Shown here: positions 1 to 64,000 of the stretch, one piece after another | How the letters are laid out: every line of letters starts with the position of its first letter | How positions within the stretch are numbered: the stretch's first letter is position 1 | Made by a program: the position numbers and the translations under genes | Source: Ostreococcus lucimarinus | Lineage: Eukaryota | Direction: 5' to 3' (one strand) | Length of the DNA: 64,000 nt | NCBI GenBank assembly: GCA_000092065.1 | Contig: CP000585.1 | Notes under the pieces: model-generated | Database searches by the model: none | What the model was told of the DNA's origin: nothing | What the model saw: the letters and a program-made list of their open reading frames with translations, nothing else

Positions 1-62
1 ACTGACGATCGTTACGCGCGCGTCGTGACGTAGATCTCGCGGACGTCCCCGCGGAGTTGCAG

Positions 63-932
63 CGGATACTACAAACGATCGGGGAGCTCGATAAACGGAA
101 CGTGCGATTGCGAGATGCGGTGCAAGCAAAGGTGGACGAGTGCGCGTCGGCGCCGAGTCTGAGCGCGCGAGGCGCGCGCAGCGCCGACGTCGACGCGGTG
201 AGCACGTTGAAGAAAGAGATCGAAGAACTTCACGATACGATGGCGATGGTATCCAATGAGAAGATACGGTTGGCGCAGATGGCGTTGGATTTAGTGAAAG
301 GGAACGCGACGGTGCTCGACGCTGAGATGAAGACGTTCCGCACAGAGCTCGAGGAACAAGGTATTAACCCGGACGAGGACGTCGATGATGGGTACGGCTA
401 CGCGCAGGTGCAAGCGCAGTACCACCGCAAGATGCAAAAGCCGCAATATCAATATCAAAGACCCGCGCCTATGCCGCAGCAGCAGCGCGCGTACGGCGAA
501 CACGCGATGAGCTCGATGGACGTCGGCGACCTCGTGGCGGCAAACGTAGGGGCGTTGAACCAAAGCGCCGGTGGACAAGAGTGGATCGTTGCGACCGTGA
601 CTCGATATTCTCCAACTGAACGCGAGTTTGAGATCGTTGATGCGGACGAAGACGCGGAAAAGCACGTGTACCGCTTGCCGCAAAAGTTTGTCATCCCGCT
701 TCCGAAGACGGCGTCTGTGAAGCAGTCGCAAAACTTTCCCGCCGGGACGAGCGTGCTCGCTGTGTACCCGAACACGACCACGTTCTACAAAGCCAAGGTC
801 GTGCAACCGGCGAGAAGACTCCCGAACGCGGAGTACAGCGAGTTCGTGTTAGAGTTTGAAGACGACGGCGACGCCGACGGTCAAGCGCATCGCCCCGTGC
901 CGTTCCGCCACGTCGTCTTATTTCCGCGATGA
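63..932 (+). CDS. SGF29: SGF29-like SAGA subunit (N-terminal coiled coil plus C-terminal tandem Tudor). It is 5'-partial in this window. The ORF-track start at 57 is TTG, and an in-frame TAG lies at 30-32 with no upstream ATG. A likely acceptor (ttgcAG|CGG at about 61-62) and a CTGAC branch at 2-6 suggest the window opens inside an intron.
   Basis: The translation aligns to the SGF29 coiled-coil region and then the tandem-Tudor signature (EWIVATVTRY..REFEIVD.DED..KHVYRLPQKFVIPLP...LAVYPNTTTFYKAKVV..EYSEFVLEFEDD). Stop at 930-932. The first in-frame ATG only at 240 would remove conserved N-terminal sequence. Confidence 0.6.
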   Translation, partial: RILQTIGELDKRNVRLRDAVQAKVDECASAPSLSARGARSADVDAVSTLKKEIEELHDTMAMVSNEKIRLAQMALDLVKGNATVLDAEMKTFRTELEEQGINPDEDVDDGYGYAQVQAQYHRKMQKPQYQYQRPAPMPQQQRAYGEHAMSSMDVGDLVAANVGALNQSAGGQEWIVATVTRYSPTEREFEIVDADEDAEKHVYRLPQKFVIPLPKTASVKQSQNFPAGTSVLAVYPNTTTFYKAKVVQPARRLPNAEYSEFVLEFEDDGDADGQAHRPVPFRHVVLFPR

Positions 933-1145
933 GCGGTGCGAGCGGGAACACAGTTTCGCGCGATCGATCGATCGTGCGTGCGCGCTATTTCGTGTAATCA
1001 ACAGGTAGTTTGTTAGCTTTAAAACACGCGACGAACGCTCGACTTCGGCGCGCGCCGAACCAAGTCGTCCCGTCTACTTTTGATTTGAGCCCGTCATCGC
1101 GCGACGACGTCGCTCGGGTCTTTGACCAGACCACACGACGGCCGC

Positions 1146-1607
1146 TTACGCCGGCGGAGACACCCCCGCGTGCGTCTCCAACCACATCTTGAGCTTATCG
1201 TACGAAATCGCCCCCTCGTTCTTCGACCCCGCCACCTCGGCGCCGTCCTTGAACATGATGAGCGTCGGAAGCCCATACACCGAGTACTTCTCCACCAGCG
1301 CCGGGTTCCCATCGCACTCGACCTTCACCACCTTGATCGCATCGCCGTACTCCTTATCAGCCTTCTCCACAATCTTACTGATCAGTTTGCACGGCCCGCA
1401 CCACGACGCCCAAAAATCGACGAGCACCGGCTTCCCCGCGCCCACGACCTCCGCCTCGAACGTCGCCTCGCTCACGTCCGCGACCGCGCGCGCCGTTCGC
1501 GCCGCGCGCGCCTCGCGCCCAGCGCCCGTTCGTCGTCCGCGTCCCATCACCCGACGCGTCGCCGCGCGTCCCATCGTCGGCGTCACCGTCGCCATCGCCG
1601 TCGCCAT
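1146..1607 (-). CDS. Thioredoxin with an Ala/Arg/Thr-rich N-terminal presequence (organellar targeting likely)
   Basis: WCGPC active site in a canonical thioredoxin fold (VLVDFWASWCGPCKLISKIVEKADKEY...VKVECDGNPALVEKYSVYGLPTLIMFKDG). The start is a real ATG (cat at 1605-1607). The presequence reads MATAMATVTPTMGRAATRRVMGRGRR... Confidence 0.85.
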   Translation of the reverse strand: MATAMATVTPTMGRAATRRVMGRGRRTGAGREARAARTARAVADVSEATFEAEVVGAGKPVLVDFWASWCGPCKLISKIVEKADKEYGDAIKVVKVECDGNPALVEKYSVYGLPTLIMFKDGAEVAGSKNEGAISYDKLKMWLETHAGVSPPA

Positions 1608-2631
1608 CGCCGTCGTCCCGCGCGCTCGCGACGCGCGTTCGTTCGCGCGCGCGTCCGCGTCCTCGACGAACGCGCGCGTTCGCGACGTTCAATTTCGCGC
1701 GCGTCGACGCGTTCGCCGCGCTCCCGCGCGTCGTCGTGTGCCGCGCGCGCGCGTCGCGCGATCGATCGCGCGACGTCACGACACGCGTCATCCAGTTTCC
1801 GAATGTCCGAACCCACCGTCGACCCCCTCGCGCGCGACGAGTCCGCACCCGCCATCGCGGCCCCGTCCGAAAAAGAAATAAAAAAAGTCCCGAACGTTTA
1901 CATGGCGCGAAACCGCGCATCGTGCGAGAATGATCTGCTTTTTGACGCGCGTCCTCGACCGCGCGTCGCGCGCCGTCGCCACGTCAGCGCGGTCGCCACA
2001 CGCCGACGACGCCATCGCGCGCGGGCCATCGCGCGCGCGCGAACGCCGCGCGACGCTCGACGGCGCGCGCGAGCGCGGACGCGCGCGAATCCGTCGATCG
2101 CGACGCGATCGCGCGGCGGCGCGACGCGAGGCCGCGGCGACGCGACGCGCGCGCGACCGCGCGAGGCGAACGGACGCGCCAACGGGACGCGGCGACGGGC
2201 GGCGGCGGCGCGGCGACGCGCGACGACGGCGCGCGCGCGACGCGAGAGCGCGAGCGCGCGCGAGCGATCGCGAGTAGAGGTGCGTGGACGCGCGACCGCG
2301 GCGATCCGACGACGCGGCGACGACGGCGCGCGCGCGATGCGGGCGCGGGCGACGCGATGATGCGCTTTTCGGGCATTCGCGAACGGGACGCGGGATTCGA
2401 ATGGAATGACTGACGAATGCGACGGTCGGCGACGGTAGACGGCGCGCGAGTGATCGAACATGGGCGACGTGCGGTTTGTCGCGCGCGAGGATCGAACGGC
2501 GTTCGCGAAGGCGAGGCCGTACGCGTACGCGAGCGAGGTGAGCGGCGAGGCGAATTCGTTCAAACGCGCGGGCGCCCAGCGAGACGCGGTCGAGACGGCT
2601 GACTGACGATTTTATTCCACGTCGCGCGTAG

Positions 2632-3285
2632 ATGTTTGAAAATGTGCGTCACGTTGGGCACGATTTGAAGGTTGAAGACGGTGGCGCGTGGCGCAGGCCG
2701 ACGTACGAGTCGATCGTCGCGGCGCAAGGGCGAGGCGAGCGAAGAGAGCGCGACTCGAGCGTGGAGAGCGACCACACGACGCAGAGCGACGCGTGCGCCA
2801 GGAAGGTGGTCGTCGAGGACGACGGACCGTCGCCCGAGGCTGGGGTCACGTGCGCGTGTTGTCGAACGCAAAAGACACCGTTGTGGAGAAATGGCCCGAC
2901 GGGGGCGAAGACGTTGTGCAACGCGTGCGGCGTGCGCTTCAAGGCGGGTCGCGTCGTGTGCGACGAGGACGGCAACGTCGTGACGTTGGCTCCGCAGAGT
3001 CGAAAGCGATCCTTGAGCGTTGATCACCACGAGCGCGGGCGGCAGCTGAACAAGAGTAACTACGCGGCTTTGCACAAGCGCATCAAGCCTTCGCACTCGT
3101 CGTTTGCGTACACGCATTTGAGCGACGCGCGAATGATCGAGCTCCAACGCGTGGGCGATCGAGGCGCCAAGGCGCCTTTTCCCCGCGTGCACTCTGCGAC
3201 AATTTTGACCGACTACGACGGTGCCGTGCTGCTGATGCTTTTGCACGACGGCGAAGAAAGTGAAGGCGAAAGCGACGAAGACTAG
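2632..3285 (+). CDS. GATA-type zinc-finger transcription factor
   Basis: A single C-x2-C-x17-C-x2-C GATA finger ([34 protein letters not shown]), an acidic C-terminus, and ATG at 2632. Confidence 0.7.
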
Positions 3286-3575
3286 GTTTGTCTTCAGCAC
3301 CCTGTACCATGACCATTCTGTTTGTTTTTTGTTTTGCGCGCTCTTGGTTTCAGCCGCGGCCCCGAGGTCTTGTCCTCGGGTTGTACTTTTTTCAAATAAC
3401 CCGGTCGCACGAAAGTGCGCCTGTAAAAAATCGATTCTTTTTCACGACGTTGAGCGTGACATCGTACAATAAAACCATATTCATAACTCTGTAAACTTTG
3501 CTTTGATGTGTTATAAAAACTTTCCACTTTTTCTCCGTCATATCCAGTTTCTACTCGCGCGACGCGCGCCGACTA
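3286..3575. terminator. AT/T-rich 3' region shared by convergent genes (GATA stop at 3285, Tim22-like stop at 3576); probable polyadenylation and termination zone
   Basis: A sharp drop in GC content, with T-runs (ttttgttttttgttttg, ttttttcaaataac) and aataaaa/ataaaaa motifs between two convergent stop codons. Confidence 0.4.
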
Positions 3576-4247
3576 TTAATGGTGGTCCATAAACTTATCC
3601 ATCGCCACGCTCAACGCCGCCATCGTCGCGCACCCCACCGCCATTCCCGTCGGCCCACTCGTGCGCGCCATCACCCCACCCGTGAAGCAACCCGCGTACG
3701 CGCTATTCGCCACGTCGTGCTTCGCTCGCACCTTTTCCACCACGCACTCGCTCCCGGCGTACAACGCTCCGAACGCCGCGAACCCTTTCGCGTAACTCCA
3801 CGATCGCGCACCCGCGCTTTTCGCACCTTGTCTAATGGTCTCCCTCATCGTCACCTTCGGCGCATCCGGCGCCGGCACCTCCATCGGCTCGAACGCGCCG
3901 AACACCACGCCCATGACCCCGCCCAGGGCGCCGCCGAGCACGCACGACATCACCGTCTTAATCGCGCAGTTATCCATCGCGTCCTGCTGATACACGTCCT
4001 CGGGCGTCGGCAGCTTCACTCGCTCGTACGTCTTCTTCTTTTTCTTCTTCTTCTCCCCCGGCGTCGCCGTCGCCGCGCGCAGTTCGCCGTCAACCTCGCC
4101 CGCCGTCACCTCGCTCGTCGACGTCTCGAGCGTCGACGACGCGTCGTCGCGCGTCACCGACGCCGAAGACGCGTCCATCGCGGTATCGTCCGACATCTCG
4201 CGCGGCGTCGCGCCCGCGCTCGCGTCGCGCGCGTCCGTAGTCGTCAT
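3576..4247 (-). CDS. Tim17/Tim22/Tim23-family (PRAT) inner-membrane translocase subunit, Tim22-like
   Basis: Gly-zipper membrane core (VLGGALGGVMGVVFGAFE...GFAAFGALYAGSECVVEKVRAKHDVANSAYAGCFTGGVMAR) with the R-x3-D...G..TGG family signature. Start is the ATG at 4245-4247 (MTTTD), with an alternative ATG at 4194-4196 (MSDD). The ORF-track extension to 4370 is unlikely because it would overlap the divergent neighbour. Confidence 0.6.
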   Translation of the reverse strand: MTTTDARDASAGATPREMSDDTAMDASSASVTRDDASSTLETSTSEVTAGEVDGELRAATATPGEKKKKKKKTYERVKLPTPEDVYQQDAMDNCAIKTVMSCVLGGALGGVMGVVFGAFEPMEVPAPDAPKVTMRETIRQGAKSAGARSWSYAKGFAAFGALYAGSECVVEKVRAKHDVANSAYAGCFTGGVMARTSGPTGMAVGCATMAALSVAMDKFMDHH

Positions 4248-4286
4248 CGCGCGCGTCGAAGTGCGGGACGGCAGTTCGCGCCGCCC
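4248..4286. promoter_or_regulatory. Very short (39 bp) head-to-head spacer between the Tim22-like and carnosine-N-methyltransferase-like start codons; bidirectional promoter or overlapping 5' UTRs
   Basis: ATG(-) at 4245-4247 and ATG(+) at 4287-4289. GC-rich. Confidence 0.35.
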
Positions 4287-5438
4287 ATGGTCGACGCCGA
4301 CGCCGCGGACGGCGTCGAGGGCGACGCGCGCGAGCGCGAGGCGTTTCTGAAGATCGCGCGCGCCGTGCACGCGTACGACGCCGACGCGGCGCGACTGCTC
4401 GAGCGATGGCGCGCGCGACTCGAGCGGGACGACCTGCCGAAACGCTACGACGGCGCGCTCGACGGCGCGCGACGGGACGTGCGAACGCTCGGTGCGAAAG
4501 CCAAGGCGTTAAACTATGATTTCTTGCGGTGCGCGCTGCACACGTTCGTGGATAATGAGCGCGCGCCCGCGCATTTGCGCATTCCGAGCGCGCGCGTCGC
4601 CGCGTGGTCGCGGGACGAAGCGTTTCGCGCGGAGCGGGACGACGTGGATAAGGTGCGGTACGTGCTGAAGAATGTGTGGCGAGATTGGTCGGAAGAGGGT
4701 GCGCGCGAGCGGAAACCGGTGTACGATTTGATATTCTCGGCGTTGAGGGAGAAGTTGGGGGCGATCGACGCGCGCGTCGGGAGCCCGGTTGGCGAGGCGC
4801 CGCGCGTGCTCGTGCCTGGATGCGGTTTGGGACGATTGGTGTTTGAGTTAGCCAAGCTCGGATACGACGCGCAAGGGAATGAGTTTAGTTACTACATGTT
4901 GATGTTCTCTTCGTTTTTGCTGAACGCGACGAGCGAGGTTGGGGAATTTGGAATTTGTCCATGGATGCATAGTCGAAGCAACCATCGCGAGGCGGCGGAC
5001 ATGTGGCGGGAAACGCGCATCCCAGATGAGGTTCCGGGCGACGCGAATTTGCCACCAGGAGCGATGATGAGCATGGCCGCTGGGGACTTCGCGGCGGTGT
5101 ACGGAGAGGCGCGCGAAACCGGAATGTGGGACGCCGTCGTGACGTGCTTCTTCATCGACACCGCGCACAACATCGTAGAGTATTTAGAGTGCATCGCCAA
5201 CTGCCTACGTCCTGGAGGATGTTGGGTGAATTTCGGGCCATTGCTTTATCATTGGGAAGAGTACGTCGACGAACAGAGCGTCGAACTGTCGCTCGAGGAA
5301 GTGCTCGCCGCGGCGGAATCGTTCGGCTTGCGCGTCGAGCGCTCGGAATCGACCGCGCCAGTCGACTACACGAGCGATCCACGCTCCATGCACAAGACGA
5401 CGTACTCGTGCGCGTTCATCGTCGCCACCAAAGTGTAA
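4287..5438 (+). CDS. CARNMT1: Carnosine N-methyltransferase-like (N2227/UPF0586 family SAM-dependent methyltransferase)
   Basis: N2227 signatures: VLVPGCGLGRLVFELAKLGY..QGNEFSYYML, VVTCFFIDTAHNIVEYLE.I...L.PGGCWVNFGPLLYHWEE. The first ATG of the domain-containing frame is at 4287. The ORF-track 5' extension to 3579 is antisense to Tim22. Confidence 0.75.
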   Translation: MVDADAADGVEGDAREREAFLKIARAVHAYDADAARLLERWRARLERDDLPKRYDGALDGARRDVRTLGAKAKALNYDFLRCALHTFVDNERAPAHLRIPSARVAAWSRDEAFRAERDDVDKVRYVLKNVWRDWSEEGARERKPVYDLIFSALREKLGAIDARVGSPVGEAPRVLVPGCGLGRLVFELAKLGYDAQGNEFSYYMLMFSSFLLNATSEVGEFGICPWMHSRSNHREAADMWRETRIPDEVPGDANLPPGAMMSMAAGDFAAVYGEARETGMWDAVVTCFFIDTAHNIVEYLECIANCLRPGGCWVNFGPLLYHWEEYVDEQSVELSLEEVLAAAESFGLRVERSESTAPVDYTSDPRSMHKTTYSCAFIVATKV

Positions 5439-5713
5439 CATCACACAGCTGTACATCGCGCCGCACGCGTCATCGCGCGCGCTCGCATCGCTTCGATTCC
5501 GTCGTCGTCTCGCGTCGCGCTTCTTCCCCTCTCTCCCGCGTCCGCACACCGCGTCGTCGCGCGCGCGGGTCCGGGCGAATGCCCTCGCGAGGCGACTCCC
5601 GCTCGCCTCGCGCGTCTCCGCGCGCCGGCGCGACGTCTCGCTCGCCCCATCACGCGGCGAACGAGCGCGCGGATGGCGTTGATGTTGGTGTTGCGACGCC
5701 GCGTCCGGTGAAG

Positions 5714-8700
5714 ATGTCGCCGGTGCCGCACGCGCGACCGCCGAGCGACCTCCCGGCGGCGCTGCGAGAGATCGACCGGTTGCGCGCGCTGCAAGAAAAA
5801 AACGCGTCGAGCGCGATGGTGGCGACGCGCCGGGCGTTCGACGAACAGGCGCGATTGGAGAAGAAAATCGAGACGCTCGAGCGCGCGGCGGAGGAGGCGA
5901 AGGCGAAGGTCGAGGAGGCGACGGTGAAGGCGGAACGCGAGGCGCAAGATACAAAAAAAGCGCTTAAAGCGGCGAAGAAGAAGACGCAAAAGCTGGAGGC
6001 GAAGTTAGAGGAACAAAAGATGGAGACGCGAAAGTGGGAAAAGTACGCGAGCGAGAATTTGCGCGGCGAGATGGCGGAGAGCGCGGAGAAGCTGGAGAGG
6101 GCGAGTCAGCGCGAGATTGAACTCGAGGATCGGTGTTCGAGACAAGAGAGCGCTTTGGAGGCGATGCGTGGGCAGATAGAGGAGTTGAGCTCGACGTTGG
6201 AGGATGAGAGGAAGCGAGTGCAGACCAAGACAAGTTCGCAGGCGAACGAGGTGAAACGGCTTCAAGAGGAATTGCGGGAAGCGTTGGACTCGGCGGCGAC
6301 GATAAAAGAAGAGGCCGATTTGACTGTAGAGTCTTTGCGCGCGGCAATGGAAGCTCAAGTTGGCGGTGGCGACGGTAATGAACGTATGAATGAAGAAATC
6401 CAACGCTTGCGCGCGCGCGTCGAAGAATTGAGCGCGTCGCAGGTATCTTCGACAAGTAGCGACGAGTTCGCTCGATTGGAGGAAAAGACGATCGCTCTAG
6501 AGCGACTTTTAGAAGGCGAGCGCGCATCAAAGGCAGTGTTGCGAGCGGAAAAGGATGAAGTAGAAAGATGCGCCGCTGCAGCGGAGGCGAGCGCGACCGC
6601 TCGCGATGCGAAGACTGCACAACTCGACGAGCAAGTCGCGACTCTGTCACACCAAGTGGTTAACCTTGAGCAAGCTTTGCGTAAAGAACAAGAGTTACAC
6701 GCATCGTCGAAGAAAAAAGCCATCGATGACGTGAGAGCCGTAAGAAATACGTCGACAGCGGCAGAAAAGGCCATCGCGGCGGCGAACGCGGCGATGGATT
6801 CGGCGGAGACGCGCGCTGAACAATCTGAACAAATGGCTCGTGAACGTGAAGAATCCATCAAACAGCTCACCACGCAACTGGCTGATGCAAAGCGCCGTGA
6901 GGACCAACTGAGGTTAGAGTTGAGCAAGTCTTCGGATTCCGATTCTCAACAACTAAAGGAGAAGCAACAGAGAATTGAAGAGCTCTCGACGCGAGTCGCC
7001 GAACTGGAAACTGTTTCCAAGCAAGTCGATGATCTGAAGGAGGCTCTCCGTTCGGCGACCGCTGCCACGACGGCAGCCGCGCGTTCCATCGAAGAAAGCG
7101 AAGTCGAACTGGCGCAAGAGCGTCAGCGCGCTGGGGTCGCGGAAGAGAAGTTCGCACAGGCTCGCCAAGCCGCTGAGGAAGCCTTGAAGAGCGTCCAGGA
7201 ACGCGACGCACGAATAAAAGAGTTGACACTTGAGCTTCAATCGACATCAGCTCAAGTAAAGGAGGCGCGGGACAACATGCAACTGATCTCTGCGAGCGCA
7301 TCTTCGAACGAAGAGATTGAGAAACGCCGAGAAGTTGAGGTTCAAGCCGCGACGTCGCTGGCAAAAGCCTCCGAATCACGCGCAGCTGGACTTGCATCAC
7401 AGCTTAAGATTGCCGAAGACGCGCGAGAGGAAGCGGCCAAGGACGTCGATCGCTTGAAACGTGAACTGAGTACCGCGCTAAATTCGCTGAAGGCGAGCAA
7501 ATCAGCGGCAACACGCGCGGTTCAAGAAGCCGTGAGTGCGAGCGGTAAACGCGCGCAACAATTGACAAAGGAGCTCGAAACGGCGAAACAAGAGCATGCG
7601 AGCGCACGATCCGTCGTCACTGACTTAGAGGTTGAGAACAAACGCATCAAGAACCAATATGCTGAGCTTGAAATCCTCGTCGCACAGCTCAGAGAAAGTC
7701 TCCAGACGATTGAAAGAGATGCCGAGACAAAGAATCATGACAAATTGGACATGGAGTACATGCGGCGAGAAGAAGATCTTCGTGCAGAAATCAGCGACTT
7801 GGTTCTCGAGTTGCACGAAGTTCGCGATGATTCTATGTCCAAGATAGAAACGGCCGAACGACAAGTATCCGCGCTGGAATCCCAAATCGAGGAGCTGGAG
7901 GCGGCGCTCATTCAAAGCCGCGACGAGACTCGAACGCTTTCGCAACAATCCAGCGCCAAGCGGTCCGACTTGACGCAGGAAACGAGTGAATTGAGGAAAA
8001 AACTCGTTGAAGCGCAAGAAATCGCCGCGACAGCATCTGGGGCGACGGAGGCTGTGAAGCGCCGATACGAAGCTCGTCTGCGCGACGCCAGCGAGTTGGC
8101 GGAGAAACAAATCATTTCACTCACGAAGGACCTAGATAACGCGAAACGACTCGTCGAGCTGGCGGAGAAGGCAAAGGCGCACGCGCAACAAGAGGCTGCT
8201 CGCGCGGCTGACGATTTGAAAGAAAAAGACGCCTTATTCGAGGAGCAACTCGCGAACGTTCGTATGGCTGTTAACGCCGTAAACGATGAAAAGCTTGCAT
8301 TGAGTCAACAGGTTGAGGAGGCAAAGGCTGAATGCGCAGCAATTCGGAAGCAAAAGGATGCTATGGAGAACGATCTCGTGGAAACTTGTTCGCTTCTCGA
8401 GAAAGTCTCTGCGAAAGCAAACGCGTCGGCAGATGAATATAAGATAACCATCACCGAAATGAACGCGTCAACTGAGAGTCTCAAGGAAAAGCTCGAGGCT
8501 GAAATTTTGCTCGCCATGGACCTCGCTGAGGAGAAGGAAATCATCATACGAAAGATGGAAACGCGACAAGACGAACTTCGCGCGCAGCTCGACGCTCTCC
8601 ACGAAAAATCATCGGTGAGCACGTCAAGAGTTGTTGCCTTGGAGTCCAAGCTCAAGGAGACCACCGCGGGCGAACGGGAACGTCTCGTTGTTTTGCAAAC

Positions 8701-9181
8701 TGAAAACAAGCGCTTGGAAAAACGACTGAAAGACACCTGGACTGCGTTACAAGGGGCGCACGCAGTGGTTGAGCAAACGAAGACGGCAGCGAAGGATGCC
8801 GTTCGTAAAGCGAATACCGCAGCGTCTCGCGCAGAGAAAGTCGCCCTGAAGCTGAAGCAAGAGCTCGCGAGCGCGCGCGGAAGTCGCCATCCTCTCGTCG
8901 CGGTGGATGAAGGGAGCGAACCGGCATCGCAGTCGGCGTCGCAAACGGCTTTGCGCCCGACATCTACGAAAGCTTCTCCAGTGAAACCGATTGTTCGGGG
9001 CAGTAATAACGCGTTTGACGACGAAATGCAACGCGCTAGTGATCTCTTGGAGCGCATCAGTCGGCAGACAAGTAGAGAATCGAGCTTGAAGGACGACGAA
9101 TCAACTCGAGGCGGAAGCGAGACAAGCAGCCAAGCGGGCGCCCTGGGCGGTTCTTTTGGATACCGCGGGGCGATGCAATGA
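5714..9181 (+). CDS. Long alpha-helical coiled-coil protein (about 1155 aa; SMC/myosin-tail-like heptad composition, no recognisable globular domain)
   Basis: Continuous E/K/R/A/L-rich heptad-like sequence from MSPVPHARPPSDLPAALREIDRLRALQEK to ...SFGYRGAMQ. ATG at 5714, with an alternative upstream ATG at 5579 (MPSRGDSRSP...). The ORF-track start at 5126 lies inside the upstream gene's 3' end. Confidence 0.6.
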   Translation: MSPVPHARPPSDLPAALREIDRLRALQEKNASSAMVATRRAFDEQARLEKKIETLERAAEEAKAKVEEATVKAEREAQDTKKALKAAKKKTQKLEAKLEEQKMETRKWEKYASENLRGEMAESAEKLERASQREIELEDRCSRQESALEAMRGQIEELSSTLEDERKRVQTKTSSQANEVKRLQEELREALDSAATIKEEADLTVESLRAAMEAQVGGGDGNERMNEEIQRLRARVEELSASQVSSTSSDEFARLEEKTIALERLLEGERASKAVLRAEKDEVERCAAAAEASATARDAKTAQLDEQVATLSHQVVNLEQALRKEQELHASSKKKAIDDVRAVRNTSTAAEKAIAAANAAMDSAETRAEQSEQMAREREESIKQLTTQLADAKRREDQLRLELSKSSDSDSQQLKEKQQRIEELSTRVAELETVSKQVDDLKEALRSATAATTAAARSIEESEVELAQERQRAGVAEEKFAQARQAAEEALKSVQERDARIKELTLELQSTSAQVKEARDNMQLISASASSNEEIEKRREVEVQAATSLAKASESRAAGLASQLKIAEDAREEAAKDVDRLKRELSTALNSLKASKSAATRAVQEAVSASGKRAQQLTKELETAKQEHASARSVVTDLEVENKRIKNQYAELEILVAQLRESLQTIERDAETKNHDKLDMEYMRREEDLRAEISDLVLELHEVRDDSMSKIETAERQVSALESQIEELEAALIQSRDETRTLSQQSSAKRSDLTQETSELRKKLVEAQEIAATASGATEAVKRRYEARLRDASELAEKQIISLTKDLDNAKRLVELAEKAKAHAQQEAARAADDLKEKDALFEEQLANVRMAVNAVNDEKLALSQQVEEAKAECAAIRKQKDAMENDLVETCSLLEKVSAKANASADEYKITITEMNASTESLKEKLEAEILLAMDLAEEKEIIIRKMETRQDELRAQLDALHEKSSVSTSRVVALESKLKETTAGERERLVVLQTENKRLEKRLKDTWTALQGAHAVVEQTKTAAKDAVRKANTAASRAEKVALKLKQELASARGSRHPLVAVDEGSEPASQSASQTALRPTSTKASPVKPIVRGSNNAFDDEMQRASDLLERISRQTSRESSLKDDESTRGGSETSSQAGALGGSFGYRGAMQ

Positions 9182-9221
9182 GCGCAATAGCTAATTTAAT
9201 TCACATCTAGTCCTAGTAGCG

Positions 9222-10829
9222 CTAAGTCGCGAAACTCGCTAATTCCGTGCGCTGAAAGCCACCGAATGACCAAAACAAGTACAACATGACGGCGAAGACG
9301 ACGGACGCAATCGAGTGAACGGCGACGTTTTCAAAGAGATCGAGAAGCTTCATCGTAATCCTGTCCCAAGTCGTGAACGGGCGTGTTTGCGACATCACTG
9401 TCTTGGCTATATTCTCCCCGGTCGTAAACGCTCTCAAAGCCATCAAGGCTTCGTCCCAAAGTACGCCCGCAGCCGCCTTGAGTTCGGCTAATCGCTCTCG
9501 GTGCTGCTCCACCTCTTCTTCGTCCGCGGCCAAGACGTCGTCGAACGTAATCTTTTCGCCGCGATCTTTGCAAAATCTTTGCACATGTCGAAACTTCGTG
9601 AGTACATTCATTACGCGCGCGTTATCTCGGTACTTCGTCACGTTGTGAAAGTTGCTGATTACGTCATGGACGGCTTCACGAATCGGTTTGATTTGCATAT
9701 CACTCTGAAACATCTCGTCTTCAATCATTCCGAGCAAAAACGTCCGTAACTCGATTTCCTTCGTCAACACGGCGTGCTTCTCTAACGTTAACCGCACATC
9801 CTGCGGCACGCCCTCGTACTTTTCCACGCCAGCCGCTATCCACGAACGCAGACGTACCTCGAGTGGATCCGAGCCCTCGCGCGAGTTTTGACTCTTCGCC
9901 CACTTAGTGGGTAATTCAGCGCGCGGCGCCGCTACGACGCTCCGAACTTTTGTAGACTTCGAAGCTTTCACTGCCACCGCTTCAAGCTTACGTTTGACGT
10001 CCTGCCTCGCGTGATCCTTTGGAAACATATCCGCCGCAGTCAAGTCGTCCTCGCTCGTCAAGTGCGCCGTCGCCGCCGCGCCGCTGAGCAAGAGATACTC
10101 AATCACCTCCACCTGCGCCGTCAACGAGGCGGCCATAAGTGGAGTCATGTAATCGCTGTCCGCGCAATCGGATCCGCCCGCATCCAAGCCGCACTCGTCT
10201 ATTAAGAATCTCGCCGCTTCCAGATTACCCAACCCGCACGCCGCGTTCAGCGCCGACCTCGAGGCGTTCGCCCCGTCCCCCCCACATCGCACGCGACTGC
10301 GCTTTGGATTCACCCCACTCTGTATCAATAATCTCGCCATCTCCACGTCCCCTCTGACGCACAACGCCTCCGCGAACGCGTCGCACCCGTCCGCGTTCCT
10401 CGCTCTCGCGTCCGCCCCTCGCGCCAGCAAAATCTCCACCGTCGACGCCTCCCCTTGCCTACACGCCGCCGTCAGCGCCGTGTCATCGTTACAATCGCTC
10501 GCATCGATCCACGCGTCGCACGTATCGATCAAAAACTTGACGCATTCGTCCCTCGCGTTCGCCGCCGCGTGCGTCAGCGCGCCTCGCCCGTCGTCGTCCT
10601 CCGCGTCCACCTCCGCGCCGTGCCTCCGCGCCAGCGCCTCCACGACGTCCACGCACCCGAGCGCGCTCGCGTGATGCATCGCGCGCCGTCCCTCGCGATC
10701 GCGCGCGTCCACGAGCGACGCGCCTCGTCGATCGTCATCCATCGCCAGTCGCGCATCCATCGTCTCGACGTCGTTCGCGCGCGCCGCGGCGAGCACCGCG
10801 TCGAGCGCGTCGCGCGCGCGCGGCGCCAT
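9222..10829 (-). CDS. Ankyrin-repeat protein with central coiled coil and a C-terminal hydrophobic (tail-anchor-like) segment
   Basis: At least 5 ANK repeats (GRRAMHHASALGCVDVVEALARRHGAEVDAEDDDGRGALTHAA...TALTAACRQGEASTVEILLARGADARARNADG...). C-terminal VHSIASVVFAVMLYLFWSFGGF. Real ATG at 10827-10829. Confidence 0.65.
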   Translation of the reverse strand: MAPRARDALDAVLAAARANDVETMDARLAMDDDRRGASLVDARDREGRRAMHHASALGCVDVVEALARRHGAEVDAEDDDGRGALTHAAANARDECVKFLIDTCDAWIDASDCNDDTALTAACRQGEASTVEILLARGADARARNADGCDAFAEALCVRGDVEMARLLIQSGVNPKRSRVRCGGDGANASRSALNAACGLGNLEAARFLIDECGLDAGGSDCADSDYMTPLMAASLTAQVEVIEYLLLSGAAATAHLTSEDDLTAADMFPKDHARQDVKRKLEAVAVKASKSTKVRSVVAAPRAELPTKWAKSQNSREGSDPLEVRLRSWIAAGVEKYEGVPQDVRLTLEKHAVLTKEIELRTFLLGMIEDEMFQSDMQIKPIREAVHDVISNFHNVTKYRDNARVMNVLTKFRHVQRFCKDRGEKITFDDVLAADEEEVEQHRERLAELKAAAGVLWDEALMALRAFTTGENIAKTVMSQTRPFTTWDRITMKLLDLFENVAVHSIASVVFAVMLYLFWSFGGFQRTELASFAT

Positions 10830-10954
10830 GCTCGCCCGCGCCGCGCGCGCCGCGCCGGCGCGGGCCGTCGCGCGTCGTCGTCTCGCGACGCCGCGGCGGC
10901 GCGCGATCGAGTCGTCACATCGCGCTCGCGCGCGCCGCGCCGCGCTCGCGCGCG
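10830..10954. promoter_or_regulatory. Head-to-head intergenic spacer (125 bp) between ankyrin-repeat gene (-) and MetX gene (+); putative bidirectional promoter
   Basis: Divergent ATGs at 10829 and 10955. CGCG-rich. Confidence 0.3.
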
Positions 10955-12454
10955 ATGACGAGCGCGATCCCGGACGATCACATGGGCGACGTCGGCACGG
11001 GCGTCCCCGACGGCGCGACGCTGACGACGCTCGCGGCGCCGCTCGCGCTCGAGAGCGGTGACGCGCTCGACGCGTGCGACGTCGCGTACACGGTGTACGG
11101 CGAGCTGAACGCGAATAAAGACAACGTCGTGCTCGTCGGACACTCGCTGACGTCGAACAGTAACGTCGGCGAGTGGTGGGGGGAGGTGCTGGGCGAGGGC
11201 GACGCGTACGCGCTGAACTCGAGGGAGGATTGCGTGATTTGCGTCAACTATCTGGGCTCGCCGTACGGAAGCGCGAGCCCGGTGAGCGCGGATCCGAGAA
11301 AGGAGGATCGCGGGGCGTACGGGGTCGATTTTCCGACGCCGGTCACGGTGAGGGATAACGCGGTGATGTGCATGATGCTGCTGAGGGAGCTCGGGGTGAA
11401 CGGGGTGCGGTGCGCGATGGGCGGGTCGATGGGTTCGATGCTGGCGCTGGAGTTCGCGGCGACGTATCCGGATTTCGTAAAGGAGATAATCATCATCGCC
11501 GGGTGCGGACGACACACGGATTGGGCGATCGGCATAGGGGAGGCGCAACGGTACGCGATCATGAGCGATGGGAAGTATAAGGGTGGGGCGTACGAGCGCG
11601 ATCAAGGGCCGAACGCGGGGTTGGCGACGTCGCGAATGATGGCGATGCTGAGCTATCGCGCGCCGGCGAGCGTCGATGGGAGATTTTCGCGTTCGAACAT
11701 GGGAGACGTCGCGAGACCGGCGGAAGAACCCGAGCTAGGTGTGCGCGCGCACGAAAAGGAGACTAAGTTGCCGTATTTTGCGGTGGAGTCGTATCTGCAG
11801 TATCAAGGGAAAAAGTTTATTCGCAGATTCGACGCGAACTGCTACATTCAGTTGACGTACACACTGGACTCGCACGACGTCTCGCGTGGGCGAGGGGATT
11901 ATTTCGATGTGCTGGCAAATATTAAACAGCGCGCTCTCGTCGTGGGTATTCTCAGCGACGTACTGTATCCGTATGCGCTTCAGCGCGAGCTCGCCGACGC
12001 GTTGCCGAATTCGCAGCTGTACACCATAGACTCCCCGCACGGCCACGACTCGTTCTTGATCGAGATCGAGCAACTCAACGCCGTCATGGCGAGATGGCGG
12101 CGCGGTGAAAACGTCGATACGCGCAAAGACGCGCGTGATTTCACCGCCCTGGAATCGAGCGACAGCGTCGAGGAGCTCCGCGAGGGCGTCAAGCGTCTTC
12201 GCGAGGAGCTCACCGTAGCCGAGCTCAAGCGTGAGCGCGCCGAGGCCGCACTTCGCGCCGCGCTCGATCCAACGCAAAATATCTCCGCTGAAGCTTTGCA
12301 GCGCTCAGCGTCCGTCGGTTCGGCGCTTAATCTACCGGGATTACTCATGCCCATGAATCCGAGCGGCAGCGAAATGGTGCGCGCGCGCGCGCCCGTCTTC
12401 GGCAAGCTCGCCGCCGACATCGACGGCGCCCCGAGCGGTTACGCCGGCGTCTAG
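10955..12454 (+). CDS. Homoserine O-acetyltransferase (MetX-type alpha/beta hydrolase) with C-terminal coiled-coil extension
   Basis: MetX signatures (VLVGHSLTSNSNVGEWWGEVLGEG..., Ser nucleophile GGSMGSMLALEFAATYPDFVKEIIIIAG, ...LSDVLYP...DSPHGHDSFL). ATG at 10955. Confidence 0.8.
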   Translation: MTSAIPDDHMGDVGTGVPDGATLTTLAAPLALESGDALDACDVAYTVYGELNANKDNVVLVGHSLTSNSNVGEWWGEVLGEGDAYALNSREDCVICVNYLGSPYGSASPVSADPRKEDRGAYGVDFPTPVTVRDNAVMCMMLLRELGVNGVRCAMGGSMGSMLALEFAATYPDFVKEIIIIAGCGRHTDWAIGIGEAQRYAIMSDGKYKGGAYERDQGPNAGLATSRMMAMLSYRAPASVDGRFSRSNMGDVARPAEEPELGVRAHEKETKLPYFAVESYLQYQGKKFIRRFDANCYIQLTYTLDSHDVSRGRGDYFDVLANIKQRALVVGILSDVLYPYALQRELADALPNSQLYTIDSPHGHDSFLIEIEQLNAVMARWRRGENVDTRKDARDFTALESSDSVEELREGVKRLREELTVAELKRERAEAALRAALDPTQNISAEALQRSASVGSALNLPGLLMPMNPSGSEMVRARAPVFGKLAADIDGAPSGYAGV

Positions 12455-12653
12455 TGTTTCGATCGTCTGCGACCATCTCATCTAGCACATAGTTTCTCGC
12501 GATGCTTATAACGCTTCGTTCGTTTCGTTTGTTTCGTTCGCCGCCGCCTCGCGACCAGCTCGATTTGAAACGCTCGCGACAGCTGGCCGCACTCGCCACC
12601 GCGCGCGCGCGTCTGCGCACCGCGCGCGTTCGCGCACCGCGCGGAAGAACGCG

Positions 12654-14447
12654 ATGTCACCCGCGCAAAACACGCTCGATGCGTTCCTCAAACGCGCGTC
12701 GTCGTCGACGAAACCGCGCGAACGCGGCGACGTCGAAAACGTTGAAAACGTCGACCCGGAGCGCGCGCACGACGACGACGCGCGCGCGCGCGCGGAAGAC
12801 GTCGCGAACGACGTGCTCGGTCGATGGTCGCGCGTCGCGCGCGCGTGCGTCGCGCGCGCGTGCGTCGCGCGCGCGGCGACGTCGACTTCGACGACGTCTC
12901 GGCGCGCGGAGGACGTCAAGCGCGCGGCGTACGCGTACGCGACCAAGATGAAGAACGCGCGGCGAGCGCACGGGACAAAGTTAAATCACGGACGGGAGAT
13001 GATGACGCTAGTTGGGGATTTGTGGGCGTGCGAGCGCGGGATCGGGGCGCACGGGGCGAGGAAACGGTTGAGGTTCGCGGTGGGCGGCGGCGCGTCGATG
13101 CGCGCGTTGGTAGAATACGGCGCGTGCGCGTTGCCTCGGGTGACGAATAACGCGCGAGCCGCGGGGGCGAACAACGCGGTGAATGCGATTGAGTTCGACG
13201 CGGCTGGAGGGATGGTGACGAGTGGTACGAGTGCGGGAGCGATCGACGTGCTGGACGTCGCCACGCTTCGTACCACAGCCGGAGAGCTTTATTGTCCAAA
13301 ACTCAAACTCTCCACCGATCGTTACATCGATGCGATGAAATGGAATCACGACGCGTCTTTGGTGATGACGGCGTGTGATATCTCCAGTACTGTGATCGCA
13401 TATCGTGGAGATTCGACGCGCGTCGTGGGACCTCGCGGGATGGCGCCGCGGACGCACGTTATGCACAAGTACAAAGTACAAACACGGACGAACAACGCGT
13501 CGCTTGGGCTGCGAGACTTAAAGCTCGATCCGAAAGATCCGCGTTGCATCATCGCGAGTGCGAGCAATGGGCAGGCGTATCTTTGGGACACGCGTTTGGC
13601 TGGAGATAAACAAACGGCACAGTTGAGTTCGCTTCTCAAGACGACAGCGATCGCTTCGCTAGTCGTCTCCGATGACGGACACACCGTCATCGGTGGTGAT
13701 GGTGACAAGGGCGACCTTTTAATTTGGGACATGCGCAAGGCGACCAGCAACACATCAATCGGTGGTCTCGGCGACAACACACAGTATTACAGCATCGTGG
13801 CGCAACTGAGCATCACCAAGTTGCTTGCAAAGACGGCGCTCGCAACGGATGTCAAGATCTCAGACTCCGGTGTGCATTGGATCGGTTGCGATCCAAATGA
13901 TTGCAGGAGGTTGGGATATCACCTCACCAACGGCTGGAGCGGCGTACTCGACTTGATGAAGCCTTGCGTAACGCACGCGCACTGCCCGCCGGCGCCGTGG
14001 CTCGAGGCTCGTCAATCCGAAGTTCGCGCGGAGAACTCGCTCGAACCTGATGCCTTGTCCGTACCACTCAGCGATTTACGGCGTCGAACACCATGCTGGT
14101 TGCCGGACGGTGGATCATTCGCCGTTGGCCTCGGTGTCAAGCCCGGCGTGCGGGTTTTAGACTTTGCGCCGACGCCGAAGTCAAGACACTGGATTCACGG
14201 GTTGACTATCGCGGATCTCGAACGTGAGCCGGCCGGACGATACGCCACTGGCAACGAACCGGTCTTTATCGAGACTTCCTCGAAGATCTTTTCCGTGGCG
14301 GCACATCCATATCATCACGGTGAGCTGATCGCAGGGGGCGAGAGTGCGCTGTGCTTGCTCGGATACGGCCACGTGGCGTCAGGAAGGGACGAAGATGAGC
14401 AAGGTGCCTCGTCGGAGGTCGAAATCGGCGACGCTGTCGATGCATAG
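12654..14447 (+). CDS. WD40-like beta-propeller protein of unknown function. The N-terminal QNTLDAFLKR resembles a PIP-box.
   Basis: WD-like blades (e.g. SDDGHTVIGGDGDKGDLLIWDMRKAT, SNGQAYLWDTRLAG, ...HPYHHGELIAGGE). ATG at 12654. Confidence 0.5.
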   Translation: MSPAQNTLDAFLKRASSSTKPRERGDVENVENVDPERAHDDDARARAEDVANDVLGRWSRVARACVARACVARAATSTSTTSRRAEDVKRAAYAYATKMKNARRAHGTKLNHGREMMTLVGDLWACERGIGAHGARKRLRFAVGGGASMRALVEYGACALPRVTNNARAAGANNAVNAIEFDAAGGMVTSGTSAGAIDVLDVATLRTTAGELYCPKLKLSTDRYIDAMKWNHDASLVMTACDISSTVIAYRGDSTRVVGPRGMAPRTHVMHKYKVQTRTNNASLGLRDLKLDPKDPRCIIASASNGQAYLWDTRLAGDKQTAQLSSLLKTTAIASLVVSDDGHTVIGGDGDKGDLLIWDMRKATSNTSIGGLGDNTQYYSIVAQLSITKLLAKTALATDVKISDSGVHWIGCDPNDCRRLGYHLTNGWSGVLDLMKPCVTHAHCPPAPWLEARQSEVRAENSLEPDALSVPLSDLRRRTPCWLPDGGSFAVGLGVKPGVRVLDFAPTPKSRHWIHGLTIADLEREPAGRYATGNEPVFIETSSKIFSVAAHPYHHGELIAGGESALCLLGYGHVASGRDEDEQGASSEVEIGDAVDA

Positions 14448-14539
14448 CTTAGTCATAGGTAGTTGGTAAACAAACATAGAATCATTCATTCATCGGCTGA
14501 CGGCTACGTCGCCTAGACTAGTTTTTGAACGACACAATC

Positions 14540-15418
14540 TTAGGAGCAACACTTGGACTTTTCGCTCGGCGCCTTGGTGCCGAGGTTGATTCCGCCGGCA
14601 GAGATCGCCCCCTTCGAGCCCGTCAACCGAGTCAACCGAGTCAATCGAGTCTTAATATCGCCCGCGATTGTCATGAATGCGTCCTCCACGTTCACGCTCG
14701 CCTTGGCGCTCGTTTCGAAGAACGGAATCCCGAATTCATCTGCCAACGCCTGCCCGCGAGCCTTCGTAATCGCCCGCTTCTCCTCCGACACGTCGCACTT
14801 GTTCCCGATCAAAATCTTGTTCACACTCGAGCTTGCGTGCTGCTCAATATTTCGCATCCACCCGCGCACGTTTTCAAAGCTCTTCTCATCCGACACATCA
14901 TACACGAGTAAAATCCCCATCGCGCCGCGATAATACGCCGTCGTAATCGTCCTAAAGCGCTCCTGTCCGGCGGTGTCCCAAATCTGCAGCTTCACCCGCT
15001 TCCCATCGATTTCCACCGTTTTAATCTTAAAATCAATCCTTCGCGCATCGACAACCGGTTCTCGGGGTCAGTCACCGCGCCGTCGACGTCGTTTACGCGT
15101 TTCGCGAGCGCCGACGATTCCTTCGCGCACCCGATCGTCGTGATGAAGCTCGTCGTGAACTGATCGTCGCTAAATCTCAACAGCAAGCAACTCTTCCCAA
15201 CGCCTGCGCGCGTTCGTTCGATCGCGCGTCCTCTCGTCAGTCATCGCGGTTCGTTCGCGCTTCGGTCACGCGCGCGCGGAGTTCATCTCTCGTCGCCTCG
15301 CCTCGCCTCGCCTCGCCTCGCGCGCGCGCGCACCGCTATCACCGATGAGCAGCAGCTTGAGCAAGTGATCGTAGTGCATCGACGCGCCGTGCGCGCGCAA
15401 TTGCGCGGCGTTCGACAT
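14540..15418 (-). CDS. Rab8/Rab10-type small GTPase. Three exons: join(15334..15418, 15131..15203, 14540..15038) on the minus strand.
   Basis: The spliced product reads [29 protein letters not shown]|[24 protein letters not shown]|[48 protein letters not shown]...GNKCDV...[14 protein letters not shown]...KSKCCS, with all G-boxes present. Both donors are GTGCGC, one acceptor is CAG and the other AAG. Intron 1 (15204-15333) carries a (CGCCTCG)n microsatellite. An alternative start is the second ATG (15377-15379). The exon-3 tail contains an in-frame 9-bp x3 repeat (RLTRLTRLT). Confidence 0.85.
14623..14652. repeat. 9-bp tandem repeat x3 (gtcaaccga/gtcaatcga) inside the Rab coding region, encoding an RLT-RLT-RLT insertion in the hypervariable tail
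   Basis: Direct reading of the sequence at 14623-14652. Confidence 0.7.
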
Positions 15419-15501
15419 GGCGCGCGCTCGTGTGACGCGATTGCGCGCGCGCCGATGCCGTCCGCGTCAGACGTCGCCGCGCGTCGTCGCGCGCCGCGGC
15501 G
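15419..15501. promoter_or_regulatory. 83-bp head-to-head spacer between Rab (-) ATG and DMT-transporter (+) ATG; putative bidirectional promoter
   Basis: ATG(-) at 15416-15418 and ATG(+) at 15502-15504. Confidence 0.3.
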
Positions 15502-16644
15502 ATGCGAGCGATCGAAGGGCACGCGCTGGGCTACGCCTGGGCGTTCGCCGCGTCGCTCGCGAACGCGTCGCAGGACAACTTGAGGAAACTGGCGTCGAAC
15601 CGGGTGAAACAACCAATCGAGATCGTCGCGCTGAGCGAAGTGTTCAACGTCGTCGCGCTGGCGTGCGCGGTCGGCGCGAGTGGGAAGTGGGGGAAGTTCG
15701 CGCGGTACGCGCGACGAGGGGATCTCGTGGCGCTGGCGGCGGCGGCGGGATGGTTGAAGGCGTTGAGCGCGGCGCTGTTGCAACGGGCGCTGCGGTTGAC
15801 GCCGTTGTCGCTGTGTGTGCCGTACCTGGCGTTCACGCCGCTGTGGTTATTGGTGATTAGCTTTTTCTTAGTGCACGAGACGCCGACGTTGCGTGGAGTG
15901 TTGGGGGTGATGGTGATCACGGTCGGGGCGTACATGTTGAACGCGAACAGCGCGGCGCCGGAGAAACTGGAAAAGAGTCCGCGGTTGGAGGAAGGGCTCG
16001 TTCGCGGCGGTGGTGGGTCTTCTGGACGGGTTCGGAGTGCGAGAGAGTCGCTGGAATCGCTCGCGACGCCGCCGACGAACGGTGCGGGTTGGATGTCTAT
16101 AGCGTTTAGCGAAGCCGCGGCGTCGTCGTTTCGCGAGGAGCGTTACGGTGTGAGGTTGGGATGCGTCGGGCGATCAGTTGCGAGGCAGGTGACGACCTTG
16201 CGCGCGAATCCTGGGAGTTTAATCACTCTCGGCATCGCCGCCGTCTACGCTCTCGTCGCTGATCTCGACAAGCTCGGTAAATTGCACTCCGACGACTTGC
16301 TCGTGTTCATCTTTTTGCAGAGATGTTTCCTATTGGCGCCACCTCTGACGTACGTCATGGTGAAAAATCCAGCAGCCTTCAACGTTTTCACGAAAACAAA
16401 GAAGGTTGGCTGCGCGTTAGCTCTCATAGGTTTCCTCGACATCGCCTCCATGTACGCCTTCCTACAGTCGCTGAACTACATCTTCACGAGCTACGCCGTC
16501 GCGGCCAAGCGTACGAGCATCCTAGCCAGCGTCGTCGGCGGCGCGCTCTTCTTCAAAGAGCCCATCGCCCGGCGATTGCCGTATATATTCATCATGTTCA
16601 TCGGCATGGCGTTGATATTAATCGCCGATGCCGACAAGCATTAG
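15502..16644 (+). CDS. Drug/metabolite-transporter (DMT/EamA-like) superfamily membrane protein, about 10 TM helices
   Basis: Repeated hydrophobic helices in two halves (LGYAWAFAASLA..., LSLCVPYLAFTPLWLLVISFFLVHE..., ...FLDIASMYAFLQSLNYIFTSYAVAAKRTSILASVVGGALFFKEP...). ATG at 15502. Confidence 0.55.
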   Translation: MRAIEGHALGYAWAFAASLANASQDNLRKLASNRVKQPIEIVALSEVFNVVALACAVGASGKWGKFARYARRGDLVALAAAAGWLKALSAALLQRALRLTPLSLCVPYLAFTPLWLLVISFFLVHETPTLRGVLGVMVITVGAYMLNANSAAPEKLEKSPRLEEGLVRGGGGSSGRVRSARESLESLATPPTNGAGWMSIAFSEAAASSFREERYGVRLGCVGRSVARQVTTLRANPGSLITLGIAAVYALVADLDKLGKLHSDDLLVFIFLQRCFLLAPPLTYVMVKNPAAFNVFTKTKKVGCALALIGFLDIASMYAFLQSLNYIFTSYAVAAKRTSILASVVGGALFFKEPIARRLPYIFIMFIGMALILIADADKH

Positions 16645-16739
16645 CGCGCGCGACGGTGTCAATACAACACGAGCGCCGTCGGTGCGGGTTCAAAACTCTT
16701 CACCCCATCCCCTTCACTCTCGCCCGCGCGCCTCTCGCG

Positions 16740-18449
16740 ATGGCCGACCAAGACAGCAATGAAAAAGAAATTGAAAGTACGTCGCGCCCCATCGCATCGC
16801 TCGATCGATCGCGTCGCCCGCGCCCTCGGGCGCGCGTGCGGCGTTGATAAAGCGCGCCGATGACTTCGGCCTAGGTCGAGTGCGCGTACGGTTTCACCTC
16901 GCTCGCGTCGCTACGAACGCGCTCGAGACGCTCGCGACGCGCGCGCGAGGTCATGAATGGCACGCGTGACCACGAGCGAACGACTGACGAGACATTCGCG
17001 CCGCGCGCGCGCGCCGTTGACGATGAACAGTATGGAAGATGCGCAAGGTGCGACTGGCGGCTCGAACTCGACGCGCTCGTGGGAGCAAAAACGATGAGAA
17101 ATCGCGACGTGTCGGCATCGCGAACGAGGTGAACGAAGACTGACGGACTATTATATCGTTTTACTCGAACGTAGCTCATCAAGAAGCTGGAAGACGCGCG
17201 CGGGAACGGGACGTCGATGATTTCGCTCGTGATCCCGCCGAAAGGGCAAGTGAACCTGGTGCAAAAGATGTTGATCGAAGAGATGGGCACGGCGACGAAC
17301 ATTAAGTCTCGAGTCAATCGACAGTCAGTGCTCGATGCGATCGGTTCGGCACAACAGCGCTTGAAGCTGTACAATAAAGTGCCGCCGAATGGGCTCGTCG
17401 TGTATTGCGGCGCGGTGTTGACGGAGAGCGGGAAGGAACGGCAGATGAAGATTGATTTTGAACCCTTCAAACCGATCAACACGTCGTTATACATGTGTGA
17501 CAACAAGTTTCACACTGCAGCGTTGAGTGATTTGTTGCAAAACGATCAGAAGTATGGTTTCGTCGTAATGGATGGTAACGGGACGCTCTTCGGAACCTTG
17601 TGCGGGAACCATCGCGAGATTCTACAAAAGATTTCCGTTGATTTACCGAAAAAGCACGGTAGAGGTGGTCAATCCGCGCTTCGTTTCGCGCGTCTGCGTT
17701 TAGAAAAACGTCAAAACTACCTTACCAAGGTTGCTGAGCTCACGACGCAGCATTTCATCAGTAATGATAGGCCCAACGTCGCCGGCTTGGTGCTCGCCGG
17801 TTCGGCGGATTTCAAGAACAAACTCGCCGAGGCGGATTGCTTCGACAGTCGCCTTCAAGAAGTCACCTTGGCCGTAGTCGATGTCTCTTACGGCGGTGAA
17901 AACGGCTTTAATCAAGCGATTGAGCTCTCCGCGGACACGCTTTCGTCGCTCAAGTTCATCCAAGAAAAGAAATTGGTTGGCAAGTTTTTCGACGAAATCG
18001 CCCAAGACACGGGCAAGTACGTTTTTGGTATCAACGATACTTTGACGTGCTTGGAAATGGGAGCGGTTGAAACTTTGGTGTGCTGGGAAGATCTCGAGGT
18101 CGCGCGCGTGACCCTGAAAAATAGCAGCACCGGAGAGGAGACGATTAAGTTTTTGCGGCCCGAAGAGACTGAGGGCAATGAAAACGACCACGTGCGCGAC
18201 GCCGATGGCAACGATTTGGAGATTGTCGAATCCGTCCCGCTGTTGGAGTGGCTAGCAAACGAGTACAAGAAGTTTGGTTGCGTCTTGGAACTCATCTCGG
18301 ATAAGTCGCAAGAGGGTAACCAATTTTGCCGTGGTTTCGGCGGCATCGGCGGTTTGTTGAGATATCAAGTCGATCTCACCGCCTTCGAAGTCGCCGCCGA
18401 CGCCAACTCCGACGATTGGGACTCCGACGATTCCGAATGTTTCATCTAA
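16740..18449 (+). CDS. eRF1: Eukaryotic peptide chain release factor subunit 1 (eRF1). Three exons: join(16740..16776, 17031..17047, 17175..18449), including a 17-nt microexon.
   Basis: Exon 3 is an unmistakable eRF1 ([20 protein letters not shown], YxCDxxF, GFGGIGG). The conserved N-terminal EIWK(I/M)KKLIKxLE is reconstituted only by splicing [12 protein letters not shown](a) + (ta)TGGAAGATGCGCAAG + CTCATCAAGAAG..., giving ...[27 protein letters not shown]. Donors are GTACGT and GTGCGA; acceptors are aacAG and a polypyrimidine tract (ttatatcgttttactcgaacgtAG) with a CTGAC branch at about 17140. Confidence 0.88.
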
Positions 18450-18617
18450 CCCTTCCCGTTGCATTGACTCGATCCTAACGCCACATCCCATAGCATTAAC
18501 AATAAGACGACCCTGGCAGTTGTTCGACGCCGCGCGCGCGAGCGCCTTATCCTTCACACGCGCGCGCGTTCGCCGTCGGTGCCCTCCCGCGACGCGGCGC
18601 GCCTCCGTAAACGTACC

Positions 18618-19085
18618 ATGGGTATCGCCGCCAGCGCCACGTCTGGCTCCATCGCGCGTCGCGTCGCTCGTGACGACGACGCAACGAACAAGTCGTTAGC
18701 GTTACACCCCGTGCACGCCGACGCCCGCGCCCTCCCGCCCTGGACGCCGTCCTCCATCATCGACGCCCTCCCGGACGACATGGTGGACATCATTCTCGAC
18801 CACTGCACCGGCGTCGACCTCGCGCGCGCGGAGTGCGTGTGCACGAGGTTGCTCTCGCTCGCGCGACGCAGCGAACGAAGGTGGCGGGACGCCCTCGCGC
18901 GCGACTTCGGCGTGCAATTCGCCCCAGCCCCGGGCGTCGAACGACTGCCGGGGCTGCCGCGAGGATCGATGAAGCGCGAGTACGTCGCGTGTCGAGAGAC
19001 GCTCCGCGCGATCGTGCGTGGGTGCGCGAAAGGCGCCGACGGCGGCGTCCCGAACTTTGCGCTCGGGACGAGGGTGTACGCGTGA
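18618..19085 (+). CDS. Small F-box-like protein
   Basis: F-box motif LPDDMVDIILDHCTGVDLARAECVCTRLLSLARRSERRWRDAL. First ATG at 18618; stop at 19083-19085. Confidence 0.4.
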   Translation: MGIAASATSGSIARRVARDDDATNKSLALHPVHADARALPPWTPSSIIDALPDDMVDIILDHCTGVDLARAECVCTRLLSLARRSERRWRDALARDFGVQFAPAPGVERLPGLPRGSMKREYVACRETLRAIVRGCAKGADGGVPNFALGTRVYA

Positions 19086-19113
19086 ACGCCGCAGTCTTAG
19101 ACGCGCGCGATCG

Positions 19114-19581
19114 ATGGATTTCGATCGCCTGCTCGAGGGCGCGCTGAAGGATGCGCGTCGACATCTCGGGTCGTCGAGTAAGGACGGCTGGCGCGCCGCC
19201 ATCGACGCGTGGGTTGGGTTTTATAGCGCGGTGGATTGGCGCGAGCCGTGGTTGAGAGCCTTGCTCGCCGCCCACGCGTGCTTGTTTATCGTCGTTTTGC
19301 TCACGCGAAGAGATGAGCGAACGCAAGGAGTGTTGTTCTGCGCGTGCGCGGCGATCGTATTCATGGCGGAGCGCATCAACGCTCTGGCGGCGGCGAAGTG
19401 GGAAACCTTCGCGACTCAAAACTACTTCGACCCGAGGGGTCGGTTCACGTCCGTCGTGCTCTCCACGCCGCTGGTCGTGGCGACGCTCGTGATTTTGGTG
19501 AATTTGTTACTCATCATGACGTCGATGATGGTTGAAGTGGCGAAACGGCGCAAAGACGCGGGGGTGAAGAAGACTCAATGA
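19114..19581 (+). CDS. TMEM18: TMEM18-family transmembrane protein
   Basis: TMEM18 signatures: VDWREPWLRALLAAHACLFIVVLLTRR (human: TDWTEPWLMGLATFHAL), ...INALAAAKWETFATQNYFDPRGRFTSVVLSTPLVV..., and a basic C-terminus (KRRKDAGVKK). ATG at 19114 (the ORF-track start at 19018 is GTG). Confidence 0.65.
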   Translation: MDFDRLLEGALKDARRHLGSSSKDGWRAAIDAWVGFYSAVDWREPWLRALLAAHACLFIVVLLTRRDERTQGVLFCACAAIVFMAERINALAAAKWETFATQNYFDPRGRFTSVVLSTPLVVATLVILVNLLLIMTSMMVEVAKRRKDAGVKKTQ

Positions 19582-19761
19582 GTTTTGTCTAGTGTACTAG
19601 TACAGTGGAGCTTGTAAAAGAATGTAAAACGATTGGTTGATTGCGTCCTCGACTTCGCGCGCGGATGCGTAAGGTTGCATGAATTTTTGTTACACATATG
19701 AGGTGGAAGTGTTGTGTTCATGGGGCTATCGATTGTTGGATAGTTGGAACTATGCCCGCCG
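19582..19761. terminator. AT-rich convergent 3' region (TMEM18 stop at 19581, PDCD4-like stop at 19762)
   Basis: The only AT-rich stretch in the area (gttttgtctagtgtactagtacagtgg...gaatttttgttacacatatgagg). Confidence 0.35.
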
Positions 19762-20928
19762 TCAGTCAAATTTGACGACGTCGTGCTGAACGCAAATCTG
19801 TTTGATGTGGTCGAATTTCGACTTGGCGTCGGGGATGTCCAAGCTCAAGTCTTCGATCGCGCCGTTGGTGCGTATGAAGCCTTTCTGTAGTTGACTCGCG
19901 CTCAATTCGGCGCTGTCTCCGAGAACCTTGAATAGCCCGAGAATGACTGCAACGCTGTGGCAATCCCGCGGAGCTTCCAGCGCAATGTTCAACGCTTGCT
20001 TGACAAACTCGTGATGGAAGAAGGGCATGTGTAGGTCGTGCAAGCAACGACGAGTCTCCGAAACGTCGTTCGTCACCACGTATTCCTCCAGCATCGACTT
20101 GATTTGCAGCTTGGCGGCGTCCAGAGGCGACTTGTCGAAATCGCCCCACGCGCGAAGCACTCGATCAATGTGACCAGGTCCAAAGAGATGTCCGTGTGCC
20201 AGTAGAAGGGCCTCTTGCGACTGTTTACCTTCGCACGTTACGAGACAGGCGACGTTATCCGGGAATGAGGGCGGTAAGATGTCGTCGATGATGGCTCGCG
20301 CGATGAACATGCCCAACGTTTCAGCCGCGTCGGGAACGTCGATGGACAAATCATCCGCGGCTTCGACGAGACGCAAGAACCCACGCTGTATTTGCGCTCC
20401 CGACAGCGCGCTGGGATACAACGCGCTGAGTAACGTCGCCGCGGCTTCTTTTTCTCGATGCCCCCGGTCCATAGCGAGGGTAACGAGGCGCTTCACGAAG
20501 AAGTGTTCGTACACGGGCGCGTCCAACTTCTCCACGCTGATCCACGCCTCGTCAATGTCCGCAGAGTTGAAATACTCGTTGATGATCGTCTCGGCTTTGT
20601 TTTTGTACTCCACGACGACGTCCGATTTCGCGTCGCCCGCCGCCGCGCGCAACCCAAACGGTTCCTCCGTCGAGTCGTAATTCGGATCTCCCCTATCCAA
20701 CGCGAACACAGGCGATTCATCGATCACGCTCAGCACGCGCATTGTTTCATCACCCTTCTTACCCCGCCCGCTCGCTCGACTGTGCTGCACCCCGTGTCCA
20801 TCGGTCCATTTTTGCTCGAGCGCGTCGCCTCGCCGGTCCGAGCCCTTCGCGCGCGCCGCCTCCAACTGCGTTCGCTTTCGCAGCGTCGCGTCGAACGCCT
20901 TTTGCTGTTCGGCCGTGAGCAGCACCAT
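19762..20928 (-). CDS. PDCD4: PDCD4-like protein with two MA3 domains
   Basis: KDPNYD-type motif (LDRGDPNYDSTEEP) followed by two MA3 repeats (ETIINEYFNSADIDEAWISVEKL..., LEEYVVTNDVSETRRCLHDLHMPFFHHEFVKQALNIALE). Real ATG at 20926-20928. Confidence 0.75.
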   Translation of the reverse strand: MVLLTAEQQKAFDATLRKRTQLEAARAKGSDRRGDALEQKWTDGHGVQHSRASGRGKKGDETMRVLSVIDESPVFALDRGDPNYDSTEEPFGLRAAAGDAKSDVVVEYKNKAETIINEYFNSADIDEAWISVEKLDAPVYEHFFVKRLVTLAMDRGHREKEAAATLLSALYPSALSGAQIQRGFLRLVEAADDLSIDVPDAAETLGMFIARAIIDDILPPSFPDNVACLVTCEGKQSQEALLLAHGHLFGPGHIDRVLRAWGDFDKSPLDAAKLQIKSMLEEYVVTNDVSETRRCLHDLHMPFFHHEFVKQALNIALEAPRDCHSVAVILGLFKVLGDSAELSASQLQKGFIRTNGAIEDLSLDIPDAKSKFDHIKQICVQHDVVKFD

Positions 20929-21224
20929 GTCTGTCAGCGTCGACGCGATCTTCCGATCGCCCGTTCGTCCCTCTCTCTCTCGCGCGCGTCGCGGTTCCGA
21001 GAGCGGTCGGTTGGACCGTCGCTTTTCGACGATTCCTTCTCTCCGCGCGTCTCGCGCGTCGCGTCGCCGCGCGTCGCCGTTCGCGCGCGCGAGACCGAAG
21101 ATCGGACCCTTTCCGACGCTCCGCGCGCGCGCTCGCGCGTGTCCGTCGATCTACGCGCTCGCGTGTGCGGCGCGACGTCGACGCGAGGGCGACCCGCTGA
21201 CGTGGCGACGATAAACGCGCGCGC

Positions 21225-21314
21225 GTCATTTTATATGGGCTAAAAATAGTCACAGTATAGATGCCTGCGCATGAGTTACAGTTGGCGACCGCGACCGCGA
21301 CCGCGACCGCGACC
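21225..21314. promoter_or_regulatory. AT-rich island (tttatatgggctaaaaatagtcacagtatag) followed by a (GCGACC)5 microsatellite, inside the roughly 1-kb GC-rich head-to-head spacer between PDCD4-like (-) and the parvulin gene (+); candidate TATA-type core-promoter element
   Basis: This is the only AT-rich patch in 20929-21945; the hexamer repeat lies at 21285-21314. Confidence 0.3.
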
Positions 21315-21945
21315 GACCCGCGCGTTCGCCGCGCGGCACCGTCGACGCCGCCGCGTCGACCGCGTCCCTCGATCGTCCCTCAATCGTCGCAGTTCGGATC
21401 GTCGCGATCGAGCGCGTAGATCGGCGCCTCGTCGCGCATGCGAATCGCCGCGGCGTCGTCGCCCTTGCGTCCGCGTCCCGACGCCCTCGCGTGCGTGTGT
21501 CCGCGCGCGTCGCGCCACGTGTCGCGCTTCGGCGGCGATGCCGGCGGCGACGCCGCGGGTTCCGCCGCCGCCGCGGCGCGCGCCTCGAGCCGCAGGCGCT
21601 CTTCGTCGGATTTCACGAGCATGTGGGTTGGTTGGATGTCCCGGCGTCGGTCGTCTCGAGCGCGTCGGCGTCGCGCGCGGGCGTTCGCGGTGTCGCGGTC
21701 GCGCGTCGAGGGTGACGCGGCGCGCGCTTTTCGATCGCGCGCTTCGAGCGCGTCGACGTGTGCGCGCGCGCGACGCGCGCGCGTCGACGCGCGCTGCTGA
21801 CGCGGACGCGGGCGTCGGTCCGTGTTGCGGTCCGTGTTGAAGCGACGCTTCGCGTCGCGGCGTCGACCGACGGCGCGCGCGCGGCGACGCACTCGCGCGC
21901 GCGACGAACGCGACGAACGCGACGCGCGAACGACGCGCGATCGCG

Positions 21946-22638
21946 ATGCCGCGAGGGCGAACCGAGGACGGCGCGCGCGAGGGAGGACGGCGAAGGGTGA
22001 CGCGCGGCGGATGGCGATGGGTCCGCGGCGCCGCGCTCGCGGGCGTCGCGCTCGCGAGCGGCGGCGCGCGCACGGCGCTGGCGAAGAGCAAACTGCAGAT
22101 CGTGAACGCGGGACACGATATCGCGCACGCGTCGCACATACTGTGCGGGACGGGGGACGCGGGGAAGCGAAAGTGTCAGGATTACGCGGAGATGTTGACG
22201 CCGTACCAGGACTCGGCGCACACGCTGGAGCGAGCGTTCGCCGAACTCGCGAGGCGGTACAGCGAGTGTCCGACGGGAAGCGACGGTGGTGATTTGGGGT
22301 ATTTTCCGAGAGGCGAGATGTCGCGAGATTTCGAGAGCGTCGTGTTCGATTCCAAGACGCCGTTGGACGCGGTGGTGGGACCGGTGGAGACGAGAAACGG
22401 TTGGCACGTCATGCTCGTGCACCACAGGCATCTCGCGGATGAAGACGCGAAGGAAAGGGCGCGTTTGAAATCTGAAGAGATGAAGAGAGAACGATTGGAG
22501 CGCGCGGAGAAGCAGAAGGAGTATCAAGAGGAACGGGCGCGTCGAAAGGCGCAACGAGCGGCGAAGCGCCACGAGCGAGACGCCGATAGACACTCGCTTC
22601 ACGCACACGCCGAGGAGCACCTTCACGATGAACTGTAA
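21946..22638 (+). CDS. Parvulin-type peptidyl-prolyl cis-trans isomerase (Par14/PpiC-like) with an N-terminal signal/anchor-like segment and a C-terminal HDEL
   Basis: Rotamase core ASHILC..., SDGGDLGYFPRGEMSRDFESVVF, GWHVMLVHHR (compare human Par14 VRHILC / [21 protein letters not shown] / GYHIIMVE). The N-terminus has a hydrophobic stretch WRWVRGAALAGVALASGGA. The C-terminus is a charged helix ending ...EEHLHDEL. Real ATG at 21946. Confidence 0.75.
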   Translation: MPRGRTEDGAREGGRRRVTRGGWRWVRGAALAGVALASGGARTALAKSKLQIVNAGHDIAHASHILCGTGDAGKRKCQDYAEMLTPYQDSAHTLERAFAELARRYSECPTGSDGGDLGYFPRGEMSRDFESVVFDSKTPLDAVVGPVETRNGWHVMLVHHRHLADEDAKERARLKSEEMKRERLERAEKQKEYQEERARRKAQRAAKRHERDADRHSLHAHAEEHLHDEL

Positions 22639-22705
22639 GAGCGCCGTTATGACAGCTGAAGCGTATAGACACCAACATCACCGCATGCATTAAAAATAAT
22701 TTGAA

Positions 22706-24037
22706 TCAATAACGTTCGAGAAGCTCTCGCAAATACTCCGCGCGATCCGCGAGCGCGCCCGCATTCGTCGTCACCCCGTAGCCATCCATCAGCTCTTCCG
22801 CTTGCCAGAGCTCGCGCAAAAGCTCCCAGTACTCACCGCCGTTGTCGGACAGAAACTCACACGCATCGGTCCAGTCGGGCTCTTCCTCGCAATACGCGCG
22901 AATACGTTTGAAATCCAGTTCGTGAATGTCGACGAAGACGCGACGAAGCGCCTCAGCCGACGTCGCGTCCGACGGCCCGTAAGCCGCGAGCGACGCGAAC
23001 ACGAGCTCGGTGAGCACCAGCGCCATGGCTTTCAGATCAACGACGACGCTTGTTGGCGTGCAAAGCGTACTACACCCAAAATTAATCAGCCTGACTTCCA
23101 GATCGTCCGCCTTTGTGTCTAAAAACGTGCTGCACAAAAACGTCGACCCGTCCAACGCCCCGTGCGCCACGCCCCTCTGATGCGCGTACCACACCCCCTT
23201 CAAGCACTGCTCGAACGCTCTTCTCACGTACCTCGCCCGCGCTTTCTTTGGTTGGTCTTGCACGCGCTGCACCGGAGGCCAAAACTTCGTCTCAGACTTC
23301 CCTTCCTGCTTCGCTCGCGCGTACTCGCTCAGCCTTCGCACGCCGTGCCACTCCTGCGCCGTCCACAAGCTCCTAGTCCCATCACCGTCGATCGAGGCCG
23401 ACGCGAAGTACCCAACCAGTCTCGCGATCGGTAACGCTTTTTGTGGCAGCATCCCCGGCCCTCGACCGTACTCATCCACCTCAATCTCCACGTCGTCGTC
23501 CGCCAGCAGCCGCTCGTACGCCCGCACCTCCGTCTCCGCGAACGCCGCCGCGCGTTCACCCGCGTACTCCTTCAGCATCACCGCGCCTCTGTCGGCGTTC
23601 CTCGAAATCGGCGGTACCGACGGTGTGTGCACGTACCTCCCCGCGTACACGTTCACCCTCGCCGCGCCGTCGTCGACCTCCTCCTCGACGCTCGACGCCG
23701 CGACGCTCTCCGGCGCGCCGCCGTCCGCGCTCGCGCGCCACGCGAACGCGCTCGCGCTCGGCCGCTCCGTGCGCAGCGTCACCGATCCCAGGCGCGTGGT
23801 GATTTCAAAATCGTCCGCCTCGGCGCGTTCGAGCGCGCTCCGCGTCGTCGTCGTCGGGTTCGTTCGACGTCCTCGCGCGCGCCCGTCGTGGATAGCGCGT
23901 CGACTTCGCGCGCGCGTTCGCGCGCCGGCGCGCGGCGCGCGCTCGAGCGCCGCGCGCGCGCGCACGACGCGAGCGTTCGCGCGCATGTCCCGCGCGCGCC
24001 GGTCGTTCGCGACCGCGCGCGTCGAGGAATGCCGCAC
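22706..24037 (-). CDS. Protein-kinase-like domain protein with degenerate catalytic motifs (HGALDG instead of HRDLK; NFG instead of DFG); probable pseudokinase with a low-complexity N-terminus
   Basis: VWYAHQRGVAHGALDGSTFLCSTFL...LEVRLINFGCSTLCTP matches subdomain VIb/VII spacing. The start is uncertain: ATG at 24035-24037 or an internal Met (MLKEYAGER). Confidence 0.4.
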   Translation of the reverse strand: MRHSSTRAVANDRRARDMRANARVVRARAALERAPRAGARTRARSRRAIHDGRARGRRTNPTTTTRSALERAEADDFEITTRLGSVTLRTERPSASAFAWRASADGGAPESVAASSVEEEVDDGAARVNVYAGRYVHTPSVPPISRNADRGAVMLKEYAGERAAAFAETEVRAYERLLADDDVEIEVDEYGRGPGMLPQKALPIARLVGYFASASIDGDGTRSLWTAQEWHGVRRLSEYARAKQEGKSETKFWPPVQRVQDQPKKARARYVRRAFEQCLKGVWYAHQRGVAHGALDGSTFLCSTFLDTKADDLEVRLINFGCSTLCTPTSVVVDLKAMALVLTELVFASLAAYGPSDATSAEALRRVFVDIHELDFKRIRAYCEEEPDWTDACEFLSDNGGEYWELLRELWQAEELMDGYGVTTNAGALADRAEYLRELLERY

Positions 24038-24245
24038 TCGTCGACGCGGTTCGTTTCATGTCCCCGAAAACGCCCGCGGTGACGTCGGCGCCCGCGCGTC
24101 GCGACGAGCGCGCGCGCGAGGGCGAACCCGTGGAGGTGTTCGCCGCGCACTCGCCCTACGACGCGCTGTGCGTGCTCGTGGCGCTCGTTCTCGGGCTGTT
24201 TCGAGCGGCGAGCGCGCGGTGCAGCTGCTGAATCGAGTCGAAACG

Positions 24246-25805
24246 ATGAAGCGCGAAGACGCGCTGCGCGCGACGAGCGCGACGCTGCGCGCGCGATCCG
24301 TGCACGAAGCTCGCGTGCGACGATTGAACGACGCGCGCGCGAGGGAGGCGCCGGATGGGGCGTACGTGTTGCTCTGGGCGCAGAGCGCGCAGAGGACGCG
24401 CTGGAACGAGGCGTTGGAGTACGCGGTCGACCGGGCGAACGATAGACGCGCGCCGCTCGTGGTCGTGTTTTGCTCGACGGCGACGTACCCGGAGGCGAAC
24501 GAACGACACGTTGGGTTCATGTTGGAGGGGTTGTGTGAGATGCGGGCGACGCTCGGGAAGCGGCGAATCGCGTTCGAGGCGTTCGCGTGCGCGCCGCCGG
24601 AGGCGGCGCTGGCGGCGAGCGAACGAGCGATCGAAGTGGTGACGGATTCGGGGTATTTACGGTTACTTCGCGCGTGGCGGGATGACTTGGCGCGGAGGGC
24701 AACGTGCGCGGTGACGGAGATCGAGACCGAGTGCGTGGTGCCGCAGTTGGGGCAGGGGGCGCGACGCGCGGAACCGTCGGCGGCGACGTTTCGGCCGAAG
24801 GTGCTGGCTCGCGTGCGGGAGTTCACTAGAAACGCGTGCGCCGTGCTGCCTTACATCGCGGGCGAACTGGATGACGCGACGCGCGCGATTTTTGAGAAGA
24901 CTGTCGACAAGTACGAGCGGCTGCCGCTCGAGCGAGGCGTCGACGCGTGCTTGAACGTCCTCGACGCTTACGGGCTAAAGCGAGATCCCAGCTGTCCTCG
25001 CGTGTCGTCTCACGTCGGTGGAGAGTCTCGAGCCAAGGCGAAGCTCGATGTGTTTTTGACGAAAAACATGCTCTCGCGCTATCATCATTCGCGTAACGAT
25101 CCGTGTTTGTGTTTGCAGAGTCATCTGTCGCCGCACATTCACTACGGGCAAATCTCCGTCGTCGAAGTGGCTCGCAAAGCGCTCGCGTTTCGCGACGCAC
25201 ACGCCGATGAAGCCGACATCTGTGCAAGCGTGGATGTTTTCCTCGACGAACTCATCGTACGAAGAGAGTTGGCGGTGAATTTTGCGCTGCGAAACCCAAA
25301 GTATGATTCTTACGACGGGCTTCCCGAATGGGCGCGAGAGACGCTGGAGAGGCATCGAGGTGATCGCCGCGAATGGACGTATACACTCGAGGAGTTTGAA
25401 CACGGCCGAACGCACGATAAGTTATGGAATGCATCGCAACGAGAGCTTGTGTCCAGTGGTAAACAACACAATTACTTGCGAATGTACTGGGGAAAGAAAA
25501 TCCTCGAATGGAGCTCGACGCCAGAAGAGGCTTGGCGTATCGCGATGACGCTCAACAATAGATATTCACTCGACGGTCGAAATATGGTTTCTTTGACCGG
25601 CGTGGGATGGTGTTTCGGCCTGCACGACCGTGAATTCCACGAGGCGAGCATAACTGGCACGATTCGACGCTTTTCTGAATCTGGCATGCGCAAGAAGTTC
25701 CCAGCCGGAATAAAGGGCTACCTCGAGCGTTGGGGCGACGACGGAGGGACGAAACGCCAACTGCGACTCGAAGACGTGTTCGGCAAACGATCGAAATCGA
25801 AATAG
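24246..25805 (+). CDS. Class II CPD photolyase (deoxyribodipyrimidine photo-lyase)
   Basis: Class II signatures: GAYVLLWAQSAQRTRWNEALEYAV..APLVVVFC, FLDELIVRRELAVNF, WNASQRELVSSGKQHNYLRMYWGKKILEW. Start at ATG 24246 (MKREDALR...). The ORF-track 5' extension to 23625 overlaps the divergent upstream gene. Confidence 0.85.
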   Translation: MKREDALRATSATLRARSVHEARVRRLNDARAREAPDGAYVLLWAQSAQRTRWNEALEYAVDRANDRRAPLVVVFCSTATYPEANERHVGFMLEGLCEMRATLGKRRIAFEAFACAPPEAALAASERAIEVVTDSGYLRLLRAWRDDLARRATCAVTEIETECVVPQLGQGARRAEPSAATFRPKVLARVREFTRNACAVLPYIAGELDDATRAIFEKTVDKYERLPLERGVDACLNVLDAYGLKRDPSCPRVSSHVGGESRAKAKLDVFLTKNMLSRYHHSRNDPCLCLQSHLSPHIHYGQISVVEVARKALAFRDAHADEADICASVDVFLDELIVRRELAVNFALRNPKYDSYDGLPEWARETLERHRGDRREWTYTLEEFEHGRTHDKLWNASQRELVSSGKQHNYLRMYWGKKILEWSSTPEEAWRIAMTLNNRYSLDGRNMVSLTGVGWCFGLHDREFHEASITGTIRRFSESGMRKKFPAGIKGYLERWGDDGGTKRQLRLEDVFGKRSKSK

Positions 25806-25863
25806 TATCATCAGTAGTCACATTTTGAATCATCATGTTGCAAACAATTGTATATGCTAAGCA

Positions 25864-27171
25864 TCACGCCGCGGCCGTCGTCGAGGTATCGAGGCGGTGT
25901 CTATCTGCTATTTCCGCTGCGCTTTGCGCGACCAAGGCGCGCAAATACGCTTCGACCGAACATCTTCCGGTCGAACCGACGGTGCTGTACGCCAAAAACG
26001 GGAGCTTTCTGAGAGCGCGACCGCTCAGTCCGTCGCAAGCTTCGGCAGCTTCGCGCAAAGTCAGCGACACCGGGCAACCTTTCGCGACACCATCGTCGAA
26101 TTCCATCGGCTCAGCGCCCTGCACCAAATCGCGACGAATGAGCTCAAGCACGCAGGAGCGCAAAATCTCGTACCTCGCTCGCATGCCGGGCGGGCCGATG
26201 TAGCATTTGATATCCGCGCGATCGACAAACGCTAGATCGATCGCTTCGGTGATGTTGCTCGTCGTTAGCACGATGGCGTTCGGTCTAGACTTCAGCGCGT
26301 CAAGCTGCGTGAGCAGAGCGTTGACGACGCGAATCGCGTCGCTGGGTTCCGAACCGTTCGCCGCACTCTTTCTCGCCGCAGCCAGACTTTCGACTTCATC
26401 GACGAGCACGAAAACCAAAGAATCTTCGTCTTCTAATAACTCTTGTATCTTACCGAACAGTTTACTCACCAACTTTCCGCTCTCGCTAAACCAACGACTG
26501 AAGAGCGAATGCGCGTTCACCTCCACCAACACGCTGCTCGAGTATATATGATTAAACCTGATGGACAACCGCTGCGCCAACGCCTTACACATCGTCGTCT
26601 TCCCCGTCCCCGGCGGTCCATGCAACAACACCACGCGATTCCACGAGATGAGCTGCGCGTCCACGCCGCGTTCACCGAACAACAGCGCCGCCGTCGCGTA
26701 CCGCAGCAGTCGCGTCTTCACCTCGTCGTCGTCGAAAATCAAAGACTCCCACGCGCCCTCAAAATCCACACACGGCAGGCTCCACTCCGTGTACGTCGCG
26801 ATCTCGTCTCCTTCCCCGATCTCCTCCCCCGGCCCGTCCTCGCACAGCCCGTACGCGCGCGTCGTCAGCGCGCACTGCCACGCCAACAACCGTCGCGTCC
26901 CGCGCCCCTTCCCCTCGTCCCCGTCCAGCCACTCCACGTCCGACACCCACACCTTATCGCACTGCGCGCGCAAAAACGCCCCCGCCTCGCACTTCCAATC
27001 GCTCTCGTCCCCGTCCACGAGCGCGCCCGCGCGCGCGTCGTCCACGCACGCCTTGCGCTCGAGCACGAACGTTCGAACCGCCGCCTCGATGGCGTCGTTC
27101 GTCGCCGTCGACCGCGCGCGCCGTCGCGCGTCGACGTGCACGCGCGCGACGATCGCGTCGCCGTCGCCCAT
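25864..27171 (-). CDS. TRIP13: TRIP13/PCH2 AAA+ ATPase (HORMA-domain remodeller; meiotic and spindle-checkpoint regulator)
   Basis: Near-identical blocks to human TRIP13: VLLHGPPGTGKTTMCKALAQ, SLFSRWFSESGKLVSKLFGKIQELL, LVFVLVDEVESLAAAR, EPSDAIRVVNALLTQLD, ILTTSNITEAIDLAFVDRADIKCYIGPP. Start at ATG 27169-27171 (MGDGDAIVARVHVD, matching the human PTVHVEVH region). Confidence 0.85.
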   Translation of the reverse strand: MGDGDAIVARVHVDARRRARSTATNDAIEAAVRTFVLERKACVDDARAGALVDGDESDWKCEAGAFLRAQCDKVWVSDVEWLDGDEGKGRGTRRLLAWQCALTTRAYGLCEDGPGEEIGEGDEIATYTEWSLPCVDFEGAWESLIFDDDEVKTRLLRYATAALLFGERGVDAQLISWNRVVLLHGPPGTGKTTMCKALAQRLSIRFNHIYSSSVLVEVNAHSLFSRWFSESGKLVSKLFGKIQELLEDEDSLVFVLVDEVESLAAARKSAANGSEPSDAIRVVNALLTQLDALKSRPNAIVLTTSNITEAIDLAFVDRADIKCYIGPPGMRARYEILRSCVLELIRRDLVQGAEPMEFDDGVAKGCPVSLTLREAAEACDGLSGRALRKLPFLAYSTVGSTGRCSVEAYLRALVAQSAAEIADRHRLDTSTTAAA

Positions 27172-27927
27172 CGCGCGCGCGTCGCGGTCGTTCGTCGCGC
27201 GCGTCGCGTCGTGCGGGCGTCGCGCGTCGCGCGTCGCGACGCGTCCCGTGTCTCGACGAGTCACGACCCATCGATCGAGGTGTTAATTACTCAAAATAAG
27301 CGAATAGGAATCGTAATATAAAGACGTGATATTTCACATACATTTTTAACTCCAGACGAGAAGCGCGGACGAACCGATGACGACATGTCGGCGCGACGTC
27401 CCGTCCCGGGCGCGACGCGAAAACCGCGCGATACTGCGCGGTCATAGGCGACCGCGCCCCCACACGCGCGCGCGCGGACGCGCGCCGCTCGCGCCGGGTT
27501 TGACCGCCGACGAGGCCCGCGCGACGCGAGGACAACGACATCGTCTTCGCGCGCACGCGACGAGGGCCGAACGACGGCCGCGCGCGACGGATGTCGGCGG
27601 TGGAGACGACGACGAACACCGGGCTCCCGATTCGGATGCCGAACGACGCGCGCGGCGCGACGCACGCGATCGATCCGCTGAGCGACGTGCACACGGCGGT
27701 GAAATCGGCGACGGGGACGAAGATCATCGCGCTGATCGACGTGAGCTCGAGGTTCGCGCTGCCGATCGCGCAAGCGGCGAAAGAGGTGCGGGCGAGATTA
27801 GATTTCCGGAGGATCGCGGCGCGGCGCGCGACGAGTTTCGAGAGACTGACGCGCGAATGGGTCGACGCGGAAACAGCTGGATGTGTGCGTGACGGTGCTC
27901 AAGTCAACGTGTCGCGCGTTCGGCATC

Positions 27928-28767
27928 ATGCGATGGCCGTATCGAAAGATGCGAAAACTGAACACTATGATTAAGCAGCTCGAGCGGTCGGCGAGAAACG
28001 CCGCCGAGGAAAACATATTACATCATAGAATGAAGCGACTTGAAGCGTGTCGACGTGCGAGAGATTTGTTGGTGCTAGAAGCAGAGGCGAACGCACGGGC
28101 GCGAATCGGAAAACCCGCCTCGCAGCAGTCCGCCAAGGCGGAGATAGCGTCGACGGGCGCGCGCTACGATTCCAGCGGGCGACTGGGCAACTTTAAGGAT
28201 CCTGGATACGCTTTCGATACCGACCACAAGGGTTATGCGCTGCATGAGGCGATGCGGAAGATGATGGAGACTGAGGGGTTAGATACGATCGGTCGTTCTG
28301 GTCACGTGGATGTCGAATCTGACCCACTGAGCGAACTCGCCTCGCAGGTTACCGCCGTGCAAGAGCGTTTCGTGCGACGGCCAAATCGCAACAAAAGACA
28401 GCTACCAACCAGATGCCCGGAAGAGATGGCACTACATGAATTCGTCATGGGCAATCCGGGACTCGAGGCAATGGCTTCGTTGACCGCGCGATTGCGCCGG
28501 CAAAAGGAATCGAAGAAACAGACGTCTGAGCACGCCGACGACGCGGACGGCGAAGTCGACATCGATGGGGACGACGGGAAGCAAATTGCGTGGATCGTAA
28601 GCTCTCAAAGTCCAGCCTATACCGTCAATGTCCGTCCAAGTAACCCAACGGCGCGAATTCCAGACGTCTTGGTAGAGGAACGCTCTCGGCGAGAAGCCAC
28701 CTCTCCGCTCGAGCCCAGTCTAGCTCTGTTCCCGTTAAATGTGTCAGCAATCCACAGTGCGGCTTGA
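27928..28767 (+). CDS. Hypothetical basic/acidic protein of unknown function
   Basis: Long ORF with non-GC-artefact composition (MRWPYRKMRKLNTMIKQLERSARNAAEENILHHRMKRLEA...), bounded by an AT-rich 3' region. The ORF-track start at 27883 is GTG; the first ATG is at 27928. No family recognised. Confidence 0.3.
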   Translation: MRWPYRKMRKLNTMIKQLERSARNAAEENILHHRMKRLEACRRARDLLVLEAEANARARIGKPASQQSAKAEIASTGARYDSSGRLGNFKDPGYAFDTDHKGYALHEAMRKMMETEGLDTIGRSGHVDVESDPLSELASQVTAVQERFVRRPNRNKRQLPTRCPEEMALHEFVMGNPGLEAMASLTARLRRQKESKKQTSEHADDADGEVDIDGDDGKQIAWIVSSQSPAYTVNVRPSNPTARIPDVLVEERSRREATSPLEPSLALFPLNVSAIHSAA

Positions 28768-28994
28768 CACTTGTTACTCAGTATTGCATTATTGTAGAAC
28801 CGCTTAGTATTTTATGTTATATTTATGTACCACGCGAAGTAACTCCCCTTTGCCGCGTATGCCTAGCGAGCGTGCTATCCGCAGTCGCGAAAGGGTCCAA
28901 ACCCTTCGCCGCCACCGCGCGTTCTCAGACGTCCGCGCGCGACCTCTCACGAGCCAAAGAGTGAACCGCGCGAAAGGTCACCGAGTTAGTCGCC

Positions 28995-31900
28995 ATGGGT
29001 AAGACTCCGGCGCAAGAGAACCGCCTGCGCGCGAAGAAGCAAGGGATGTCTCACGAAGACGTCAAAAAAGAGCAAGCCGCCGACGCGCGAAAGATCAAGG
29101 ATCTCGCGAACAAAGACGCGACGTTCGGGATGACGAAAGGAGCGGCGATGAATCGTAAGCATGAAGTTGCCATGCAACGGTTGCGGGACATGAATGACCC
29201 GACGACGGAACTCGGGAAAGCGACGCTCAGGGCGGCGAAGAAGAAGGCCAAGGAGCAGCAAGAGTTTTTGTTGCGAACGAAGGGCATAGACGTGAAACAA
29301 CCGGAATTACAGCCAGGAGTGGACCCGAAGACGGTGCTTTGCGAGTTTTTCAAGCACGGTTGCTGCGCGAAGACGGCGGATAAGTGCAAGTACTCGCACC
29401 AGTTGGATATCGCGACGCGGCAGCAGAAGCGAAGCGCGTTCGAGTTGCCGAGCGAGGACTCCATCGAGATGTGGGATCAGAAAAAGCTCGAAGCTGTCAT
29501 CGCGCGAAAGCACGGGCAGGAAGCGAACACAAACAATGAAACGACGATCGTGTGTAAGCATTTCTTGGATGCGGTTGAGAAGAAGCTTTATGGATGGTTT
29601 TGGCACTGCCCGGGCGGTGCGGACTGCAAGTACAAGCATAAGCTGCCGCCGGGTTTCGTGTTCAAGAGCGAGCTTCGCGAGAGATTGCTCGAAGAAGCTC
29701 GCGCGAGAAAGACCGACCAAGACATTCTACGCGAGAAACTGATCGCGCTGAAGAAGAGCGGGAAGAACACGACGCCGATGACGCTGGATGTGTATTTGGA
29801 GTGGAAGAAAGAGCGCGTCGACAAGATCAAAGCCACTGTGGAGGCTTCGAGGGAGGAGCGCATCAAGAACAACTTGCTCACGGGGCGTGAGATTATTGAA
29901 CAACAGCAGGGTGGAGTCGAGGCGGCGGTCGATGCCGGTGCGAGCGCCGGAGATGACGAAATTGCTCGATTGATGAAGGCGCGCAGAGAGGCGGACGACG
30001 AGGCAGAGCGCAAAGCCGCTGAAGAAGCTGCTGAAAACCTTGCTCGCGCGAAGAACTTGGGTGATCTTTACAACATAGAGATGTTGCCAGATGAGACCGA
30101 CGACTTCGCTGATCTTGAAGAGGAAGAAGACAACTTCGAACCGCCCGAGGGCTGGACTCCAGACGCTGTCGCTCCGGGTGGCGACGGTGGTCAAGACGAA
30201 GCCGCAGCAGTGGAATCGGCGGAACAACCGGATATCAACGAAAAGAAGGCTCGTCGAGAAGCCGAACTCAAGGCTATGGAAGAGGAGGGCATCAAGCTCG
30301 TGCAAAAGACGACGAGAAAGGACAAAGAGGAAGAGCTATTCAAGCCCGCGGTTGAGATCCCGGACGAGGCGTTGGGCGACGGCGAGATGGATCCGAAGAA
30401 GCTCGGTGAAATGATTGCGGCGAAGCGTGCAGCCGAAGAAGCTGAGCGAACGAAACATCTTGCCGATATGGCGGAGGAAAGGGAGCGAAAAGACGCCGCT
30501 AAGGCGGCAAAGAAGGCCGAACGGGAAGCCGCACGAGCGGCGAAGAAGAAGAAGAAGAAGGGTGACGACGAAAATGACGACGTGACGACCATCGAGGCAG
30601 CCCTTGGCAACGTTGAGCTCGAAGAGACTGGAACATCGATGAAACGCATGTCTACTGGTGTGTTGGCGTCTCGTCCCACCGCACGTGATATCAAGATTAT
30701 CAACTTCTCCATGGGTATGGGTGGTCGCGAGCTCATCAAAGACTGCGACATCGAAATCACAATCGGAAGAAGATACGGTTTACTCGGTCAGAATGGCTGC
30801 GGTAAAACAAACTTTCTCGAGTGCTTGGCTCGCCGAGAAGTCCCAATCCCGGATCACATTGATTTGTATCACTTGCGTGAAGAAGCTCTTCCGAGCGAAC
30901 GATCGGCGATTCAAACCGTCATCGATGAAGTTCAAGCTGAGATGGAACGTCTTAACAAGTTTGAACTGCACATTCTCGAAACTACCGGCCCAGATGACGA
31001 ACGTTTGGAGCTTATTTACGACCGACTAGAAGAGATCGATCCTACTACGTTCGAAGCGCGTGCATCTGAGCTTTTGCACTCTCTCGGTTTCTCCCAAACC
31101 ATGATTCATCGCCCAACGGCGGACATGTCTGGCGGCTGGCGGATGCGTGTCGCGCTTGCCAAGGCGTTGTTTGCCCAGCCCACTCTTTTGCTGTTGGACG
31201 AGCCAACGAATCACTTGGATCTCGAAGCGTGCGTGTGGCTCGAACACTACTTGGGACAGTACAAAAAGTGTCTCATAATCGTTTCTCACTCGCAAGATTT
31301 CTTGAATGGCGTCTGTACGCACATCATTTGGTTGACGCAGCAAAAGCTTACATACTACACCGGTAACTACGATACATTCCAGAAAACCGTGAACGAGAAC
31401 AACATCGTGCAGCAAAAGAAGTACGAAAAGGAGCAAGCTGACATCGCGCACTTGCAAGAATTCATCCGCTCGTGTGGTACGTACTCGAACATGCGCAAAC
31501 AAGCCGAATCGAAGCAAAAAATTATCGACAAGATGATGGCCGCAGGTCTCACACCGCCGGTCGCCAAAGAGCACGATTTCAAGTTCGACTTCCCCGAGTG
31601 TCAAAAAGTTCCGCCTCCCGTGCTTCCGTTCGCGAACGTGTCGTTCTCGTACAATGGTAAGAAGGAGGACTACTTGTACGAAGGGTTGGAGCTCGGCGTC
31701 GATTGCGACAGTCGTATTGCGTTGGTGGGCCCGAATGGTGCCGGTAAATCCACTCTTTTAAAGCTCATGACTGGCGAACTTTCGCCGAGTGTGGGTACGG
31801 TCGATAGACACCCGGGTCTGAGCATCGGTAAGTATCATCAGCACTCAGTCGATGTGCTTAACAAGGCGATGACCCCGCTGGAATTTTTCATGGCTGAATA

Positions 31901-32321
31901 TCCCAATAACCTCAAATTCAAGCGTGAGATGGAAGAGTGGCGTGCATACTTGGGGCGCTACGGCGTCAGCGGGCGCATGCAAACGCAGAAAATTGGCGAG
32001 TTGTCGGAAGGTCAACAGTCCCGTCTCGTGTTTGCCATGATTTGCATGCAGCGTCCGAACTTGTTGCTTCTCGATGAGCCGACGAATCACTTGGATTTGG
32101 AAGCGATCGATGCGCTCGCAGAAGCCATCAAGCGATACAACGGTGGGCTGGTGCTCGTGTCGCACGATTTCCGTCTCATCGACCAGGTCGCGGACAAGAT
32201 TTGGGTGTGCGAGAACAAAACGGTGCGCGATTGGAAAACGGATATCAGAATGTACAAGAAGCACTTGAGCGACAAGGCGGATCGCGAAGCGCGCGAGCGC
32301 AAGGCCAAGGTTCGCAAATAG
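28995..32321 (+). CDS. ABCF1: Single-ORF fusion: a ZC3H15/Tma46 (DFRP1)-like N-terminal module with two CCCH fingers, joined to a complete ABCF1 (ABC50)-type twin-ATPase
   Basis: N-terminal 390 aa: C-x8-C-x5-C-x3-H fingers and a DFRP-like core (LCEFFKHGCCAKTADKCKYSHQLD; VCKHFLDAVEKKLYGWFWHCPGGADCKYKHKLPPGFVFKS; LEWKKERVDKIK) collinear with human ZC3H15. After a K/E-rich linker comes STGVLASRPTARDIKIINFS...RRYGLLGQNGCGKTNFLE...LSGGWRMRVALAKAL...LLLDEPTNHLD...(second NBD) LVGPNGAGKSTLLKL...LSEGQQSRLVFA...LLLDEPTNHLD...LVSHDFRLIDQVADKIWVCENKTV, collinear with human ABCF1. Kozak-like GCCATGG at 28995. No stop or frameshift between modules. Confidence 0.85.
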   Translation: MGKTPAQENRLRAKKQGMSHEDVKKEQAADARKIKDLANKDATFGMTKGAAMNRKHEVAMQRLRDMNDPTTELGKATLRAAKKKAKEQQEFLLRTKGIDVKQPELQPGVDPKTVLCEFFKHGCCAKTADKCKYSHQLDIATRQQKRSAFELPSEDSIEMWDQKKLEAVIARKHGQEANTNNETTIVCKHFLDAVEKKLYGWFWHCPGGADCKYKHKLPPGFVFKSELRERLLEEARARKTDQDILREKLIALKKSGKNTTPMTLDVYLEWKKERVDKIKATVEASREERIKNNLLTGREIIEQQQGGVEAAVDAGASAGDDEIARLMKARREADDEAERKAAEEAAENLARAKNLGDLYNIEMLPDETDDFADLEEEEDNFEPPEGWTPDAVAPGGDGGQDEAAAVESAEQPDINEKKARREAELKAMEEEGIKLVQKTTRKDKEEELFKPAVEIPDEALGDGEMDPKKLGEMIAAKRAAEEAERTKHLADMAEERERKDAAKAAKKAEREAARAAKKKKKKGDDENDDVTTIEAALGNVELEETGTSMKRMSTGVLASRPTARDIKIINFSMGMGGRELIKDCDIEITIGRRYGLLGQNGCGKTNFLECLARREVPIPDHIDLYHLREEALPSERSAIQTVIDEVQAEMERLNKFELHILETTGPDDERLELIYDRLEEIDPTTFEARASELLHSLGFSQTMIHRPTADMSGGWRMRVALAKALFAQPTLLLLDEPTNHLDLEACVWLEHYLGQYKKCLIIVSHSQDFLNGVCTHIIWLTQQKLTYYTGNYDTFQKTVNENNIVQQKKYEKEQADIAHLQEFIRSCGTYSNMRKQAESKQKIIDKMMAAGLTPPVAKEHDFKFDFPECQKVPPPVLPFANVSFSYNGKKEDYLYEGLELGVDCDSRIALVGPNGAGKSTLLKLMTGELSPSVGTVDRHPGLSIGKYHQHSVDVLNKAMTPLEFFMAEYPNNLKFKREMEEWRAYLGRYGVSGRMQTQKIGELSEGQQSRLVFAMICMQRPNLLLLDEPTNHLDLEAIDALAEAIKRYNGGLVLVSHDFRLIDQVADKIWVCENKTVRDWKTDIRMYKKHLSDKADREARERKAKVRK

Positions 32322-32482
32322 ATGAATTACTTTTACGGCGTTGACGTTGATACTACACCATTCATTGAGAAATTTTAATACTAATCCCATTCTAGTTCCT
32401 CCACCTTTGATTCGCGCGTCACCCCGCCGCCGCGCCAACGCCGAATTTCGCCGCCACCGCCGTCTTCATCGCCACCAACCCC

Positions 32483-33757
32483 ATGTCCGTAAACCCTAAA
32501 AATAGCGTCAGCGCCGTCATCCCCAAAATCACCGCCACCGCGTTCGACGCGATCGCTCGCCACGTCTTCCCAGACGTCAGCGGCGCGGTCGGCCACCGCA
32601 ACAGCGGCGTCACGAAGCTCAAATTCTCCGGCTGCTGCGCCATCCACGCCCGCATCGCGCGCGCGGCGTACTCCGCCAACGACTCCTCTCGCACGTCGTC
32701 GTCGTACGCGCCATCATCGCGCGCCAGCGCCTCGCGCGTCACCGTTCGCGTCACCGTTCGCGTTCGAAGCCAACCCGCGGCGTCGAACGCCGTCACCGCG
32801 CCCCGCGCCGCGCGCGCGCGCCGCCGCGCCGTCGCCGCACCGCTCGACGCGCGCGCGACTCTCGAAGTCGCGCGCGCGCGGATCGTCGCGCCGCACCGCG
32901 TCGACGTCGTCGCCATTCGCCGCGATGTGCGGTACCTCAGAATGTCGCGCGGCGTCGCGCGCGCGCGCGCGGCGCCGGCGCCGGTCGCGCGGTTCCGCGC
33001 GCGGCGTCGCGCCGGTCGCGCGGTTCCGCGCGCGGCGTCGCTCGGCGTCGACCTCGAGCCCTGGGCGCGCCCGCTCGAGCGCGCGCTCGACTTTCGACGC
33101 GATGGCGCCGGAAGCGCGTCGAGCCGCGCCGCGTCGCTGTTCACGACGGCCGTCTTCGCGCGCGCGTACTGGCGCGGGTATCGACAGCTGTTCAGGGCGC
33201 TCGGGTACCCGGGAGCCGCCGCCGAGGCGTCGCTCGCGCTCGGGACGCTGCGGGACGGCGGCGCGATGCTGGACGTGTCGTGCGGACCGGGGCTGATACT
33301 CGACCTCTTGGCGCGCCATTCGGCGCGCTCGGGGAAGTGGGAGCGCGTGGTTGGTTTAGATTTTTCTCGAGAGATGGTGACACTGGCGCGCGAGGCGTGC
33401 GGCGAGCGCGCGACGGTGGTGGTGGCGGACGCGTGCGATTTGCCGTTCGCCGATGGCGCATTCGACGTCTTGCATTCGAGCGCGGGGGCGCATTGTTGGG
33501 GCGATTTGAACAGCCGTGGCGTTCCCGAGTCGGCTTTTCGCGAAATGTATCGAGTTTTAAAACCGACGGGGGAGATACTGGTATCGACTGTCGTCCTGCT
33601 GAAGCCGACGACGGTTGAGGAGGAGTACTCGCGAACGCCGAACACGCCATTTTTCGACGAACGCGCGGTGTGCCGGATGATTCAAGACGCTGGGTTTCGC
33701 GATGTTGAAGTTATAGCAAAGGATAAGTGTTTCGTGGCCGTCAAGGCTGTTAAGTGA
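32483..33757 (+). CDS. Class I SAM-dependent methyltransferase (Methyltransf_11 type) with a long S/A/R-rich N-terminal presequence; start uncertain (ATG 32483 or ATG 32942)
   Basis: Motif I MLDVSCGPGLILDLL, motif post-I VVGLDFSREMV, motif II DLPFADGAFDVLHS, motif III VLKPTGEILVS. Preceded by YWRGYRQLFRALGYPG, typical of plastid-type MTases. The 408-aa antisense ORF 32419..33645 is a GC artefact. Confidence 0.6.
   Translation: MSVNPKNSVSAVIPKITATAFDAIARHVFPDVSGAVGHRNSGVTKLKFSGCCAIHARIARAAYSANDSSRTSSSYAPSSRASASRVTVRVTVRVRSQPAASNAVTAPRAARARRRAVAAPLDARATLEVARARIVAPHRVDVVAIRRDVRYLRMSRGVARARAAPAPVARFRARRRAGRAVPRAASLGVDLEPWARPLERALDFRRDGAGSASSRAASLFTTAVFARAYWRGYRQLFRALGYPGAAAEASLALGTLRDGGAMLDVSCGPGLILDLLARHSARSGKWERVVGLDFSREMVTLAREACGERATVVVADACDLPFADGAFDVLHSSAGAHCWGDLNSRGVPESAFREMYRVLKPTGEILVSTVVLLKPTTVEEEYSRTPNTPFFDERAVCRMIQDAGFRDVEVIAKDKCFVAVKAVK
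32980..33041. repeat. 31-bp perfect tandem duplication (gccggtcgcgcggttccgcgcgcggcgtcgc x2) inside the putative N-terminal region of the methyltransferase gene
   Basis: Direct reading; copies at 32980-33010 and 33011-33041. The period is not a multiple of 3. Confidence 0.7.
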
Positions 33758-33854
33758 AGAGATGGCGGCGGAGGTGGCGAGGTTACGAAGCGACGCTAGC
33801 GGCGCGATGAATAGAATTAAAAATCAGCAACGAAACGCTTGTGCGCGCGCGAAA

Positions 33855-34976
33855 TCAACGGCGAAGAATCTGCTTCAGCGCTTGGTCGATCCTCTCGTAC
33901 TTGAACTTATAACCCACATCAAGCGCGGTTTTGGGTTGGATTCTCTGCCCTTGAAGAACTAGAGTCGATCCTTCGCCGAGAACTGCGCGCAACGCGAAAT
34001 CTGGCACCGGCAACCAACTCGGTTTCCCTAAGGTCTCGCCGAGGGATTCGCACATCTCTCGCATGCGGACGGGCGTTGGCGCGACGCAATTCACCGGACC
34101 TTCAAGTTTTACGTTTGTCAAGCTCTCCATTATGATCCCCACCGCGTCGTCTCTATGAATCCAACTAAACCACTGCTGACCGTCGCCCAAGGGCCCGCCC
34201 ATGAACGCTTGGAAAGTCGGCACCATCTTCCCGAGCGCCCCACCATCTCGATCGAGCACAATCCCTAATCGCAGCAGCACCACTCTACAATCTTCAACCC
34301 CACTCGCGGTTTGTTCCCACGCCTGGCAGACTTGACTTAAATAGTCCGCGCCTGGCCCGCTCGCTTCGTCGTACGTATCTGTCTCACTCGTCCCGTAGTA
34401 CCCGATCGCCGAAGCGTTCACCAATACCTTAGGTCTCTTGGCGTCGTTTGTGATCGAATTCACGTGTTCGACGACCGCCTTGGTGGTTTTCACTCGGGAC
34501 GCCATGATTTCACCCTTCACCTTCGGGTCCCAGCGCGTGCTGATTGGTTCGCCAGCTAAATTCACCACGTGCGTCGCGCCGAGCAACCCGCGTCGCCACT
34601 TATCCGGAGACACAAACGCGACGTCGCCCTTTGGGAGATTTTGTGGAGAAAGCTTCGCGCGAGCGCGGTTGACGTCTCGCGTGAGCACTCGCACTTCGGC
34701 GCCCCGCTCGAGGAGCGTCTCCACTAGCTTGCTACCCACGAACCCGGTTGCGCCCGTGATGGCGACGATGAGCCGATCGTCGGACGACGCTACGGACAGG
34801 TCGTCGTCCACGCTCGCGGAAGGCGCTAGAGCGCCCCGACGTGCGCGCGTCGAGCGGAAAAGATGGCGACGACACGTCTTATCCACCGAACGGGACGGCG
34901 AGCGGAGGCGCGCGCAGGGCGTCGCATTGCTCGCCGGAGCACGATAAAACGCGTTACAAGTCACTGCTGACGTCAT
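33855..34976 (-). CDS. SDR39U1/YfcH-type NAD-dependent epimerase family protein (TIGR01777-like) with an N-terminal targeting-like presequence
   Basis: Rossmann start IVAITGATGFVGSKLVETLLERGAEVRVLTR, family core ...NLAGEPI..RW...K.EI..SRV..T..., and a C-terminal DUF1731-like QRIQPKTALDVGYKFKY. Real ATG at 34974-34976. Confidence 0.7.
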   Translation of the reverse strand: MTSAVTCNAFYRAPASNATPCARLRSPSRSVDKTCRRHLFRSTRARRGALAPSASVDDDLSVASSDDRLIVAITGATGFVGSKLVETLLERGAEVRVLTRDVNRARAKLSPQNLPKGDVAFVSPDKWRRGLLGATHVVNLAGEPISTRWDPKVKGEIMASRVKTTKAVVEHVNSITNDAKRPKVLVNASAIGYYGTSETDTYDEASGPGADYLSQVCQAWEQTASGVEDCRVVLLRLGIVLDRDGGALGKMVPTFQAFMGGPLGDGQQWFSWIHRDDAVGIIMESLTNVKLEGPVNCVAPTPVRMREMCESLGETLGKPSWLPVPDFALRAVLGEGSTLVLQGQRIQPKTALDVGYKFKYERIDQALKQILRR

Positions 34977-36610
34977 CTCGTGGTTTGAAGCTCGCGCCCG
35001 GTGCGCACCGCGTCGTCGACTGCGGCCTCACCAACGACGGCTTGACGTTTTTGCAGGAAACTATGCCGCCGAGCGGCGTCGGGCGTCAACCGTCGAGACG
35101 GATTCCAGTGCAGCGCTCGTAGTAGAAATGCGTTGAACCGATCGTCGTCGATATCGATGACTTTCGTGCGCTTGCTTCGCGGCTTGTGCTTTGAGGATGT
35201 CCGATCGCTACGTTTGTCGTCTCGTCGACTTCTCGCAAACGACGACTCGCACACATGAAAGTCGACTCGGCGATCGGAGTGTGCTGCCGAGCTAAGAATG
35301 CGGCGTGGAGGAGGCCCAATCCGCGAGGTGATCGCGCTTAACTGGCGTGCCTCATCGTCGCCCACAAATAAAGTTTTGCCAGTGGCAAGCTCGGCGAGAA
35401 CGCACGCCAAGCTCCATACGTCAATGGGATGGCCGTAATCGATTCCGAGCATGACTTCCGGAGCGCGGTAGAATCGGCTCTGAATGTACGTATACACTTG
35501 TTTTCCCTGAAAACACGCGCTTCCGAAGTCGATGAGTTTGACATCGAACGAGCCAGGATGTTCTAGCAAAATGTTTTCGGGTTTGATGTCACAGTGCACC
35601 ACTTGCATGTGTTTGAGGTACACGAGCGCATCCACCATTTGCCGAGCGATATGGCGGACGTGTTGAATATCTAACTTCGCGAACGCGCGGGCTTCCAAGA
35701 ACTCGTACAAGTTGATGTGAAGCAGCTCAAACACAACGCACAATCGACCGCGAAACTTTAAATGCTCGAACATCTTCACTACGCGACTCGAACCACCTTC
35801 GACACGTTTGAGCACCGAAACTTCCACGCGAGCTTGACTCGCAAATGTTTCGTCAGGAGAAATCAGTTTAAGTGCCACTTCGCGCTTATATTTATGGTCA
35901 AAGCAACGCACAACTTGACCGAAATTTCCCGCGCCGAGTGAATTGAACATTTCAAATCGAAACGCCACGTGCTCGCCCTTCCTGATGCGAAAGGCATCGT
36001 CCTCGTCACCACTGCTAGCACCGGAACCGTGCGATAGCGTTTGCGTGTCGTCTGAGAGATGTTCTAGAGTCGGCACGTACCACACATGTTTGTAACGCAA
36101 AATATCGTTTCGGTCCATCACTCGAAGCCGCTTCCAAAACTTCTGCATCGCTTCTACGATCGACATTCCGATCGAGTCTCCATGCCTGGACCTATGAGTT
36201 TCCGGTGTCTGTTGGGATTGGTATTTTCGCCTCGCCGTGCCAGGCCGGCCGGTGGCGCCCGCGCCGTGTCGTCGACTCGAGCGCGCGCTGAGCGGTGGTA
36301 TGGTTGGTGTGAACTTAGGGGTCATGGCCGTTTCGTACGACGATGTCTGCTGGACCACGCCGAAACAACCATTGCAAGTTCCATATTTGTCGTCGGTCAC
36401 TCTGGCGTTTGCGAGCGCGTGCGAACGTAAACGAGTTTGAGTCACGGTCGCAGTGGCAAGTCTTCTCGGTGGAAGTTCGGTCAACGCGTCCACGCGGCGA
36501 GGAGCCGTAGAAGGCATACGACATCCTTCGCCGCCCGGTTTAGCGACTGGGTCAATTGTGAGGGTTGGGAAAATGCGCCTACGATCGTTTGTCGCATCTC
36601 GAGTCCGCAT
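34973..36610 (-). CDS. DYRK-family dual-specificity protein kinase
   Basis: DYRK catalytic domain (FEMFNSLGAGNFGQVVRCFD...ALKLI..., HCDIKPENILL, DFGSAC, YIQSRFYRAPEV, DVWSLACVLAELATGKTLF) with the tail ...NPSRRLTPDAARRHSFL. Real ATG at 36608-36610. Its TGA stop (34973-34975) overlaps the ATG of the downstream epimerase gene. Confidence 0.8.
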   Translation of the reverse strand: MRTRDATNDRRRIFPTLTIDPVAKPGGEGCRMPSTAPRRVDALTELPPRRLATATVTQTRLRSHALANARVTDDKYGTCNGCFGVVQQTSSYETAMTPKFTPTIPPLSARSSRRHGAGATGRPGTARRKYQSQQTPETHRSRHGDSIGMSIVEAMQKFWKRLRVMDRNDILRYKHVWYVPTLEHLSDDTQTLSHGSGASSGDEDDAFRIRKGEHVAFRFEMFNSLGAGNFGQVVRCFDHKYKREVALKLISPDETFASQARVEVSVLKRVEGGSSRVVKMFEHLKFRGRLCVVFELLHINLYEFLEARAFAKLDIQHVRHIARQMVDALVYLKHMQVVHCDIKPENILLEHPGSFDVKLIDFGSACFQGKQVYTYIQSRFYRAPEVMLGIDYGHPIDVWSLACVLAELATGKTLFVGDDEARQLSAITSRIGPPPRRILSSAAHSDRRVDFHVCESSFARSRRDDKRSDRTSSKHKPRSKRTKVIDIDDDRFNAFLLRALHWNPSRRLTPDAARRHSFLQKRQAVVGEAAVDDAVRTGRELQTTR

Positions 36611-36743
36611 CGGCTTGTGAGGTTCGCGTTGGCCAAATATAGGTGGCAGCCAACAAGTAAACTGCTCATCTAATTTTCAAACCTTGATTTTCTAGCTAAC
36701 CACTCCGGAACACGTCCCGATCATCCTAACGTTATTTCCGACA

Positions 36744-37655
36744 CTATTTCTGCGCTTCCGCGCGTTTCTTTGCCTGTTCCAGCGCTTCTGTCAATTTCTT
36801 CGCGGCGGCAACTTCCTTCAGGAGTGCGAAGACCAACGGGATATAATTGTGCCTACGTCGTATATTATCGTTCCTCCATTCAGCCACTTTAGCCTCTTCG
36901 ACTTCTAATTCGCGCTGCAAATGCGCGATCTCATCCGCGGCGCCAGTGCTCGACGACCGTAGTTCCTCGAGTCGCTGTGAAATTGCGATTCTAGGATCCT
37001 TCGTAACAGCCATGAGATTAAACTTGATCTCATTCGACGCGAATGACGCGATCTTCCGTTGAATCGCCGGAACCGCTACGTCTAACCAATGCCCGTCGCC
37101 AAAGCTTCCGTGATTGATCGGCCCTCTCTGCAAACCATCGAGTTCGAAGACGGAACCGCCTCTTGGTACGTAGGCAACAAAGTGAAACACGTCGTCGTCC
37201 TCTTGCGCAGGCCTAGACTGCAAGACGATTGGTTCTGGACGCGCGAACGAGTTATGTGCGTCGCGAATGATGTCCGAGTTGGAGATACTCATCCCTTTCG
37301 TTTCAGCATCGAAGTCGAGGGTGAACTCCCTTAGCGTTTGGAGCGTCTCGCCCAACTCAACTTCTTGTTCGGCGTTCAACAACACGCTAAGCACCGCTTG
37401 CGTGGCGCACGCGTTGTGAATCACTTGCGACGCGAAGAACAAATCTTGCGGTGGGTTTTCATCGACCTCAACTGCGCTCGAGCTGTGACCGCCGCGCCAC
37501 TTGAACAAAAATATGAGTCCGTAGATTGGTTCGTTACGACGAAGTTCATCAACGTCTAGCGAGTAGAGTTCTGTGAATGCGACGCCACGCGCGCCGATTC
37601 GATGGACCAGCTCGCCGAAGACCCCGGGATCGCTCTCGATGAGGCACCAGTCCAT
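36744..37655 (-). CDS. UCHL5: Ubiquitin C-terminal hydrolase UCH-L5/UCH37 (peptidase C12)
   Basis: MDWCLIESDPGVFGELV...IFLFKW..., catalytic Cys region QVIHNACATQAVLSVLLN, His region HFVAYV, and a C-terminal KEKE/ULD-like helix. Confidence 0.85.
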   Translation of the reverse strand: MDWCLIESDPGVFGELVHRIGARGVAFTELYSLDVDELRRNEPIYGLIFLFKWRGGHSSSAVEVDENPPQDLFFASQVIHNACATQAVLSVLLNAEQEVELGETLQTLREFTLDFDAETKGMSISNSDIIRDAHNSFARPEPIVLQSRPAQEDDDVFHFVAYVPRGGSVFELDGLQRGPINHGSFGDGHWLDVAVPAIQRKIASFASNEIKFNLMAVTKDPRIAISQRLEELRSSSTGAADEIAHLQRELEVEEAKVAEWRNDNIRRRHNYIPLVFALLKEVAAAKKLTEALEQAKKRAEAQK

Positions 37656-37801
37656 CGAGTGCGCGCGCGTGAGTGTGCGGTTGAACTTCTTAGGGGTCGT
37701 GCTCGTCGGTGAAGGGCGAACGAACTTTATTCAATAAAGAGTTTGTATAATTACAGCAGTTGGCGTGCTAAAGTGCGCGCCGCGTTCGTCTTATCGCGAT
37801 A

Positions 37802-40800
37802 CTATTCCATGATGTCGTCGACAGCGCCACCGAAGCGGCCCCACAAACCAGATCGGCGAGCGACGGGCTGTTCGGGCTCTTTCTCAGGTTCATCATCGAG
37901 GACGCTCTCGTCGACGGATTCTCCGGGTGCAAGCGCACGGCTCTCGACGATTATTTCGTTGCCGTCAGAGTCATACTCGACGATTTCAAGAATCTCTTCC
38001 GTCTCTTCAAGGTAACCAGGTTCTTCTTCCTGCTCGCCGTCTTCACTCGGTTCATCTTCAACTTCTGTGTCGTAGGTCGTGGCGATCTCGACGCGCGAGC
38101 CATACCTGCGCTCCATCGATTCTTCCACGTCGTACACGACGGTGGGTTTGGATGTAGGTGAAGGCGCGCTTCGAATCGGTTCTACTGGCTCCGGCTCGGG
38201 TCGCTTTGGAATTTCCGGCATCTCGAACGTTGGCTCGTCGCCCAAGTCAAAGTTCACCGTGGTCGAACCGACGTTCGGATCTGCCATCTTTGGCTCGGGT
38301 CTAGCCATGAGCTTGTCCCGTTCCGATCTCAACTCGTTTAGCTCCGCCAGCTGAGATTTACAGGTTTCGTGACACTCATCGAGAAGCTTCTGCAGTTCTG
38401 CGGTGCCGTCGTCATGCGGCTGTGATTTCGCAAGCACCAATGCCCTCTTAAGCTCCGCGATCTCCACCTTGAGTGTGATTAGGAACTCTTCAGCGCCTTG
38501 AGCGCGTTTGTCATTCATTCTAGCCCAGTTCTCGGCGTACTCGACGGCCTCTTGGCTTGACTTGATCTCGTCTTCCAACGTGGTGACTTCTTCTCGCGTG
38601 GACGCGAGTTCGATTTCAAGGTCGTGAATTTTAGCCCGAGTTGCAGCCGAATCGCCTGTCGCACCAGCGGCTTCGAGCTTCGCGGCCGCAATAGCCTTTA
38701 CAGACTTCTCGCGTTCATCGCTCAATTCATCTTCGAGATCACTGATTCGCTCTTTGAGTGCAGCCAGCTTGCCACGCAAGTCTTCTTCGTACTCAATTCG
38801 CACATTCGAAAGCTCGCTGCGCAACTTCGTAATCTTCGCGTCGCTCGCCTTTTGGATGCGCTGACTTTCAAACATAAGTTCTTCTTGCTCGGCCGCGTAT
38901 TCTTGGACTTGCGCGCGAAGCTTAGCCAATTCAACTTCGGCGTCGTTTAACTGTTCTTGTGTACGTTCGAGCTTCCGCTGAATCAAGTCAGCATTTTGTC
39001 TGGCTTCAATCTGGAAGAAGTTGAACTCCTTCGTGATAAAGTCCTTGGCGACACGCAAACGTTCGAGCTCGGCGAGAGCCTCGTCGAGTTCCTCCTTGAG
39101 AGATACATTTTCGTCGTTCAGCTTCTTGCCTGCGCTGATGAGGTCGGCACTCTTTGAGCTCACTCGTTCGGCTTCAGCGCCGAGCTCATTCTGAGTGCTC
39201 TCGTACTCAGCCTTGAGTTCCTTCACCTGCAACTCAAGACGCTCAATGAGCGTGGTTTGCGAGGTGATCTTTAAATGCAGTTCTTTCTTCACGCGCATAG
39301 TTTCCTCTGAAGCAACATTCGTCGCAGTCATCGCGGCAGTTGCCTCACGTTCTCGCGAGGACAGCTTCTCGCGTAGCGCGTGGACTTCACGTTCTCGCTT
39401 GGTGCGCTCCGTTACGAGTTCTGTTTCAAGATGTTCAACCTTCGTTCTGAGCACGTGAATCTCTCGCAGAAGATCGGGGTCGTTGCTTGATGATGCTTGA
39501 GATTTATCCTTCGCACCTCGCTCGAGCTCGTCCAATCTAAGACGGAGTTTCATCATGTCAGAAACAGCGACGTCACGCGAATCCGTCATTTCAACAAGAT
39601 CGCCCTCGAGATCTTCGATGATTCTCGCATAATCCCGCGCCGCGTTTTCGCGATCCTTGATTTCTTTACCTATGGCGAAACTGTGATCGGAAATGATCTT
39701 TTCAACTGCCGCGGCATGTTTGCGCTCGATCGAGATGATTTCTTGCTCGAGCTCTGAGATGCGCTGTCGCAGCGTTTTCACGAGTTCATCGTTCACACCT
39801 GTATTTTTCCCCTTGACGCGTTCGGCATCACTCAACTGTCGACGCAGCAAATCAAGCTCTTTCTCCAAAAGTTCTTTTTCCGAAACATGCTCGGCGGATT
39901 TCGCTTTGAGCGCGTCCAGCTCAGACTGCAACGAGGGGATGATCGACTGTTTCGCTTTCAGCTCGGCGAGCTTTTCTTGCAAAGCGGCAAGTTTCGTCTC
40001 CAACATCTTTCGTTCCTCATCGGCATTTGCCGACGCAGGCACTTGCTTTCTCAGCTCGTCCAAATCTGCTTGCAAAGTATGAATTGTTCTTGTCGCAACT
40101 TCACCGTGCACCTTTAATTCCGTTTTGAGCGACCCTGCGAAAGAAGAAGCCAGAGACAAAAGTCTCTTGTTACGAACATCACGAATCGTGCATCGTAACA
40201 ACGCCGCCCAGCGTAATTGTGCGCGTTCGGACTTGTTAAGGCCATATTGCTTGCCCTCCATATCTGCAAGTCGCTTCGCTGCAGACGCTGCGTCGGCCAT
40301 CGCTCGAGATTGCAGATCGTTGAAATCTCGCTCGAGTCGCTTAATCTTTTCCTGAGCGGCAGCATTTGCCGACGCAGGCACTTGCTTTCTCAGCTCGTCC
40401 AAATCTGCTTGCAAAGACTGAATTGTTCTTGTCGCAACTTCACCGTGCACCTTTAATTCCGTTTTGAGCGACCCTGCGAAAGAAGAAGCCAGAGACAAAA
40501 GTCTCTTGTTACGAACATCACGAATCGTGCATCGTAACAACGCCGCCCAGCGTAATTGTGCGCGTTCGGACTTGTTAAGGCCATATTGCTTGCCCTCCAT
40601 ATCTGCAAGTCGCTTCGCTGCAGACGCTGCGTCGGCCATCGCTCGAGATTGCAGATCGTTGAAATCTCGCTCGAGTCGCTTAATCTTTTCCTGAGCGGCA
40701 GCTAGGCCAACGCTTTGCTCGCCACCAGTGAGAAGCATCTTCTCCAAATCAGAAATCGTCTCATCTCGCTGCCCGATGATAGCTTGAGACTTTGTCATCT

Positions 40801-43800
40801 CGTACGAAACTCGGATCTTTTCCTTTTCGAGCTGTGAGATCTTCAACTTGAGATTAATAATCTCCTCCTGCAACGTGCGCTCTCGCGCCTCTGAGGACGC
40901 TTCAGATTCAGTGGCACCGGCGAGGCGCTTCTGCATGCCGTCGAGCTTATCCTGTAACGAATGAATGGTGATCTGGGCGGTGTTTCTGTGCGCAACGAGT
41001 TCTCGCAATGTCGCCTTGCTGTGGCCGAGAGCAATATTAAGGAAACGTCGATGGCCTTCCTTCACTTGCAAGATGCGGCACGTCGTGCGCCAACGAAGCG
41101 CGGCACGTTCTGATTTCGTGTGCATCATTGCATCATCGTGCGTTCTCTCCAATGAGACACATCTCTTTCGTAAAACATCCAACTCCTGCTCAAGCCGCTG
41201 AGCGACGCGAGCAGCATCTTCTGCGTCTACAGCAGACTGAGCCTTGAAGTCCTCGTACTGCATTCGCAACTCAGACAACTCGCGACGCGTAGTAATGGCG
41301 TCTCCCGACATCGAAGACTTCGACTTCTCCAACTCTGTTTCATGCTCCAGTAATAGCCTTTCGAGCTCCTCAACTCTTGAATCGCGAAGTCCCAAAGTAC
41401 TAGCGTGACGGAACTTGAGCACAGTGAGTTCCTTCTTCTGAATTTGCACGAGATCGGCAATTTGCTGCTCAAAGTCGGCGTGCGCTTGCTCGGCGCGTTT
41501 CGCAGCGTCAGCGGCTTCAGCGCGCATGCGCTCTCTCAATTCTCCAAGTTGCTGCTCGAAGTTCGCCACCATAAGTTGGTATCGAGATTCAGAATCTTCA
41601 GCATCCGATGCTGCTTTCGCCTTGTGCCGAGCAGACAGACTTTCGAGTAAAGTCTTAAAGTTCGCCTGCGCTTCAAGTTCGCGTTCAGCCGCTTCATCCG
41701 CCGCCGCGCGCAGTTGTTGCTCGAAATCCGCTTGCGATTGCTGCGCGCGTGCTTCAGCGCTGTCAGCATCAGCTTTCATGCGCTTGCGTAAATCCTCGAG
41801 CTGCTTCTCGTACTCTTCCTTCATCTGCAGGAAACGAGCGTGTTCAAACGTTGCATCGGACTTTGACTTATTCTTCAATCGCTCCGCCAAGTCATCGAGC
41901 TGATTTTTGAAATCAACCTGCGCTTGGTGCTCGCGCGCAGCACTTTCATCTGCGTCTATACGTGCGCGTGTGCGAAGATCTTCGATTTGCTTGTCATAGT
42001 CGGATTTCATGCTTTGGGCTCGACTCTTCGCCTTTTCCGCGTCAAGCTTGAGTTGATTCTGGAGGTCGTCCAATTGCGCAACAAGGTTCGCCTTTTCGTC
42101 CTGAAGACGCTGCAACTCCGAAGAAGCGGTGGATTTCGTGGAATCCATCGAGGACTGTGCCTCTTGAAGCAAGAGTTCAAGCTCGGCGACGCGTGCGTCG
42201 CGCACGCGTACAGTCTCGTCGAGATCTTCGAGCGCCTTCAGCTTCGCTTTCACTTCAAGCATCTGGTCATTGAGCGAGCGAATCGTCTTGTCGGACGTCG
42301 CCGCCCAGCTGCGTGCCTCGACGAGCTCGGCGGACGTAAACGATTTTACGAGTGCGACATGACGCTGGTGCAACCTTCGTGCGCGCAAGACGCGGCACAT
42401 CCAGGACCAGCGCAACGACGTTCGTTGAGACAAAGCACGCGCTTCCGCGTCTACGAGAGCCTTTTCAGCGGCTGCAAGTTGCGAGCGGAGAGCATCACCG
42501 TCATTTGAAGCCGCGCTGGTCTTCAATGATAACCCTTCCAACTCGGCCCGCAGCGTCTCAATTGTGCTCGCCAACGTCAACTTTTCTTCGGAGGAAACTT
42601 TCAGTAACTCCTTCAGATCGCTAACAGACTTCTGAAGCGCGGTTATATCATCAGCCGCTCGACTGTTTTCACCCTTCGCCGCTTGCAAAGCAATTTTATA
42701 ACCATTGACATCTTTTTCGAGTTCAATGATTCGCGCGACTCGCTTTGCTTCTTCATCCGCGCTCCATTGTGCTTGGAGAGTTTCAATTTGGCTTCGCGAC
42801 TCGGCGAGCTCGCGGCGTAAAGTGATGACGTCCCCGGTAGAAGTAGACTTCAACGCCTCCCAATCGTTCTGTGATTCAAGTAACAGAGCCTCGAGTTCGT
42901 GAATGCGTTTGTCACGAAGTCCCATAGCACTCGCTTGACGGAACTTGACAACCGCAGAATCCTTCTTGTGAACTTCAGCGAGATCAGCCAGTTGTTGCTC
43001 GAAATCCGCTTGCGATTGCTGCGCGCGTGCTTCAGCGCTGTCAGCATCAGCTTTCATGCGCTTGCGTAAATCCTCGAGCTGCTTCTCGTACTCTTCCTTC
43101 ATCTGCAGGAAACGAGCGTGTTCAAACGTTGCATCGGACTTTGACTTATTCTTCAATCGCTCCGCCAAGTCATCGAGCTGATTTTTGAAATCAACCTGCG
43201 CTTGGTGCTCGCGCGCAGCACTTTCATCTGCGTCTATACGTGCGCGTGTGCGAAGATCTTCGATTTGCTTGTCATAGTCGGATTTCATGCTTTGGGCTCG
43301 ACTCTTCGCCTTTTCCGCGTCAAGCTTGAGTTGATTCTGGAGGTCGTCCAATTGCGCAACAAGGTTCGCCTTTTCGTCCTGAAGACGCTGCAACTCCGAA
43401 GAAGCGGTGGATTTCGTGGAATCCATCGAGGACTGTGCCTCTTGAAGCAAGAGTTCAAGCTCGGCGACGCGTGCGTCGCGCACGCGTACAGTCTCGTCGA
43501 GATCTTCGAGCGCCTTCAGCTTCGCTTTCACTTCAAGCATCTGGTCATTGAGCGAGCGAATCGTCTTGTCGGACGTCGCCGCCCAGCTGCGTGCCTCGAC
43601 GAGCTCGGCGGACGTAAACGATTTTACGAGTGCGACATGACGCTGGTGCAACCTTCGTGCGCGCAAGACGCGGCACATCCAGGACCAATGCAAAGCTGCG
43701 CGCTCTGACTTGGCTTGCACGAGCGCCTTTGCGCGCGTCGTGTTGGATTCGTCGAGCTGCTCGCGAAGAATTCTGAGCTCGCCGTGCAAGCGCGAGACTT

Positions 43801-46800
43801 GACCGGAGGATGAGCTCCTCGCTGACTCAAGTGAAGTTTCATATTCACTTATAGCGGTCTCCAGACGCTGGCGTTCGAGCTCAAGTTCATTGATACGGGC
43901 TTCCTTCTCCTCAATTTCATCCTTGTGCGTGTGACGCGCAGCAGTGAGAAGTTTTTCGTGCTCGTCGATGGAAGCTTCGAGGCGCTTGACGAGCGCTTCC
44001 AATTCAGTAATACGGCGCTGATCGACGTCCTTCTTCTTCAACGATTCAAATTTCGCGCGCAATTTTTCAACCTCGGACTTGTTCTTTTCATCCGTCTTTC
44101 GAGCTGACCTATTGGCATTGTCGAGTTTTTTCTCGAGATCACGTATCGTTTCTCGCAAGGCATCCGCTTCTCTTCTGGAAACCTTCACAGCTTCGTCATA
44201 CCGCTTTTTCGAATCCTTGTCCAGCGTGTCGAGATCCCTGTTCAGTTGCTTCGCGAGTTTACCACTCTCGGAGAGTTTCTCCTCCAAATCTTTGACTTTC
44301 ATCCGCGCTTGCGACTCATCCGAAGCCATCTTACCCTTTAACGTAGTGATTTCGTCTTGATGCGCTTCTTCCTTCTTCGCGGCGTCGTCAGCGCGTTGCT
44401 TCAGTTTGGCGTTGGATTCATTCAACGACGTAATCGTGCGCTGAGTGAACTCTACGTAGAGTTTATGATCAGCTCTCATGCCACGAGTGAAGTCCTTTGA
44501 GGTATCGAAGAACCTGTCATGACGATCTCGCTGTTTGACATTCGTAAGGAGTAGTCTCCATCTTGCCGCCGCGAGCTTCGCGGATGATGTCTCCTGGAGC
44601 CCGGCATAAAGTGAACTCGTTTCGTCGAGGCGGTTACGGAGCGTCGCGCACTCCGATCTCAATCGCGACTCTTCTGAGGAGAGTCGCGCTTTTGTTGATT
44701 CCGCGCTCGACTGGAGTTCTTTCATGCCATCCTCCAAGGAGGCGATGAGCTGTTGAAGCTCCTCAATTCGAGCTTCCGACGCCTTCTTTATCCCCAGATT
44801 CTTTGCGACTTCATTTTCGAGTTGCTTCTTAAGATTACGAATTTCGTCGTTCAGAGAGTTGATCGTTCGCTCGCTTTGCTTTTCAATTGAGGCCCGATTC
44901 TTTTCCGCTTCTTCAAACTGCTTCTTCATGACGTTCAAATTGTCATCGCGTCGCTTTCGCAACATCTTGAGCTCTTCGTCAACCTTTGATTTGCTCTTTT
45001 TACTTCCTTCCAGGTCATTCTTTAGCGCCGCAACCGTGTCACCGAGCGAACGAACCGTCTTTGTCGATGCCTCCGCGTGAAGACGGTATTCAGTCCTCAT
45101 CGACTTGACAAAGTCGCGAGCTGTGTGCGTAAATCGGATGCCACGATTTCTTAGACGAAGCTCGTTGGCCAACATCGACCAGCGAATACGGACACGATCC
45201 CTCTTCGAGGCTACGTGAGCTTCCGCTTCCGCTTTCCACGCGTCTCGGATGTCTTTGATTTCCTGCTCGAGGGAGCGAGAATATGCCGTCTTCGTTTCGT
45301 GTAACGAGTTCTGATAACTTTCGACCATACCTTCGAGCACCCCAATGCGCTCGTCGCGCGCCTTCATAGCGCCGTCGGTCTGGAACATTTCGCCTTGCAT
45401 CTGTTCGATTTGCGTCTCAAATTGCTTGGATTGCTTATGCATTTCCTTCAGGTCCGTCTTCGACTTTGCTATAGTACCTTCGAGCGACTTGTTCTTGCTT
45501 ACCATATCAGCGAGCTCCTTCTTTAGCGCTGCTATTGTGTCACCAAGCGAGCGAACTGTTTTTGTCGTGCCCTCGGCGTGAAGCCGATATTCAGTCTTCA
45601 TTGACTTGGCAAAGTCCTTTGAAGTATTCAGGAATCGAAGGTGTCGCTTACGCGTGCGAAGGAGCGAGCACAATGCAGTCCAGCGGCTCGTCGCGAGTTC
45701 ACTCTGCAAGACATCGATACGCTCTCGCAAAGTTGAAATTTCGCCTTCAAGTTCACGGGAATACCGCGTTTTTGTTTCGTGCAGAGATTCCTGATACTCA
45801 CTCACCATCTTTTCAAGCGCTTGAATACGATTATCGCGGGCGGCCAACGCAAGTTCATTATTGAATTTGAATGCGTCACTCTCACGGACTTCGTTCTTCA
45901 ATGCTGCCGCAAACTGTTTCGAATTCTGGAAGAATCGATTATGCCGAGCCTTGAATGTAAGGAAGCGCGCAAAGTGAGACCAACGAAGCGTGGCCAGCTT
46001 CGATCGATGCTCGCTGTCGCCTTCTGCAAGACGCTTTTCTAACTCGACAACACTTTCCGCCAGCGATTCTTTACTTGCCATCATATCGCTGAGGTCCTTT
46101 TCAAGCCTTTTGATCGTCTTGTCACTCTCACGGACTTCGTTCTTCAATGCTGCCGCAAACTGTTTCGAATTCTGGAAGAATCGATTATGCCGAGCCTTGA
46201 ATGTAAGGAAGCGCGCAAAGTGAGACCAACGAAGCGTGGCCAGCTTCGATCGATGCTCGCTGTCGCCTTCTGCAAGACGCTTTTCTAACTCGACAACACT
46301 TTCCGCCAGCGATTCTTTACTTGCCATCATATCGCTGAGGTCCTTTTCAAGCCTTTTGATCGTCTTGTCAAGGGACCGTATCGTTGCCGTCGCCGCGGCA
46401 GCGTGCTGCCTATATTCCTCCTTCATGGATCTGGAGAAGTCCTTTGAAACAGCGTAAAATCTGGCGTGCTTTTGAATGATTCGTGATTTGCTATACATCG
46501 CGGCCCATCGCAATCTTGCCCGTTCACTCCTTCCGTTCGCGATCGCTGAAGCGTGCGCAGCCTGTTCCGAGGTCAGCCTGCTTTGAAGGCGTGCAACTTC
46601 GCCCTCGAGGTCGCGGGAATACCTCGTCTTTGTTTCGTGCAATGAGGATTGATACTCCTGCAACATTCCTTCGAGGGTCACAATGCGCTTGTCTCGAACA
46701 TCCAAGCATTCCGCGTGATCTCCCCTGAGCTTCGCAATAATCGCTCGCAGTTCATCATTGCGCTTCGTGAGTTCGGCGTTTGTTGCTTCGGCTTTGTCTT

Positions 46801-49670
46801 GCAGAGACAAATATCTTCTGTTGATCGATTCTGTACCTTTCACGGCTGAATCCAGTGAACTACGCAACGTGTCGTTCGCTTGAGCCATGTCTCGCTCTCT
46901 GGTCGCCGAGAATTCTGCATTGACGTTGTACTGATGCTTGAGAACGCTCAATTCGTCAGCAAGTGCCAGTAATTCAGACTTAGCACTGTCGCGCGATGCC
47001 GTCATGTTAAGCAAATCATTCTGCAAAAATTCAACCTTTTGCTGCCATTCCTTGACGTTCGCTGCGTGACTTCCGCGAAGTTGTCTATCCCTGGCGTCGC
47101 TCTCACTCGTCTTAAAATCAAGCTGAAGTCTGAGTTCGGCGATTTGAGCCTGAAGCTGCTGCGCGCTCACATCAGCGGCGCGCGTCTCCACTGGCCGCAT
47201 CGATTCGACATGTTGAATCTTGATGTGCTTCTCTTCAAGAATCTGGCAGCGCTGCGTAACCTCACGAATCGATTTGGTAACTGAGACCTTGTGCTGCTCG
47301 GCCATCAAAGTCGACTTGGTGGATTCGGATACCGCAACTTCAAGCTGCTTGCTCTTAATATCGAGCCTGCTCAGATCCACGGATTGCGTGTTGATGATGT
47401 TGTAGGCTTCACGCAGCTTAGCGGCCTCGTTCTGCTTCACCAATGTGAATTCCTTGTCCTTTTCGCGCAGAAGTCGTCTGTACTTGGCGACATCTTCTTC
47501 ATTCTTCGCACGCAACTGCTTACACTGCTTCTCAAGCTGAGCCATTTTCAATTGATCCGCCTCGCTCATCGACGGCACCGCGGCTGTCTCGCCATCGGTT
47601 GCACGTACCGGATATTTTTTGGCAATTTCGTTCTCAAGCGCTTGAACTCGTCGCTGATCCTTCTCACGAAGCTCGCAGACAGTCTTCAATTCAGTCTCTG
47701 TGTTAGTGAGCTTTACGAGTAGAGCGTCGTACGCGTTCTTGAGGCTTGTTCCGCGAATGGACGCGCGCCATTTTGCAACACCGAGCGCGGCGCGACGGTC
47801 GGATAACTCGGCTGTTCTCGACTCGAGTTCGCGTTCAATGCCCGTGATTTGATCGCTAAGACTATCGATCTTCTCGTCTCGGCTACGAAGGTCACGAATG
47901 TACGACGCGTGATCCGTTTTCAATTCGAGGATTTCTGCATCTTTACTCTTTAGTGACGATTCGAGCAACCCCAAAGAGTCCGCAGCGGCTTGCTTCTGAC
48001 TCTCCATCGACGCTTGTGCGGATTTGAATGCCTCAGTGCTGGAGTGTTTCAACTCTTGGAGCGCAGCCTCACCGTCGGAGATCTGCTGTCGCAGTTGCGC
48101 AATGATAGTATTCGACTTGATGACGTGCGCGCTGTGCGCCTGTTGAGCCGCCGAGTGATCAGCGTCGAGTTTCTCCGACGCATCTCGAAGAGTCGCGATT
48201 TCCTTACGTAACTCATCGATCAACGCGGCGTTTCGCTCGTTGTCGCGGCTTTGTAACTCCTCTTTTGACTTGAGCTGCACTTGAGACTCAACTTCATCCT
48301 TCCGTAACTTTTCTATGGTGTCCAAATACTCAAGCATGCGCGTCTTGAGCGCAAAGTTTTGCATTCGCGAAGTTAAGTGCGCGAACGTCAATCCGGTTCT
48401 CCGCTCGATCAACGTTCGTTCAACGTCCGGCACACCCTGATTGGAATTGTAGTGAAGTGTGTGACGGTCGCTTGTCATCAAGTCACGGATTTTCGCACGG
48501 CAAACTTGAAGTTCTTCCTCTATCAAATGCTTGCGGCCTCGGACACTTTCTTCGCGCGATTCCGCTTTGGACAAGAGACGCATCAGTCGCGAAATCTCGG
48601 CGCGTAGATTCGTCCGATCCGTGTCAAACTTAGTGCGATCTCGCTTGCGCGACTTTTCACTCTGCGTGATCTTCGTGCGAATAATGGTCGTCTCGCGTAC
48701 GTGCGACTCAATGCTCTCCTTCAACTTGCGCTCAATCACCGTCGTCGTGCTCTGCGACTGCTCCAACTCCTTCGTTAGAAGCTTGATTTCTGAGGTGAGC
48801 TTCTTCGAAGTGGTTTGAAGTTCTTTCGTCGCGCTGTCGCGCTCGCCCGTCACAGCGTTGATCCGCACTCTTAAAGCATTGAGTTCATCCTTCAGGCGAT
48901 CGACTTCTTCGGACTTGCCATCGAGGCTCTTCTTGAGAGCAGCGTTTTCGATTTCAAGTTTGTGTTTGTCATCTTCCAACTTCGCGAAGGCCTCGTTGGT
49001 TGATATAGAGATGTTAATCGACGACTTGATGTCATACGAGCTCTTTAACTCGATTTCAAGCTTCGAAATGCGCTCCTGCGCGTTCGCGTTGATTTTCTCG
49101 AGCTCGATGATGTCCTTCTTCAACTTGGCGTTCAAGTCGTCGAGTTGATCGCGCTTGCGGCGTTCGTCGAGCGCATTTTGCTTAGTCACTCGATTCGCGG
49201 CCTCAATAGCAGCCTCGAGAGAGCGCTTTGCCTTTACTCGATCCTTCTCCGCGTTTGCAGTCAGTTCTTGAATCTTCTTTTCCATATGTGCCTTGAGGTC
49301 GTTCAACTCTTGCTCGAGCGCGGCCTTCGCCGAACGCTCCTCGCCGAGCCAGCGCGTGTGCTCCTCGAGCGCGGCTTCTGCGGTCGCGCGTCGCTTGTGA
49401 CAGTCGCCACAATCATTGCGCTCTGCACGAAGCGCTTCTTCTGCACGTAACGCTCGAACGCGCCAACTATCATCGACAGTCTTGACTCCGCCGTCTGTGC
49501 CTCGCCATGCTTCGAGCAGGGCAAGCGGTTCAACACGAAAACTCACCCCCATGGGGTTATCGACGCGTTTAATGAGCGGACTCGTGCTCAACTCGGGTTC
49601 ATCGTGCACGTCAGACCCATTCGTTAACCCATCCAACAGTCGAGAGATGGCGCTTGCGGAATCTTCTTTT

Positions 49671-49711
<41 letters not shown>

Positions 49712-49981
49712 TGCCTTGGGCTTGGGCTTCTCTCTCTTCGGCCTTGGCGACGGCGAGCGCCTCTCTCTCGCCTCGCGCGGCCGATTTATGAAATCATCCC
49801 GACTTTGTCTGGTATCGACCCCCAAAAGCATCCCTTTGAAGAAATTCACTGATTTCCCGTTCGCCTCCCCGTTCTTGGCCCCCGTCCTCGTCTTACCGTC
49901 CGTCGGCGGAAGTTCGCACCCTTCGCCGCCGAATCGGCACTCTGCGCGCGCGCGAGCGATCATCGCACCATCGTCAATCAT
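37802..49981 (-). CDS. Giant single-exon gene encoding a roughly 4059-aa coiled-coil protein. The N-terminus has a 12-residue poly-Pro run. The body is highly repetitive: at least 12 copies of a roughly 60-aa 'SERAxLRW..(L)..R..R(F/L)F.TSKDF..SM..EY.LH.E...KT(I/V)RSL' module separated by heptad coiled coil, with three exact internal tandem duplications.
   Basis: Uninterrupted 12.2-kb ORF. The ORF-track start at 49987 is TTG; the first ATG is at 49979-49981. Identical plus-strand shadow ORFs (40125..40355 = 40464..40694; 41924..~42400 = 43202..~43690; 45990..46223 ≈ 46236..46457) reveal tandem duplications of 339 bp, 1278 bp and 246 bp. The C-terminus is acidic (DEPSEDGEQEEEPGYLEETEE). Confidence 0.7.
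49693..49731. repeat. (GGC)n trinucleotide microsatellite (about 13 units) encoding poly-Pro on the minus strand within the giant gene's N-terminal region
   Basis: ccggcggcggcggcggcggcggcggcggcggcggcggcg. Confidence 0.7.
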
Positions 49982-50808
49982 CGTCAATCGCGGTCATCGC
50001 GCGCGTTCCGATTCGCGCGCGTTCGCCTCGCCTTCGCTCGCCTCGCCTCGCCTCGCCCGCCGCGTTCAACCGCACGTACTCGCCAACCATTCAAATTTAT
50101 CGCTCCGCATCGACGCCAACGTCTCATCCGACCCCTTCGTCGTCCTCGCCCAATCCTCGCGTCCGATCGGCGTCGTCGGTCGCGCGCTCATCGCGCCTCG
50201 ATCGCCTCCGCGCCGGTCTCACGCGCGCGAACGCGACGCGATTCGAACGTTCGTTGATTCGCAATCGCAATCGCGATTCGTTCCGTGGGACGACCGTCCG
50301 CGCGGTCTCGTTCGCGTCGTTCGCGTTCGCTCGCGGTGCGCGCGCGCGTGCGTTCGCTCGCGCTCGCGCTCGCGCTCGCGCTCGCGTCGACGGCGCCGAA
50401 CACTGCCGCGCGCGCGCCTTCGGAATTGAATTCCCGAATCGAGGCCGACGCGTCATCCTCGCGCTCGACGAGTCACGACCCGTCGCGAGTGGATTTCTCA
50501 TAATACACACACGGACCGTCGCCGCCGCGGCGCCGCGCGAAGGGTCGGTCGCGCGAGTGCGCGGCGCGGACCTCGCGCGCGCGTCGAGCGACGCGTTCGC
50601 GCGCGCGCGGATCGACGCGCGCGAGCGCCCGAAGCGTCCGCGCGGACGCGCGACGGCGTCGACGCGAAAAAGCGGCGACGCGCGGTGGAATCGCGACGAA
50701 AGGACGCCGAACGGACGGACGCGGAGAATCGAACGAGCGACGGCGTGACGCGCGAGCGGACGCGCGCGCGCGCGAGTGGACGCGCGTCGGACGCGAGCGT
50801 CGAAGACG
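49982..50808. promoter_or_regulatory. Roughly 0.8-kb CGCG-rich head-to-head spacer between the giant coiled-coil gene (-) and the ACT-kinase gene (+), containing (CGCCTCG)n at about 50030-50060 and (GCTCGC)n at about 50354-50392
   Basis: Divergent start codons at 49981 and 50809. Internal ORFs are R/A-rich GC artefacts. Confidence 0.3.
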
Positions 50809-52536
50809 ATGAGTCGGCAGAGAGAGTCGAAGGAGGAAGTCGCGCGACGAGCGTTGGCGGAGTTTAGTTCGCAGATCGAAGAGGTTACGCGGAGCTCGGG
50901 GGACGCGACGACGAGGGCGCGGGTGGAGCGACATCTGACGCGATTGCCGAGGCAGTACTCGCTGGACGTGAACTATCTTGAGGATATTCTCGCGCACGCG
51001 GATATTCTGGATAAGGCGGCGACGGATGATCGCGAAGGGACGGGGGGGCGGAGGTCGGGGGTATGGTGCACGTGTCGCGAGGTCGACGTGTCGAGAAAGA
51101 ATGCAGAGGTCGTCGACGCCATGGATGCCGACGATTCGACGTCGATGGATCATAACTCGCGCGGCGTGGATATTCTACGTCATGGAAGTGGGTACGGGGG
51201 ATCACACAGCGGGTCGACGAGACCCAATTTGCGCGCGCCGACGTTTGGTTCGAGCTTGACGTTGACGATGCTCGGCAGTACGGCGGATCCTCGACAGGTG
51301 GGGATGTACGAGATCGCGGTGAGCGCGGGGAACAAACCACGTTTACTCTCGCGCGTGTCCGCCGTTTTATTCGACGTTGGGTTGAACATTGCCGAAGCGC
51401 ACGTTTTTTGCACCGACGATGGTTACGCGTTGGATATTTTCATAGTCACGGGTTGGCGACAAGGAGACGCGGCCTCGGTGCAATCAGCCGTACAGACAGC
51501 ATTAGATGCCGCGGACTTTAGCGATTTACCGGCATCTTCGAAAGGAACGAACGCGATCACCTCCAGTCAAGGATCTGAGGGCAGGATGTCGAACCCCTCT
51601 GGCGATAGGTCAAACTCAGATTCCATCTCCATAGACGGCGGCGAATGGGAACTCACTGAAAAACAGCTCGTGTTTAACGAAAAGATCGCTAGTGGAGCGT
51701 TTGGGCTTTTGTATAGGGGGAGCTACTGCGGCCAAGAGGTGGCCATCAAAGTCCTGAAGAGCAACGCCGCGGAGGGCTCGGGGGCCGAGACGTTGCGCGA
51801 ATTCGCGCAAGAGCTCAACATTTTGCGACGTGTTCATCACAAGAACATCATACAGCTCATCGGAGCGTTGACAAAGCAAAAAACGATGTGTCTAGTCACC
51901 GAATTCATGCACGGTGGGAACCTTCTGCAGTACGTGCAAGAGCACGCGCTCAAGCTTCCCGAGCTCATTCGGTATTCTCTAGGAGTCGCCATGGGTTTGG
52001 ATTACTTGCACAAGATTAACATCATCCATCGCGACATCAAGACGGCGAACTTACTTTTGGATGAAAATAACGCGGTGAAGATCGCAGACTTTGGCGTCGC
52101 GCGCATCCAGCCCACGGATGGGTCAACCATGACGGCGGAAACCGGCACTTACCGATGGATGGCGCCCGAAGTCATCGCGCATCAATTCTATAACGAGAAA
52201 GCTGACGTGTACTCGTACGGTATCATGGTTTGGGAGCTCGTGAGTGGCGGCGAAGTACCTTATCCCGGCTACACCCCCTTACAAGCCGCTGTCGGCGTCG
52301 TGCAGCGCGGGTTGCGACCGACGATTGCTCCGTCGTGCCACGCCGTCATCGCGCAAGTGATGCAGTACTGCTGGCTCGTCGACCCCAACGCCCGCCCTGG
52401 TTTCGAGCAAATCATCTCGTTGCTAAAGCACGTCGACGTTCCGCGCGAACAAGAGGGCAAGCACGGGTTTTTCGATCGTTTGAGATCGGTGAGCTTCAAG
52501 TCAAAGAAAAAGGAAGCACAAACGCGCAGCGGTTGA
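50809..52536 (+). CDS. Plant STY-type serine/threonine/tyrosine protein kinase with N-terminal ACT domain (TKL group)
   Basis: ACT region (MYEIAVSAGNKPRLLSRVSAVLFDVGLNIAEAHVFCTDDGYALDIFIV) then the kinase (GAFGLLYRGSYCGQEVAIKVLK, HRDIKTANLLLD, DFGVAR, GTYRWMAPEV). First ATG at 50809 (the ORF-track start at 50776 is GTG). Confidence 0.8.
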   Translation: MSRQRESKEEVARRALAEFSSQIEEVTRSSGDATTRARVERHLTRLPRQYSLDVNYLEDILAHADILDKAATDDREGTGGRRSGVWCTCREVDVSRKNAEVVDAMDADDSTSMDHNSRGVDILRHGSGYGGSHSGSTRPNLRAPTFGSSLTLTMLGSTADPRQVGMYEIAVSAGNKPRLLSRVSAVLFDVGLNIAEAHVFCTDDGYALDIFIVTGWRQGDAASVQSAVQTALDAADFSDLPASSKGTNAITSSQGSEGRMSNPSGDRSNSDSISIDGGEWELTEKQLVFNEKIASGAFGLLYRGSYCGQEVAIKVLKSNAAEGSGAETLREFAQELNILRRVHHKNIIQLIGALTKQKTMCLVTEFMHGGNLLQYVQEHALKLPELIRYSLGVAMGLDYLHKINIIHRDIKTANLLLDENNAVKIADFGVARIQPTDGSTMTAETGTYRWMAPEVIAHQFYNEKADVYSYGIMVWELVSGGEVPYPGYTPLQAAVGVVQRGLRPTIAPSCHAVIAQVMQYCWLVDPNARPGFEQIISLLKHVDVPREQEGKHGFFDRLRSVSFKSKKKEAQTRSG

Positions 52537-53135
52537 CGAACGCCGCGACGACGCCCGTGCGTCGTAGTCTTAGCTACACGAATTACGCGATGTATGACCG
52601 CGTGTCTGTTATTCAAAGCGAGTCACTCGTCGCTTTCTCGAACAACCACTCCGTCCCGCGTCCCTCGTGCCGCACACCGCCGCTCGCGCTCGCGCGAGCG
52701 CGGTTTCGATGTCCGATCATGGCTCTCGCCCTCCTCGCCCAGGCAGCACGCTTCTCTTCAGAATCATGAACCCCGAACTGTTCTACACCGTCCCCAAGCC
52801 CGTTCTCGCCGTCGGCGCCGCCGTCGTCGCCGTCGCGTGCGCCAACACCGCCCGTCTCGTCCTCACCGCCGACCGACCCGAGCGCGACGCCGCGCGCGCG
52901 CGCGAAAACTTCGTCGACGACGACGACGGCGACGACGCGCAGCCGTAGCCGTAGCCTTAGCCGTAGAATCCCAGCCCGCGTTCGTCCCAGCCGCGCCGCG
53001 CCGCGACCGCGACGCGTCGCGGTCGCGCGTCCAACACTATTAGTGTTACACTAAACGGTAACGCTCGACCGATCGAGCGACGCGACACAGCGCGACACAG
53101 CGCGACGCGCGCGCGACCGGACGCGCGCGGTCGTC

Positions 53136-56100
53136 ATGGACGTCTCGGTGTTCGCGACGATCGACGCGCGATCGGGCGACGGCGGCGACGCGGGCGCGGC
53201 GACGCGCGCGCTGGCCGTCGTCGATGACCGCGCGGATGCGACGGACGCGCGACGCGCGCGCGGCGTGGCGATGACGCGCGGTGGCGCGCTGTGGAGCATG
53301 ACGCAGGTGTACGCGATGTTGCTCGTCGTCGTCGTCGGGTATAACGCGACGGCGAGCGCGTTTCGGGGACGGCGATTGGATCTGAGCCCGGAGGGGATGA
53401 TGTTGGCGGGCGGCGTCGACCCGGCGACGGTGGCGAGGTATAACGCGACGCACGGCGCGGCCTTTGGGTACGGAGCGAACGCACAGAGAACGAGCGCAGT
53501 CGCGACGCGGTGGCGACACGTGACGCGGTACGCGATTCGAGGTTCGTTCAACGCGGCCGCGGGGGCGGCGGTCGGCGCCGTCTCGCAAAGCGCGCGTTTG
53601 GCGCGAGGAAGCGTGCGATTACTCGTGCCCGCGCTCGAACGCCTGGGGCTTGGCGCGATCGTGGACGCGGTGGCCATTGTGAGCTCGACGGCGACGTCGT
53701 CGGTGAGGAATATGGTGTGGTTGGTGATGTTCGCGTCGACGCCCGTCGTCGATTTCACGCTTTTGCCGCTGTACGATTTCGTCCTCGACGGTCTCGAGCC
53801 GTTGTATCAGACATTCTTCACGGGTACGATGGATTTCTTCGAGGACATGACGTTTAACCTGGAGCAAAATCTTGCGACGGTGCTCGACGCGCGTTTGCTT
53901 TCGGTGATCAGGCGACCGATGCGAATATTCTTGAACCCGTTCAAGTGGCCGAGGGCACTGTATGACGCCTTTATTCGTCCCGCGTACGAGTTTTGCGCCT
54001 ACCCCGAGCTCTTCGACGCGCTAGACGAGCCCGTGCGGCCCATCGTGAAGCGTACGTACGGTGATAGATGTCGAGCCAGCGCGTGGGGGGATTGGACCAA
54101 GTGCAGCATGCAATGCGGTAGCGGTTTCAGAGTGCGCGTAAATCACTGCGGCAAAAAGCAGTACGAGCGATGCGTCGGCGCGGGCGTCGTCGGCTGCGAC
54201 GGCGTGTGCGATAGCGGCTTGCGAACCGACTGCAACGGCATGTGCGGTGGCAAAGCACTTCTCGACAAATGTGCGGTTTGCGGCGGTAACAACGCCGCCA
54301 TCGGCTGCGATGGCAAGTGCTTCAGCGGTATGCGAGAAGATACAGTCGGTAACTGTTGCCACGCGGCGACAATCACCGCGAGCGGCATGTGCGGAGAAGG
54401 CGACAACTTACCCGCGCATCTTAAGGCGGCAGCGGCGGCGGCTCGCGCGAAGGCGACGTCCGCAAAGAAGAATGTCTCCCTAGTGCGGCGGTTCATCAAC
54501 TTCGTGAAAGCGACGCTGCGTTTTGCGTTGAAGGCGGTCCTCGCCGTCCTTCGCGTCGTCGCCTTCGCCATTCGATTTGTTTCGGCGACGGTGACTTTTA
54601 CGCTGCACACTCTATTTTCTTCGGCCAGTCTGAAATTGGTCGGAACGCTCACTGCGTGTTACATGGCGATTGGGGTAGTCGATAAGAAGGCTCAAAAGAA
54701 CGTTGGGCAGTTTATTCGCGAAGTTGTCCCTTTCATGGATGAAGACGCAAAGGACGAGAGTCGAGTCGTCGGCGCATTCTCGAAAGCCCAAGCGGCGAAG
54801 ACGCCCAAGGAAAAGATTGAAGTCTTCGTCAAGGACCTCATTGAGAGCTTTAAGCGCGCGGGCGACGTTCCTGGTTCGATCGCGCACTATCTATCTTGGC
54901 TATGCAAGCGCTTGTACGGCGTAATCGTCGTTGTATCGCCTTTTATTCTGCAATTTCTTCGAGATGCGTCTTACGAAAACGTCGTGAGCGCACGGGCGCA
55001 GATGGCCAAAAAACATGAAGAGGCCGAAAACATTAAACGACAAAACGAAGAGCTTGCGAGGCGAATCGAGCAAGAGGTGCGCGCTGATGAGGAGCGCGAG
55101 AGACTCATGAGCGAAGCGGCAAAGGTGCGAGAAGAAGCCGCCAAAGCTGAACGTGAAGCGGCGGAGCGAGAGCAAGCGCGTCAAGAAGAAATGGCTCGCC
55201 TCACGGAAGCAGAGGCTCAAGCAAAGACGCAATTGGAAGAAGAACGAAAGAGAGCCACCAATATACTAGAACAAGAACGTGCTCAAGCGAAAGCTCGCCT
55301 CGCGGCGGAAGAGGCTCGTTTGAAGGAAGAAGCTGAACGGATCAAGCGAGAAGCGGCCCTGAAACAAGCAGAGCTGGAGCGTGAACGACAAGCGGAGCGA
55401 GAGCGCCTGGTGCGTGAAGAAGCCGAACTCAAGGAGCGTCTCGCTGAAGAGGAAGCGAAAGCGAAATCACATAGATTTGATGAGGAGGAGGCACTCAAAG
55501 TGCGCCTTGCGGAGTTGGAGGAGCGAATGAAGGAGCGCAGTGACGTCATAAAGAGGCTCGAAGCGGCGGATGTCGAAGTCAAGAAAGCCGAAGTCAGTCA
55601 GATGACGAATAGGGCTACTTCAGCTGCAGTACGTTTGGAGACGGCCGAGAACGAATTAGACAGCATGGCCAAACGCATAATCACGTTTGAGAAGGCGAAC
55701 ATGGGTAAAAAGTACGCACTCCAAAGCAAGCGCGCCATGGCAGACGCCAAGGAATACTGCGGGCTGCTTTCTGACTTTTTTGTGAGGAACGACGAACACC
55801 TTAAAGCGGAAGAAGAACTATCGATAATCACGAAATACCGAGACTTATCGAACGACGCGCCGGCTGCCCTCGTGGCCCGCTTAGAGGACGTCTCCGAGGT
55901 TCCCATCGCGATTTCGAAGCGGTTCAACTTTTTGCTCAAATACCGTGCTCGACGCAACGCCATCATCGTCTTGTCGAAACTTTCGGCGAGGCATCCTGAG
56001 GATGCGGTCAGACGCAAGTGCTTCGCCGCGTTGAACAAAATCACGCGGTCGTCGACGTTTGGTCTTATCGTCTCGGCGCGTTGTGCAGCGCTTCCAAACG

Positions 56101-56627
56101 CTCTAATGGCGATGGTGGAATGGGCGAGCTTGGGCGAAGAACGTATAACGGAGGACAACGCGCCGTGGGAGGCTATGGAACTTGTTCATAATCTCGTCTC
56201 CAGTCGACGCATGAAGCGCTCGGAAGTTCTTAGGCGCCATCTCGCCGGTGGGCTCTTCGGTCGCTGCATCTTGGCCGTGGTTAAACTCGTTCCACACATT
56301 CCCAGTTTTCAAGGAATGATCTTGGGAACGCTTTGGCAGCTCATGCGTGCCTCTGGTTACGATGCGACGCTGCAAAACGCCCTCGTCGCTGACGGCATCA
56401 TCCGCCACATCCTGGACTGCAAATCGTACGCCAAACAAAACAGTGAAGTCGCGCGCGTCTTCTGCGGCTGCGCTCTCGCGCTCGCCATGAACAACGAGCC
56501 GGTGCAAAAGCAAATGTTTGACAAAAAGTGGCCCGCGCGCATCGTCAAAATTTTAAGCCTTCACCAGGCGATCGATTACAAAGGCGAGTTCACCACGCTC
56601 AACGACTGGCTGTCGTCGAATGCGTAG
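53136..56627 (+). CDS. Large membrane/secreted protein with a thrombospondin type-1 repeat (TSP1) and Cys-rich region, several hydrophobic segments, a central E/R/K coiled coil and an armadillo/HEAT-like C-terminal region
   Basis: TSP1 motif SAWGDWTKCSMQCGSGFRVRVNHCGKKQYERCVG followed by CDGVCDSG..CNGMCGG..CAVCGG..CDGKCFSG (Cys-rich). Hydrophobic stretches VYAMLLVVVVGY, LAVLRVVAFAIRFVSATVTF, LYGVIVVVSPFILQFL. Coiled coil at 55000-55580. ATG at 53136. Confidence 0.6.
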   Translation: MDVSVFATIDARSGDGGDAGAATRALAVVDDRADATDARRARGVAMTRGGALWSMTQVYAMLLVVVVGYNATASAFRGRRLDLSPEGMMLAGGVDPATVARYNATHGAAFGYGANAQRTSAVATRWRHVTRYAIRGSFNAAAGAAVGAVSQSARLARGSVRLLVPALERLGLGAIVDAVAIVSSTATSSVRNMVWLVMFASTPVVDFTLLPLYDFVLDGLEPLYQTFFTGTMDFFEDMTFNLEQNLATVLDARLLSVIRRPMRIFLNPFKWPRALYDAFIRPAYEFCAYPELFDALDEPVRPIVKRTYGDRCRASAWGDWTKCSMQCGSGFRVRVNHCGKKQYERCVGAGVVGCDGVCDSGLRTDCNGMCGGKALLDKCAVCGGNNAAIGCDGKCFSGMREDTVGNCCHAATITASGMCGEGDNLPAHLKAAAAAARAKATSAKKNVSLVRRFINFVKATLRFALKAVLAVLRVVAFAIRFVSATVTFTLHTLFSSASLKLVGTLTACYMAIGVVDKKAQKNVGQFIREVVPFMDEDAKDESRVVGAFSKAQAAKTPKEKIEVFVKDLIESFKRAGDVPGSIAHYLSWLCKRLYGVIVVVSPFILQFLRDASYENVVSARAQMAKKHEEAENIKRQNEELARRIEQEVRADEERERLMSEAAKVREEAAKAEREAAEREQARQEEMARLTEAEAQAKTQLEEERKRATNILEQERAQAKARLAAEEARLKEEAERIKREAALKQAELERERQAERERLVREEAELKERLAEEEAKAKSHRFDEEEALKVRLAELEERMKERSDVIKRLEAADVEVKKAEVSQMTNRATSAAVRLETAENELDSMAKRIITFEKANMGKKYALQSKRAMADAKEYCGLLSDFFVRNDEHLKAEEELSIITKYRDLSNDAPAALVARLEDVSEVPIAISKRFNFLLKYRARRNAIIVLSKLSARHPEDAVRRKCFAALNKITRSSTFGLIVSARCAALPNALMAMVEWASLGEERITEDNAPWEAMELVHNLVSSRRMKRSEVLRRHLAGGLFGRCILAVVKLVPHIPSFQGMILGTLWQLMRASGYDATLQNALVADGIIRHILDCKSYAKQNSEVARVFCGCALALAMNNEPVQKQMFDKKWPARIVKILSLHQAIDYKGEFTTLNDWLSSNA

Positions 56628-56805
56628 GCACGCATAGCATCGCGCGACGCGTCATCTCATGTAAATTAATCACGAAATCGTGCCCCTGACGAGCTCGACG
56701 ACTAGCTCGCGCGAGCGCTCCCGCGCGGCGCGCCACTGAACCGTACTTCCACGCGCGCGGCGCCGTCCACCCGTCGCCGTCGCGAAGTCTCGAGTCGCGT
56801 GTTAC

Positions 56806-58482
56806 ATGCCACTCGAGCGCGGCGACGTCGGCGACGCGATGGTGCGCGCGCCCGCGGTGCCGGCGTCGTCCTCGCCCCGCGCCGACGCTTCGGCTTCGTC
56901 ATCTTTCGTTGACGTTCGTGAGGACGTCTCGCGAGACGATACCGATGCCGTTCGCGCGCCGAGCTCGCCCGCGCGTAGCGGGAGTAAATTGTGGGGCATC
57001 GCTCGCGCGCGGGTTCGAGACGACGCGGATGTCGCGAGAGGACGCGTCCGGGACGCGCTGCGGGACGGCGAGGACGCCGCCGCGGCGAACAAACCCGCGC
57101 GACGAGGACGTCGACGGATGAGCACGGAGTATGAAAATTATTTGCGACCGATCTTAGATAGAATGCCGGTGAAGCCAGAGCGCGTGAGTGCGGTGAATGG
57201 GCCGTTGATGAACGTCACGAGGATTGACGACAAGACGCTCGACGTAAAGATGACGACGTCGTTTCGAGCGCACTTTGGAGAATCGTTACCGAGTATTGGT
57301 CGACGCTCGTTGGCGCTTCCAGAGAGCGAAGGCGATGGGCAGAAAATCGTTGCGATCGGAAACAGCGGATGGATCGATCAAAACGCGGGCGGTGTGCAGA
57401 TTTCGGAGTTGGACTCGGGAGACTTCGTGCCGGGACGCGGGGGGCGGTATTCGGTCATGACGCCGGAGGATAGCTGGGGTGCGACCGAGCTTCGCGCGCC
57501 TTCACCCGCTATTGGATGGTACGATGATAATGAAACAACGAGTGATTCGCTTCAAACGGAGTTTCTGATCGACCCCGAGGACGTGCGATTGCAGGAGCGC
57601 ATCGCCGTCGGCGGTTTTGCCGAGGTGTTCAGAGGCACGTGGCAAGGGACCGTGGTTGCCGTGAAGCAGCTTTTAGAGCGCTCGAGCGAGGTAAAGACGA
57701 CGTTAGAAAGGGAGGTTGAGGTGTTGGCTAAGTTACGTCACCCAAACTTATTGCTGTTCATGGGATATTGCGTCGAGCCGCCGTTGATTTGCACGGAGTT
57801 TATGCGACGTGGATCGTTGCACACAATTTTAAAGTCAGGAAACGTGTTAGAACCGGCGAGGAACCATGCGGTCGCCATCGCAGTCGCGCGTGGGATGTCG
57901 TACTTGCATTCGCGATCTCCACCAATACTACATTTGGATCTGAAGAGTCCGAATATTTTGGTGGACGAGAAGTGGCGCGTGAAAATCGCTGACTTTGGCC
58001 TCGCGCGCATGCGCCAAACGACACAAGTCAGCGCGAAGAGCGAGTTTCACGGCACGCCAGAGTGGATGGCCCCAGAGATGCTGCGTGCTGAAGACTTCGA
58101 CGAACGTGCGGACTCGTACTCGTTCGGCGTCGTTTTGTGGGAACTTCTCACGGCGCGAAAACCGTGGATGGATTTACACCCGATGCAAATCGTCGCCGTC
58201 GTCGGTTACTCCGAACGCAAGCTCGAACTTCCACCCGAGGGCGTACCCGCCGCCGATCACGACTTCACCATCCTCCTCTCTGATCTCTTCCGCGCGTGTG
58301 CTCAAAAAGATCCGACAAATCGTCCGCTCTTCCCCGCCATTCTCGACGCTTTGGAAACCGCTCGCAAGCGCGTCGCCGCCGACGGCGCGAGCGCCGCCGC
58401 CGCCGCCGCTCCCAACCCGTCCGAGCGTTTGGGCGTCCAATTAGAAATCTTAGACCTAGCCAAAGACCGCGCGAGCGGCTGA
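56806..58482 (+). CDS. Raf-like MAPKKK of the CTR1/EDR1 type (TKL kinase) with an EDR1-like N-terminal region
   Basis: IAVGGFAEVFRGTWQGTVVAVKQL, HLDLKSPNILVD, KIADFGLARM, GTPEWMAPEMLR, DSYSFGVVLWELLT. Real ATG at 56806. Confidence 0.8.
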   Translation: MPLERGDVGDAMVRAPAVPASSSPRADASASSSFVDVREDVSRDDTDAVRAPSSPARSGSKLWGIARARVRDDADVARGRVRDALRDGEDAAAANKPARRGRRRMSTEYENYLRPILDRMPVKPERVSAVNGPLMNVTRIDDKTLDVKMTTSFRAHFGESLPSIGRRSLALPESEGDGQKIVAIGNSGWIDQNAGGVQISELDSGDFVPGRGGRYSVMTPEDSWGATELRAPSPAIGWYDDNETTSDSLQTEFLIDPEDVRLQERIAVGGFAEVFRGTWQGTVVAVKQLLERSSEVKTTLEREVEVLAKLRHPNLLLFMGYCVEPPLICTEFMRRGSLHTILKSGNVLEPARNHAVAIAVARGMSYLHSRSPPILHLDLKSPNILVDEKWRVKIADFGLARMRQTTQVSAKSEFHGTPEWMAPEMLRAEDFDERADSYSFGVVLWELLTARKPWMDLHPMQIVAVVGYSERKLELPPEGVPAADHDFTILLSDLFRACAQKDPTNRPLFPAILDALETARKRVAADGASAAAAAAPNPSERLGVQLEILDLAKDRASG

Positions 58483-58659
58483 CCGCGCGATCGTGTCAGA
58501 ACAAAAGTTCCTTCCTCGTCGTTCCCGCGCGCCGCCTCGCAAGTTCTGAAGCACCTCTGGAAAAGTGAACGTTTTCGATGACGCGCATTCTCGTCATCGC
58601 GCGTCGCACGCGAGCGCGCGCGCGCGCCGTCGGCATGTCGGGAAACGAGCGCACGAGAG

Positions 58660-60384
58660 ATGAATCAACGTTCCTCGCCGGTGCGCGCGACGAACGCGAC
58701 GAACGCGACGCGTCGAGCGATGAATTCGCGCGCAATTAAACGTGTGACGACGACGACTGACGACGACGGAAACGACGCGGAAACGACAGACACGACGCCC
58801 GTGTACGCGACGTTCGCGGAAGACGTGACCGGGTTCTTCGGAAAGTGGAACTTGCAGCCGAACGCGCCGCGGTCGAAACGACTCGGGTCGCCCGCGCGCG
58901 ACGGCGGCCGCGGCGGCTCGGGACGCGCGGTCGGGACGTCTTCGCCGCCGCCGCGCGAACCGAAGTGGACGGACGAAACGGATGAGGACGATGAATATTT
59001 ATTTAGTGATCACGACGCGGTGACGCCGGCGGCGAAACGGCGAGTGGTGTCGTTCGAGAGGGTGAGGAGCGTGCCGGGGGCGCGCGCGGCGCGCGGCGCG
59101 GGGAACGCGGCCAAGTTGGCGGCGAAAAGTTTTAAGCGGTTCACGAGTCGGGCGGCGCGAGGCATGGTCGGGGTTCTGAGCGATCGCTCGAGCGTGTTCG
59201 ACTTTAAGATGTTTAAGCTCTTCACGTTCGTGTTGAACGTGACGCTGAGCACGTTTGAGATCCCAAGGCAGTTGATTTTGATTCCTCTCATCGTGGGCAG
59301 TCGATTGGCAATGGTGCCGGAGTGGCTGCTGAGCGCGTTCGAGTATGATTCGTGGGAGATGCCGAGAGCGAAAAAGAAACGCCCCAAGTTAAGCACCGAT
59401 TTTAAGTTCCCGACGCTTCGTTGGAATGCTTTGAAGACGTGGGAGAACGCGATGCAAGCGGGGAGAGAGAGTTTACGCCGCGTCGAGTCGCAAGTGCGCA
59501 CCGAGCCGGGTGAGACGCCGGAGATGAGAGCGGTGATTGATAAACTTATCGAGGAAGGTTTGGCGTACGACAAGGCGTGCGATAGCCAGAAGTCGCAGGC
59601 TGCGTTTGAGCGCGCGCTCGAGCTAAGACCGAAAGATCCGGTCGTGATGATTTCTTTGAGTAAGGAACTCAGCGACCGCGTCTTTGATCACGAAATTTTC
59701 CACAACAAGCCGCAGGCGAGACAGCTTGCGTCGAGAGCCGCTGATTTAGCATCGGAGGCGATCGAACTCGCACCTGAGAACGCACAGTGCTACATCGCGC
59801 TGGCCGTGGCGAACGCGCGGTTGAGCATGTTCAGCGACGCGCGGCAAAAGGTGGAACTCACGCACTCGATTAAAGGAAATTTAATGAAGGCGTTGGAAAT
59901 CGAGCCCGAGAGCGATTACGCCTATCACGTGCTGGCCAGATTCGAGCACACCATGGCGCACATCGGTGGATTGATGCGGTATTTAATCAAGACAATATAC
60001 GGCGCCATCGAACCGGCGACGATCGAGCGGGCTGAGGAGTACTTCAGGCGAGCGATTGAAATCAATCCAAAGCGCCTGATTCACGGCGTTGAGCTCGCCA
60101 AGCTTCTGTACGAAACGAAGCGATATGACGAGTGCAAAGAATTGTTGGTGCCATCGATCGAGCTAGAAATCGAAGACATCAACAGCGTGCGGACGAAGAA
60201 GGACGGCGAAGCGTTACTTAAGAAGTTGACCAACAAACTCAACAGGACGCCGAGTCGTCTCTCGATGTCTCGCACACCGTCCAAGCATCGTCTTCCGCGT
60301 ACCTCGTCCTCGTCGCACACTCCGATGTCGCCGTTGACACCGATCTCACGCAATAACTCCAAGGGCAGCGGGCTCTTTGATTAG
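58660..60384 (+). CDS. TPR-like helical-repeat protein, possibly of the regulator-of-microtubule-dynamics (RMD/FAM82) family, with a disordered N-terminus and a Ser/Thr/Pro-rich C-terminal tail
   Basis: Paired-helix TPR-like pattern (KACDSQKSQAAFERALELRPKDPVVMISL..., AQCYIALAVANARLS, ERAEEYFRRAIEINPKRLIHGVELAKLLYETKRYDECKELL). ATG at 58660. Family assignment is tentative. Confidence 0.4.
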   Translation: MNQRSSPVRATNATNATRRAMNSRAIKRVTTTTDDDGNDAETTDTTPVYATFAEDVTGFFGKWNLQPNAPRSKRLGSPARDGGRGGSGRAVGTSSPPPREPKWTDETDEDDEYLFSDHDAVTPAAKRRVVSFERVRSVPGARAARGAGNAAKLAAKSFKRFTSRAARGMVGVLSDRSSVFDFKMFKLFTFVLNVTLSTFEIPRQLILIPLIVGSRLAMVPEWLLSAFEYDSWEMPRAKKKRPKLSTDFKFPTLRWNALKTWENAMQAGRESLRRVESQVRTEPGETPEMRAVIDKLIEEGLAYDKACDSQKSQAAFERALELRPKDPVVMISLSKELSDRVFDHEIFHNKPQARQLASRAADLASEAIELAPENAQCYIALAVANARLSMFSDARQKVELTHSIKGNLMKALEIEPESDYAYHVLARFEHTMAHIGGLMRYLIKTIYGAIEPATIERAEEYFRRAIEINPKRLIHGVELAKLLYETKRYDECKELLVPSIELEIEDINSVRTKKDGEALLKKLTNKLNRTPSRLSMSRTPSKHRLPRTSSSSHTPMSPLTPISRNNSKGSGLFD

Positions 60385-60517
60385 ACCTATTATCGCCGAC
60401 GGTGAACCCAGCGAGGCGTATGTAATAAAGCACCGACTAGTGAGCAGCATCAGACAAACAGAATCCACTTTCTTCAGACACCAGCGCGCATCGCGTCGCG
60501 TCGCGCGAATCGTCGCC

Positions 60518-62497
60518 ATGGCGCCGAAGAAAAAGTCTGCGCACATCGCCCGCATGGCGGCCAGCGCGCAGAAGCGCGAGCGCGGTGACGTTTTGAGCGG
60601 CATTCGCGCCGCCGCCGAGGAACACGCCGCGGAAGACGGACGCGTGGACGCGCGACGAGGCATGGCGACGACCGTGTTCACGGTCGAGAGTCTCGGGTTA
60701 AAGTCGACGAAGACGCGGGCGAGCGAGAAGAAGCGCGGGATCGGTAGCGGCGGAGCACACCGAAGAGGGGTGACGACGGTGCTCGCGGCGGAGGCGAGCT
60801 ACGACGTGGAGCGACGCGTTCGAGACGGCCGACGACCGTTGATGAGCGAGCCGAGAGGGTACGACGAACGAACGCCGGACATGTTTCAAGACGACGCACG
60901 GTCGTTGAGGTTGATGCCGGCGCGGCCGAAATGGGATTATGAATTGAAAAGAGGACGGTTGCACGCGAGAGAACGAAAGGCGTTCGTGAAGTGGTTGCGA
61001 TCAGCAAAGGAGGCGATGATCGAGGCTGGGGGGTACGCACCCGCGTTTGAGCAAAACATAGAGGTTTGGAGACAGTTGTGGCGGGTGTTAGAGCGCTCAG
61101 ATGTGGCTGTGGTGGTCGTCGACGCGAGGAATCCGATGTTGCATTTGCCGCCAGCGTTGTATGCGCACGTGACGCGGCGATTGTGCAAACCTCTCGTCGT
61201 GGTGTTAAACAAGACGGATGCGGTACCGATGCGTGCGATCGATGAATGGGCTGCACATCTTATGGCGTCTTTGCCGGGAATCGACGCAGTTGTCGGTTTT
61301 TCTTCCCGCGACGAAGCACCCGAGGACGAACGGTTTTGGGATCGCAAGGACAAAAATCACGAGGAGCGAGACAACGCGTCAGTGCGCATGCACCGTCAAT
61401 CGAGTATTCCCATCGGACGCGACGCGTTACTGCGCGTGTGTCAAGAGCTCGCGCGTTCGGGCAAACGTTTCGACGCGGCGATGGAAGACACGATGGAAGA
61501 CGAACATGATGGAAACGACGACGGCGAAGAAGAAGGGGAAGAAGAGGAAGAAGAAGAAGAGGTGGACGAAGAGGGCGAAGCGTACGTGCGGCAGGCGTTG
61601 AATCAAGAGCGCGAGGAAGCAGAACGAGTGAAAGCTGAAGGCCGAATAATGATAGGACTCGTCGGGCACCCCAACGTGGGTAAGTCTTCGATGGTAAACT
61701 CTATTCTTCGACGTAAAGCGGTGAGCGTGAAGGCGACGCCGGGACACACGAAGACATTGCAGACGCTCATTTTGGACGATCACACGTGCTTGTGCGATTC
61801 TCCTGGCCTAGTATTTCCCCGCATCGATATTTCTCCCGCGGAGCAAATCATCGGCAATCTCATTCCTCTTCCAGTCGTCCGCGAGCCATTCAGCGCTATT
61901 CGTTGGATCGCCGAAGCAAAGCTCGTCGGTGCGGAGCGGTGGCAAGCGATTCAGCGCAAGTTCAGTGGGTCAAGTGATGGTAAGCTCGCGGCATCGCTCG
62001 CCGCGCCTATTACGAGCGTGCTGAAAGTTCGACCATCGAAGGAGTTCGATCCTGAGACGCTCGAGTTGCTGAACAACGAAGATTTGACAAACGACGAATT
62101 GCCGTGGTCGCCGCTCTCGCTGTGTCAAGCGTATGGCAAGATGCGAGGATTCGTGAAAACGCGCGGCGTCGACGTCCAACGCGCGGGGCAAGTCATTCTG
62201 AGCATGGTTTACGACGGCAAGATTCCGTACGCGATTCCGCCGCCGACCGGCGCGCCTGTGATGCGTTCGAAGGCGGATGTCGTCCAAATCGAAGAAGACA
62301 ACTTAACCGACGACGAGTCGGATGACGACGAAGTCAACGTCGTACGCTCTGGGTTCTCCGCGCTCGCCATGGATTCGGACGAAGAGACAGCGGCTCAGCA
62401 GTACGCTTACAGCTCGGACGAGGACACGAGAGGGACATTCATTTTGAGCCCTGAAGATCTCAAGGAATCCAAACGAGGCCAGCGCGGTAAAAAGTAA
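60518..62497 (+). CDS. LSG1: Large-subunit GTPase 1 (LSG1)-like circularly permuted GTPase (YlqF/YawG family)
   Basis: Permuted order DARNP (VVVDARNPMLH)...NKTD (VVVLNKTDAV)...G1 (GLVGHPNVGKSSMVNSIL)...DSPG, an acidic insertion (EEEGEEEEEEEE), and an LSG1-like N-terminus (NIEVWRQLWRVLERSD). Start at ATG 60518 (MAPKKKS). The ORF-track 5' extension to 60377 is unlikely. Confidence 0.8.
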   Translation: MAPKKKSAHIARMAASAQKRERGDVLSGIRAAAEEHAAEDGRVDARRGMATTVFTVESLGLKSTKTRASEKKRGIGSGGAHRRGVTTVLAAEASYDVERRVRDGRRPLMSEPRGYDERTPDMFQDDARSLRLMPARPKWDYELKRGRLHARERKAFVKWLRSAKEAMIEAGGYAPAFEQNIEVWRQLWRVLERSDVAVVVVDARNPMLHLPPALYAHVTRRLCKPLVVVLNKTDAVPMRAIDEWAAHLMASLPGIDAVVGFSSRDEAPEDERFWDRKDKNHEERDNASVRMHRQSSIPIGRDALLRVCQELARSGKRFDAAMEDTMEDEHDGNDDGEEEGEEEEEEEEVDEEGEAYVRQALNQEREEAERVKAEGRIMIGLVGHPNVGKSSMVNSILRRKAVSVKATPGHTKTLQTLILDDHTCLCDSPGLVFPRIDISPAEQIIGNLIPLPVVREPFSAIRWIAEAKLVGAERWQAIQRKFSGSSDGKLAASLAAPITSVLKVRPSKEFDPETLELLNNEDLTNDELPWSPLSLCQAYGKMRGFVKTRGVDVQRAGQVILSMVYDGKIPYAIPPPTGAPVMRSKADVVQIEEDNLTDDESDDDEVNVVRSGFSALAMDSDEETAAQQYAYSSDEDTRGTFILSPEDLKESKRGQRGKK

Positions 62498-62645
62498 AAT
62501 TCATTCATTGACGTTAAAAATGTCACGGAAATCGGCGCGCTCGTGATTAGCTATGGTGTTCGATGGTTGTGAAACAATGTTTGTAACGTTTAAGATTGTG
62601 TAAACGTGTAAAGAATGAATTCATTCATCGTCGATTTGTAAACGT
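62498..62645. terminator. AT-rich convergent 3' region between LSG1 (+) and the downstream minus-strand gene
   Basis: aattcattcattgacgttaaaaatgtcacgg...gtaaagaatgaattcattcatcgtcgatttgtaaacgtttaaagaatgtgtaaaag. Confidence 0.35.
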
Positions 62646-63497
62646 TTAAAGAATGTGTAAAAGCTTGAGCGCAATGGTGCCACTGACGAGCGCCAGCGCG
62701 GTCACCTTGAAGTACTTGCCGACGACGGAGACAACTTCGCCCACGAGAATTCGCAACATGACGCCGCCGAACAAAATCATGAACGCGACGAACGCGGCGT
62801 GCGAGCCGGCGTCTTTGACTTCTTCCGGAAGCAGATTCACGACTTGTCCCAACGCGCCGGCGACGAGTCCCAACGCGCTCGCCACCGCGCCCGCGTCCTG
62901 CGCCACCGCCGAAGGATCGATTTCACTCGCCTTCGTCGTCAGCGTCTCCACGGCTTTCACCAGCGCCTCTTGGCTCAACTCTCCCGTGGTGTAATACGTG
63001 TACCCAGCGACGACCGCCACCGTTCCCAGCGCCGGCGGCCCCCATCCCAGCGTCGGCGGTTTCGCCGCCGGCACCTCCCCCGTCGCGTTGAACGACTTCA
63101 CCCCGATCTCTCCTCCCGGGAATCCTCCCGCCATTCCCCCGAAGTCCTTCTGCAGCCGCACTTCCCTCGTTTCGCGCCGCTTCGCCTTCGCCTTCTCCAG
63201 CGCCTTGGCCGCGTTCGTCGCCGCCAATTCGTCCCGGTACGACCACAAGCCTCTCTCCCCGCCCGCGAACCCGCCGGTGAACGCGTCGTCTCGACCCGTC
63301 TTGCTCACCAGCCCTCGGTCGTCCTTGATGTACTTGCCCTTTCCCGCGTAGTACTCGCCTCGCGGCGCCGGTTTCGCCGCGCACGAGACGCGCGCGACGA
63401 CGCGCGCGCGACGCGTCTCGCCGGGACAACCCTCGGCGCTTATCCGTCCGCGCGCGCGCGCGAACGCGCCGGCGCGCTGCGTCAGCGACGCGGACAT
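62646..63497 (-). CDS. Presequence-bearing membrane protein of unknown function (conserved GKYIKDD...TGGFAGGE block and two C-terminal TM helices); possibly plastid thylakoid-type
   Basis: Ala/Arg-rich presequence MSASLTQRAGAFARARGRISAEG..., conserved GKGKYIKDDRGLVSKTGRDDAFTGGFAGGERGL, and C-terminal hydrophobic helices (AFVAFMILFGGVMLRILVG, ALALVSGTIALKLL). Real ATG at 63495-63497. The antisense 358-aa ORF 62923..63999 is a GC artefact. Confidence 0.45.
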   Translation of the reverse strand: MSASLTQRAGAFARARGRISAEGCPGETRRARVVARVSCAAKPAPRGEYYAGKGKYIKDDRGLVSKTGRDDAFTGGFAGGERGLWSYRDELAATNAAKALEKAKAKRRETREVRLQKDFGGMAGGFPGGEIGVKSFNATGEVPAAKPPTLGWGPPALGTVAVVAGYTYYTTGELSQEALVKAVETLTTKASEIDPSAVAQDAGAVASALGLVAGALGQVVNLLPEEVKDAGSHAAFVAFMILFGGVMLRILVGEVVSVVGKYFKVTALALVSGTIALKLLHIL

Positions 63498-63589
63498 CGA
63501 GCGCGCGCGCGCGTCTCGGCGCTCGACGGCTCGAGCGAGGCGCGCGGCGCGGTGTGCGGCGCGCGCGAGATCGCGACGCGCGGTGCGTC

Positions 63590-64000
63590 ATGGCGGACGT
63601 CGACGAGAACGCGTACGCCGCGCTGGGACTGGCGTTCGAGGACGCGCCGAGCGAGGCGACGATTAAAAAGGTGCGTCGAGCGCGCGACGCGCGCGACGCG
63701 CGACGCGCGGGGCGACGCGACGCGCGCGACTCGACGATTTCGCATTCGCATTCGCATTCGAAACGACGACTGACGACGACGACGACGACGACGACGCGCG
63801 CGAAAACTCGCAGGCGTTCCGAAAACTCGCGCTGAAATGCCACCCCGATAAGCGGCCGGCGTCGGAGCGCGAGCGGGCGGAGAAGGAGTTTGACGCGCTG
63901 CGACGCGCGAGCGACGCGCTGCTCGACGTCGACGCGCGACGCGCGTTGGATGATTTCCTGCGCGCGAAAGCGGCGCGAGCGCGCGCGCACGCGGCGCACG
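63590..64000 (+). CDS. DnaJ (J-domain) protein, 3'-truncated by the window end. Two exons: join(63590..63670, 63814..>64000).
   Basis: Exon 1 MADVDENAYAALGLAFEDAPSEATIKK | intron (donor GTGCGT at 63671, CTGAC at about 63769, acceptor cgcAG at 63811-63813) | exon 2 AFRKLALKCHPDKRPASERERAEKEFDALRRASDALLDVDARRALDDFL, a canonical J-domain with HPD. The intron contains (GCATTC)3 and (GACGAC)n. Confidence 0.7.

What the first reader, a model, noticed from the sequence alone, without database searches (positions are those of the whole stretch)
21946..22638. Parvulin-type PPIase carrying an N-terminal signal/anchor-like segment and a C-terminal HDEL ER-retrieval motif
The rotamase core is clearly parvulin, and the protein ends in HDEL after a charged helical tail, which points to an ER-lumenal location. 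The ER PPIases I know are cyclophilins and FKBPs, so an ER-retained parvulin would be an unusual compartmentalisation of this fold.
Basis: partly seen in the sequence, partly recalled or inferred. Interest (0 to 1): 0.5.

Follow-up and report, generated by a model that had tools for sequence, protein, structure and literature searches.

The report
Probable ER-resident parvulin prolyl isomerase
This gene of the tiny marine green alga Ostreococcus lucimarinus encodes a parvulin-type protein-folding enzyme that carries both an entry signal and a conserved HDEL retention tag for the endoplasmic reticulum, a compartment where this enzyme family has not been described.

Summary
Window 21946-22638 (+) is a 230-aa ORF identical to Ostreococcus lucimarinus XP_001417752.1, annotated only as "predicted protein". 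Residues 64-159 are a PpiC-type parvulin domain (Pfam E=8e-25) with the catalytic His/Cys/His in place and no Pin1-type WW domain or phosphate loop.

- All 94 full-length relatives (O. tauri, Bathycoccus, unnamed marine relatives) end in H[DE]E[LF], although the 30 alignment columns before it are variable and full of indels.
- All 16 orthologues examined have a basic N-region, an uncharged hydrophobic run, and small residues at -3/-1 just before a conserved Lys/Arg. That is a signal-peptidase site, predicted after Ala46 here.
- The Bathycoccus N-terminus is a textbook signal peptide with no room for a plastid transit peptide.
- O. lucimarinus ERD2 was among the ERD2 orthologues tested for retention of HDEL cargo (PMC10036638); HDEF binds the KDEL receptor (PMC7617889).
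- A convergent gene ends 67 nt downstream, leaving no room for an alternative 3' exon.

Best reading: a soluble ER-lumenal parvulin foldase. No paper in the searchable library describes one. Similar signal-peptide parvulins with xxEL tails occur in oomycetes and unidentified protists. Localisation and activity remain untested.

The parts
21946..22638 (+). Complete single-exon gene for a 230-aa parvulin (O. lucimarinus XP_001417752.1), including the stop codon
   Evidence: ORF list and translation. Exact match to the RefSeq/UniProt entry.
21946..22083 (+). Predicted cleavable signal peptide, residues 1-46: Arg-rich n-region (1-27), h-region GAALAGVALASGGA (28-41), c-region RTALA with Ala at -3 and -1
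   Evidence: Hydropathy and motif table. The same architecture appears in 16/16 orthologues. The rough Hessa-scale sum is +5.8, too weak for a stable membrane anchor.
22084..22113 (+). Conserved start of the predicted mature protein (K47-SKLQIVNAG, family motif K-x-K-L-x-I-V-N)
   Evidence: Alignment A1. Conservation resumes abruptly at this Lys after the variable N-terminus.
22135..22422 (+). PpiC-type parvulin PPIase domain (residues 64-159), with H64 (22135-22137), C108 (22267-22269) and H154 (22405-22407) at the catalytic positions
   Evidence: Pfam PF00639 E=8e-25. HMMER alignments to HP0175, Par10 and Pin1. AF2 model plus Foldseek.
22144..22176 (+). Cys67...Cys77 pair at the beta1/alpha1 junction, a candidate lumenal disulfide
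   Evidence: Both Cys are present in 14 of 15 aligned sequences, and both are replaced together (Thr/Ala) in P0017.
22441..22605 (+). Long charged (E/R/K/A-rich) predicted alpha-helix, residues 166-220
   Evidence: AF2 DSSP helix 166-220; pLDDT 10-residue block means mostly 78-95, falling to 60 at the C-terminal end. Composition E13 R12 A11 K7 in 64 residues. Moderately conserved, majority fraction 0.63.
22567..22623 (+). Variable His-rich linker (RHERDADRHSLHAHAEEHL) containing the semi-conserved RHSLH motif
   Evidence: Alignment A1. Six His in the last 30 residues; length is variable among orthologues.
22624..22635 (+). C-terminal HDEL tetrapeptide (ER retrieval signal), followed by TAA at 22636-22638
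   Evidence: Sequence. H[DE]E[LF] in 94/94 full-length relatives. Conservation island.
22639..22705 (.). 67-nt AT-richer spacer up to the stop codon of the convergent minus-strand gene (22706-24037). It leaves no room for an alternative 3' exon.
   Evidence: Sequence and ORF list. GC falls to 0.53 here.

Best explanation
The gene encodes a soluble, ER-lumenal prolyl cis/trans isomerase of the parvulin family.

Inferred mechanism: the N-terminal 46 residues act as a signal peptide that directs co-translational import into the ER. Signal peptidase then cleaves after Ala46 (A-L-A|K). The mature ~21-kDa protein is a single PpiC/Par10-like parvulin domain, followed by a ~55-residue charged helix and a His-rich linker. 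It works as a general, non-phospho-specific foldase for secretory and membrane proteins. Copies that escape to the Golgi are captured by the K/HDEL receptor ERD2 through the C-terminal HDEL and held in or returned to the ER.

Shown here: domain identity, catalytic residues in place, conservation of the signal-peptide architecture and of the terminal tetrapeptide, and orthology by microsynteny.

Inferred: import, cleavage site, ER residence, enzymatic activity, and client range.
For: Domain:
- Pfam Rotamase E=8e-25.
- AF2 parvulin fold, with Foldseek hits to PrsA, Par10, SurA, Par14 and Pin1.
- H64/C108/H154 align to the catalytic His/Cys/His of HP0175 and Pin1, and L117/M125/F129 align to the Pin1 proline pocket.

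Not Pin1-like: there is no WW domain. The beta1-alpha1 segment is about 10 residues shorter than in Pin1, and HMMER aligns only from residue 77 onward.

C-terminal signal:
- HDEL 67, HEEF 10, HDEF 9, HEEL 8 = 94/94 full-length relatives. The only exceptions are intron read-through or frame-shifted prokaryote-style gene calls.
- The last four columns form a conservation island.
- HDEF binds the KDEL receptor (23 vs 18 uM for HDEL) and retains cargo, less efficiently than HDEL (PMC7617889).
- O. lucimarinus ERD2 was one of 12 orthologues tested, and the large majority strongly reduced Amy-HDEL secretion. The exceptions named were T. brucei, K. lactis and S. cerevisiae (PMC10036638).

N-terminal signal:
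- 16/16 orthologues have a basic n-region, an 11-33-residue uncharged run, and A/V/G at -3 with A/G at -1 directly before a conserved K/R.
- Bathycoccus starts MFPRHFVFLFQVLLAFFFISFSG....

Orthology: the gene order eRF1 / F-box / TMEM18 / MA3(-) / parvulin(+) / unknown(-) / photolyase(+) is shared by the window and L005, and partly by Bathycoccus L002.
Against: - There is no experimental localisation, and no dedicated predictor (SignalP/TargetP/DeepLoc) could be run.
- The O. lucimarinus h-region is short and only moderately hydrophobic (best 11-residue Kyte-Doolittle window 1.75, best 10-residue window 2.0). It follows an unusually long 27-residue Arg-rich n-region containing RRR, which superficially resembles organellar or Tat-type presequences.
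- The catalytic-site Cys108 is retained, as in cytoplasmic Par10 and Pin1. From my own knowledge, many bacterial extracytoplasmic parvulins have Asp at this position, and a free Cys is less expected in an oxidising lumen.
- Position 151 is Asn, where Pin1 has Ser154. The consequence for catalysis is unknown.
- The paper's text does not give the individual value for the O. lucimarinus receptor.
Confidence: 0.72

Rival explanations
1. Type II signal-anchor protein. The hydrophobic segment is not cleaved; it tethers the protein to the ER membrane with the Arg-rich N-terminus in the cytosol and the parvulin domain in the lumen. HDEL serves as a back-up retrieval signal.
For: The long, strongly positive n-region (9 Arg in 27 residues) fits the positive-inside rule. 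Some orthologues have 20-33-residue uncharged runs with a rough Hessa sum near 0-2, for example Bathycoccus -0.8 and O. tauri 2.0.
Against: In O. lucimarinus and its closest relatives the uncharged run is only 11-14 residues, with a Hessa sum of +5.6 to +7.2, too short and weak for a stable anchor. A small -3/-1 cleavage motif is conserved in 16/16 orthologues immediately before the conserved mature N-terminus. K/HDEL signals are typical of soluble lumenal proteins (established knowledge).
Confidence: 0.12
2. A secreted, cell-surface or post-Golgi/vacuolar parvulin. The tail only slows export or has another role (for example His-rich metal binding), so the steady-state location is not the ER.
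For: Related signal-peptide parvulins in oomycetes include two-domain forms ending KKSK or KKSD, with no retrieval-like tail, so secreted parvulins probably exist in eukaryotes. F-ending variants (HDEF/HEEF) retain cargo less efficiently than L-ending ones in human cells (PMC7617889).
Against: The terminal H[DE]E[LF] is strictly conserved at the very C-terminus in 94/94 relatives, while the adjacent residues drift. That pattern is what selection for receptor binding predicts. The O. lucimarinus protein itself has canonical HDEL, and the species has an ERD2.
Confidence: 0.08
3. Chloroplast or thylakoid-lumen parvulin. The Arg-rich N-terminus plus hydrophobic segment plus A-x-A would be a bipartite transit/Tat-type lumenal targeting signal, analogous to thylakoid-lumen FKBPs and cyclophilins.
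For: RRR is followed by a hydrophobic stretch and ALA|K in O. lucimarinus. The thylakoid lumen is rich in PPIases in plants (established knowledge). The domain is of bacterial PpiC type.
Against: Bathycoccus orthologues begin the hydrophobic core at residue 6, leaving no room for a stromal transit peptide. The O. lucimarinus N-terminus contains acidic residues (E7, D8, E12). The RRR lies 9 residues before the h-region rather than abutting it. A thylakoid location gives no explanation for a universally conserved C-terminal H[DE]E[LF].
Confidence: 0.04

Closest known systems
E. coli PpiC (Par10) and other small bacterial PpiC-type parvulins
   Same: Best sequence match among solved structures (1jns, E=7e-11). 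Shares the S-x-C-P-[ST]-G...GGDLG-x-F...G-x-M...F...G-[WY]-H signature. Single domain, with no Pin1 phosphate loop. Foldseek TM-score normalised to target is 0.77.
   Different: Par10 is a 93-residue cytoplasmic protein with no signal peptide, charged helix or HDEL. The window protein scores 43 bits against the NCBIfam PpiC equivalog model, whose cut-off is 127, so it is not an equivalog.
Bacterial extracytoplasmic parvulin foldases (PrsA, SurA, PpiD, HP0175/PEB4)
   Same: These are parvulin domains working on newly translocated proteins in a compartment topologically equivalent to the ER lumen. They are the top Foldseek hits (PrsA 6xd8, HP0175 5ez1, SurA). Weak sequence alignment continues into the helix that follows the domain.
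   Different: They carry N-terminal (and C-terminal) chaperone modules or lipid anchors, and no SurA_N-type domain is detected here. They are retained by the cell envelope rather than by a retrieval receptor. Many have Asp where this protein keeps Cys108 (own knowledge).
ER-lumenal PPIases of the other two families (cyclophilin B; FKBP13/FKBP2, FKBP23/65; fungal KDEL-FKBPs)
   Same: Same proposed compartment, same logic (signal peptide plus C-terminal retrieval/retention motif), and same presumed job of accelerating prolyl isomerisation of secretory proteins. One example is the KDEL-tagged FKBP orthogroup in Penicillium (PMC8192932).
   Different: Unrelated folds. In surveys of animals, fungi and plants, parvulins are reported only as Pin1- and Par14-type cytosolic/nuclear proteins (for example). 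No ER parvulin was found in the literature searched.
Eukaryotic parvulins Pin1/Ess1 and Par14/Par17
   Same: Same catalytic fold, and the His/Cys/His positions align (Pin1 E~1e-8; Par14 E~1e-4).
   Different: There is no WW domain, no phosphate-binding basic loop, and no Par14-type basic N-terminal extension. The protein carries secretory-pathway signals instead of nuclear or mitochondrial ones.
Oomycete signal-peptide parvulins (e.g. Phytophthora, Pythium 'PpiC-type PPIase', about 145 aa)
   Same: Eukaryotic. Built from a signal peptide, a single PpiC-type parvulin domain and an acidic tail ending in a conserved x-x-[DE]-L (DRDL, DKDL, KKDL, KKEL, TDEL). They are also uncharacterised.
   Different: They are a separate family, about 40% identical in the domain and much closer to bacterial PpiC. 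They have no long charged helix, and most tails are not canonical K/HDEL.

Membership tests
Parvulin / PpiC-type PPIase (Pfam PF00639) | Significant match to the family profile above the curated threshold | tested here: met
   88.1 bits against a gathering cut-off of 21.7, E=8e-25, covering profile positions 1-96 of 97.
Parvulin / PpiC-type PPIase (Pfam PF00639) | Parvulin fold (four-stranded sheet with flanking helices) | tested here: met
   AF2 model with pLDDT mostly 73-93 over the domain (dipping to ~62 over residues 111-120); element order E-H-H-E-H-E-E. Foldseek probability 1.00 to PrsA, Par10, SurA, Par14 and Pin1, with TM-score normalised to target up to 0.78.
Parvulin / PpiC-type PPIase (Pfam PF00639) | Catalytic-site His...Cys/Asp...His and hydrophobic proline pocket | tested here: met
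   H64, C108 and H154, plus L117/M125/F129, align to the corresponding residues of HP0175, Par10 and Pin1. They are invariant in the 15-sequence alignment. Asn151 replaces Pin1 Ser154.
Parvulin / PpiC-type PPIase (Pfam PF00639) | Measurable prolyl cis/trans isomerase activity | not testable with these tools
   Requires recombinant protein and an enzymatic assay.
Pin1/Ess1 subfamily | N-terminal WW domain and basic phosphate-binding loop (Pin1 K63/R68/R69) | tested here: not met
   No WW domain in the Pfam scan. The segment between the first catalytic His and helix 1 is about 10 residues shorter than in Pin1 and is not aligned by HMMER. The basic residues K73-R74-K75 are not conserved in Bathycoccus.
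PpiC (Par10) equivalog, NCBIfam NF011969 | Whole-protein score above the curated cut-off | tested here: not met
   43.3 bits against a cut-off of 127. This is domain-level similarity only.
PrsA / SurA-type chaperone-foldases | N-terminal SurA_N / PrsA NC chaperone module flanking the parvulin domain | tested here: not met
   No PF09312/PF13624/PF13623 match. PrsA and SurA NCBIfam scores are 20-40 bits against cut-offs of 343-394.
Soluble ER-lumenal residents retrieved by the K/HDEL receptor | N-terminal ER signal peptide | tested here: inconclusive
   A heuristic n/h/c architecture and the -3/-1 rule are satisfied in 16/16 orthologues, and Bathycoccus has a classic signal peptide. However, no trained predictor was available, and the O. 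lucimarinus h-region is short (14 residues) after a 27-residue n-region.
Soluble ER-lumenal residents retrieved by the K/HDEL receptor | C-terminal tetrapeptide of the [KRHQSA]-[DENQ]-E-L type at the extreme C-terminus | tested here: met
   HDEL sits immediately before the stop codon. H[DE]E[LF] is conserved in 94/94 relatives. The F variant is a documented receptor ligand (PMC7617889). The PROSITE-type pattern is quoted from my own knowledge.
Soluble ER-lumenal residents retrieved by the K/HDEL receptor | A cognate ERD2 receptor in the same organism | tested here: met
   From the literature: O. lucimarinus ERD2 was cloned and assayed with Amy-HDEL in N. benthamiana protoplasts, and 'the vast majority' of orthologues were functional, the named exceptions being other species (PMC10036638). 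The receptor gene was not looked for in sequence data here.
Soluble ER-lumenal residents retrieved by the K/HDEL receptor | Demonstrated ER localisation that depends on the tetrapeptide | not testable with these tools
   Needs fluorescent fusions with and without HDEL, or fractionation.

The most novel reading that the evidence does not exclude
ER-resident parvulins are an overlooked third class of eukaryotic ER prolyl isomerases. They would be derived from bacterial PpiC-type enzymes and present in several protist lineages: Mamiellophyceae (H[DE]E[LF] tails), oomycetes (acidic tails ending x-x-[DE]-L), and unidentified marine protists with a signal peptide, two parvulin domains and KDEL/KEEL/xAEL tails. 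In picoalgae with minimal genomes they could carry a substantial share of ER prolyl isomerisation. The charged helix and His-rich linker might act as a spacer or as a pH/metal-sensitive module that tunes receptor-mediated retrieval.
Probability: 0.3. Interest if true: 0.65.

Novelty: new variant of a known kind. Interest (0 to 1): 0.5.

Why it matters
Textbook accounts and genome-wide PPIase surveys place only cyclophilins and FKBPs in the ER. Eukaryotic parvulins are treated as nuclear or cytosolic regulators (Pin1, Par14), or as mitochondrial (Par17).

A parvulin with a conserved signal peptide and K/HDEL-type tail would put the third PPIase fold in the eukaryotic secretory pathway. That mirrors the extracytoplasmic parvulin foldases of bacteria (PrsA, SurA).

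It is directly testable, because O. tauri is transformable. It could also explain how very small algal genomes equip their ER folding machinery.

Finding analogous signal-peptide/xxEL parvulins in oomycetes, which include major plant pathogens, and in other protists suggests the phenomenon is broader than one lineage.

The limits should be clear. This is a compartment prediction for a known enzyme family using known targeting signals. It is not a new mechanism.

Tried and rejected
- **Reading Vallon 2005** (Chlamydomonas immunophilins and parvulins), by DOI and by PMC id: not held in the library.
- **Literature searches** for parvulin with HDEL, KDEL, ER lumen, signal peptide + alga, or Phytophthora: no description of an ER parvulin was found. 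Hits concerned FKBPs, cyclophilins or unrelated topics.
- **afdb50 fold search**, intended to name more orthologues such as Micromonas: the library was unavailable.
- **Cluster look-ups** for the non-Mamiellophyceae signal-peptide parvulins: no organism names were returned. Their contigs are single-gene, transcript-like Logan assemblies from environmental runs.
- **Transcript evidence** for the Ostreococcus gene: the contig carrying P0002 turned out to be genomic, with flanking genes, so it gives no transcript support.
- **Bacterial promoter/terminator scan**: no sites were found, as expected for a eukaryotic nuclear gene.
- **Pin1-like phospho-specific isomerase**: considered and rejected, because there is no WW domain or phosphate loop.
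- **Spurious ORF in GC-rich DNA**: considered and rejected, because the gene has conserved orthologues with microsynteny.
- **Alternative C-terminus by splicing**: considered and rejected, because only 67 nt separate the stop codon from the convergent gene, and the tail is conserved.
- **Cys67-Cys77 disulfide**: could not be tested, because model coordinates are not exposed.

Full report
**1. What is in the sequence.** Window 21946-22638 (+) is an uninterrupted ORF of 230 codons, from the first in-frame ATG after an upstream stop to TAA. The translation is identical, residue for residue, to Ostreococcus lucimarinus CCE9901 XP_001417752.1 / UniProt A4RXH5. The sources call it "predicted protein" or generically "peptidyl-prolyl cis-trans isomerase". 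The window is therefore nuclear DNA of this picoalga (Mamiellophyceae).

The neighbouring genes are eRF1(+), F-box(+), TMEM18(+), MA3(-), parvulin(+), a 443-aa ORF(-) and a photolyase(+). The same order is found around a 62-66%-identical relative in an unnamed NCBI assembly (L005). It is also partly found in Bathycoccus prasinos (L002: F-box, TMEM18, MA3(-), parvulin(+)). These genes are therefore orthologues, not chance look-alikes.

**2. The catalytic core.** Pfam Rotamase (PF00639) matches residues 64-159 at E=8e-25, 88 bits against a cut-off of 21.7. An AlphaFold2 model built on a 15-sequence family alignment gives pLDDT mostly 73-93 over the domain, dipping to about 62 over residues 111-120, with parvulin topology. 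Foldseek against the PDB returns PrsA, HP0175, Par14, Pin1, SurA and Par10 at probability 1.00.

HMMER alignments place H64, C108 and H154 on the catalytic His/Cys/His of HP0175, Par10 and Pin1. They place L117/M125/F129 on the Pin1 proline pocket. N151 sits where Pin1 has Ser154 (Pin1 numbering is from my own knowledge). All of these residues are invariant in the family alignment.

The best solved relative is E. coli PpiC/Par10, at E=7e-11. The protein has no WW domain, and the segment corresponding to Pin1's phosphate-binding loop is about 10 residues shorter. It is therefore a PpiC-type, presumably non-phospho-specific, parvulin. It is not a PpiC equivalog (43 bits against 127) and has no PrsA/SurA chaperone module.

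**3. The C-terminus.** After the domain comes a predicted 55-residue helix (166-220), very rich in E, R, K and A, then a variable His-rich linker, then HDEL and the stop codon.

Among all relatives retrieved, every full-length sequence ends in H[DE]E[LF]: HDEL 67, HEEF 10, HDEF 9, HEEL 8. The relatives are O. tauri, Bathycoccus prasinos, a second Bathycoccus-like lineage, and several unnamed marine lineages at 62-88% identity. The only exceptions are prokaryote-style gene calls that read through the Bathycoccus intron or are frame-shifted.

In the alignment the last four columns have a majority fraction of 0.88 and full occupancy. The 30 columns before them have 0.32 and 0.50. This is a conservation island of the kind expected for a receptor-read C-terminal signal.

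- HDEL fits the classical retrieval pattern (own knowledge).
- HDEF is a demonstrated KDEL-receptor ligand that retains cargo somewhat less well than HDEL (PMC7617889).
- O. lucimarinus ERD2 was among 12 orthologues tested for retention of Amy-HDEL in plant protoplasts. The "vast majority" were active, and the exceptions named were T. brucei, K. lactis and S. cerevisiae (PMC10036638).

A convergent gene ends only 67 nt after the stop codon, the RefSeq model is the same single exon, and the tail is conserved. In Bathycoccus the single GT...AG intron lies inside the parvulin domain, and the annotated product still ends in HDEF.

**4. The N-terminus.** In O. lucimarinus, residues 1-27 are Arg-rich. 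Residues 28-41 (GAALAGVALASGGA) are uncharged and moderately hydrophobic. Residues 42-46 are RTALA, followed by K47, where strong conservation begins (K-x-K-L-x-I-V-N).

Across 16 orthologues the pattern is constant: a basic n-region, an uncharged run of 11-33 residues, A/V/G at -3 and A/G at -1, directly before the conserved K/R. This is the signature of a signal-peptidase site held in register with the mature protein. Bathycoccus sequences begin with an unmistakable signal peptide (MFPRHFVFLFQVLLAFFFISFSG...).

In the Ostreococcus group the hydrophobic run is too short and weak for a stable transmembrane anchor, with a rough Hessa sum of +5.6 to +7.2. I therefore favour a cleaved signal over a signal anchor. 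In either case the domain would be lumenal. No trained predictor was available, so this part remains heuristic.

**5. Rival explanations.**
- **Thylakoid-lumen (transit peptide plus Tat-like) reading.** RRR...hydrophobic...ALA suggests it. However, Bathycoccus leaves no room for a transit peptide, the O. lucimarinus N-terminus contains acidic residues, and a plastid location does not explain the conserved H[DE]E[LF].
- **Secreted or post-Golgi location.** This is conceivable, since oomycetes have signal-peptide parvulins without retrieval-like tails. It does not explain the strict conservation of the tetrapeptide.
- **Spurious ORF.** This is excluded by orthologues with microsynteny.

**6. Additional features, not proven.** Cys67 and Cys77 flank the beta1/alpha1 junction. 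Both are present in 14 of 15 aligned sequences, and both are replaced together in one lineage (P0017, Thr/Ala). That is suggestive of a disulfide, which would fit an oxidising lumen, but I could not measure distances in the model.

Bathycoccus lineages carry an N-R-T sequon in this segment, and O. lucimarinus has none. The charged helix is moderately conserved (0.63), so it is probably functional. Possible roles are a spacer, oligomerisation, or a remnant of the helix that follows the parvulin domain in PrsA/HP0175, as hinted by weak alignments.

**7. Distribution.** An exhaustive HMMER scan of 1.84 billion representatives found only four clusters at E<1e-30. Two are Mamiellophyceae; the other two (P0129, P0130) are the signal-peptide two-domain parvulins from unnamed contigs described below. 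No land-plant or Chlamydomonas orthologue appeared, so the family is lineage-restricted. The next-best hits include many other eukaryote-like PpiC-type parvulins with signal peptides.
- One group is an oomycete family (Phytophthora, Pythium, Aphanomyces, Achlya and others). It is about 145 aa, with a signal peptide, one domain, and an acidic tail ending DRDL/DKDL/KKDL/KKEL/TDEL.
- Another group, from unnamed transcript-like contigs, has a signal peptide, two parvulin domains and tails ending KDEL, KEEL, HAEL, NAEL, DAEL or DDEL.
- Parvulin-thioredoxin and parvulin-FKBP fusions with signal peptides also appear.

Secretory-pathway parvulins thus seem to be more widespread in protists than the literature suggests.

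**8. Comparison with what is known, and novelty.** The enzyme class, the signal peptide and the K/HDEL retrieval system are all well known. The gene itself is in public databases. What appears to be undescribed is the combination: a parvulin resident in the eukaryotic ER.

Five full-text searches found no such report. Surveys of fungal PPIases, for example, place an FKBP in the ER and list only Pin1- and Par14-type parvulins.

Functionally, the closest analogues are bacterial extracytoplasmic parvulin foldases (PrsA, SurA), and ER cyclophilin B and ER FKBPs. By sequence, the closest is PpiC/Par10.

I rate this a new variant of a known kind, of moderate interest (0.5). It is a well-supported and easily testable prediction that adds a third PPIase fold to the ER. 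It is not a new mechanism, and it is so far without experimental support.

Noticed in passing
P0224, P0279-P0321 (proteins); not in the window: Oomycetes (Phytophthora, Pythium, Lagenidium, Aphanomyces, Achlya, Thraustotheca) have a conserved ~145-aa family: signal peptide, single PpiC-type parvulin domain, and an acidic tail ending DRDL/DKDL/KKDL/KKEL/KDDL/TDEL. This may be a second, independent ER-type parvulin family. In at least two genomes it appears to sit next to a two-domain signal-peptide parvulin that ends KKSK, judging from the locus tags (V7S43_008634/008635; P43SY_010051/010052).
   Followed up: partly
P0129, P0130, P0137, P0159, P0397, P0398, P0400, P0401, P0403, P0405, P0410; loci L003, L004: Single-gene, transcript-like contigs from environmental runs (SRR29179223, ERR1719265) encode a signal peptide plus two parvulin domains with tails ending KDEL, KEEL, DDEL, HAEL, NAEL, DAEL, SAEL or KSEF. 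The organisms are unknown. P0130 and P0129 are the closest relatives of the window protein outside the Mamiellophyceae.
   Followed up: partly
P0153, P0171, P0190, P0211, P0223, P0231, P0240, P0241, P0243, P0250: A 170-200-aa eukaryote-like family with an N-terminal signal peptide, an acidic stretch, a conserved 'AKPWY/WYxR' motif, a second hydrophobic (transmembrane-like) segment, and then a PpiC-type parvulin domain. This would be a membrane-tethered parvulin of unknown topology and organism.
   Followed up: no
P0256, P0441, P0453, P0455, P0459 and P0438, P0442, P0448, P0466, P0501: Signal-peptide parvulins fused to a thioredoxin domain (PF00085; P0256 contains a CGSC motif, and P0455 ends AEEL), or to an FKBP domain (PF00254; one is from the dinoflagellate Alexandrium monilatum). 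These look like multi-foldase proteins of the secretory pathway.
   Followed up: no
window 21380-21892 (-) and 19762-20928 (-): The minus-strand ORF upstream of the parvulin gene contains ...GRGRKGDDAAAIRMRDEAPIYALDRDDPNCDD. This resembles GRGKKGDETMRVLSVIDESPVFALDRGDPNYDS near the start of the MA3-domain ORF (PDCD4-like). The MA3 gene may therefore extend, via a frame change or intron, to an ATG near 21622. That would leave only ~320 nt of very GC-rich (75%) divergent promoter shared with the parvulin gene.
   Followed up: no
window 17217-25805; L005 1-8735; L002 1-3773: The gene order eRF1 / F-box / TMEM18 / MA3(-) / parvulin(+) / unknown ORF(-) / photolyase(+) is conserved between O. lucimarinus and a 62-66%-identical relative, and partly in Bathycoccus.
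   Followed up: yes
window 22706-24037 (-): The 443-aa convergent neighbour has no Pfam match at E<=0.001, although a positionally equivalent 503-aa gene exists in L005. This is a conserved, uncharacterised Mamiellophyceae gene.
   Followed up: no
L002 3369-3475 (Bathycoccus prasinos): The Bathycoccus orthologue has one 107-nt GT...AG intron inside the parvulin domain (after ...KDFD), which is absent from Ostreococcus. Many metagenomic 'proteins' (P0018-P0041) are prokaryote-style calls that read into this intron and end prematurely or out of frame.
   Followed up: yes

Follow-up and report, generated by a model that had tools for sequence, protein, structure and literature searches.

The DRG1-DFRP1 pair restarts paused ribosomes. 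In yeast, Rbg1 is located at the GTPase-associated centre (GAC) and at the A-tRNA, with eIF5A in the E site, in an arrangement connected with the relief of pausing, and finger 2 of Tma46 sits on the 40S subunit, flanked by h16 and h33. The job of another ribosome-associated factor, ABCF2/Arb1, is poorly defined. Arb1 is essential in yeast, binds the ribosomal E site and has been tied to 60S ribosome biogenesis or to RQC; it was found in the 60S RQC complex, stimulates Vms1 and has been linked to Vms1-dependent release. The closest functional analogy to the role implied for the fused protein described here is the Gcn1-disome complex of yeast, where Rbg2-Gir2 and the ABC-F protein Gcn20 occur together. 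In the yeast system, which acts on collided ribosomes, a DRG-DFRP pair and an ABC-F protein meet in one complex on a stalled ribosome, as they would in the fused protein. The Gcn1 system, however, uses DRG2-DFRP2 and ABCF3, held non-covalently through the Gcn1 scaffold, and Gcn20 was reported without a ribosome contact of its own, whereas here DFRP1 and ABCF2 are covalently joined and no scaffold is involved. A lineage-restricted fusion of an ABC-F protein to a functionally related one has a precedent in ABCF3-WHI2 of four fungi (Murina et al. 2019), which differs in the partner and in the ABC-F subfamily.

The window analysed, a stretch of 64,000 nucleotides from Ostreococcus lucimarinus, contains an ATG-started ORF of 1108 amino acids at 28995..32321 (+), with no stop or frameshift inside it in the ORF list of the window, exactly as the preliminary description had proposed. 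The ATG is preceded, 33 nt upstream, by an in-frame stop, and the N-terminus MGKTPAQENR is common to the standalone DFRP1 proteins of Pyramimonas, which argues that the start codon is right. The protein P0121 is identical to the product of the ORF, in which Pfam recognised DFRP_C, a weak Torus/CCCH match, two ABC_tran domains and ABC_tran_Xtn. The locus is thus predicted to encode one polypeptide of ~125 kDa joining two ribosome-associated factors, with the following features.

28995..32321, + strand: whole fused gene (DFRP1/Tma46-like module, connector and ABCF2 ATPase), a 1108-codon ORF plus stop
28995..29309, + strand: N-terminal basic helical region of the DFRP1 module, aa 1-105; M1-Q7 invariant and shared with Pyramimonas DFRP1, Tma46 alignment from aa 25
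29340..29399, + strand: CCCH zinc finger 1, aa 116-135, CEFFKHGCCAKTADKCKYSH; from the motif, the Tma46 finger alignment and the weak Torus/CCCH match
29553..29639, + strand: CCCH zinc finger 2, long-spaced Tma46-type, aa 187-215, CKHF...YGWFWHCPGGADCKYKH; from the motif and the Tma46 alignment
29664..29939, + strand: DFRP (DRG-binding) domain region, aa 224-315; from PF16543, Tma46 collinearity and invariant residues
29940..30689, + strand: connector, aa 316-565, 250 residues; from pN/pS, composition and conserved motifs
30486..30629, + strand: Lys/Ala-rich stretch within the connector, aa 498-545, ...AAKAAKKAEREAARAAKKKKKK...; from the sequence and the family description of Murina et al.
30654..30671, + strand: TGVLAS motif, aa 554-559, where the ABCF2 core begins; kept in every fused protein
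30690..31331, + strand: ABC NBD1, aa 566-779; Walker A GQNGCGKT, signature MSGGW, Walker B LLLLDEP, H-loop VSHS
31332..31586, + strand: inter-domain linker with the P-site tRNA interaction motif, ABC_tran_Xtn, aa 780-864; PF12848, 69.5 bits
31587..32234, + strand: ABC NBD2, aa 865-1080; Walker A GPNGAGKS, signature LSEGQ, Walker B LLLLDEP, H-loop VSHD
32235..32318, + strand: short basic C-terminal tail, aa 1081-1108; 12 K/R in 28 residues

As judged by the Tma46 alignment and by Pfam DFRP_C, the first ~310 residues form a true ZC3H15/Tma46 (DFRP1) module, and the likeness noticed earlier, including both CCCH fingers, is borne out over that length. Residues 25-305 are collinear with residues 6-280 of yeast Tma46 (E 1.4e-41; Tma46 chain of PDB 7rr5), a collinearity that takes in TPMTLDVYLEWKK and TGREII of the DFRP region, and PF16543 at aa 256-315 scored 35-37 bits against a gathering cutoff of 27.5. 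In an alignment of 16 sequences the finger 1 ligands C116, C124, C131 and H135, located within the weak Torus/CCCH match at aa 111-142, were invariant, and so were C187, Y199-W203, C205, C211 and H215 of finger 2, which combines the long C-x17-C spacing with the YGWFW motif. Residues D243, L245, L249, T263, W270, R289, T296, G297 and E299 of the DFRP region were also invariant, and many further positions of aa 1-105 are common to the fusions and the standalone Pyramimonas proteins. The module shares with Tma46, ZC3H15 and DFRP1 both fingers, including the unusual long-spaced second one, and an above-threshold DFRP_C. Known members, in contrast, are standalone proteins of ~340-450 aa, whereas the fused chain does not end after the DFRP tail and runs ~800 residues past it, into the ABC-F module.

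Residues ~566-1108 are predicted to form a complete, catalytically competent two-NBD ABC-F ATPase that follows without interruption, as had been claimed. Walker A, signature, Walker B with the catalytic Glu and H-loop are all present in both NBDs, and the layout is soluble, with two ABC_tran domains joined by ABC_tran_Xtn and no membrane domain (Pfam, ABC-F family models). The subfamily given in the preliminary description, ABCF1/ABC50, had to be changed. The ATPase scored 627 bits against yeast Arb1 (ABCF2), its best PDB match, and 415 bits against human ABCF1; with the published NBD1 alignment it fell in the ABCF2 clade in 300 of 300 bootstraps and with ABCF1 in 0 of 300, pairing with Chlamydomonas ABCF2 at 83% bootstrap. 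Moreover, its exact sequence, XP_001417756.1, is labelled ABCF2 in the ABC-F phylogeny of Murina et al. (2019), and O. lucimarinus has a separate ABCF1 gene. The bit scores, the bootstraps, the published label and the separate gene together rule out an ABCF1/ABC50 identity, and by these comparisons the ATPase is of the ABCF2/Arb1 type; the genome has two ABCF2 paralogues, of which this is one. Hence, of the coupling predicted earlier, ABCF1 with DFRP1/DRG, the DFRP1/DRG partner would be kept, but the pairing would be ABCF2-DFRP1/DRG1.

The two NBDs with the tRNA-interaction linker, the intact catalytic motifs and the preceding Lys/Ala-rich stretch are those of ABCF2/Arb1. The usual ABCF2 extension, however, is short and basic, roughly 60-100 residues (e.g. 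P0245, 619 aa), whereas the fusion carries ~500 residues ahead of the core, a complete DFRP1 protein among them. ABCF1/ABC50 is the sister subfamily of ABCF2, and the fused protein resembles it in the ABC-F superfamily fold and in having an extended, charged N-terminal region. The N-terminal domain of ABCF1, which binds eIF2, contains poly-Lys/Arg and poly-Glu/Asp; the connector is also charged, but in its basic part it shows the Lys/Ala pattern known from ABCF2. The TGVLAS motif also precedes the ABCF2-like half of P0244. P0244 and P0252, whose scores were promising, were considered as more distant fusions and rejected, being four-NBD ABC-F tandems without a DFRP module.

The connector is rich in A, E, K and D, with 43 K/R, 69 D/E and a net charge of -26. 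Across it the two remaining forward frames are interrupted by 6 and 15 stops, so that its open frame is not a matter of chance. As synonymous sites are saturated even within Ostreococcus, dN/dS proper was not computable for most regions and pN/pS is given instead: the connector values are 0.12-0.23, with pN of 0.10-0.18 against pS of 0.75-0.82. The motifs PEGW.PDAVAP and LDPK.LGE..A.KRAAEEA are kept between genera. A pN far below pS, together with this conservation, shows that the connector is translated and under purifying selection. Its central part diverges fast, with 25-29% identity between Ostreococcus and Micromonas. An intron in the connector was ruled out by collinear O. mediterraneus transcripts and by the codon-level selection. 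The Lys/Ala-rich stretch may be read as the N-terminal extension proper to ABCF2, a subfamily whose N-terminal domain carries lysine and alanine repeats (Murina et al. 2019). An AlphaFold2 model of the full protein, built from a 16-sequence alignment, reached a pLDDT of 52 and a pTM of 0.31; in the connector this low-confidence model placed helices at 317-358 and 467-521 and coil in the remainder, and it is too poor for a fold search or to judge contacts between the modules.

The same architecture was found in 24 full-length proteins of 1039-1149 aa. Single-exon fused ORFs are present in O. tauri (3351 nt), Ostreococcus sp. (3303 nt) and Micromonas commoda (3441 nt), so that the fusion has this form in no fewer than four genomes, drawn from two Mamiellales families, and the neighbour genes of the locus are conserved among Ostreococcus. 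Complete MMETSP transcripts of the fusion exist for O. mediterraneus, Mantoniella antarctica and M. beaufortii, and dozens of metagenome contigs also carry a continuous fused ORF. In a search of 1.84 billion representatives the fusion was confined, among the matches listed, to one 50%-identity cluster, which holds the named Mamiellales proteins, the DFRP module being absent from the other 148 top representatives. Standalone DFRP1 occurs in Pyramimonas, other green algae, plants and fungi, in accordance with the earlier statement that the two modules are separate genes elsewhere; a standalone Mamiellales DFRP1 was not found among the matches listed in the DFRP homology search (222 to 674 aa). 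The survey of related algae for the same N-terminal module, which the preliminary description had recommended, thus points to the fused gene as the standard form across Mamiellales, and in its sequence distribution the fusion is lineage-restricted. It would have arisen in the lineage leading to Mamiellales, after the split from Pyramimonas-type prasinophytes, and on one of two chlorophyte ABCF2 paralogues.

The whole is probably best explained by a conserved Mamiellales fusion through which DFRP1-DRG1 and ABCF2 act together on paused ribosomes. By analogy with yeast Tma46, the DFRP domain would hold the GTPase DRG1, and zinc finger 2 would fasten the two to the 40S subunit, so that DRG1 would come to lie next to the A-site tRNA in the GTPase-associated centre. 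The ABCF2 module, like other ABC-F proteins, would enter the E site and touch the P-site tRNA through its inter-domain linker; since eIF5A occupies the E site in the yeast Rbg1/Tma46 complexes, ABCF2 would either have to compete with this factor or take turns with it. Through the flexible tether both modules would reach a single paused ribosome, or adjacent members of a collided pair, and the GTPase on the A-site side and the ATPase on the E-site side would jointly restart or resolve it. In human cells, where the genes are separate, ABCF2 is found in a ZC3H15 pull-down and in the ZC3H15 list of BioGRID, an independent hint of association. This link may be indirect, via ribosomes, as ribosomal proteins appear in the same ZC3H15 list.

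The joining could also be functionally neutral. Compaction of the genomes of these picoalgae would have brought the genes together and the modules would work independently, DFRP1 with DRG1 on translating ribosomes and ABCF2 in biogenesis or RQC on the 60S, the tether being mechanistically meaningless. Intergenic spacers in the window are indeed very short (e.g. 228 nt upstream of the fused gene), the genes are apart in every other lineage examined, and the low identity of the central connector (25-29%) fits a meaningless tether. In related environmental sequences a second ABCF2-like protein is apparently fused to another ABC-F module, which suggests that fusions are frequent in the group. However, the joined form was retained across two Mamiellales families despite synonymous sites that are saturated within a single genus, and the connector shows purifying selection and motifs kept between genera. 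With no standalone Mamiellales DFRP1 among the matches listed, DFRP1 would in every case work while attached to ABCF2, and both partners act on ribosomes and have been linked to the handling of stalled ones. A neutral fusion, although deserving of serious weight, is on this evidence the less likely outcome.

A single ORF might, on the other hand, give two proteins by internal initiation, connector proteolysis or an alternative transcript. In O. mediterraneus Transcript_7368 the reading frame is divided between two 'complete' ORFs (510 and 574 aa), with the break inside the Lys/Ala-rich stretch, and NCBI holds two separate O. lucimarinus models, a 284-aa partial N-module (P0002) and XP_001417756.1 for the ATPase part, the latter used by Murina et al. 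Nevertheless, the sibling Transcript_7084 and Transcript_7367 of the same species encode an intact 1113-aa protein, the break falls in a repetitive stretch of a kind prone to assembly indels, and O. lucimarinus has Leu in place of the Met that opens the downstream ORF. The alignment of fused proteins contains no conserved internal Met near the junction from which a separate ABCF2 could start, and the NCBI N-module model ends where similarity to known DFRP1 fades, suggesting homology-limited modelling. Two products are therefore improbable. Still further removed is an artefact, in which misassembly or a stop-erasing sequencing error joined adjacent genes; its probability is practically negligible. 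In long-read assemblies of two relatives (L001 and L002) the gene is broken into several calls, but the breaks are frameshifts after which homology resumes in another frame, even within the ATPase core, a pattern typical of long-read indel errors that identifies the split calls as assembly errors. The same continuous ORF occurs in assemblies of at least four species, in metagenome contigs and in RNA-derived transcripts, and codon-level purifying selection extends across the connector; misassembly of two genes is effectively refuted by these independent lines. A stop, a splice, a misjoin and a failed DFRP match were looked for, and none was found.

The conserved fusion provides a Rosetta-stone lead tying DRG1-DFRP1 to ABCF2 on stalled ribosomes, the mechanism itself being inferred, and its maintenance across an algal order is evolutionary evidence that the two coincide in place and time of action. 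It is tempting to extend this to a general eukaryotic partnership, in which ABCF2/Arb1 in the E site and DRG1-DFRP1 on the side of the A site and GTPase centre would serve one and the same paused ribosome, and which would be obligatory in Mamiellales, where the fused gene would be the sole DFRP1. We regard this extension as speculative and rather doubtful; were it true, ABCF2 would gain a defined role in translation elongation.

A literature search on fusions of DFRP1/ZC3H15/Tma46 with ABCF2/Arb1 found no description of the architecture. The main text of Murina et al. (2019) contains neither 'zinc' nor 'DFRP' and does not mention a DFRP1-ABCF2 fusion; the model used in that ABC-F survey was a truncated form of the fused protein. 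The fused proteins sit unremarked in public databases. For O. lucimarinus, the public annotation is corrected here from separate models of the N-module and the ATPase to one gene.

The DFRP1-ABCF2 join is real. The fused gene and the domains of its product (aa, residues of the 1108-aa protein) are located as follows:

28995-32321, + strand: fused ORF, ATG start, 1108 codons (ORF listing)
aa 116-135: zinc finger 1 ligands (motif; invariant in 16 aligned sequences)
aa 187-215: zinc finger 2 ligands, long-spaced finger with YGWFW (motif; invariant in 16 aligned sequences)
aa 256-315: DFRP_C, PF16543 (Pfam, 35 bits; gathering score 27.5)
two ABC_tran domains (Pfam)
aa 780-864: ABC_tran_Xtn, the ABC-F inter-domain linker (Pfam)

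The ATG is preceded, 33 nt upstream, by an in-frame stop. The first 400 residues, used as a search query, show the source to be Ostreococcus lucimarinus CCE9901. When the N-terminal 400 residues were compared with all PDB chains, the sole match was yeast Tma46 (7rr5 chain T, E 1.4e-41), residues 25-305 being collinear with Tma46 6-280, both zinc fingers and the TGREII motif included. Walker A, signature, Walker B with the catalytic Glu and H-loop are complete in both NBDs, and NCBIfam models classify the protein as ABC-F. The preliminary description, a DFRP1 (ZC3H15/Tma46) module and a two-NBD ABC-F protein within one ORF, was therefore right in its anatomy.

The same description took the ATPase to be ABCF1/ABC50, an identity not borne out by the PDB scores (627 bits against yeast Arb1, an ABCF2, 6r84; 415 bits against human ABCF1, 5zxd), by the published label and by the NBD1 tree. 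In the supplement of Murina et al. (PMC6723617) the sequence is named Ostreococcus_lucimarinus_CCE9901_XP_001417756.1_ABCF2, and their O. lucimarinus set also holds a second ABCF2 (XP_001418891.1), one ABCF1 and one ABCF6. The neighbour-joining tree, built on their trimmed NBD1 alignment with 21 reference sequences, places the fused ATPase inside the ABCF2 clade in 300/300 bootstraps and with ABCF1 in none; its partner in 83% is Chlamydomonas ABCF2, and in 92% this pair is joined by the other O. lucimarinus paralogue. Moreover, aa 498-545 (AAKAAKKAEREAARAAKKKKKK), directly before the ATPase core, are of the Lys/Ala-repeat type, like the N-terminal domain of ABCF2 (PMC6723617).

The connector between the modules (aa 316-565, 250 codons) has 6 and 15 stops in the other two forward frames, and local GC is 52-56%; hence its open frame is not a chance product of GC-rich sequence. 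Among Ostreococcus species its pN is 0.10-0.18 and its pS 0.75-0.82 (synonymous sites saturated), with a pN/pS of 0.12-0.23, close to that of the flanking domains, showing that the connector is translated in this frame. Motifs such as PEGW.PDAVAP and LDPK.LGE..A.KRAAEEA are kept across genera, and an alignment of 14 proteins is collinear throughout the connector, with every indel in frame. A full-length search retrieved 24 proteins of 1039-1149 aa with both DFRP_C and ABC domains, among them those of O. tauri (1116 aa, NCBI/UniProt), O. mediterraneus (1113 aa) and Micromonas commoda (1146 aa). In O. tauri (L003), M. commoda (L004/L005) and a third Ostreococcus (L006/L007), the length of the gene, 3 x (aa + 1) bases, corresponds to a single exon with an unbroken ORF. 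Among MMETSP data, complete transcripts for the fused protein come from O. mediterraneus, Mantoniella antarctica and M. beaufortii. The fusion is real, conserved and expressed.

Gene order is also kept. Seven genes (photolyase, TRIP13-like AAA ATPase, RWP-RK, fusion, methyltransferase, epimerase/DUF1731 and protein kinase) follow one another in O. lucimarinus (window 23625-36610), O. tauri (L003) and the third Ostreococcus (L006), the O. tauri epimerase and kinase being annotated as a single 837-aa product. In Micromonas the methyltransferase is the only one of these neighbours still near the fusion. No tRNA genes were found within the window.

In NCBI the ORF apparently falls into two models that leave out most of the connector: a 284-aa 'predicted protein, partial' (P0002; aa 18-301, N-terminal module only) and XP_001417756.1, the accession used in the ABC-F survey (PMC6723617), which covers the ATPase part only. 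The full 1108 aa are present in the JGI/IMG calls, where fused proteins are labelled 'ABC subfamily F protein 2', and both Pfam domains are detectable in public entries. Full-text literature searches found no paper describing a DFRP1-ABCF2 architecture, and the words 'zinc' and 'DFRP' are absent from the main text of Murina et al. (PMC6723617). The fusion combines known kinds in a new domain architecture rather than forming a new kind of system, and is a moderately interesting Rosetta-stone lead tying DRG1-DFRP1 to ABCF2.

An exhaustive HMMER scan, run over 1.84 billion cluster representatives, found the fused architecture in one 50%-identity cluster (P0135), which was the only match of the N-terminal module among the best 150 representatives (local phmmer, E 1e-114; next best E 0.46). 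Two long, high-scoring candidates, P0244 and P0252, were rejected as four-NBD ABC-F tandem proteins with no DFRP module. Standalone DFRP1 of about 340-450 aa occurs in Pyramimonas parkeae and P. obovata (complete transcripts), and in Pedinophyceae, Trebouxiophyceae, Chlorophyceae, land plants and fungi. The fusion therefore originated on the branch to Mamiellales, once this had separated from Pyramimonas-type prasinophytes. Named carriers are Bathycoccaceae (Ostreococcus) and Mamiellaceae (Micromonas, Mantoniella); an abundant 65%-identity group (P0127/P0128) may, by inference, be Bathycoccus. With the first 400 residues as query, the 120 matches listed, whose lengths of 222-674 aa span the standalone size, included no Mamiellales-labelled DFRP1 besides P0002, itself part of the fused ORF, which suggests that Mamiellales genomes have no DFRP1 other than the fused copy.

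An assembly artefact, set against the conserved single-exon frame and the complete transcripts, is extremely improbable. Split gene calls in two 'pilon'-polished long-read assemblies from relatives (L001 5311-8623, L002 6001-9398) were ruled out as counter-examples, being frameshifts after which homology resumes in another frame: the gene runs through frames 1, 3, 2 in L001, where the frame shifts even inside the ATPase core, and 1 then 3 in L002. Such frameshifts lead gene callers to fragment the fused gene, and caution is needed when gene architecture is judged from these assemblies. Processing of the fused ORF into two proteins is improbable too. O. mediterraneus Transcript_7368 (P0177, P0178) carries ORFs of 510 and 574 aa, the break falling within the Lys/Ala repeat with 29 residues lost; two sibling transcripts code for the protein unbroken, and O. 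lucimarinus has Leu in place of the restart Met. The break is probably an assembly indel, though it may be a real variant.

A third reading, that the two modules work independently and that their fusion is a by-product of genome compaction, is unlikely, yet less so than the other two.

In yeast, Rbg1 (DRG1) contacts the GTPase-associated centre and the A-site tRNA on paused ribosomes, and Tma46 wraps Rbg1, with zinc finger 2, needed for ribosome association, inserted between 40S h16 and h33. eIF5A fills the E site in these particles, and loss of Rbg1 increases pausing. ABC-F proteins sit in the E site, where their inter-domain linker contacts the P-site tRNA. Arb1 (ABCF2) is essential in yeast, is tied to ribosome biogenesis and, as part of the 60S quality-control complex, stimulates Vms1, a hydrolase bound at the A site. 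Given the placement of Rbg1/Tma46 and the E-site binding of ABC-F proteins, the fusion would join an A-site-side module to an E-site module, with a tether of some 250 mainly charged residues. In a low-confidence model, two long helices are suggested at aa 317-358 and 467-521, the remainder of the connector being coil; by rough estimate the connector is long enough for the tRNA cleft of one ribosome or for bridging neighbouring ribosomes. Judged from its homologues, the fused protein probably acts in this way. In Gcn1-bound disomes, Rbg2-Gir2 (DRG2-DFRP2) is positioned at the stalled ribosome's A site, and the complex also contains the ABC-F Gcn20, a non-covalent precedent for the DRG/DFRP and ABC-F pairing. 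Human ABCF2 is among 16 proteins, ribosomal proteins included, common to a ZC3H15 pull-down and the BioGRID ZC3H15 interactors, a weak but independent hint of association where the genes are separate.

The rejected P0244 (L008 3001-6927), seen in several marine metagenome samples, carries four ABC domains on a single ORF of 1308 aa. It consists of an ABCF4/eEF3L-like half and an ABCF2-like half with its own TGVLASRPTA start, the latter sharing 64.5% identity with XP_001418891, the 'unfused' O. lucimarinus paralogue (its model begins at an internal Met), and 56.8% with the DFRP1-fused ABCF2; in Mamiellales the second ABCF2 may likewise be fused. P0252, a transcript of the dinoflagellate Polykrikos kofoidii, has a similar layout. 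Elsewhere in the window, three long ORFs gave no Pfam match at E<=1e-5:

5126-9181, + strand: 1351 aa
53136-56627, + strand: 1163 aa
37802-49987, - strand: 4061 codons

The last lies where GC is lower (0.50-0.55) and the AT skew is strongly negative. Its E/A/L/R/K-rich, heptad-like coiled-coil sequence, with an N-terminal poly-Pro run, is probably that of a giant coiled-coil protein.

Follow-up and report, generated by a model that had tools for sequence, protein, structure and literature searches.

The 12.2-kb locus described here, which lies within a 64,000-nucleotide stretch of Ostreococcus lucimarinus DNA (the window), is on the evidence of sequence comparison a genuine nuclear single-exon protein-coding gene of this species. 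Its 4059-residue product is predicted to be a long coiled-coil rod carrying eleven robust copies of a basic module with an invariant tryptophan (the W module), and recognisable relatives were found only among Ostreococcus-like sequences. On balance we favour the view that the protein is a structural rod specific to the genus, with the W modules as docking sites repeated along it.

The gene and its three-part product

The open reading frame of O. lucimarinus CCE9901 runs on the minus strand from an ATG at 49981 to a stop codon at 37802-37804, without a single internal stop:

37802-49981, minus strand: complete single-exon CDS, 4059 residues plus stop (uninterrupted ORF; L005 allele; dN/dS against L003)

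A near-identical intact allele of 3864 residues is present in an environmental assembly (L005), and an independent metagenome contig (L007) is collinear with the window over 11,489 bp with zero gaps, being 99.9% identical with 11 SNPs. The original prediction of an intronless gene of this size is therefore upheld. Proteins encoded by neighbouring genes are exact matches to O. lucimarinus CCE9901 accessions. Syntenic orthologues are found in two more divergent lineages, where the same UCH-L5, kinase and epimerase genes adjoin, and comparison of the window gene with L003 gives a dN/dS of 0.23 over 3937 codons, by which it is under purifying selection. While the GC content of the gene is low (0.525 versus 0.60), this is because the protein is rich in Lys, Glu, Ala and Leu; a foreign origin was rejected, the GC3 of 0.586 being inside the range of the neighbouring genes. 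No record of the full 4059-residue product was found by exact look-up and no annotated reference protein for the ORF was among the search returns, though annotated proteins of the neighbouring genes did come back. Ostreococcus is among the smallest free-living eukaryotes and its genome is highly compact; the intergenic gaps in the window are only about 100-200 bp.

The protein can be divided into a short, basic, proline-rich N-terminus, some 3,700 residues of predicted α-helix with heptads, and a disordered acidic tail in which short motifs are invariant:

49517-49981, minus strand: N-terminal non-helical region, residues 1-155, basic and proline-rich, including a run of 12 prolines (24 of 52 prolines within residues 25-152)
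49673-49710, minus strand: (CGG)12.7 microsatellite encoding the polyproline run (TRF)
38297-49474, minus strand: predicted α-helical coiled-coil rod, about residues 170-3895 (heptad periodicity above shuffles; continuous helices in AlphaFold2)
38822-39076, minus strand: most conserved C-terminal block of the rod, residues 3636-3720, ...RVAKDFITKEFNFFQIE..QRKLERTQEQLNDAEVELAKLRA... (nearly invariant in four Ostreococcus lineages)
38423-38560, minus strand: conserved block, residues 3808-3853, EYAENWA.MNDKRAQGAEEFL..LK.E...LK.AL (run of invariant alignment columns)
37805-38296, minus strand: acidic, mostly disordered C-terminal tail (AlphaFold2 pLDDT below 50 over most of it)
37937-37996, minus strand: EILEIVEYDSDGNEIIVESR, predicted β-hairpin inside the tail (nearly invariant in four lineages; AlphaFold2)

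The N-terminal region also contains the basic cluster RPKREKPKPK, and its polyproline run has 11 prolines in protein P0154 as against 12 in the window protein. That the product is a coiled coil, as originally proposed, agrees with several observations. Only nine prolines occur in residues 153-3894, with a longest proline-free run of 2271 residues, and a third (33%) of 42-residue segments exceed the 95th percentile of the shuffled sequence in heptad periodicity, where 5% would be expected. AlphaFold2 gave a single continuous straight helix for a 124-residue composite unit with a pLDDT of 95.7, though only monomers were modelled, from alignments of just 9 and 4 sequences, and such sequences tend to come out as straight helix. 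Long heptad stretches, few helix breakers and predicted helix are features that the protein has in common with two-stranded coiled-coil rods as a general class, and we infer that it would form a long rod, about 0.5 μm if fully extended. By this estimate the rod would be about as long as the cell is thick.

The tail retains the short motifs TVNFD.G..P.F..P and, at its very end, W.RFG.A.DDIME across lineages. In the AlphaFold2 model the hairpin has two strands (model residues 362-381, pLDDT 64-70). When the C-terminal model was compared with PDB structures by Foldseek, no match fell below E=2, but fold matching is uninformative here because the model consists mostly of long helices (pTM 0.24).

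The W module and its distribution

The W module is a basic segment of ~75 residues with the consensus KSERAxLRW..L...LR.R.RH.RF...SKDF..SMK.EY..H....TKTIRSL. Where at least 12 copies of ~60 residues had been predicted, we find 11 robust copies (8 distinct and 3 recent duplicates), together with one degenerate copy and one half-module; the three example peptides quoted with that prediction are all present in the ORF. The invariant tryptophans are residues 1159, 1252, 1334, 1434, 1601, 1808, 2099, 2525, 2964, 3145 and 3258. The modules recognised by the module HMM and by a profile from another species, with the degenerate forms and an example of a second recurring motif, are:

47702-47812, minus strand: degenerate W module (Trp738), without the RF/KDF part (kept in L003 and L004; no match from the module HMM)
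46322-46546, minus strand: W module 1, residues 1146-1220 (HMM 97 bits; other-species profile)
46052-46264, minus strand: W module 2, residues 1240-1310, first copy of the 246-bp duplication (HMM; other-species profile; self-BLASTN)
45803-46018, minus strand: W module 3, residues 1322-1393, second copy of the 246-bp duplication (HMM; other-species profile; self-BLASTN)
45722-45838, minus strand: second recurring motif, example, RDNRIQALEKMVSEYQESLHETKTRYSRELE (regex and alignment)
45497-45715, minus strand: W module 4, residues 1423-1495 (HMM 105 bits; other-species profile)
44993-45223, minus strand: W module 5, residues 1587-1663 (HMM; other-species profile)
44810-44929, minus strand: half-module remnant, residues 1685-1724 (HMM 14 bits, profile positions 34-74 only)
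44372-44596, minus strand: W module 6, residues 1796-1870 (HMM; other-species profile)
43505-43726, minus strand: W module 7, residues 2086-2159, WSWMCRVLR type, copy A (HMM; other-species profile)
42227-42445, minus strand: W module 8, residues 2513-2585, WSWMCRVLR type, copy B (HMM; other-species profile)
40904-41134, minus strand: W module 9, residues 2950-3026 (HMM; other-species profile)
40364-40588, minus strand: W module 10, residues 3132-3206, first copy of the 339-bp duplication (HMM; other-species profile; self-BLASTN)
40025-40249, minus strand: W module 11, residues 3245-3319, second copy of the 339-bp duplication (HMM; other-species profile; self-BLASTN)

The other-species profile was built from only three modules and recovers all 11 with iE values of 1e-10 to 1e-30, so the repeat is neither circular nor a chance pattern. 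Most W modules are preceded by the second motif, RDxRI..LE..EYQ.SLHETKT, of which there are nine copies (starting at residues 1096, 1382, 1542, 2026, 2168, 2356, 2594, 2866 and 3072). The central 2,200 residues are thus a super-repeat array whose typical unit is an RDxRI segment followed by a W module, with the W modules irregularly spaced (82-439 residues) and heptad coiled coil between them.

In an otherwise charge-balanced protein the W modules are the most basic, acid-free islands, accounting for 11 of the 13 strongest net-positive 21-residue segments (net +6 to +7 per 21 residues, no acidic residues). Conservation within the module goes beyond the heptad core, with H13, R15, F16, F23, E30, T41 and S44 on the b, c and g faces, and in the alignment hydrophobic residues form two stripes that run in parallel from +16 to +31.

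A search of 1.84 × 10^9 representative proteins with the module profile gave nine matches, eight of them fragments of orthologues; the ninth, to a bacterial LRR/FN3-type protein (P0161, E=1.7e-4), was spurious on inspection. Queries with the central segment and the C-terminus against 5.8 × 10^9 proteins returned only environmental Ostreococcus-like proteins, and none of these protein searches gave a homologue labelled as O. tauri, Bathycoccus or Micromonas. Genus-restricted here means not detectable by HMMER profiles, and a highly diverged syntenic counterpart in Bathycoccus or Micromonas lies outside that reach. Consistent with the earlier description of the module as unrecognised, no Pfam family was matched by it with the whole protein (E≤1) or nine composite units (E≤10), and a sequence profile search of the PDB gave only coiled-coil noise (E≥0.1). 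Pfam matches to ATG16, TPR_MLP1_2 and Tropomyosin were sub-threshold coiled-coil noise and were set aside as compositional. The spectrin repeat is similar in having an all-helical unit of about 105-125 residues with a conserved tryptophan; however, there is no match to PF00435, and the 124-residue unit was modelled as one straight helix, not as a three-helix bundle of ~106 residues. Nothing relevant was found in the literature on an Ostreococcus long coiled-coil protein.

Duplications within the array

Three blocks of the gene are duplicated:

45875-46370, unstranded: 246-bp tandem duplication, 2.0 copies, 100% identical, with a 4-bp junction microhomology (GTCA) (TRF, self-BLASTN)
40023-40702, unstranded: 339-bp tandem duplication, 2.0 copies, 99.4% identical (TRF, self-BLASTN)
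41711-42409, unstranded: 699-bp repeat, copy at the lower coordinates and second along the protein (self-BLASTN; also in L005, 99.7%, L007, 100%, and L003, 343 bp at 96.5%)
42989-43687, unstranded: 699-bp repeat, copy at the higher coordinates and first along the protein (self-BLASTN; offset 1278)

All three offsets are divisible by 3, and there is exactly one W module in each duplicated block. All three had been predicted to be 100% identical in nucleotide sequence, which is correct for the 246-bp and 699-bp blocks; the 339-bp copies differ by two adjacent mismatches (40078-79 versus 40417-18), one copy encoding QS and the other HT, each variant also being found elsewhere as a single-copy allele. 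The positions first given for the 246-bp and 339-bp duplications were about 100 bp too high (self-BLASTN and TRF), and what had been taken for a duplicated unit of 1278 bp is the 699-bp repeat at an offset of 1278, this being the period (1.55 copies) and not the length of the unit.

The L007 contig contains all three duplications, including the 246-bp junction, while in L003 and L005, which are from the same species (L005 99.85% identical), the 246-bp and 339-bp units are single copy. These two duplications are recent and, apparently, polymorphic in wild populations, and to that extent the very recent expansion originally proposed is supported. It does not extend to the 1278-period block, which is found as two copies with unrelated flanks in every lineage open to examination. 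Since its copies are about 100% identical within lineages and only 54-68% identical between them, gene conversion of an old duplication is indicated, which points to an old two-copy arrangement kept identical in this way. One SNP is present in both 246-bp copies (G/G in the window, C/C in L007), and other lineages have near-identical internal duplications of their own. The array changes through in-frame tandem duplication at short microhomologies and gene conversion between copies, so that natural populations appear to be polymorphic in its copy number and sequence, with the reading frame kept intact. Combining duplications that seem to be polymorphic in the ocean with conversion that keeps old paralogous modules identical in each lineage, the locus is a clear natural example of repeat-array evolution inside a coding gene.

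The single-copy units of L005 and L003 might suggest that the duplications are errors of the reference assembly, as had also been raised, and that the true gene encodes about 3864 residues or fewer, but this is hardly credible given that L007, set apart from the window by 11 SNPs, reproduces all three without a gap, that the 339-bp copies differ within the window with both alleles known elsewhere, and that every same-species assembly has the 699-bp repeat. Assembly from short reads, moreover, often collapses tandem duplications that are exact, a possible account of L005.

Possible functions of the rod

In the reading we favour, the rod would serve as a structural scaffold or spacer held in place by the non-helical region at either end, and the W modules would be periodic docking sites for an acidic partner protein or for the lateral association of rods. 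Like pericentrin/Spc110/Pcp1, golgins, rootletin, NuMA and plant CRWN/NMCP, the protein has thousands of heptad residues and short non-helical ends with conserved targeting motifs, and giant scaffolds of this kind are also fast-evolving and often lineage-specific. Unlike the golgins and pericentrin-like scaffolds it has no PACT, GRIP, GRAB or TMF domain in Pfam, and its acidic, disordered C-terminus is without a hydrophobic anchor, no transmembrane-like stretch being seen there in the sequence; nor does the super-repeat of W modules and RDxRI segments have a counterpart in giant coiled-coil scaffolds by sequence and profile searches. Ostreococcus has no flagella and appears to be without centrioles and basal bodies (PMC3144413), which makes a flagellar-root or classical centrosomal role, as first suggested, unlikely; a more general cytoskeletal or scaffold role may still apply. 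The cytoskeleton and chromosome segregation of Ostreococcus are poorly understood (PMC1939878). The outlay of 12 kb on one genus-specific protein, which several lineages have kept intact under purifying selection, suggests that its structural role is important to this minimal cell, and the W module and conserved C-terminal motifs provide concrete handles for pull-downs and tagging. Were it merely one more lineage-specific coiled-coil protein, its interest would be modest.

The conserved residues on the non-core faces of the W module could reflect a three- or four-stranded assembly instead of docking. The W modules and RDxRI segments might accordingly be self-association elements that set the stagger or register of side-by-side or antiparallel rods in a filament or paracrystalline fibre, for which the assembly-competence regions of myosin rods and rootletin are the model. 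The wide conserved face (a and d together with c and g) and the two hydrophobic stripes are typical of three- or four-helix packing, and two different conserved segments recur together. In addition, the module is in no other protein among the 1.84 × 10^9 representatives, so it is not an element by which partners are widely recognised. Against this, neither the irregular spacing nor a copy number that varies between strains is easily reconciled with a fixed axial stagger, and the strong positive charge would repel like modules unless they were paired with acidic segments. We regard this as rather unlikely, though it fares best of the alternatives.

It is unlikely, too, that the W modules bind an EF-hand protein (calmodulin, or the one centrin of O. 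lucimarinus) to give a calcium-responsive, centrin-decorated fibre similar to Sfi1 or XPC without homology to them. Each module does begin as a strongly basic amphipathic helix that has no acidic residues and is headed by the invariant tryptophan, and O. lucimarinus retains one centrin despite its apparent lack of centrioles. A triad W1xxΦ4xxxΦ8 with a basic residue beside the tryptophan, in the orientation of the XPC/Rad4 site, is found in 7 of the 11 modules (5 of the 8 distinct), and module 6 reads WRLLLTNV where O. lucimarinus Rad4 has WRLLLGAI (PMC3871271). The triad is missing from the other four, though, and coincides with heptad a-d-a positions, a spacing expected in any coiled coil with tryptophan at position a. 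XPC is a globular DNA-repair protein with just one such site, at its C-terminus, whereas here the triad lies inside a longer module and may be incidental; the conservation over about 60-75 residues goes far beyond an EF-hand target of ~20. Sfi1 (PF08457) is likewise long and almost wholly helical, with many repeats each centred on a tryptophan beside a basic residue and varying in number between species, and its partner centrin is present in O. lucimarinus. Its repeats, however, are contiguous with a period of about 33 residues, in contrast to W modules of ~75 residues set 82-439 residues apart in coiled coil. The algal triad L8xxxF4xxW1 upstream of the tryptophan (PMC3871271) is absent (no match to L...[FLW]..W), the modules reading KSERAxLRW at this position, and the Sfi1 reported for O. 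lucimarinus is a separate protein of 1315 residues with 28 motifs, of which the window protein is not the orthologue (PMC3871271). The basic, aromatic, acid-free helix of about 20-25 residues also recalls IQ and other calmodulin-binding helices, but the IQ consensus [FILV]Qxxx[RK]Gxxx[RK] occurs nowhere in the protein, two loose matches lying outside the modules, and the anchors (tryptophan at 1, then 4, 8, 15 and 17) do not fit the 1-10, 1-14 or 1-16 classes of calmodulin target. A resemblance to IQ motifs, as originally suggested, or to Sfi1 is thus not borne out: neither PF08457 nor PF00612 was matched by the whole protein at E≤1 or among the listed matches of the nine units at E≤10.

Alternatively, the basic modules might bind a polyanion, whether nucleic acid (DNA or chromatin, RNA), the acidic tails of tubulin or an acidic membrane, and the rod would then be a multivalent tether, for instance in the nucleus or a minimal spindle. 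Eleven islands with this charge would suit such a role, the N-terminal RPKREKPKPK could serve as a nuclear localisation signal, and cryo-tomograms of O. tauri contain only one or two microtubules and no spindle, leaving segregation unexplained (PMC1939878). The invariant tryptophan, F16, F23, E30, T41 and S44 argue instead for stereospecific over purely electrostatic recognition, and the Pfam searches brought up no known domain for binding DNA, RNA or microtubules; we consider this reading improbable.

More speculatively, and with very little probability in our view, the gene was invented, or diverged beyond recognition, within Ostreococcus and its ~0.5 μm genus-specific rod uses the eleven basic docking modules to gather or space cargo (for example the chromosomes, the single organelles or the one or two microtubules), so offsetting the near absence of a conventional spindle and cytoskeleton. 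The size of the rod, its multivalent basic sites, the purifying selection and the restriction to Ostreococcus are no more than indirect hints in this direction.

The giant gene and its W-module array

The analysis shows what is, on the sequence evidence, a real, conserved single-exon gene, detectable solely in Ostreococcus-like sequences, which encodes a giant protein, predicted to be helical, in which a novel module is repeated and the repeat array is actively evolving. The original prediction of one uninterrupted ORF was confirmed, and all three peptides quoted from it were found within it. The window has densely packed genes and ~60% GC, and the giant gene lies next to the gene for UCH-L5.

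The giant ORF and its neighbour in the window
37802-49981, minus strand: single giant ORF, 4059 codons counted from the first ATG
36744-37655, minus strand: UCH-L5, ABO96298.1, exact match to a CCE9901 annotated protein

An exact sequence look-up found four of 10 neighbouring ORFs to be identical to annotated O. lucimarinus CCE9901 proteins, the others besides UCH-L5 being ABO96296.1, ABO96052.1 and ABO96042.1. While annotated proteins of the flanking genes, such as ABO96298.1 and ABO96052.1, were present in the protein collections searched, no NCBI- or UniProt-sourced protein was found there for the giant ORF. The gene may be absent from the reference annotation or be represented by a different model.

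The W module is a basic repeat of ~75 residues with an invariant tryptophan. The repeat is real, though the predicted count of at least 12 copies has to be lowered to 11 clear ones (tryptophans at residues 1159, 1252, 1334, 1434, 1601, 1808, 2099, 2525, 2964, 3145 and 3258). Of these, three are recent duplicates, leaving eight distinct modules; a degenerate copy (W738) and a half-module (residues 1685-1724) come in addition. A profile made from only three modules of another species detected all 11 (iE 1e-10 to 1e-30), which rules out a circular or chance pattern. The consensus of 25 distinct modules from several lineages reads KSERAxLRW..L...LR.R.RH.RF...SKDF..SMK.EY..H....TKTIRSL......LK..L. 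A second motif, RDxRI..LE.MV.EYQ.SLHETKT.YSR.LE, occurs nine times, usually 40-100 residues ahead of a W module, which makes the true unit a super-repeat whose length varies.

The N-terminal polyproline run is encoded by a (CGG)12.7 microsatellite at 49673-49710. It is polymorphic in length, as P0154, the protein of a near-identical environmental allele, has 11 prolines rather than 12.

Internal duplications and their turnover

Self-BLASTN and TRF found the three internal duplications that had been proposed, with changes to their coordinates, to the length of one unit and to the identity of another.

Internal duplications in the giant gene (self-BLASTN, TRF)
45875-46370: 246-bp tandem unit, 2.0 copies, 100% identical
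40023-40702: 339-bp tandem unit, 2.0 copies, 99.4% identical
41711-42409 and 42989-43687: 699-bp segment, two copies, 100% identical

The coordinates first given for the 246-bp and 339-bp units were ~100 bp too high. The 339-bp copies, described as completely identical, differ at two adjacent positions (40078-79 versus 40417-18), which changes RTIQSL to RTIHTL. The supposed 1278-bp unit is a duplicated segment of 699 bp; 1278 is the start-to-start offset of its copies and hence a period, not a length. All the offsets are multiples of three, each duplicated block contains exactly one W module, and the junction of the 246-bp duplication has a 4-bp microhomology, GTCA. Two antisense ORFs on the plus strand, at 41924-42508 (194 aa) and 43202-43708 (168 aa), each overlap one 699-bp copy; most likely they arise as by-products of the repeat and have no meaning.

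The suggestion that the duplications are an assembly artefact was tested by searching JGI metagenome contigs for a 32-nt junction unique to the tandem-duplicated 246-bp unit. This matched one contig of the same species, L007 (Ga0228649_1000084, 38 kb), which is collinear with the window across 11.5 kb, has 11 mismatches and zero gaps against 36394-47882, and carries all three duplications. They are not, then, peculiar to this assembly. The 246-bp and 339-bp units are each single copy in two other assemblies of the species, L005 and L003, which may reflect a real polymorphism in copy number or else repeats that a short-read assembler collapsed.

Both 246-bp copies in the window have G at offset 82, and both in L007 have C; the single-copy alleles agree with L007, reading FLRFKAR in place of FLTFKAR. 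Similarly, both 339-bp variants found in the window have single-copy counterparts elsewhere: QS in L003, HT in L005 and L007. Taken together, the variants suggest that gene conversion is still going on or that the units have been duplicated repeatedly. For the 699-bp pair a very recent expansion had been proposed. In all five loci examined, including those of the more divergent Ostreococcus lineages L004 and L006, there are two WxWMCRVLR modules at collinear positions, and the flanks upstream of the two are unrelated. Copies in one genome are 100% identical in the window, L005 and L006, 97% in L003 and 79% in L004, but identity between lineages is only 54-68%, which argues for an old duplication whose copies gene conversion has kept alike, and against a recent expansion. 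Near-identical internal duplications of their own are found in L006 and L004 too (463 bp at 99.1% and 614 bp at 99.5% within L006 1865-5113; 600 bp at 98.8% and 121 bp at 95% at L004 9134-10455 and 16092-16332), so repeat turnover is a general property of the gene.

The L005 environmental scaffold is 99.85% identical to the window and encodes P0154 as an intact protein of 3864 aa, adjoined by the same UCH-L5 and kinase genes. L004 and L006 carry divergent syntenic orthologues, that of L006 (P0155) being 42% identical overall and 53% over the C-terminal 800 residues. Against L003 dN/dS is 0.23 (3937 codons, dS 0.053). Taken together, these comparisons indicate a functional gene. In two long ENA contigs (L003 6000-17500 and L004 5200-19500) it is split by frameshifts into many short ORFs. 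These are probably indel errors of long-read assembly and not pseudogenisation, since one contig carries the label 'pilon' and the gene is intact elsewhere, for example in the short-read L005.

The predicted rod and its possible roles

Between residues 250 and 4000, 33% of 42-residue windows have a heptad periodicity above the shuffled 95th percentile, and proline is absent from residues 931-3201. AlphaFold2 monomer models, made from shallow alignments, gave one continuous helix for a 124-residue composite unit (pLDDT 95.7) and, for the last 424 residues, three long helices and then a disordered, acidic tail containing a small beta-hairpin at EILEIVEYDSDGNEIIVESR. With the coiled-coil rise of 0.1485 nm per residue, the rod of ~3,780 residues would measure ~560 nm if fully extended. 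This is comparable to the thickness of the cell, O. tauri being 1.1-2.1 µm across and 0.5-0.8 µm thick (PMC1939878).

The protein would seem to be a structural scaffold, a coiled-coil rod anchored through its non-helical ends, on which the W modules may be periodic docking or association sites. Conservation of the module extends beyond heptad positions a and d to R15, F16, F23, E30 and S44 on b/c and H13 and T41 on g, and these residues may form an extra interaction surface. Such sites could alternatively serve the lateral self-assembly of rods, or the binding of polyanions (chromatin, microtubules or membranes); W modules account for 11 of 13 21-residue windows with a net charge of at least +6 and contain the longest acid-free runs of the protein.

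Binding of centrin or calmodulin is a further alternative. Seven of the 11 W modules have a forward triad like that of XPC/Rad4, W1xxPhi4xxxPhi8, but it coincides with the a-d-a spacing of the heptad and so is not diagnostic. The proposed likeness to IQ or Sfi1 repeats was not borne out, regular-expression searches of the protein finding neither the IQ consensus nor the L8xxxF4xxW1-type triad of Sfi1. Pfam scans of the whole protein (E<=1) and of nine units singly (E<=10) gave nothing above threshold, only coiled-coil noise, with Sfi1, IQ, Spectrin, PACT and GRIP all absent. O. lucimarinus has a separate Sfi1 of 1315 aa and a single centrin (PMC3871271). The biology of Ostreococcus makes a flagellar-root role unlikely, this green alga being non-flagellated and seemingly without centrioles or basal bodies (PMC3144413).

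A sequence-profile search of the PDB returned only noise, and Foldseek found no match below E=2 for the C-terminal model. With HMMER the module profile had nine matches among 1.84 billion representative proteins, eight of them fragments or orthologues of the giant gene from marine metagenomes; the ninth, a bacterial protein, was rejected as spurious. Searches of 5.8 billion proteins, with one query from the central part and two from the C-terminus, retrieved environmental Ostreococcus-like proteins only.

Other features of the window

A second long ORF (5126-9181, plus strand; ~1,150 aa counted from the likely methionine) is K/E/A-rich and coiled-coil-like, has no Pfam domain or W module, and lies in an A-skewed island of low GC. 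The DYRK-like kinase ORF at 34973-36610 (minus strand) encodes 545 aa as against 514 in most cluster members from other assemblies, which suggests another start codon or a strain difference at the N-terminus. The 1163-aa protein encoded at 53136-56627 (plus strand) is identical to ABO96052.1 and has no Pfam match at E<=1e-5; some JGI records name members of its cluster 'KaiC/GvpD/RAD55 family RecA-like ATPase'. The ~0.8-kb gap between the start of the giant gene and that of a divergently oriented ACT-domain kinase gene, which begins inside the ORF 50776-52536, holds GC-rich short tandem repeats at 50023-50666 (TCGCC x8, CGCTCG x10, and 22-41-bp units at 50550-50666).
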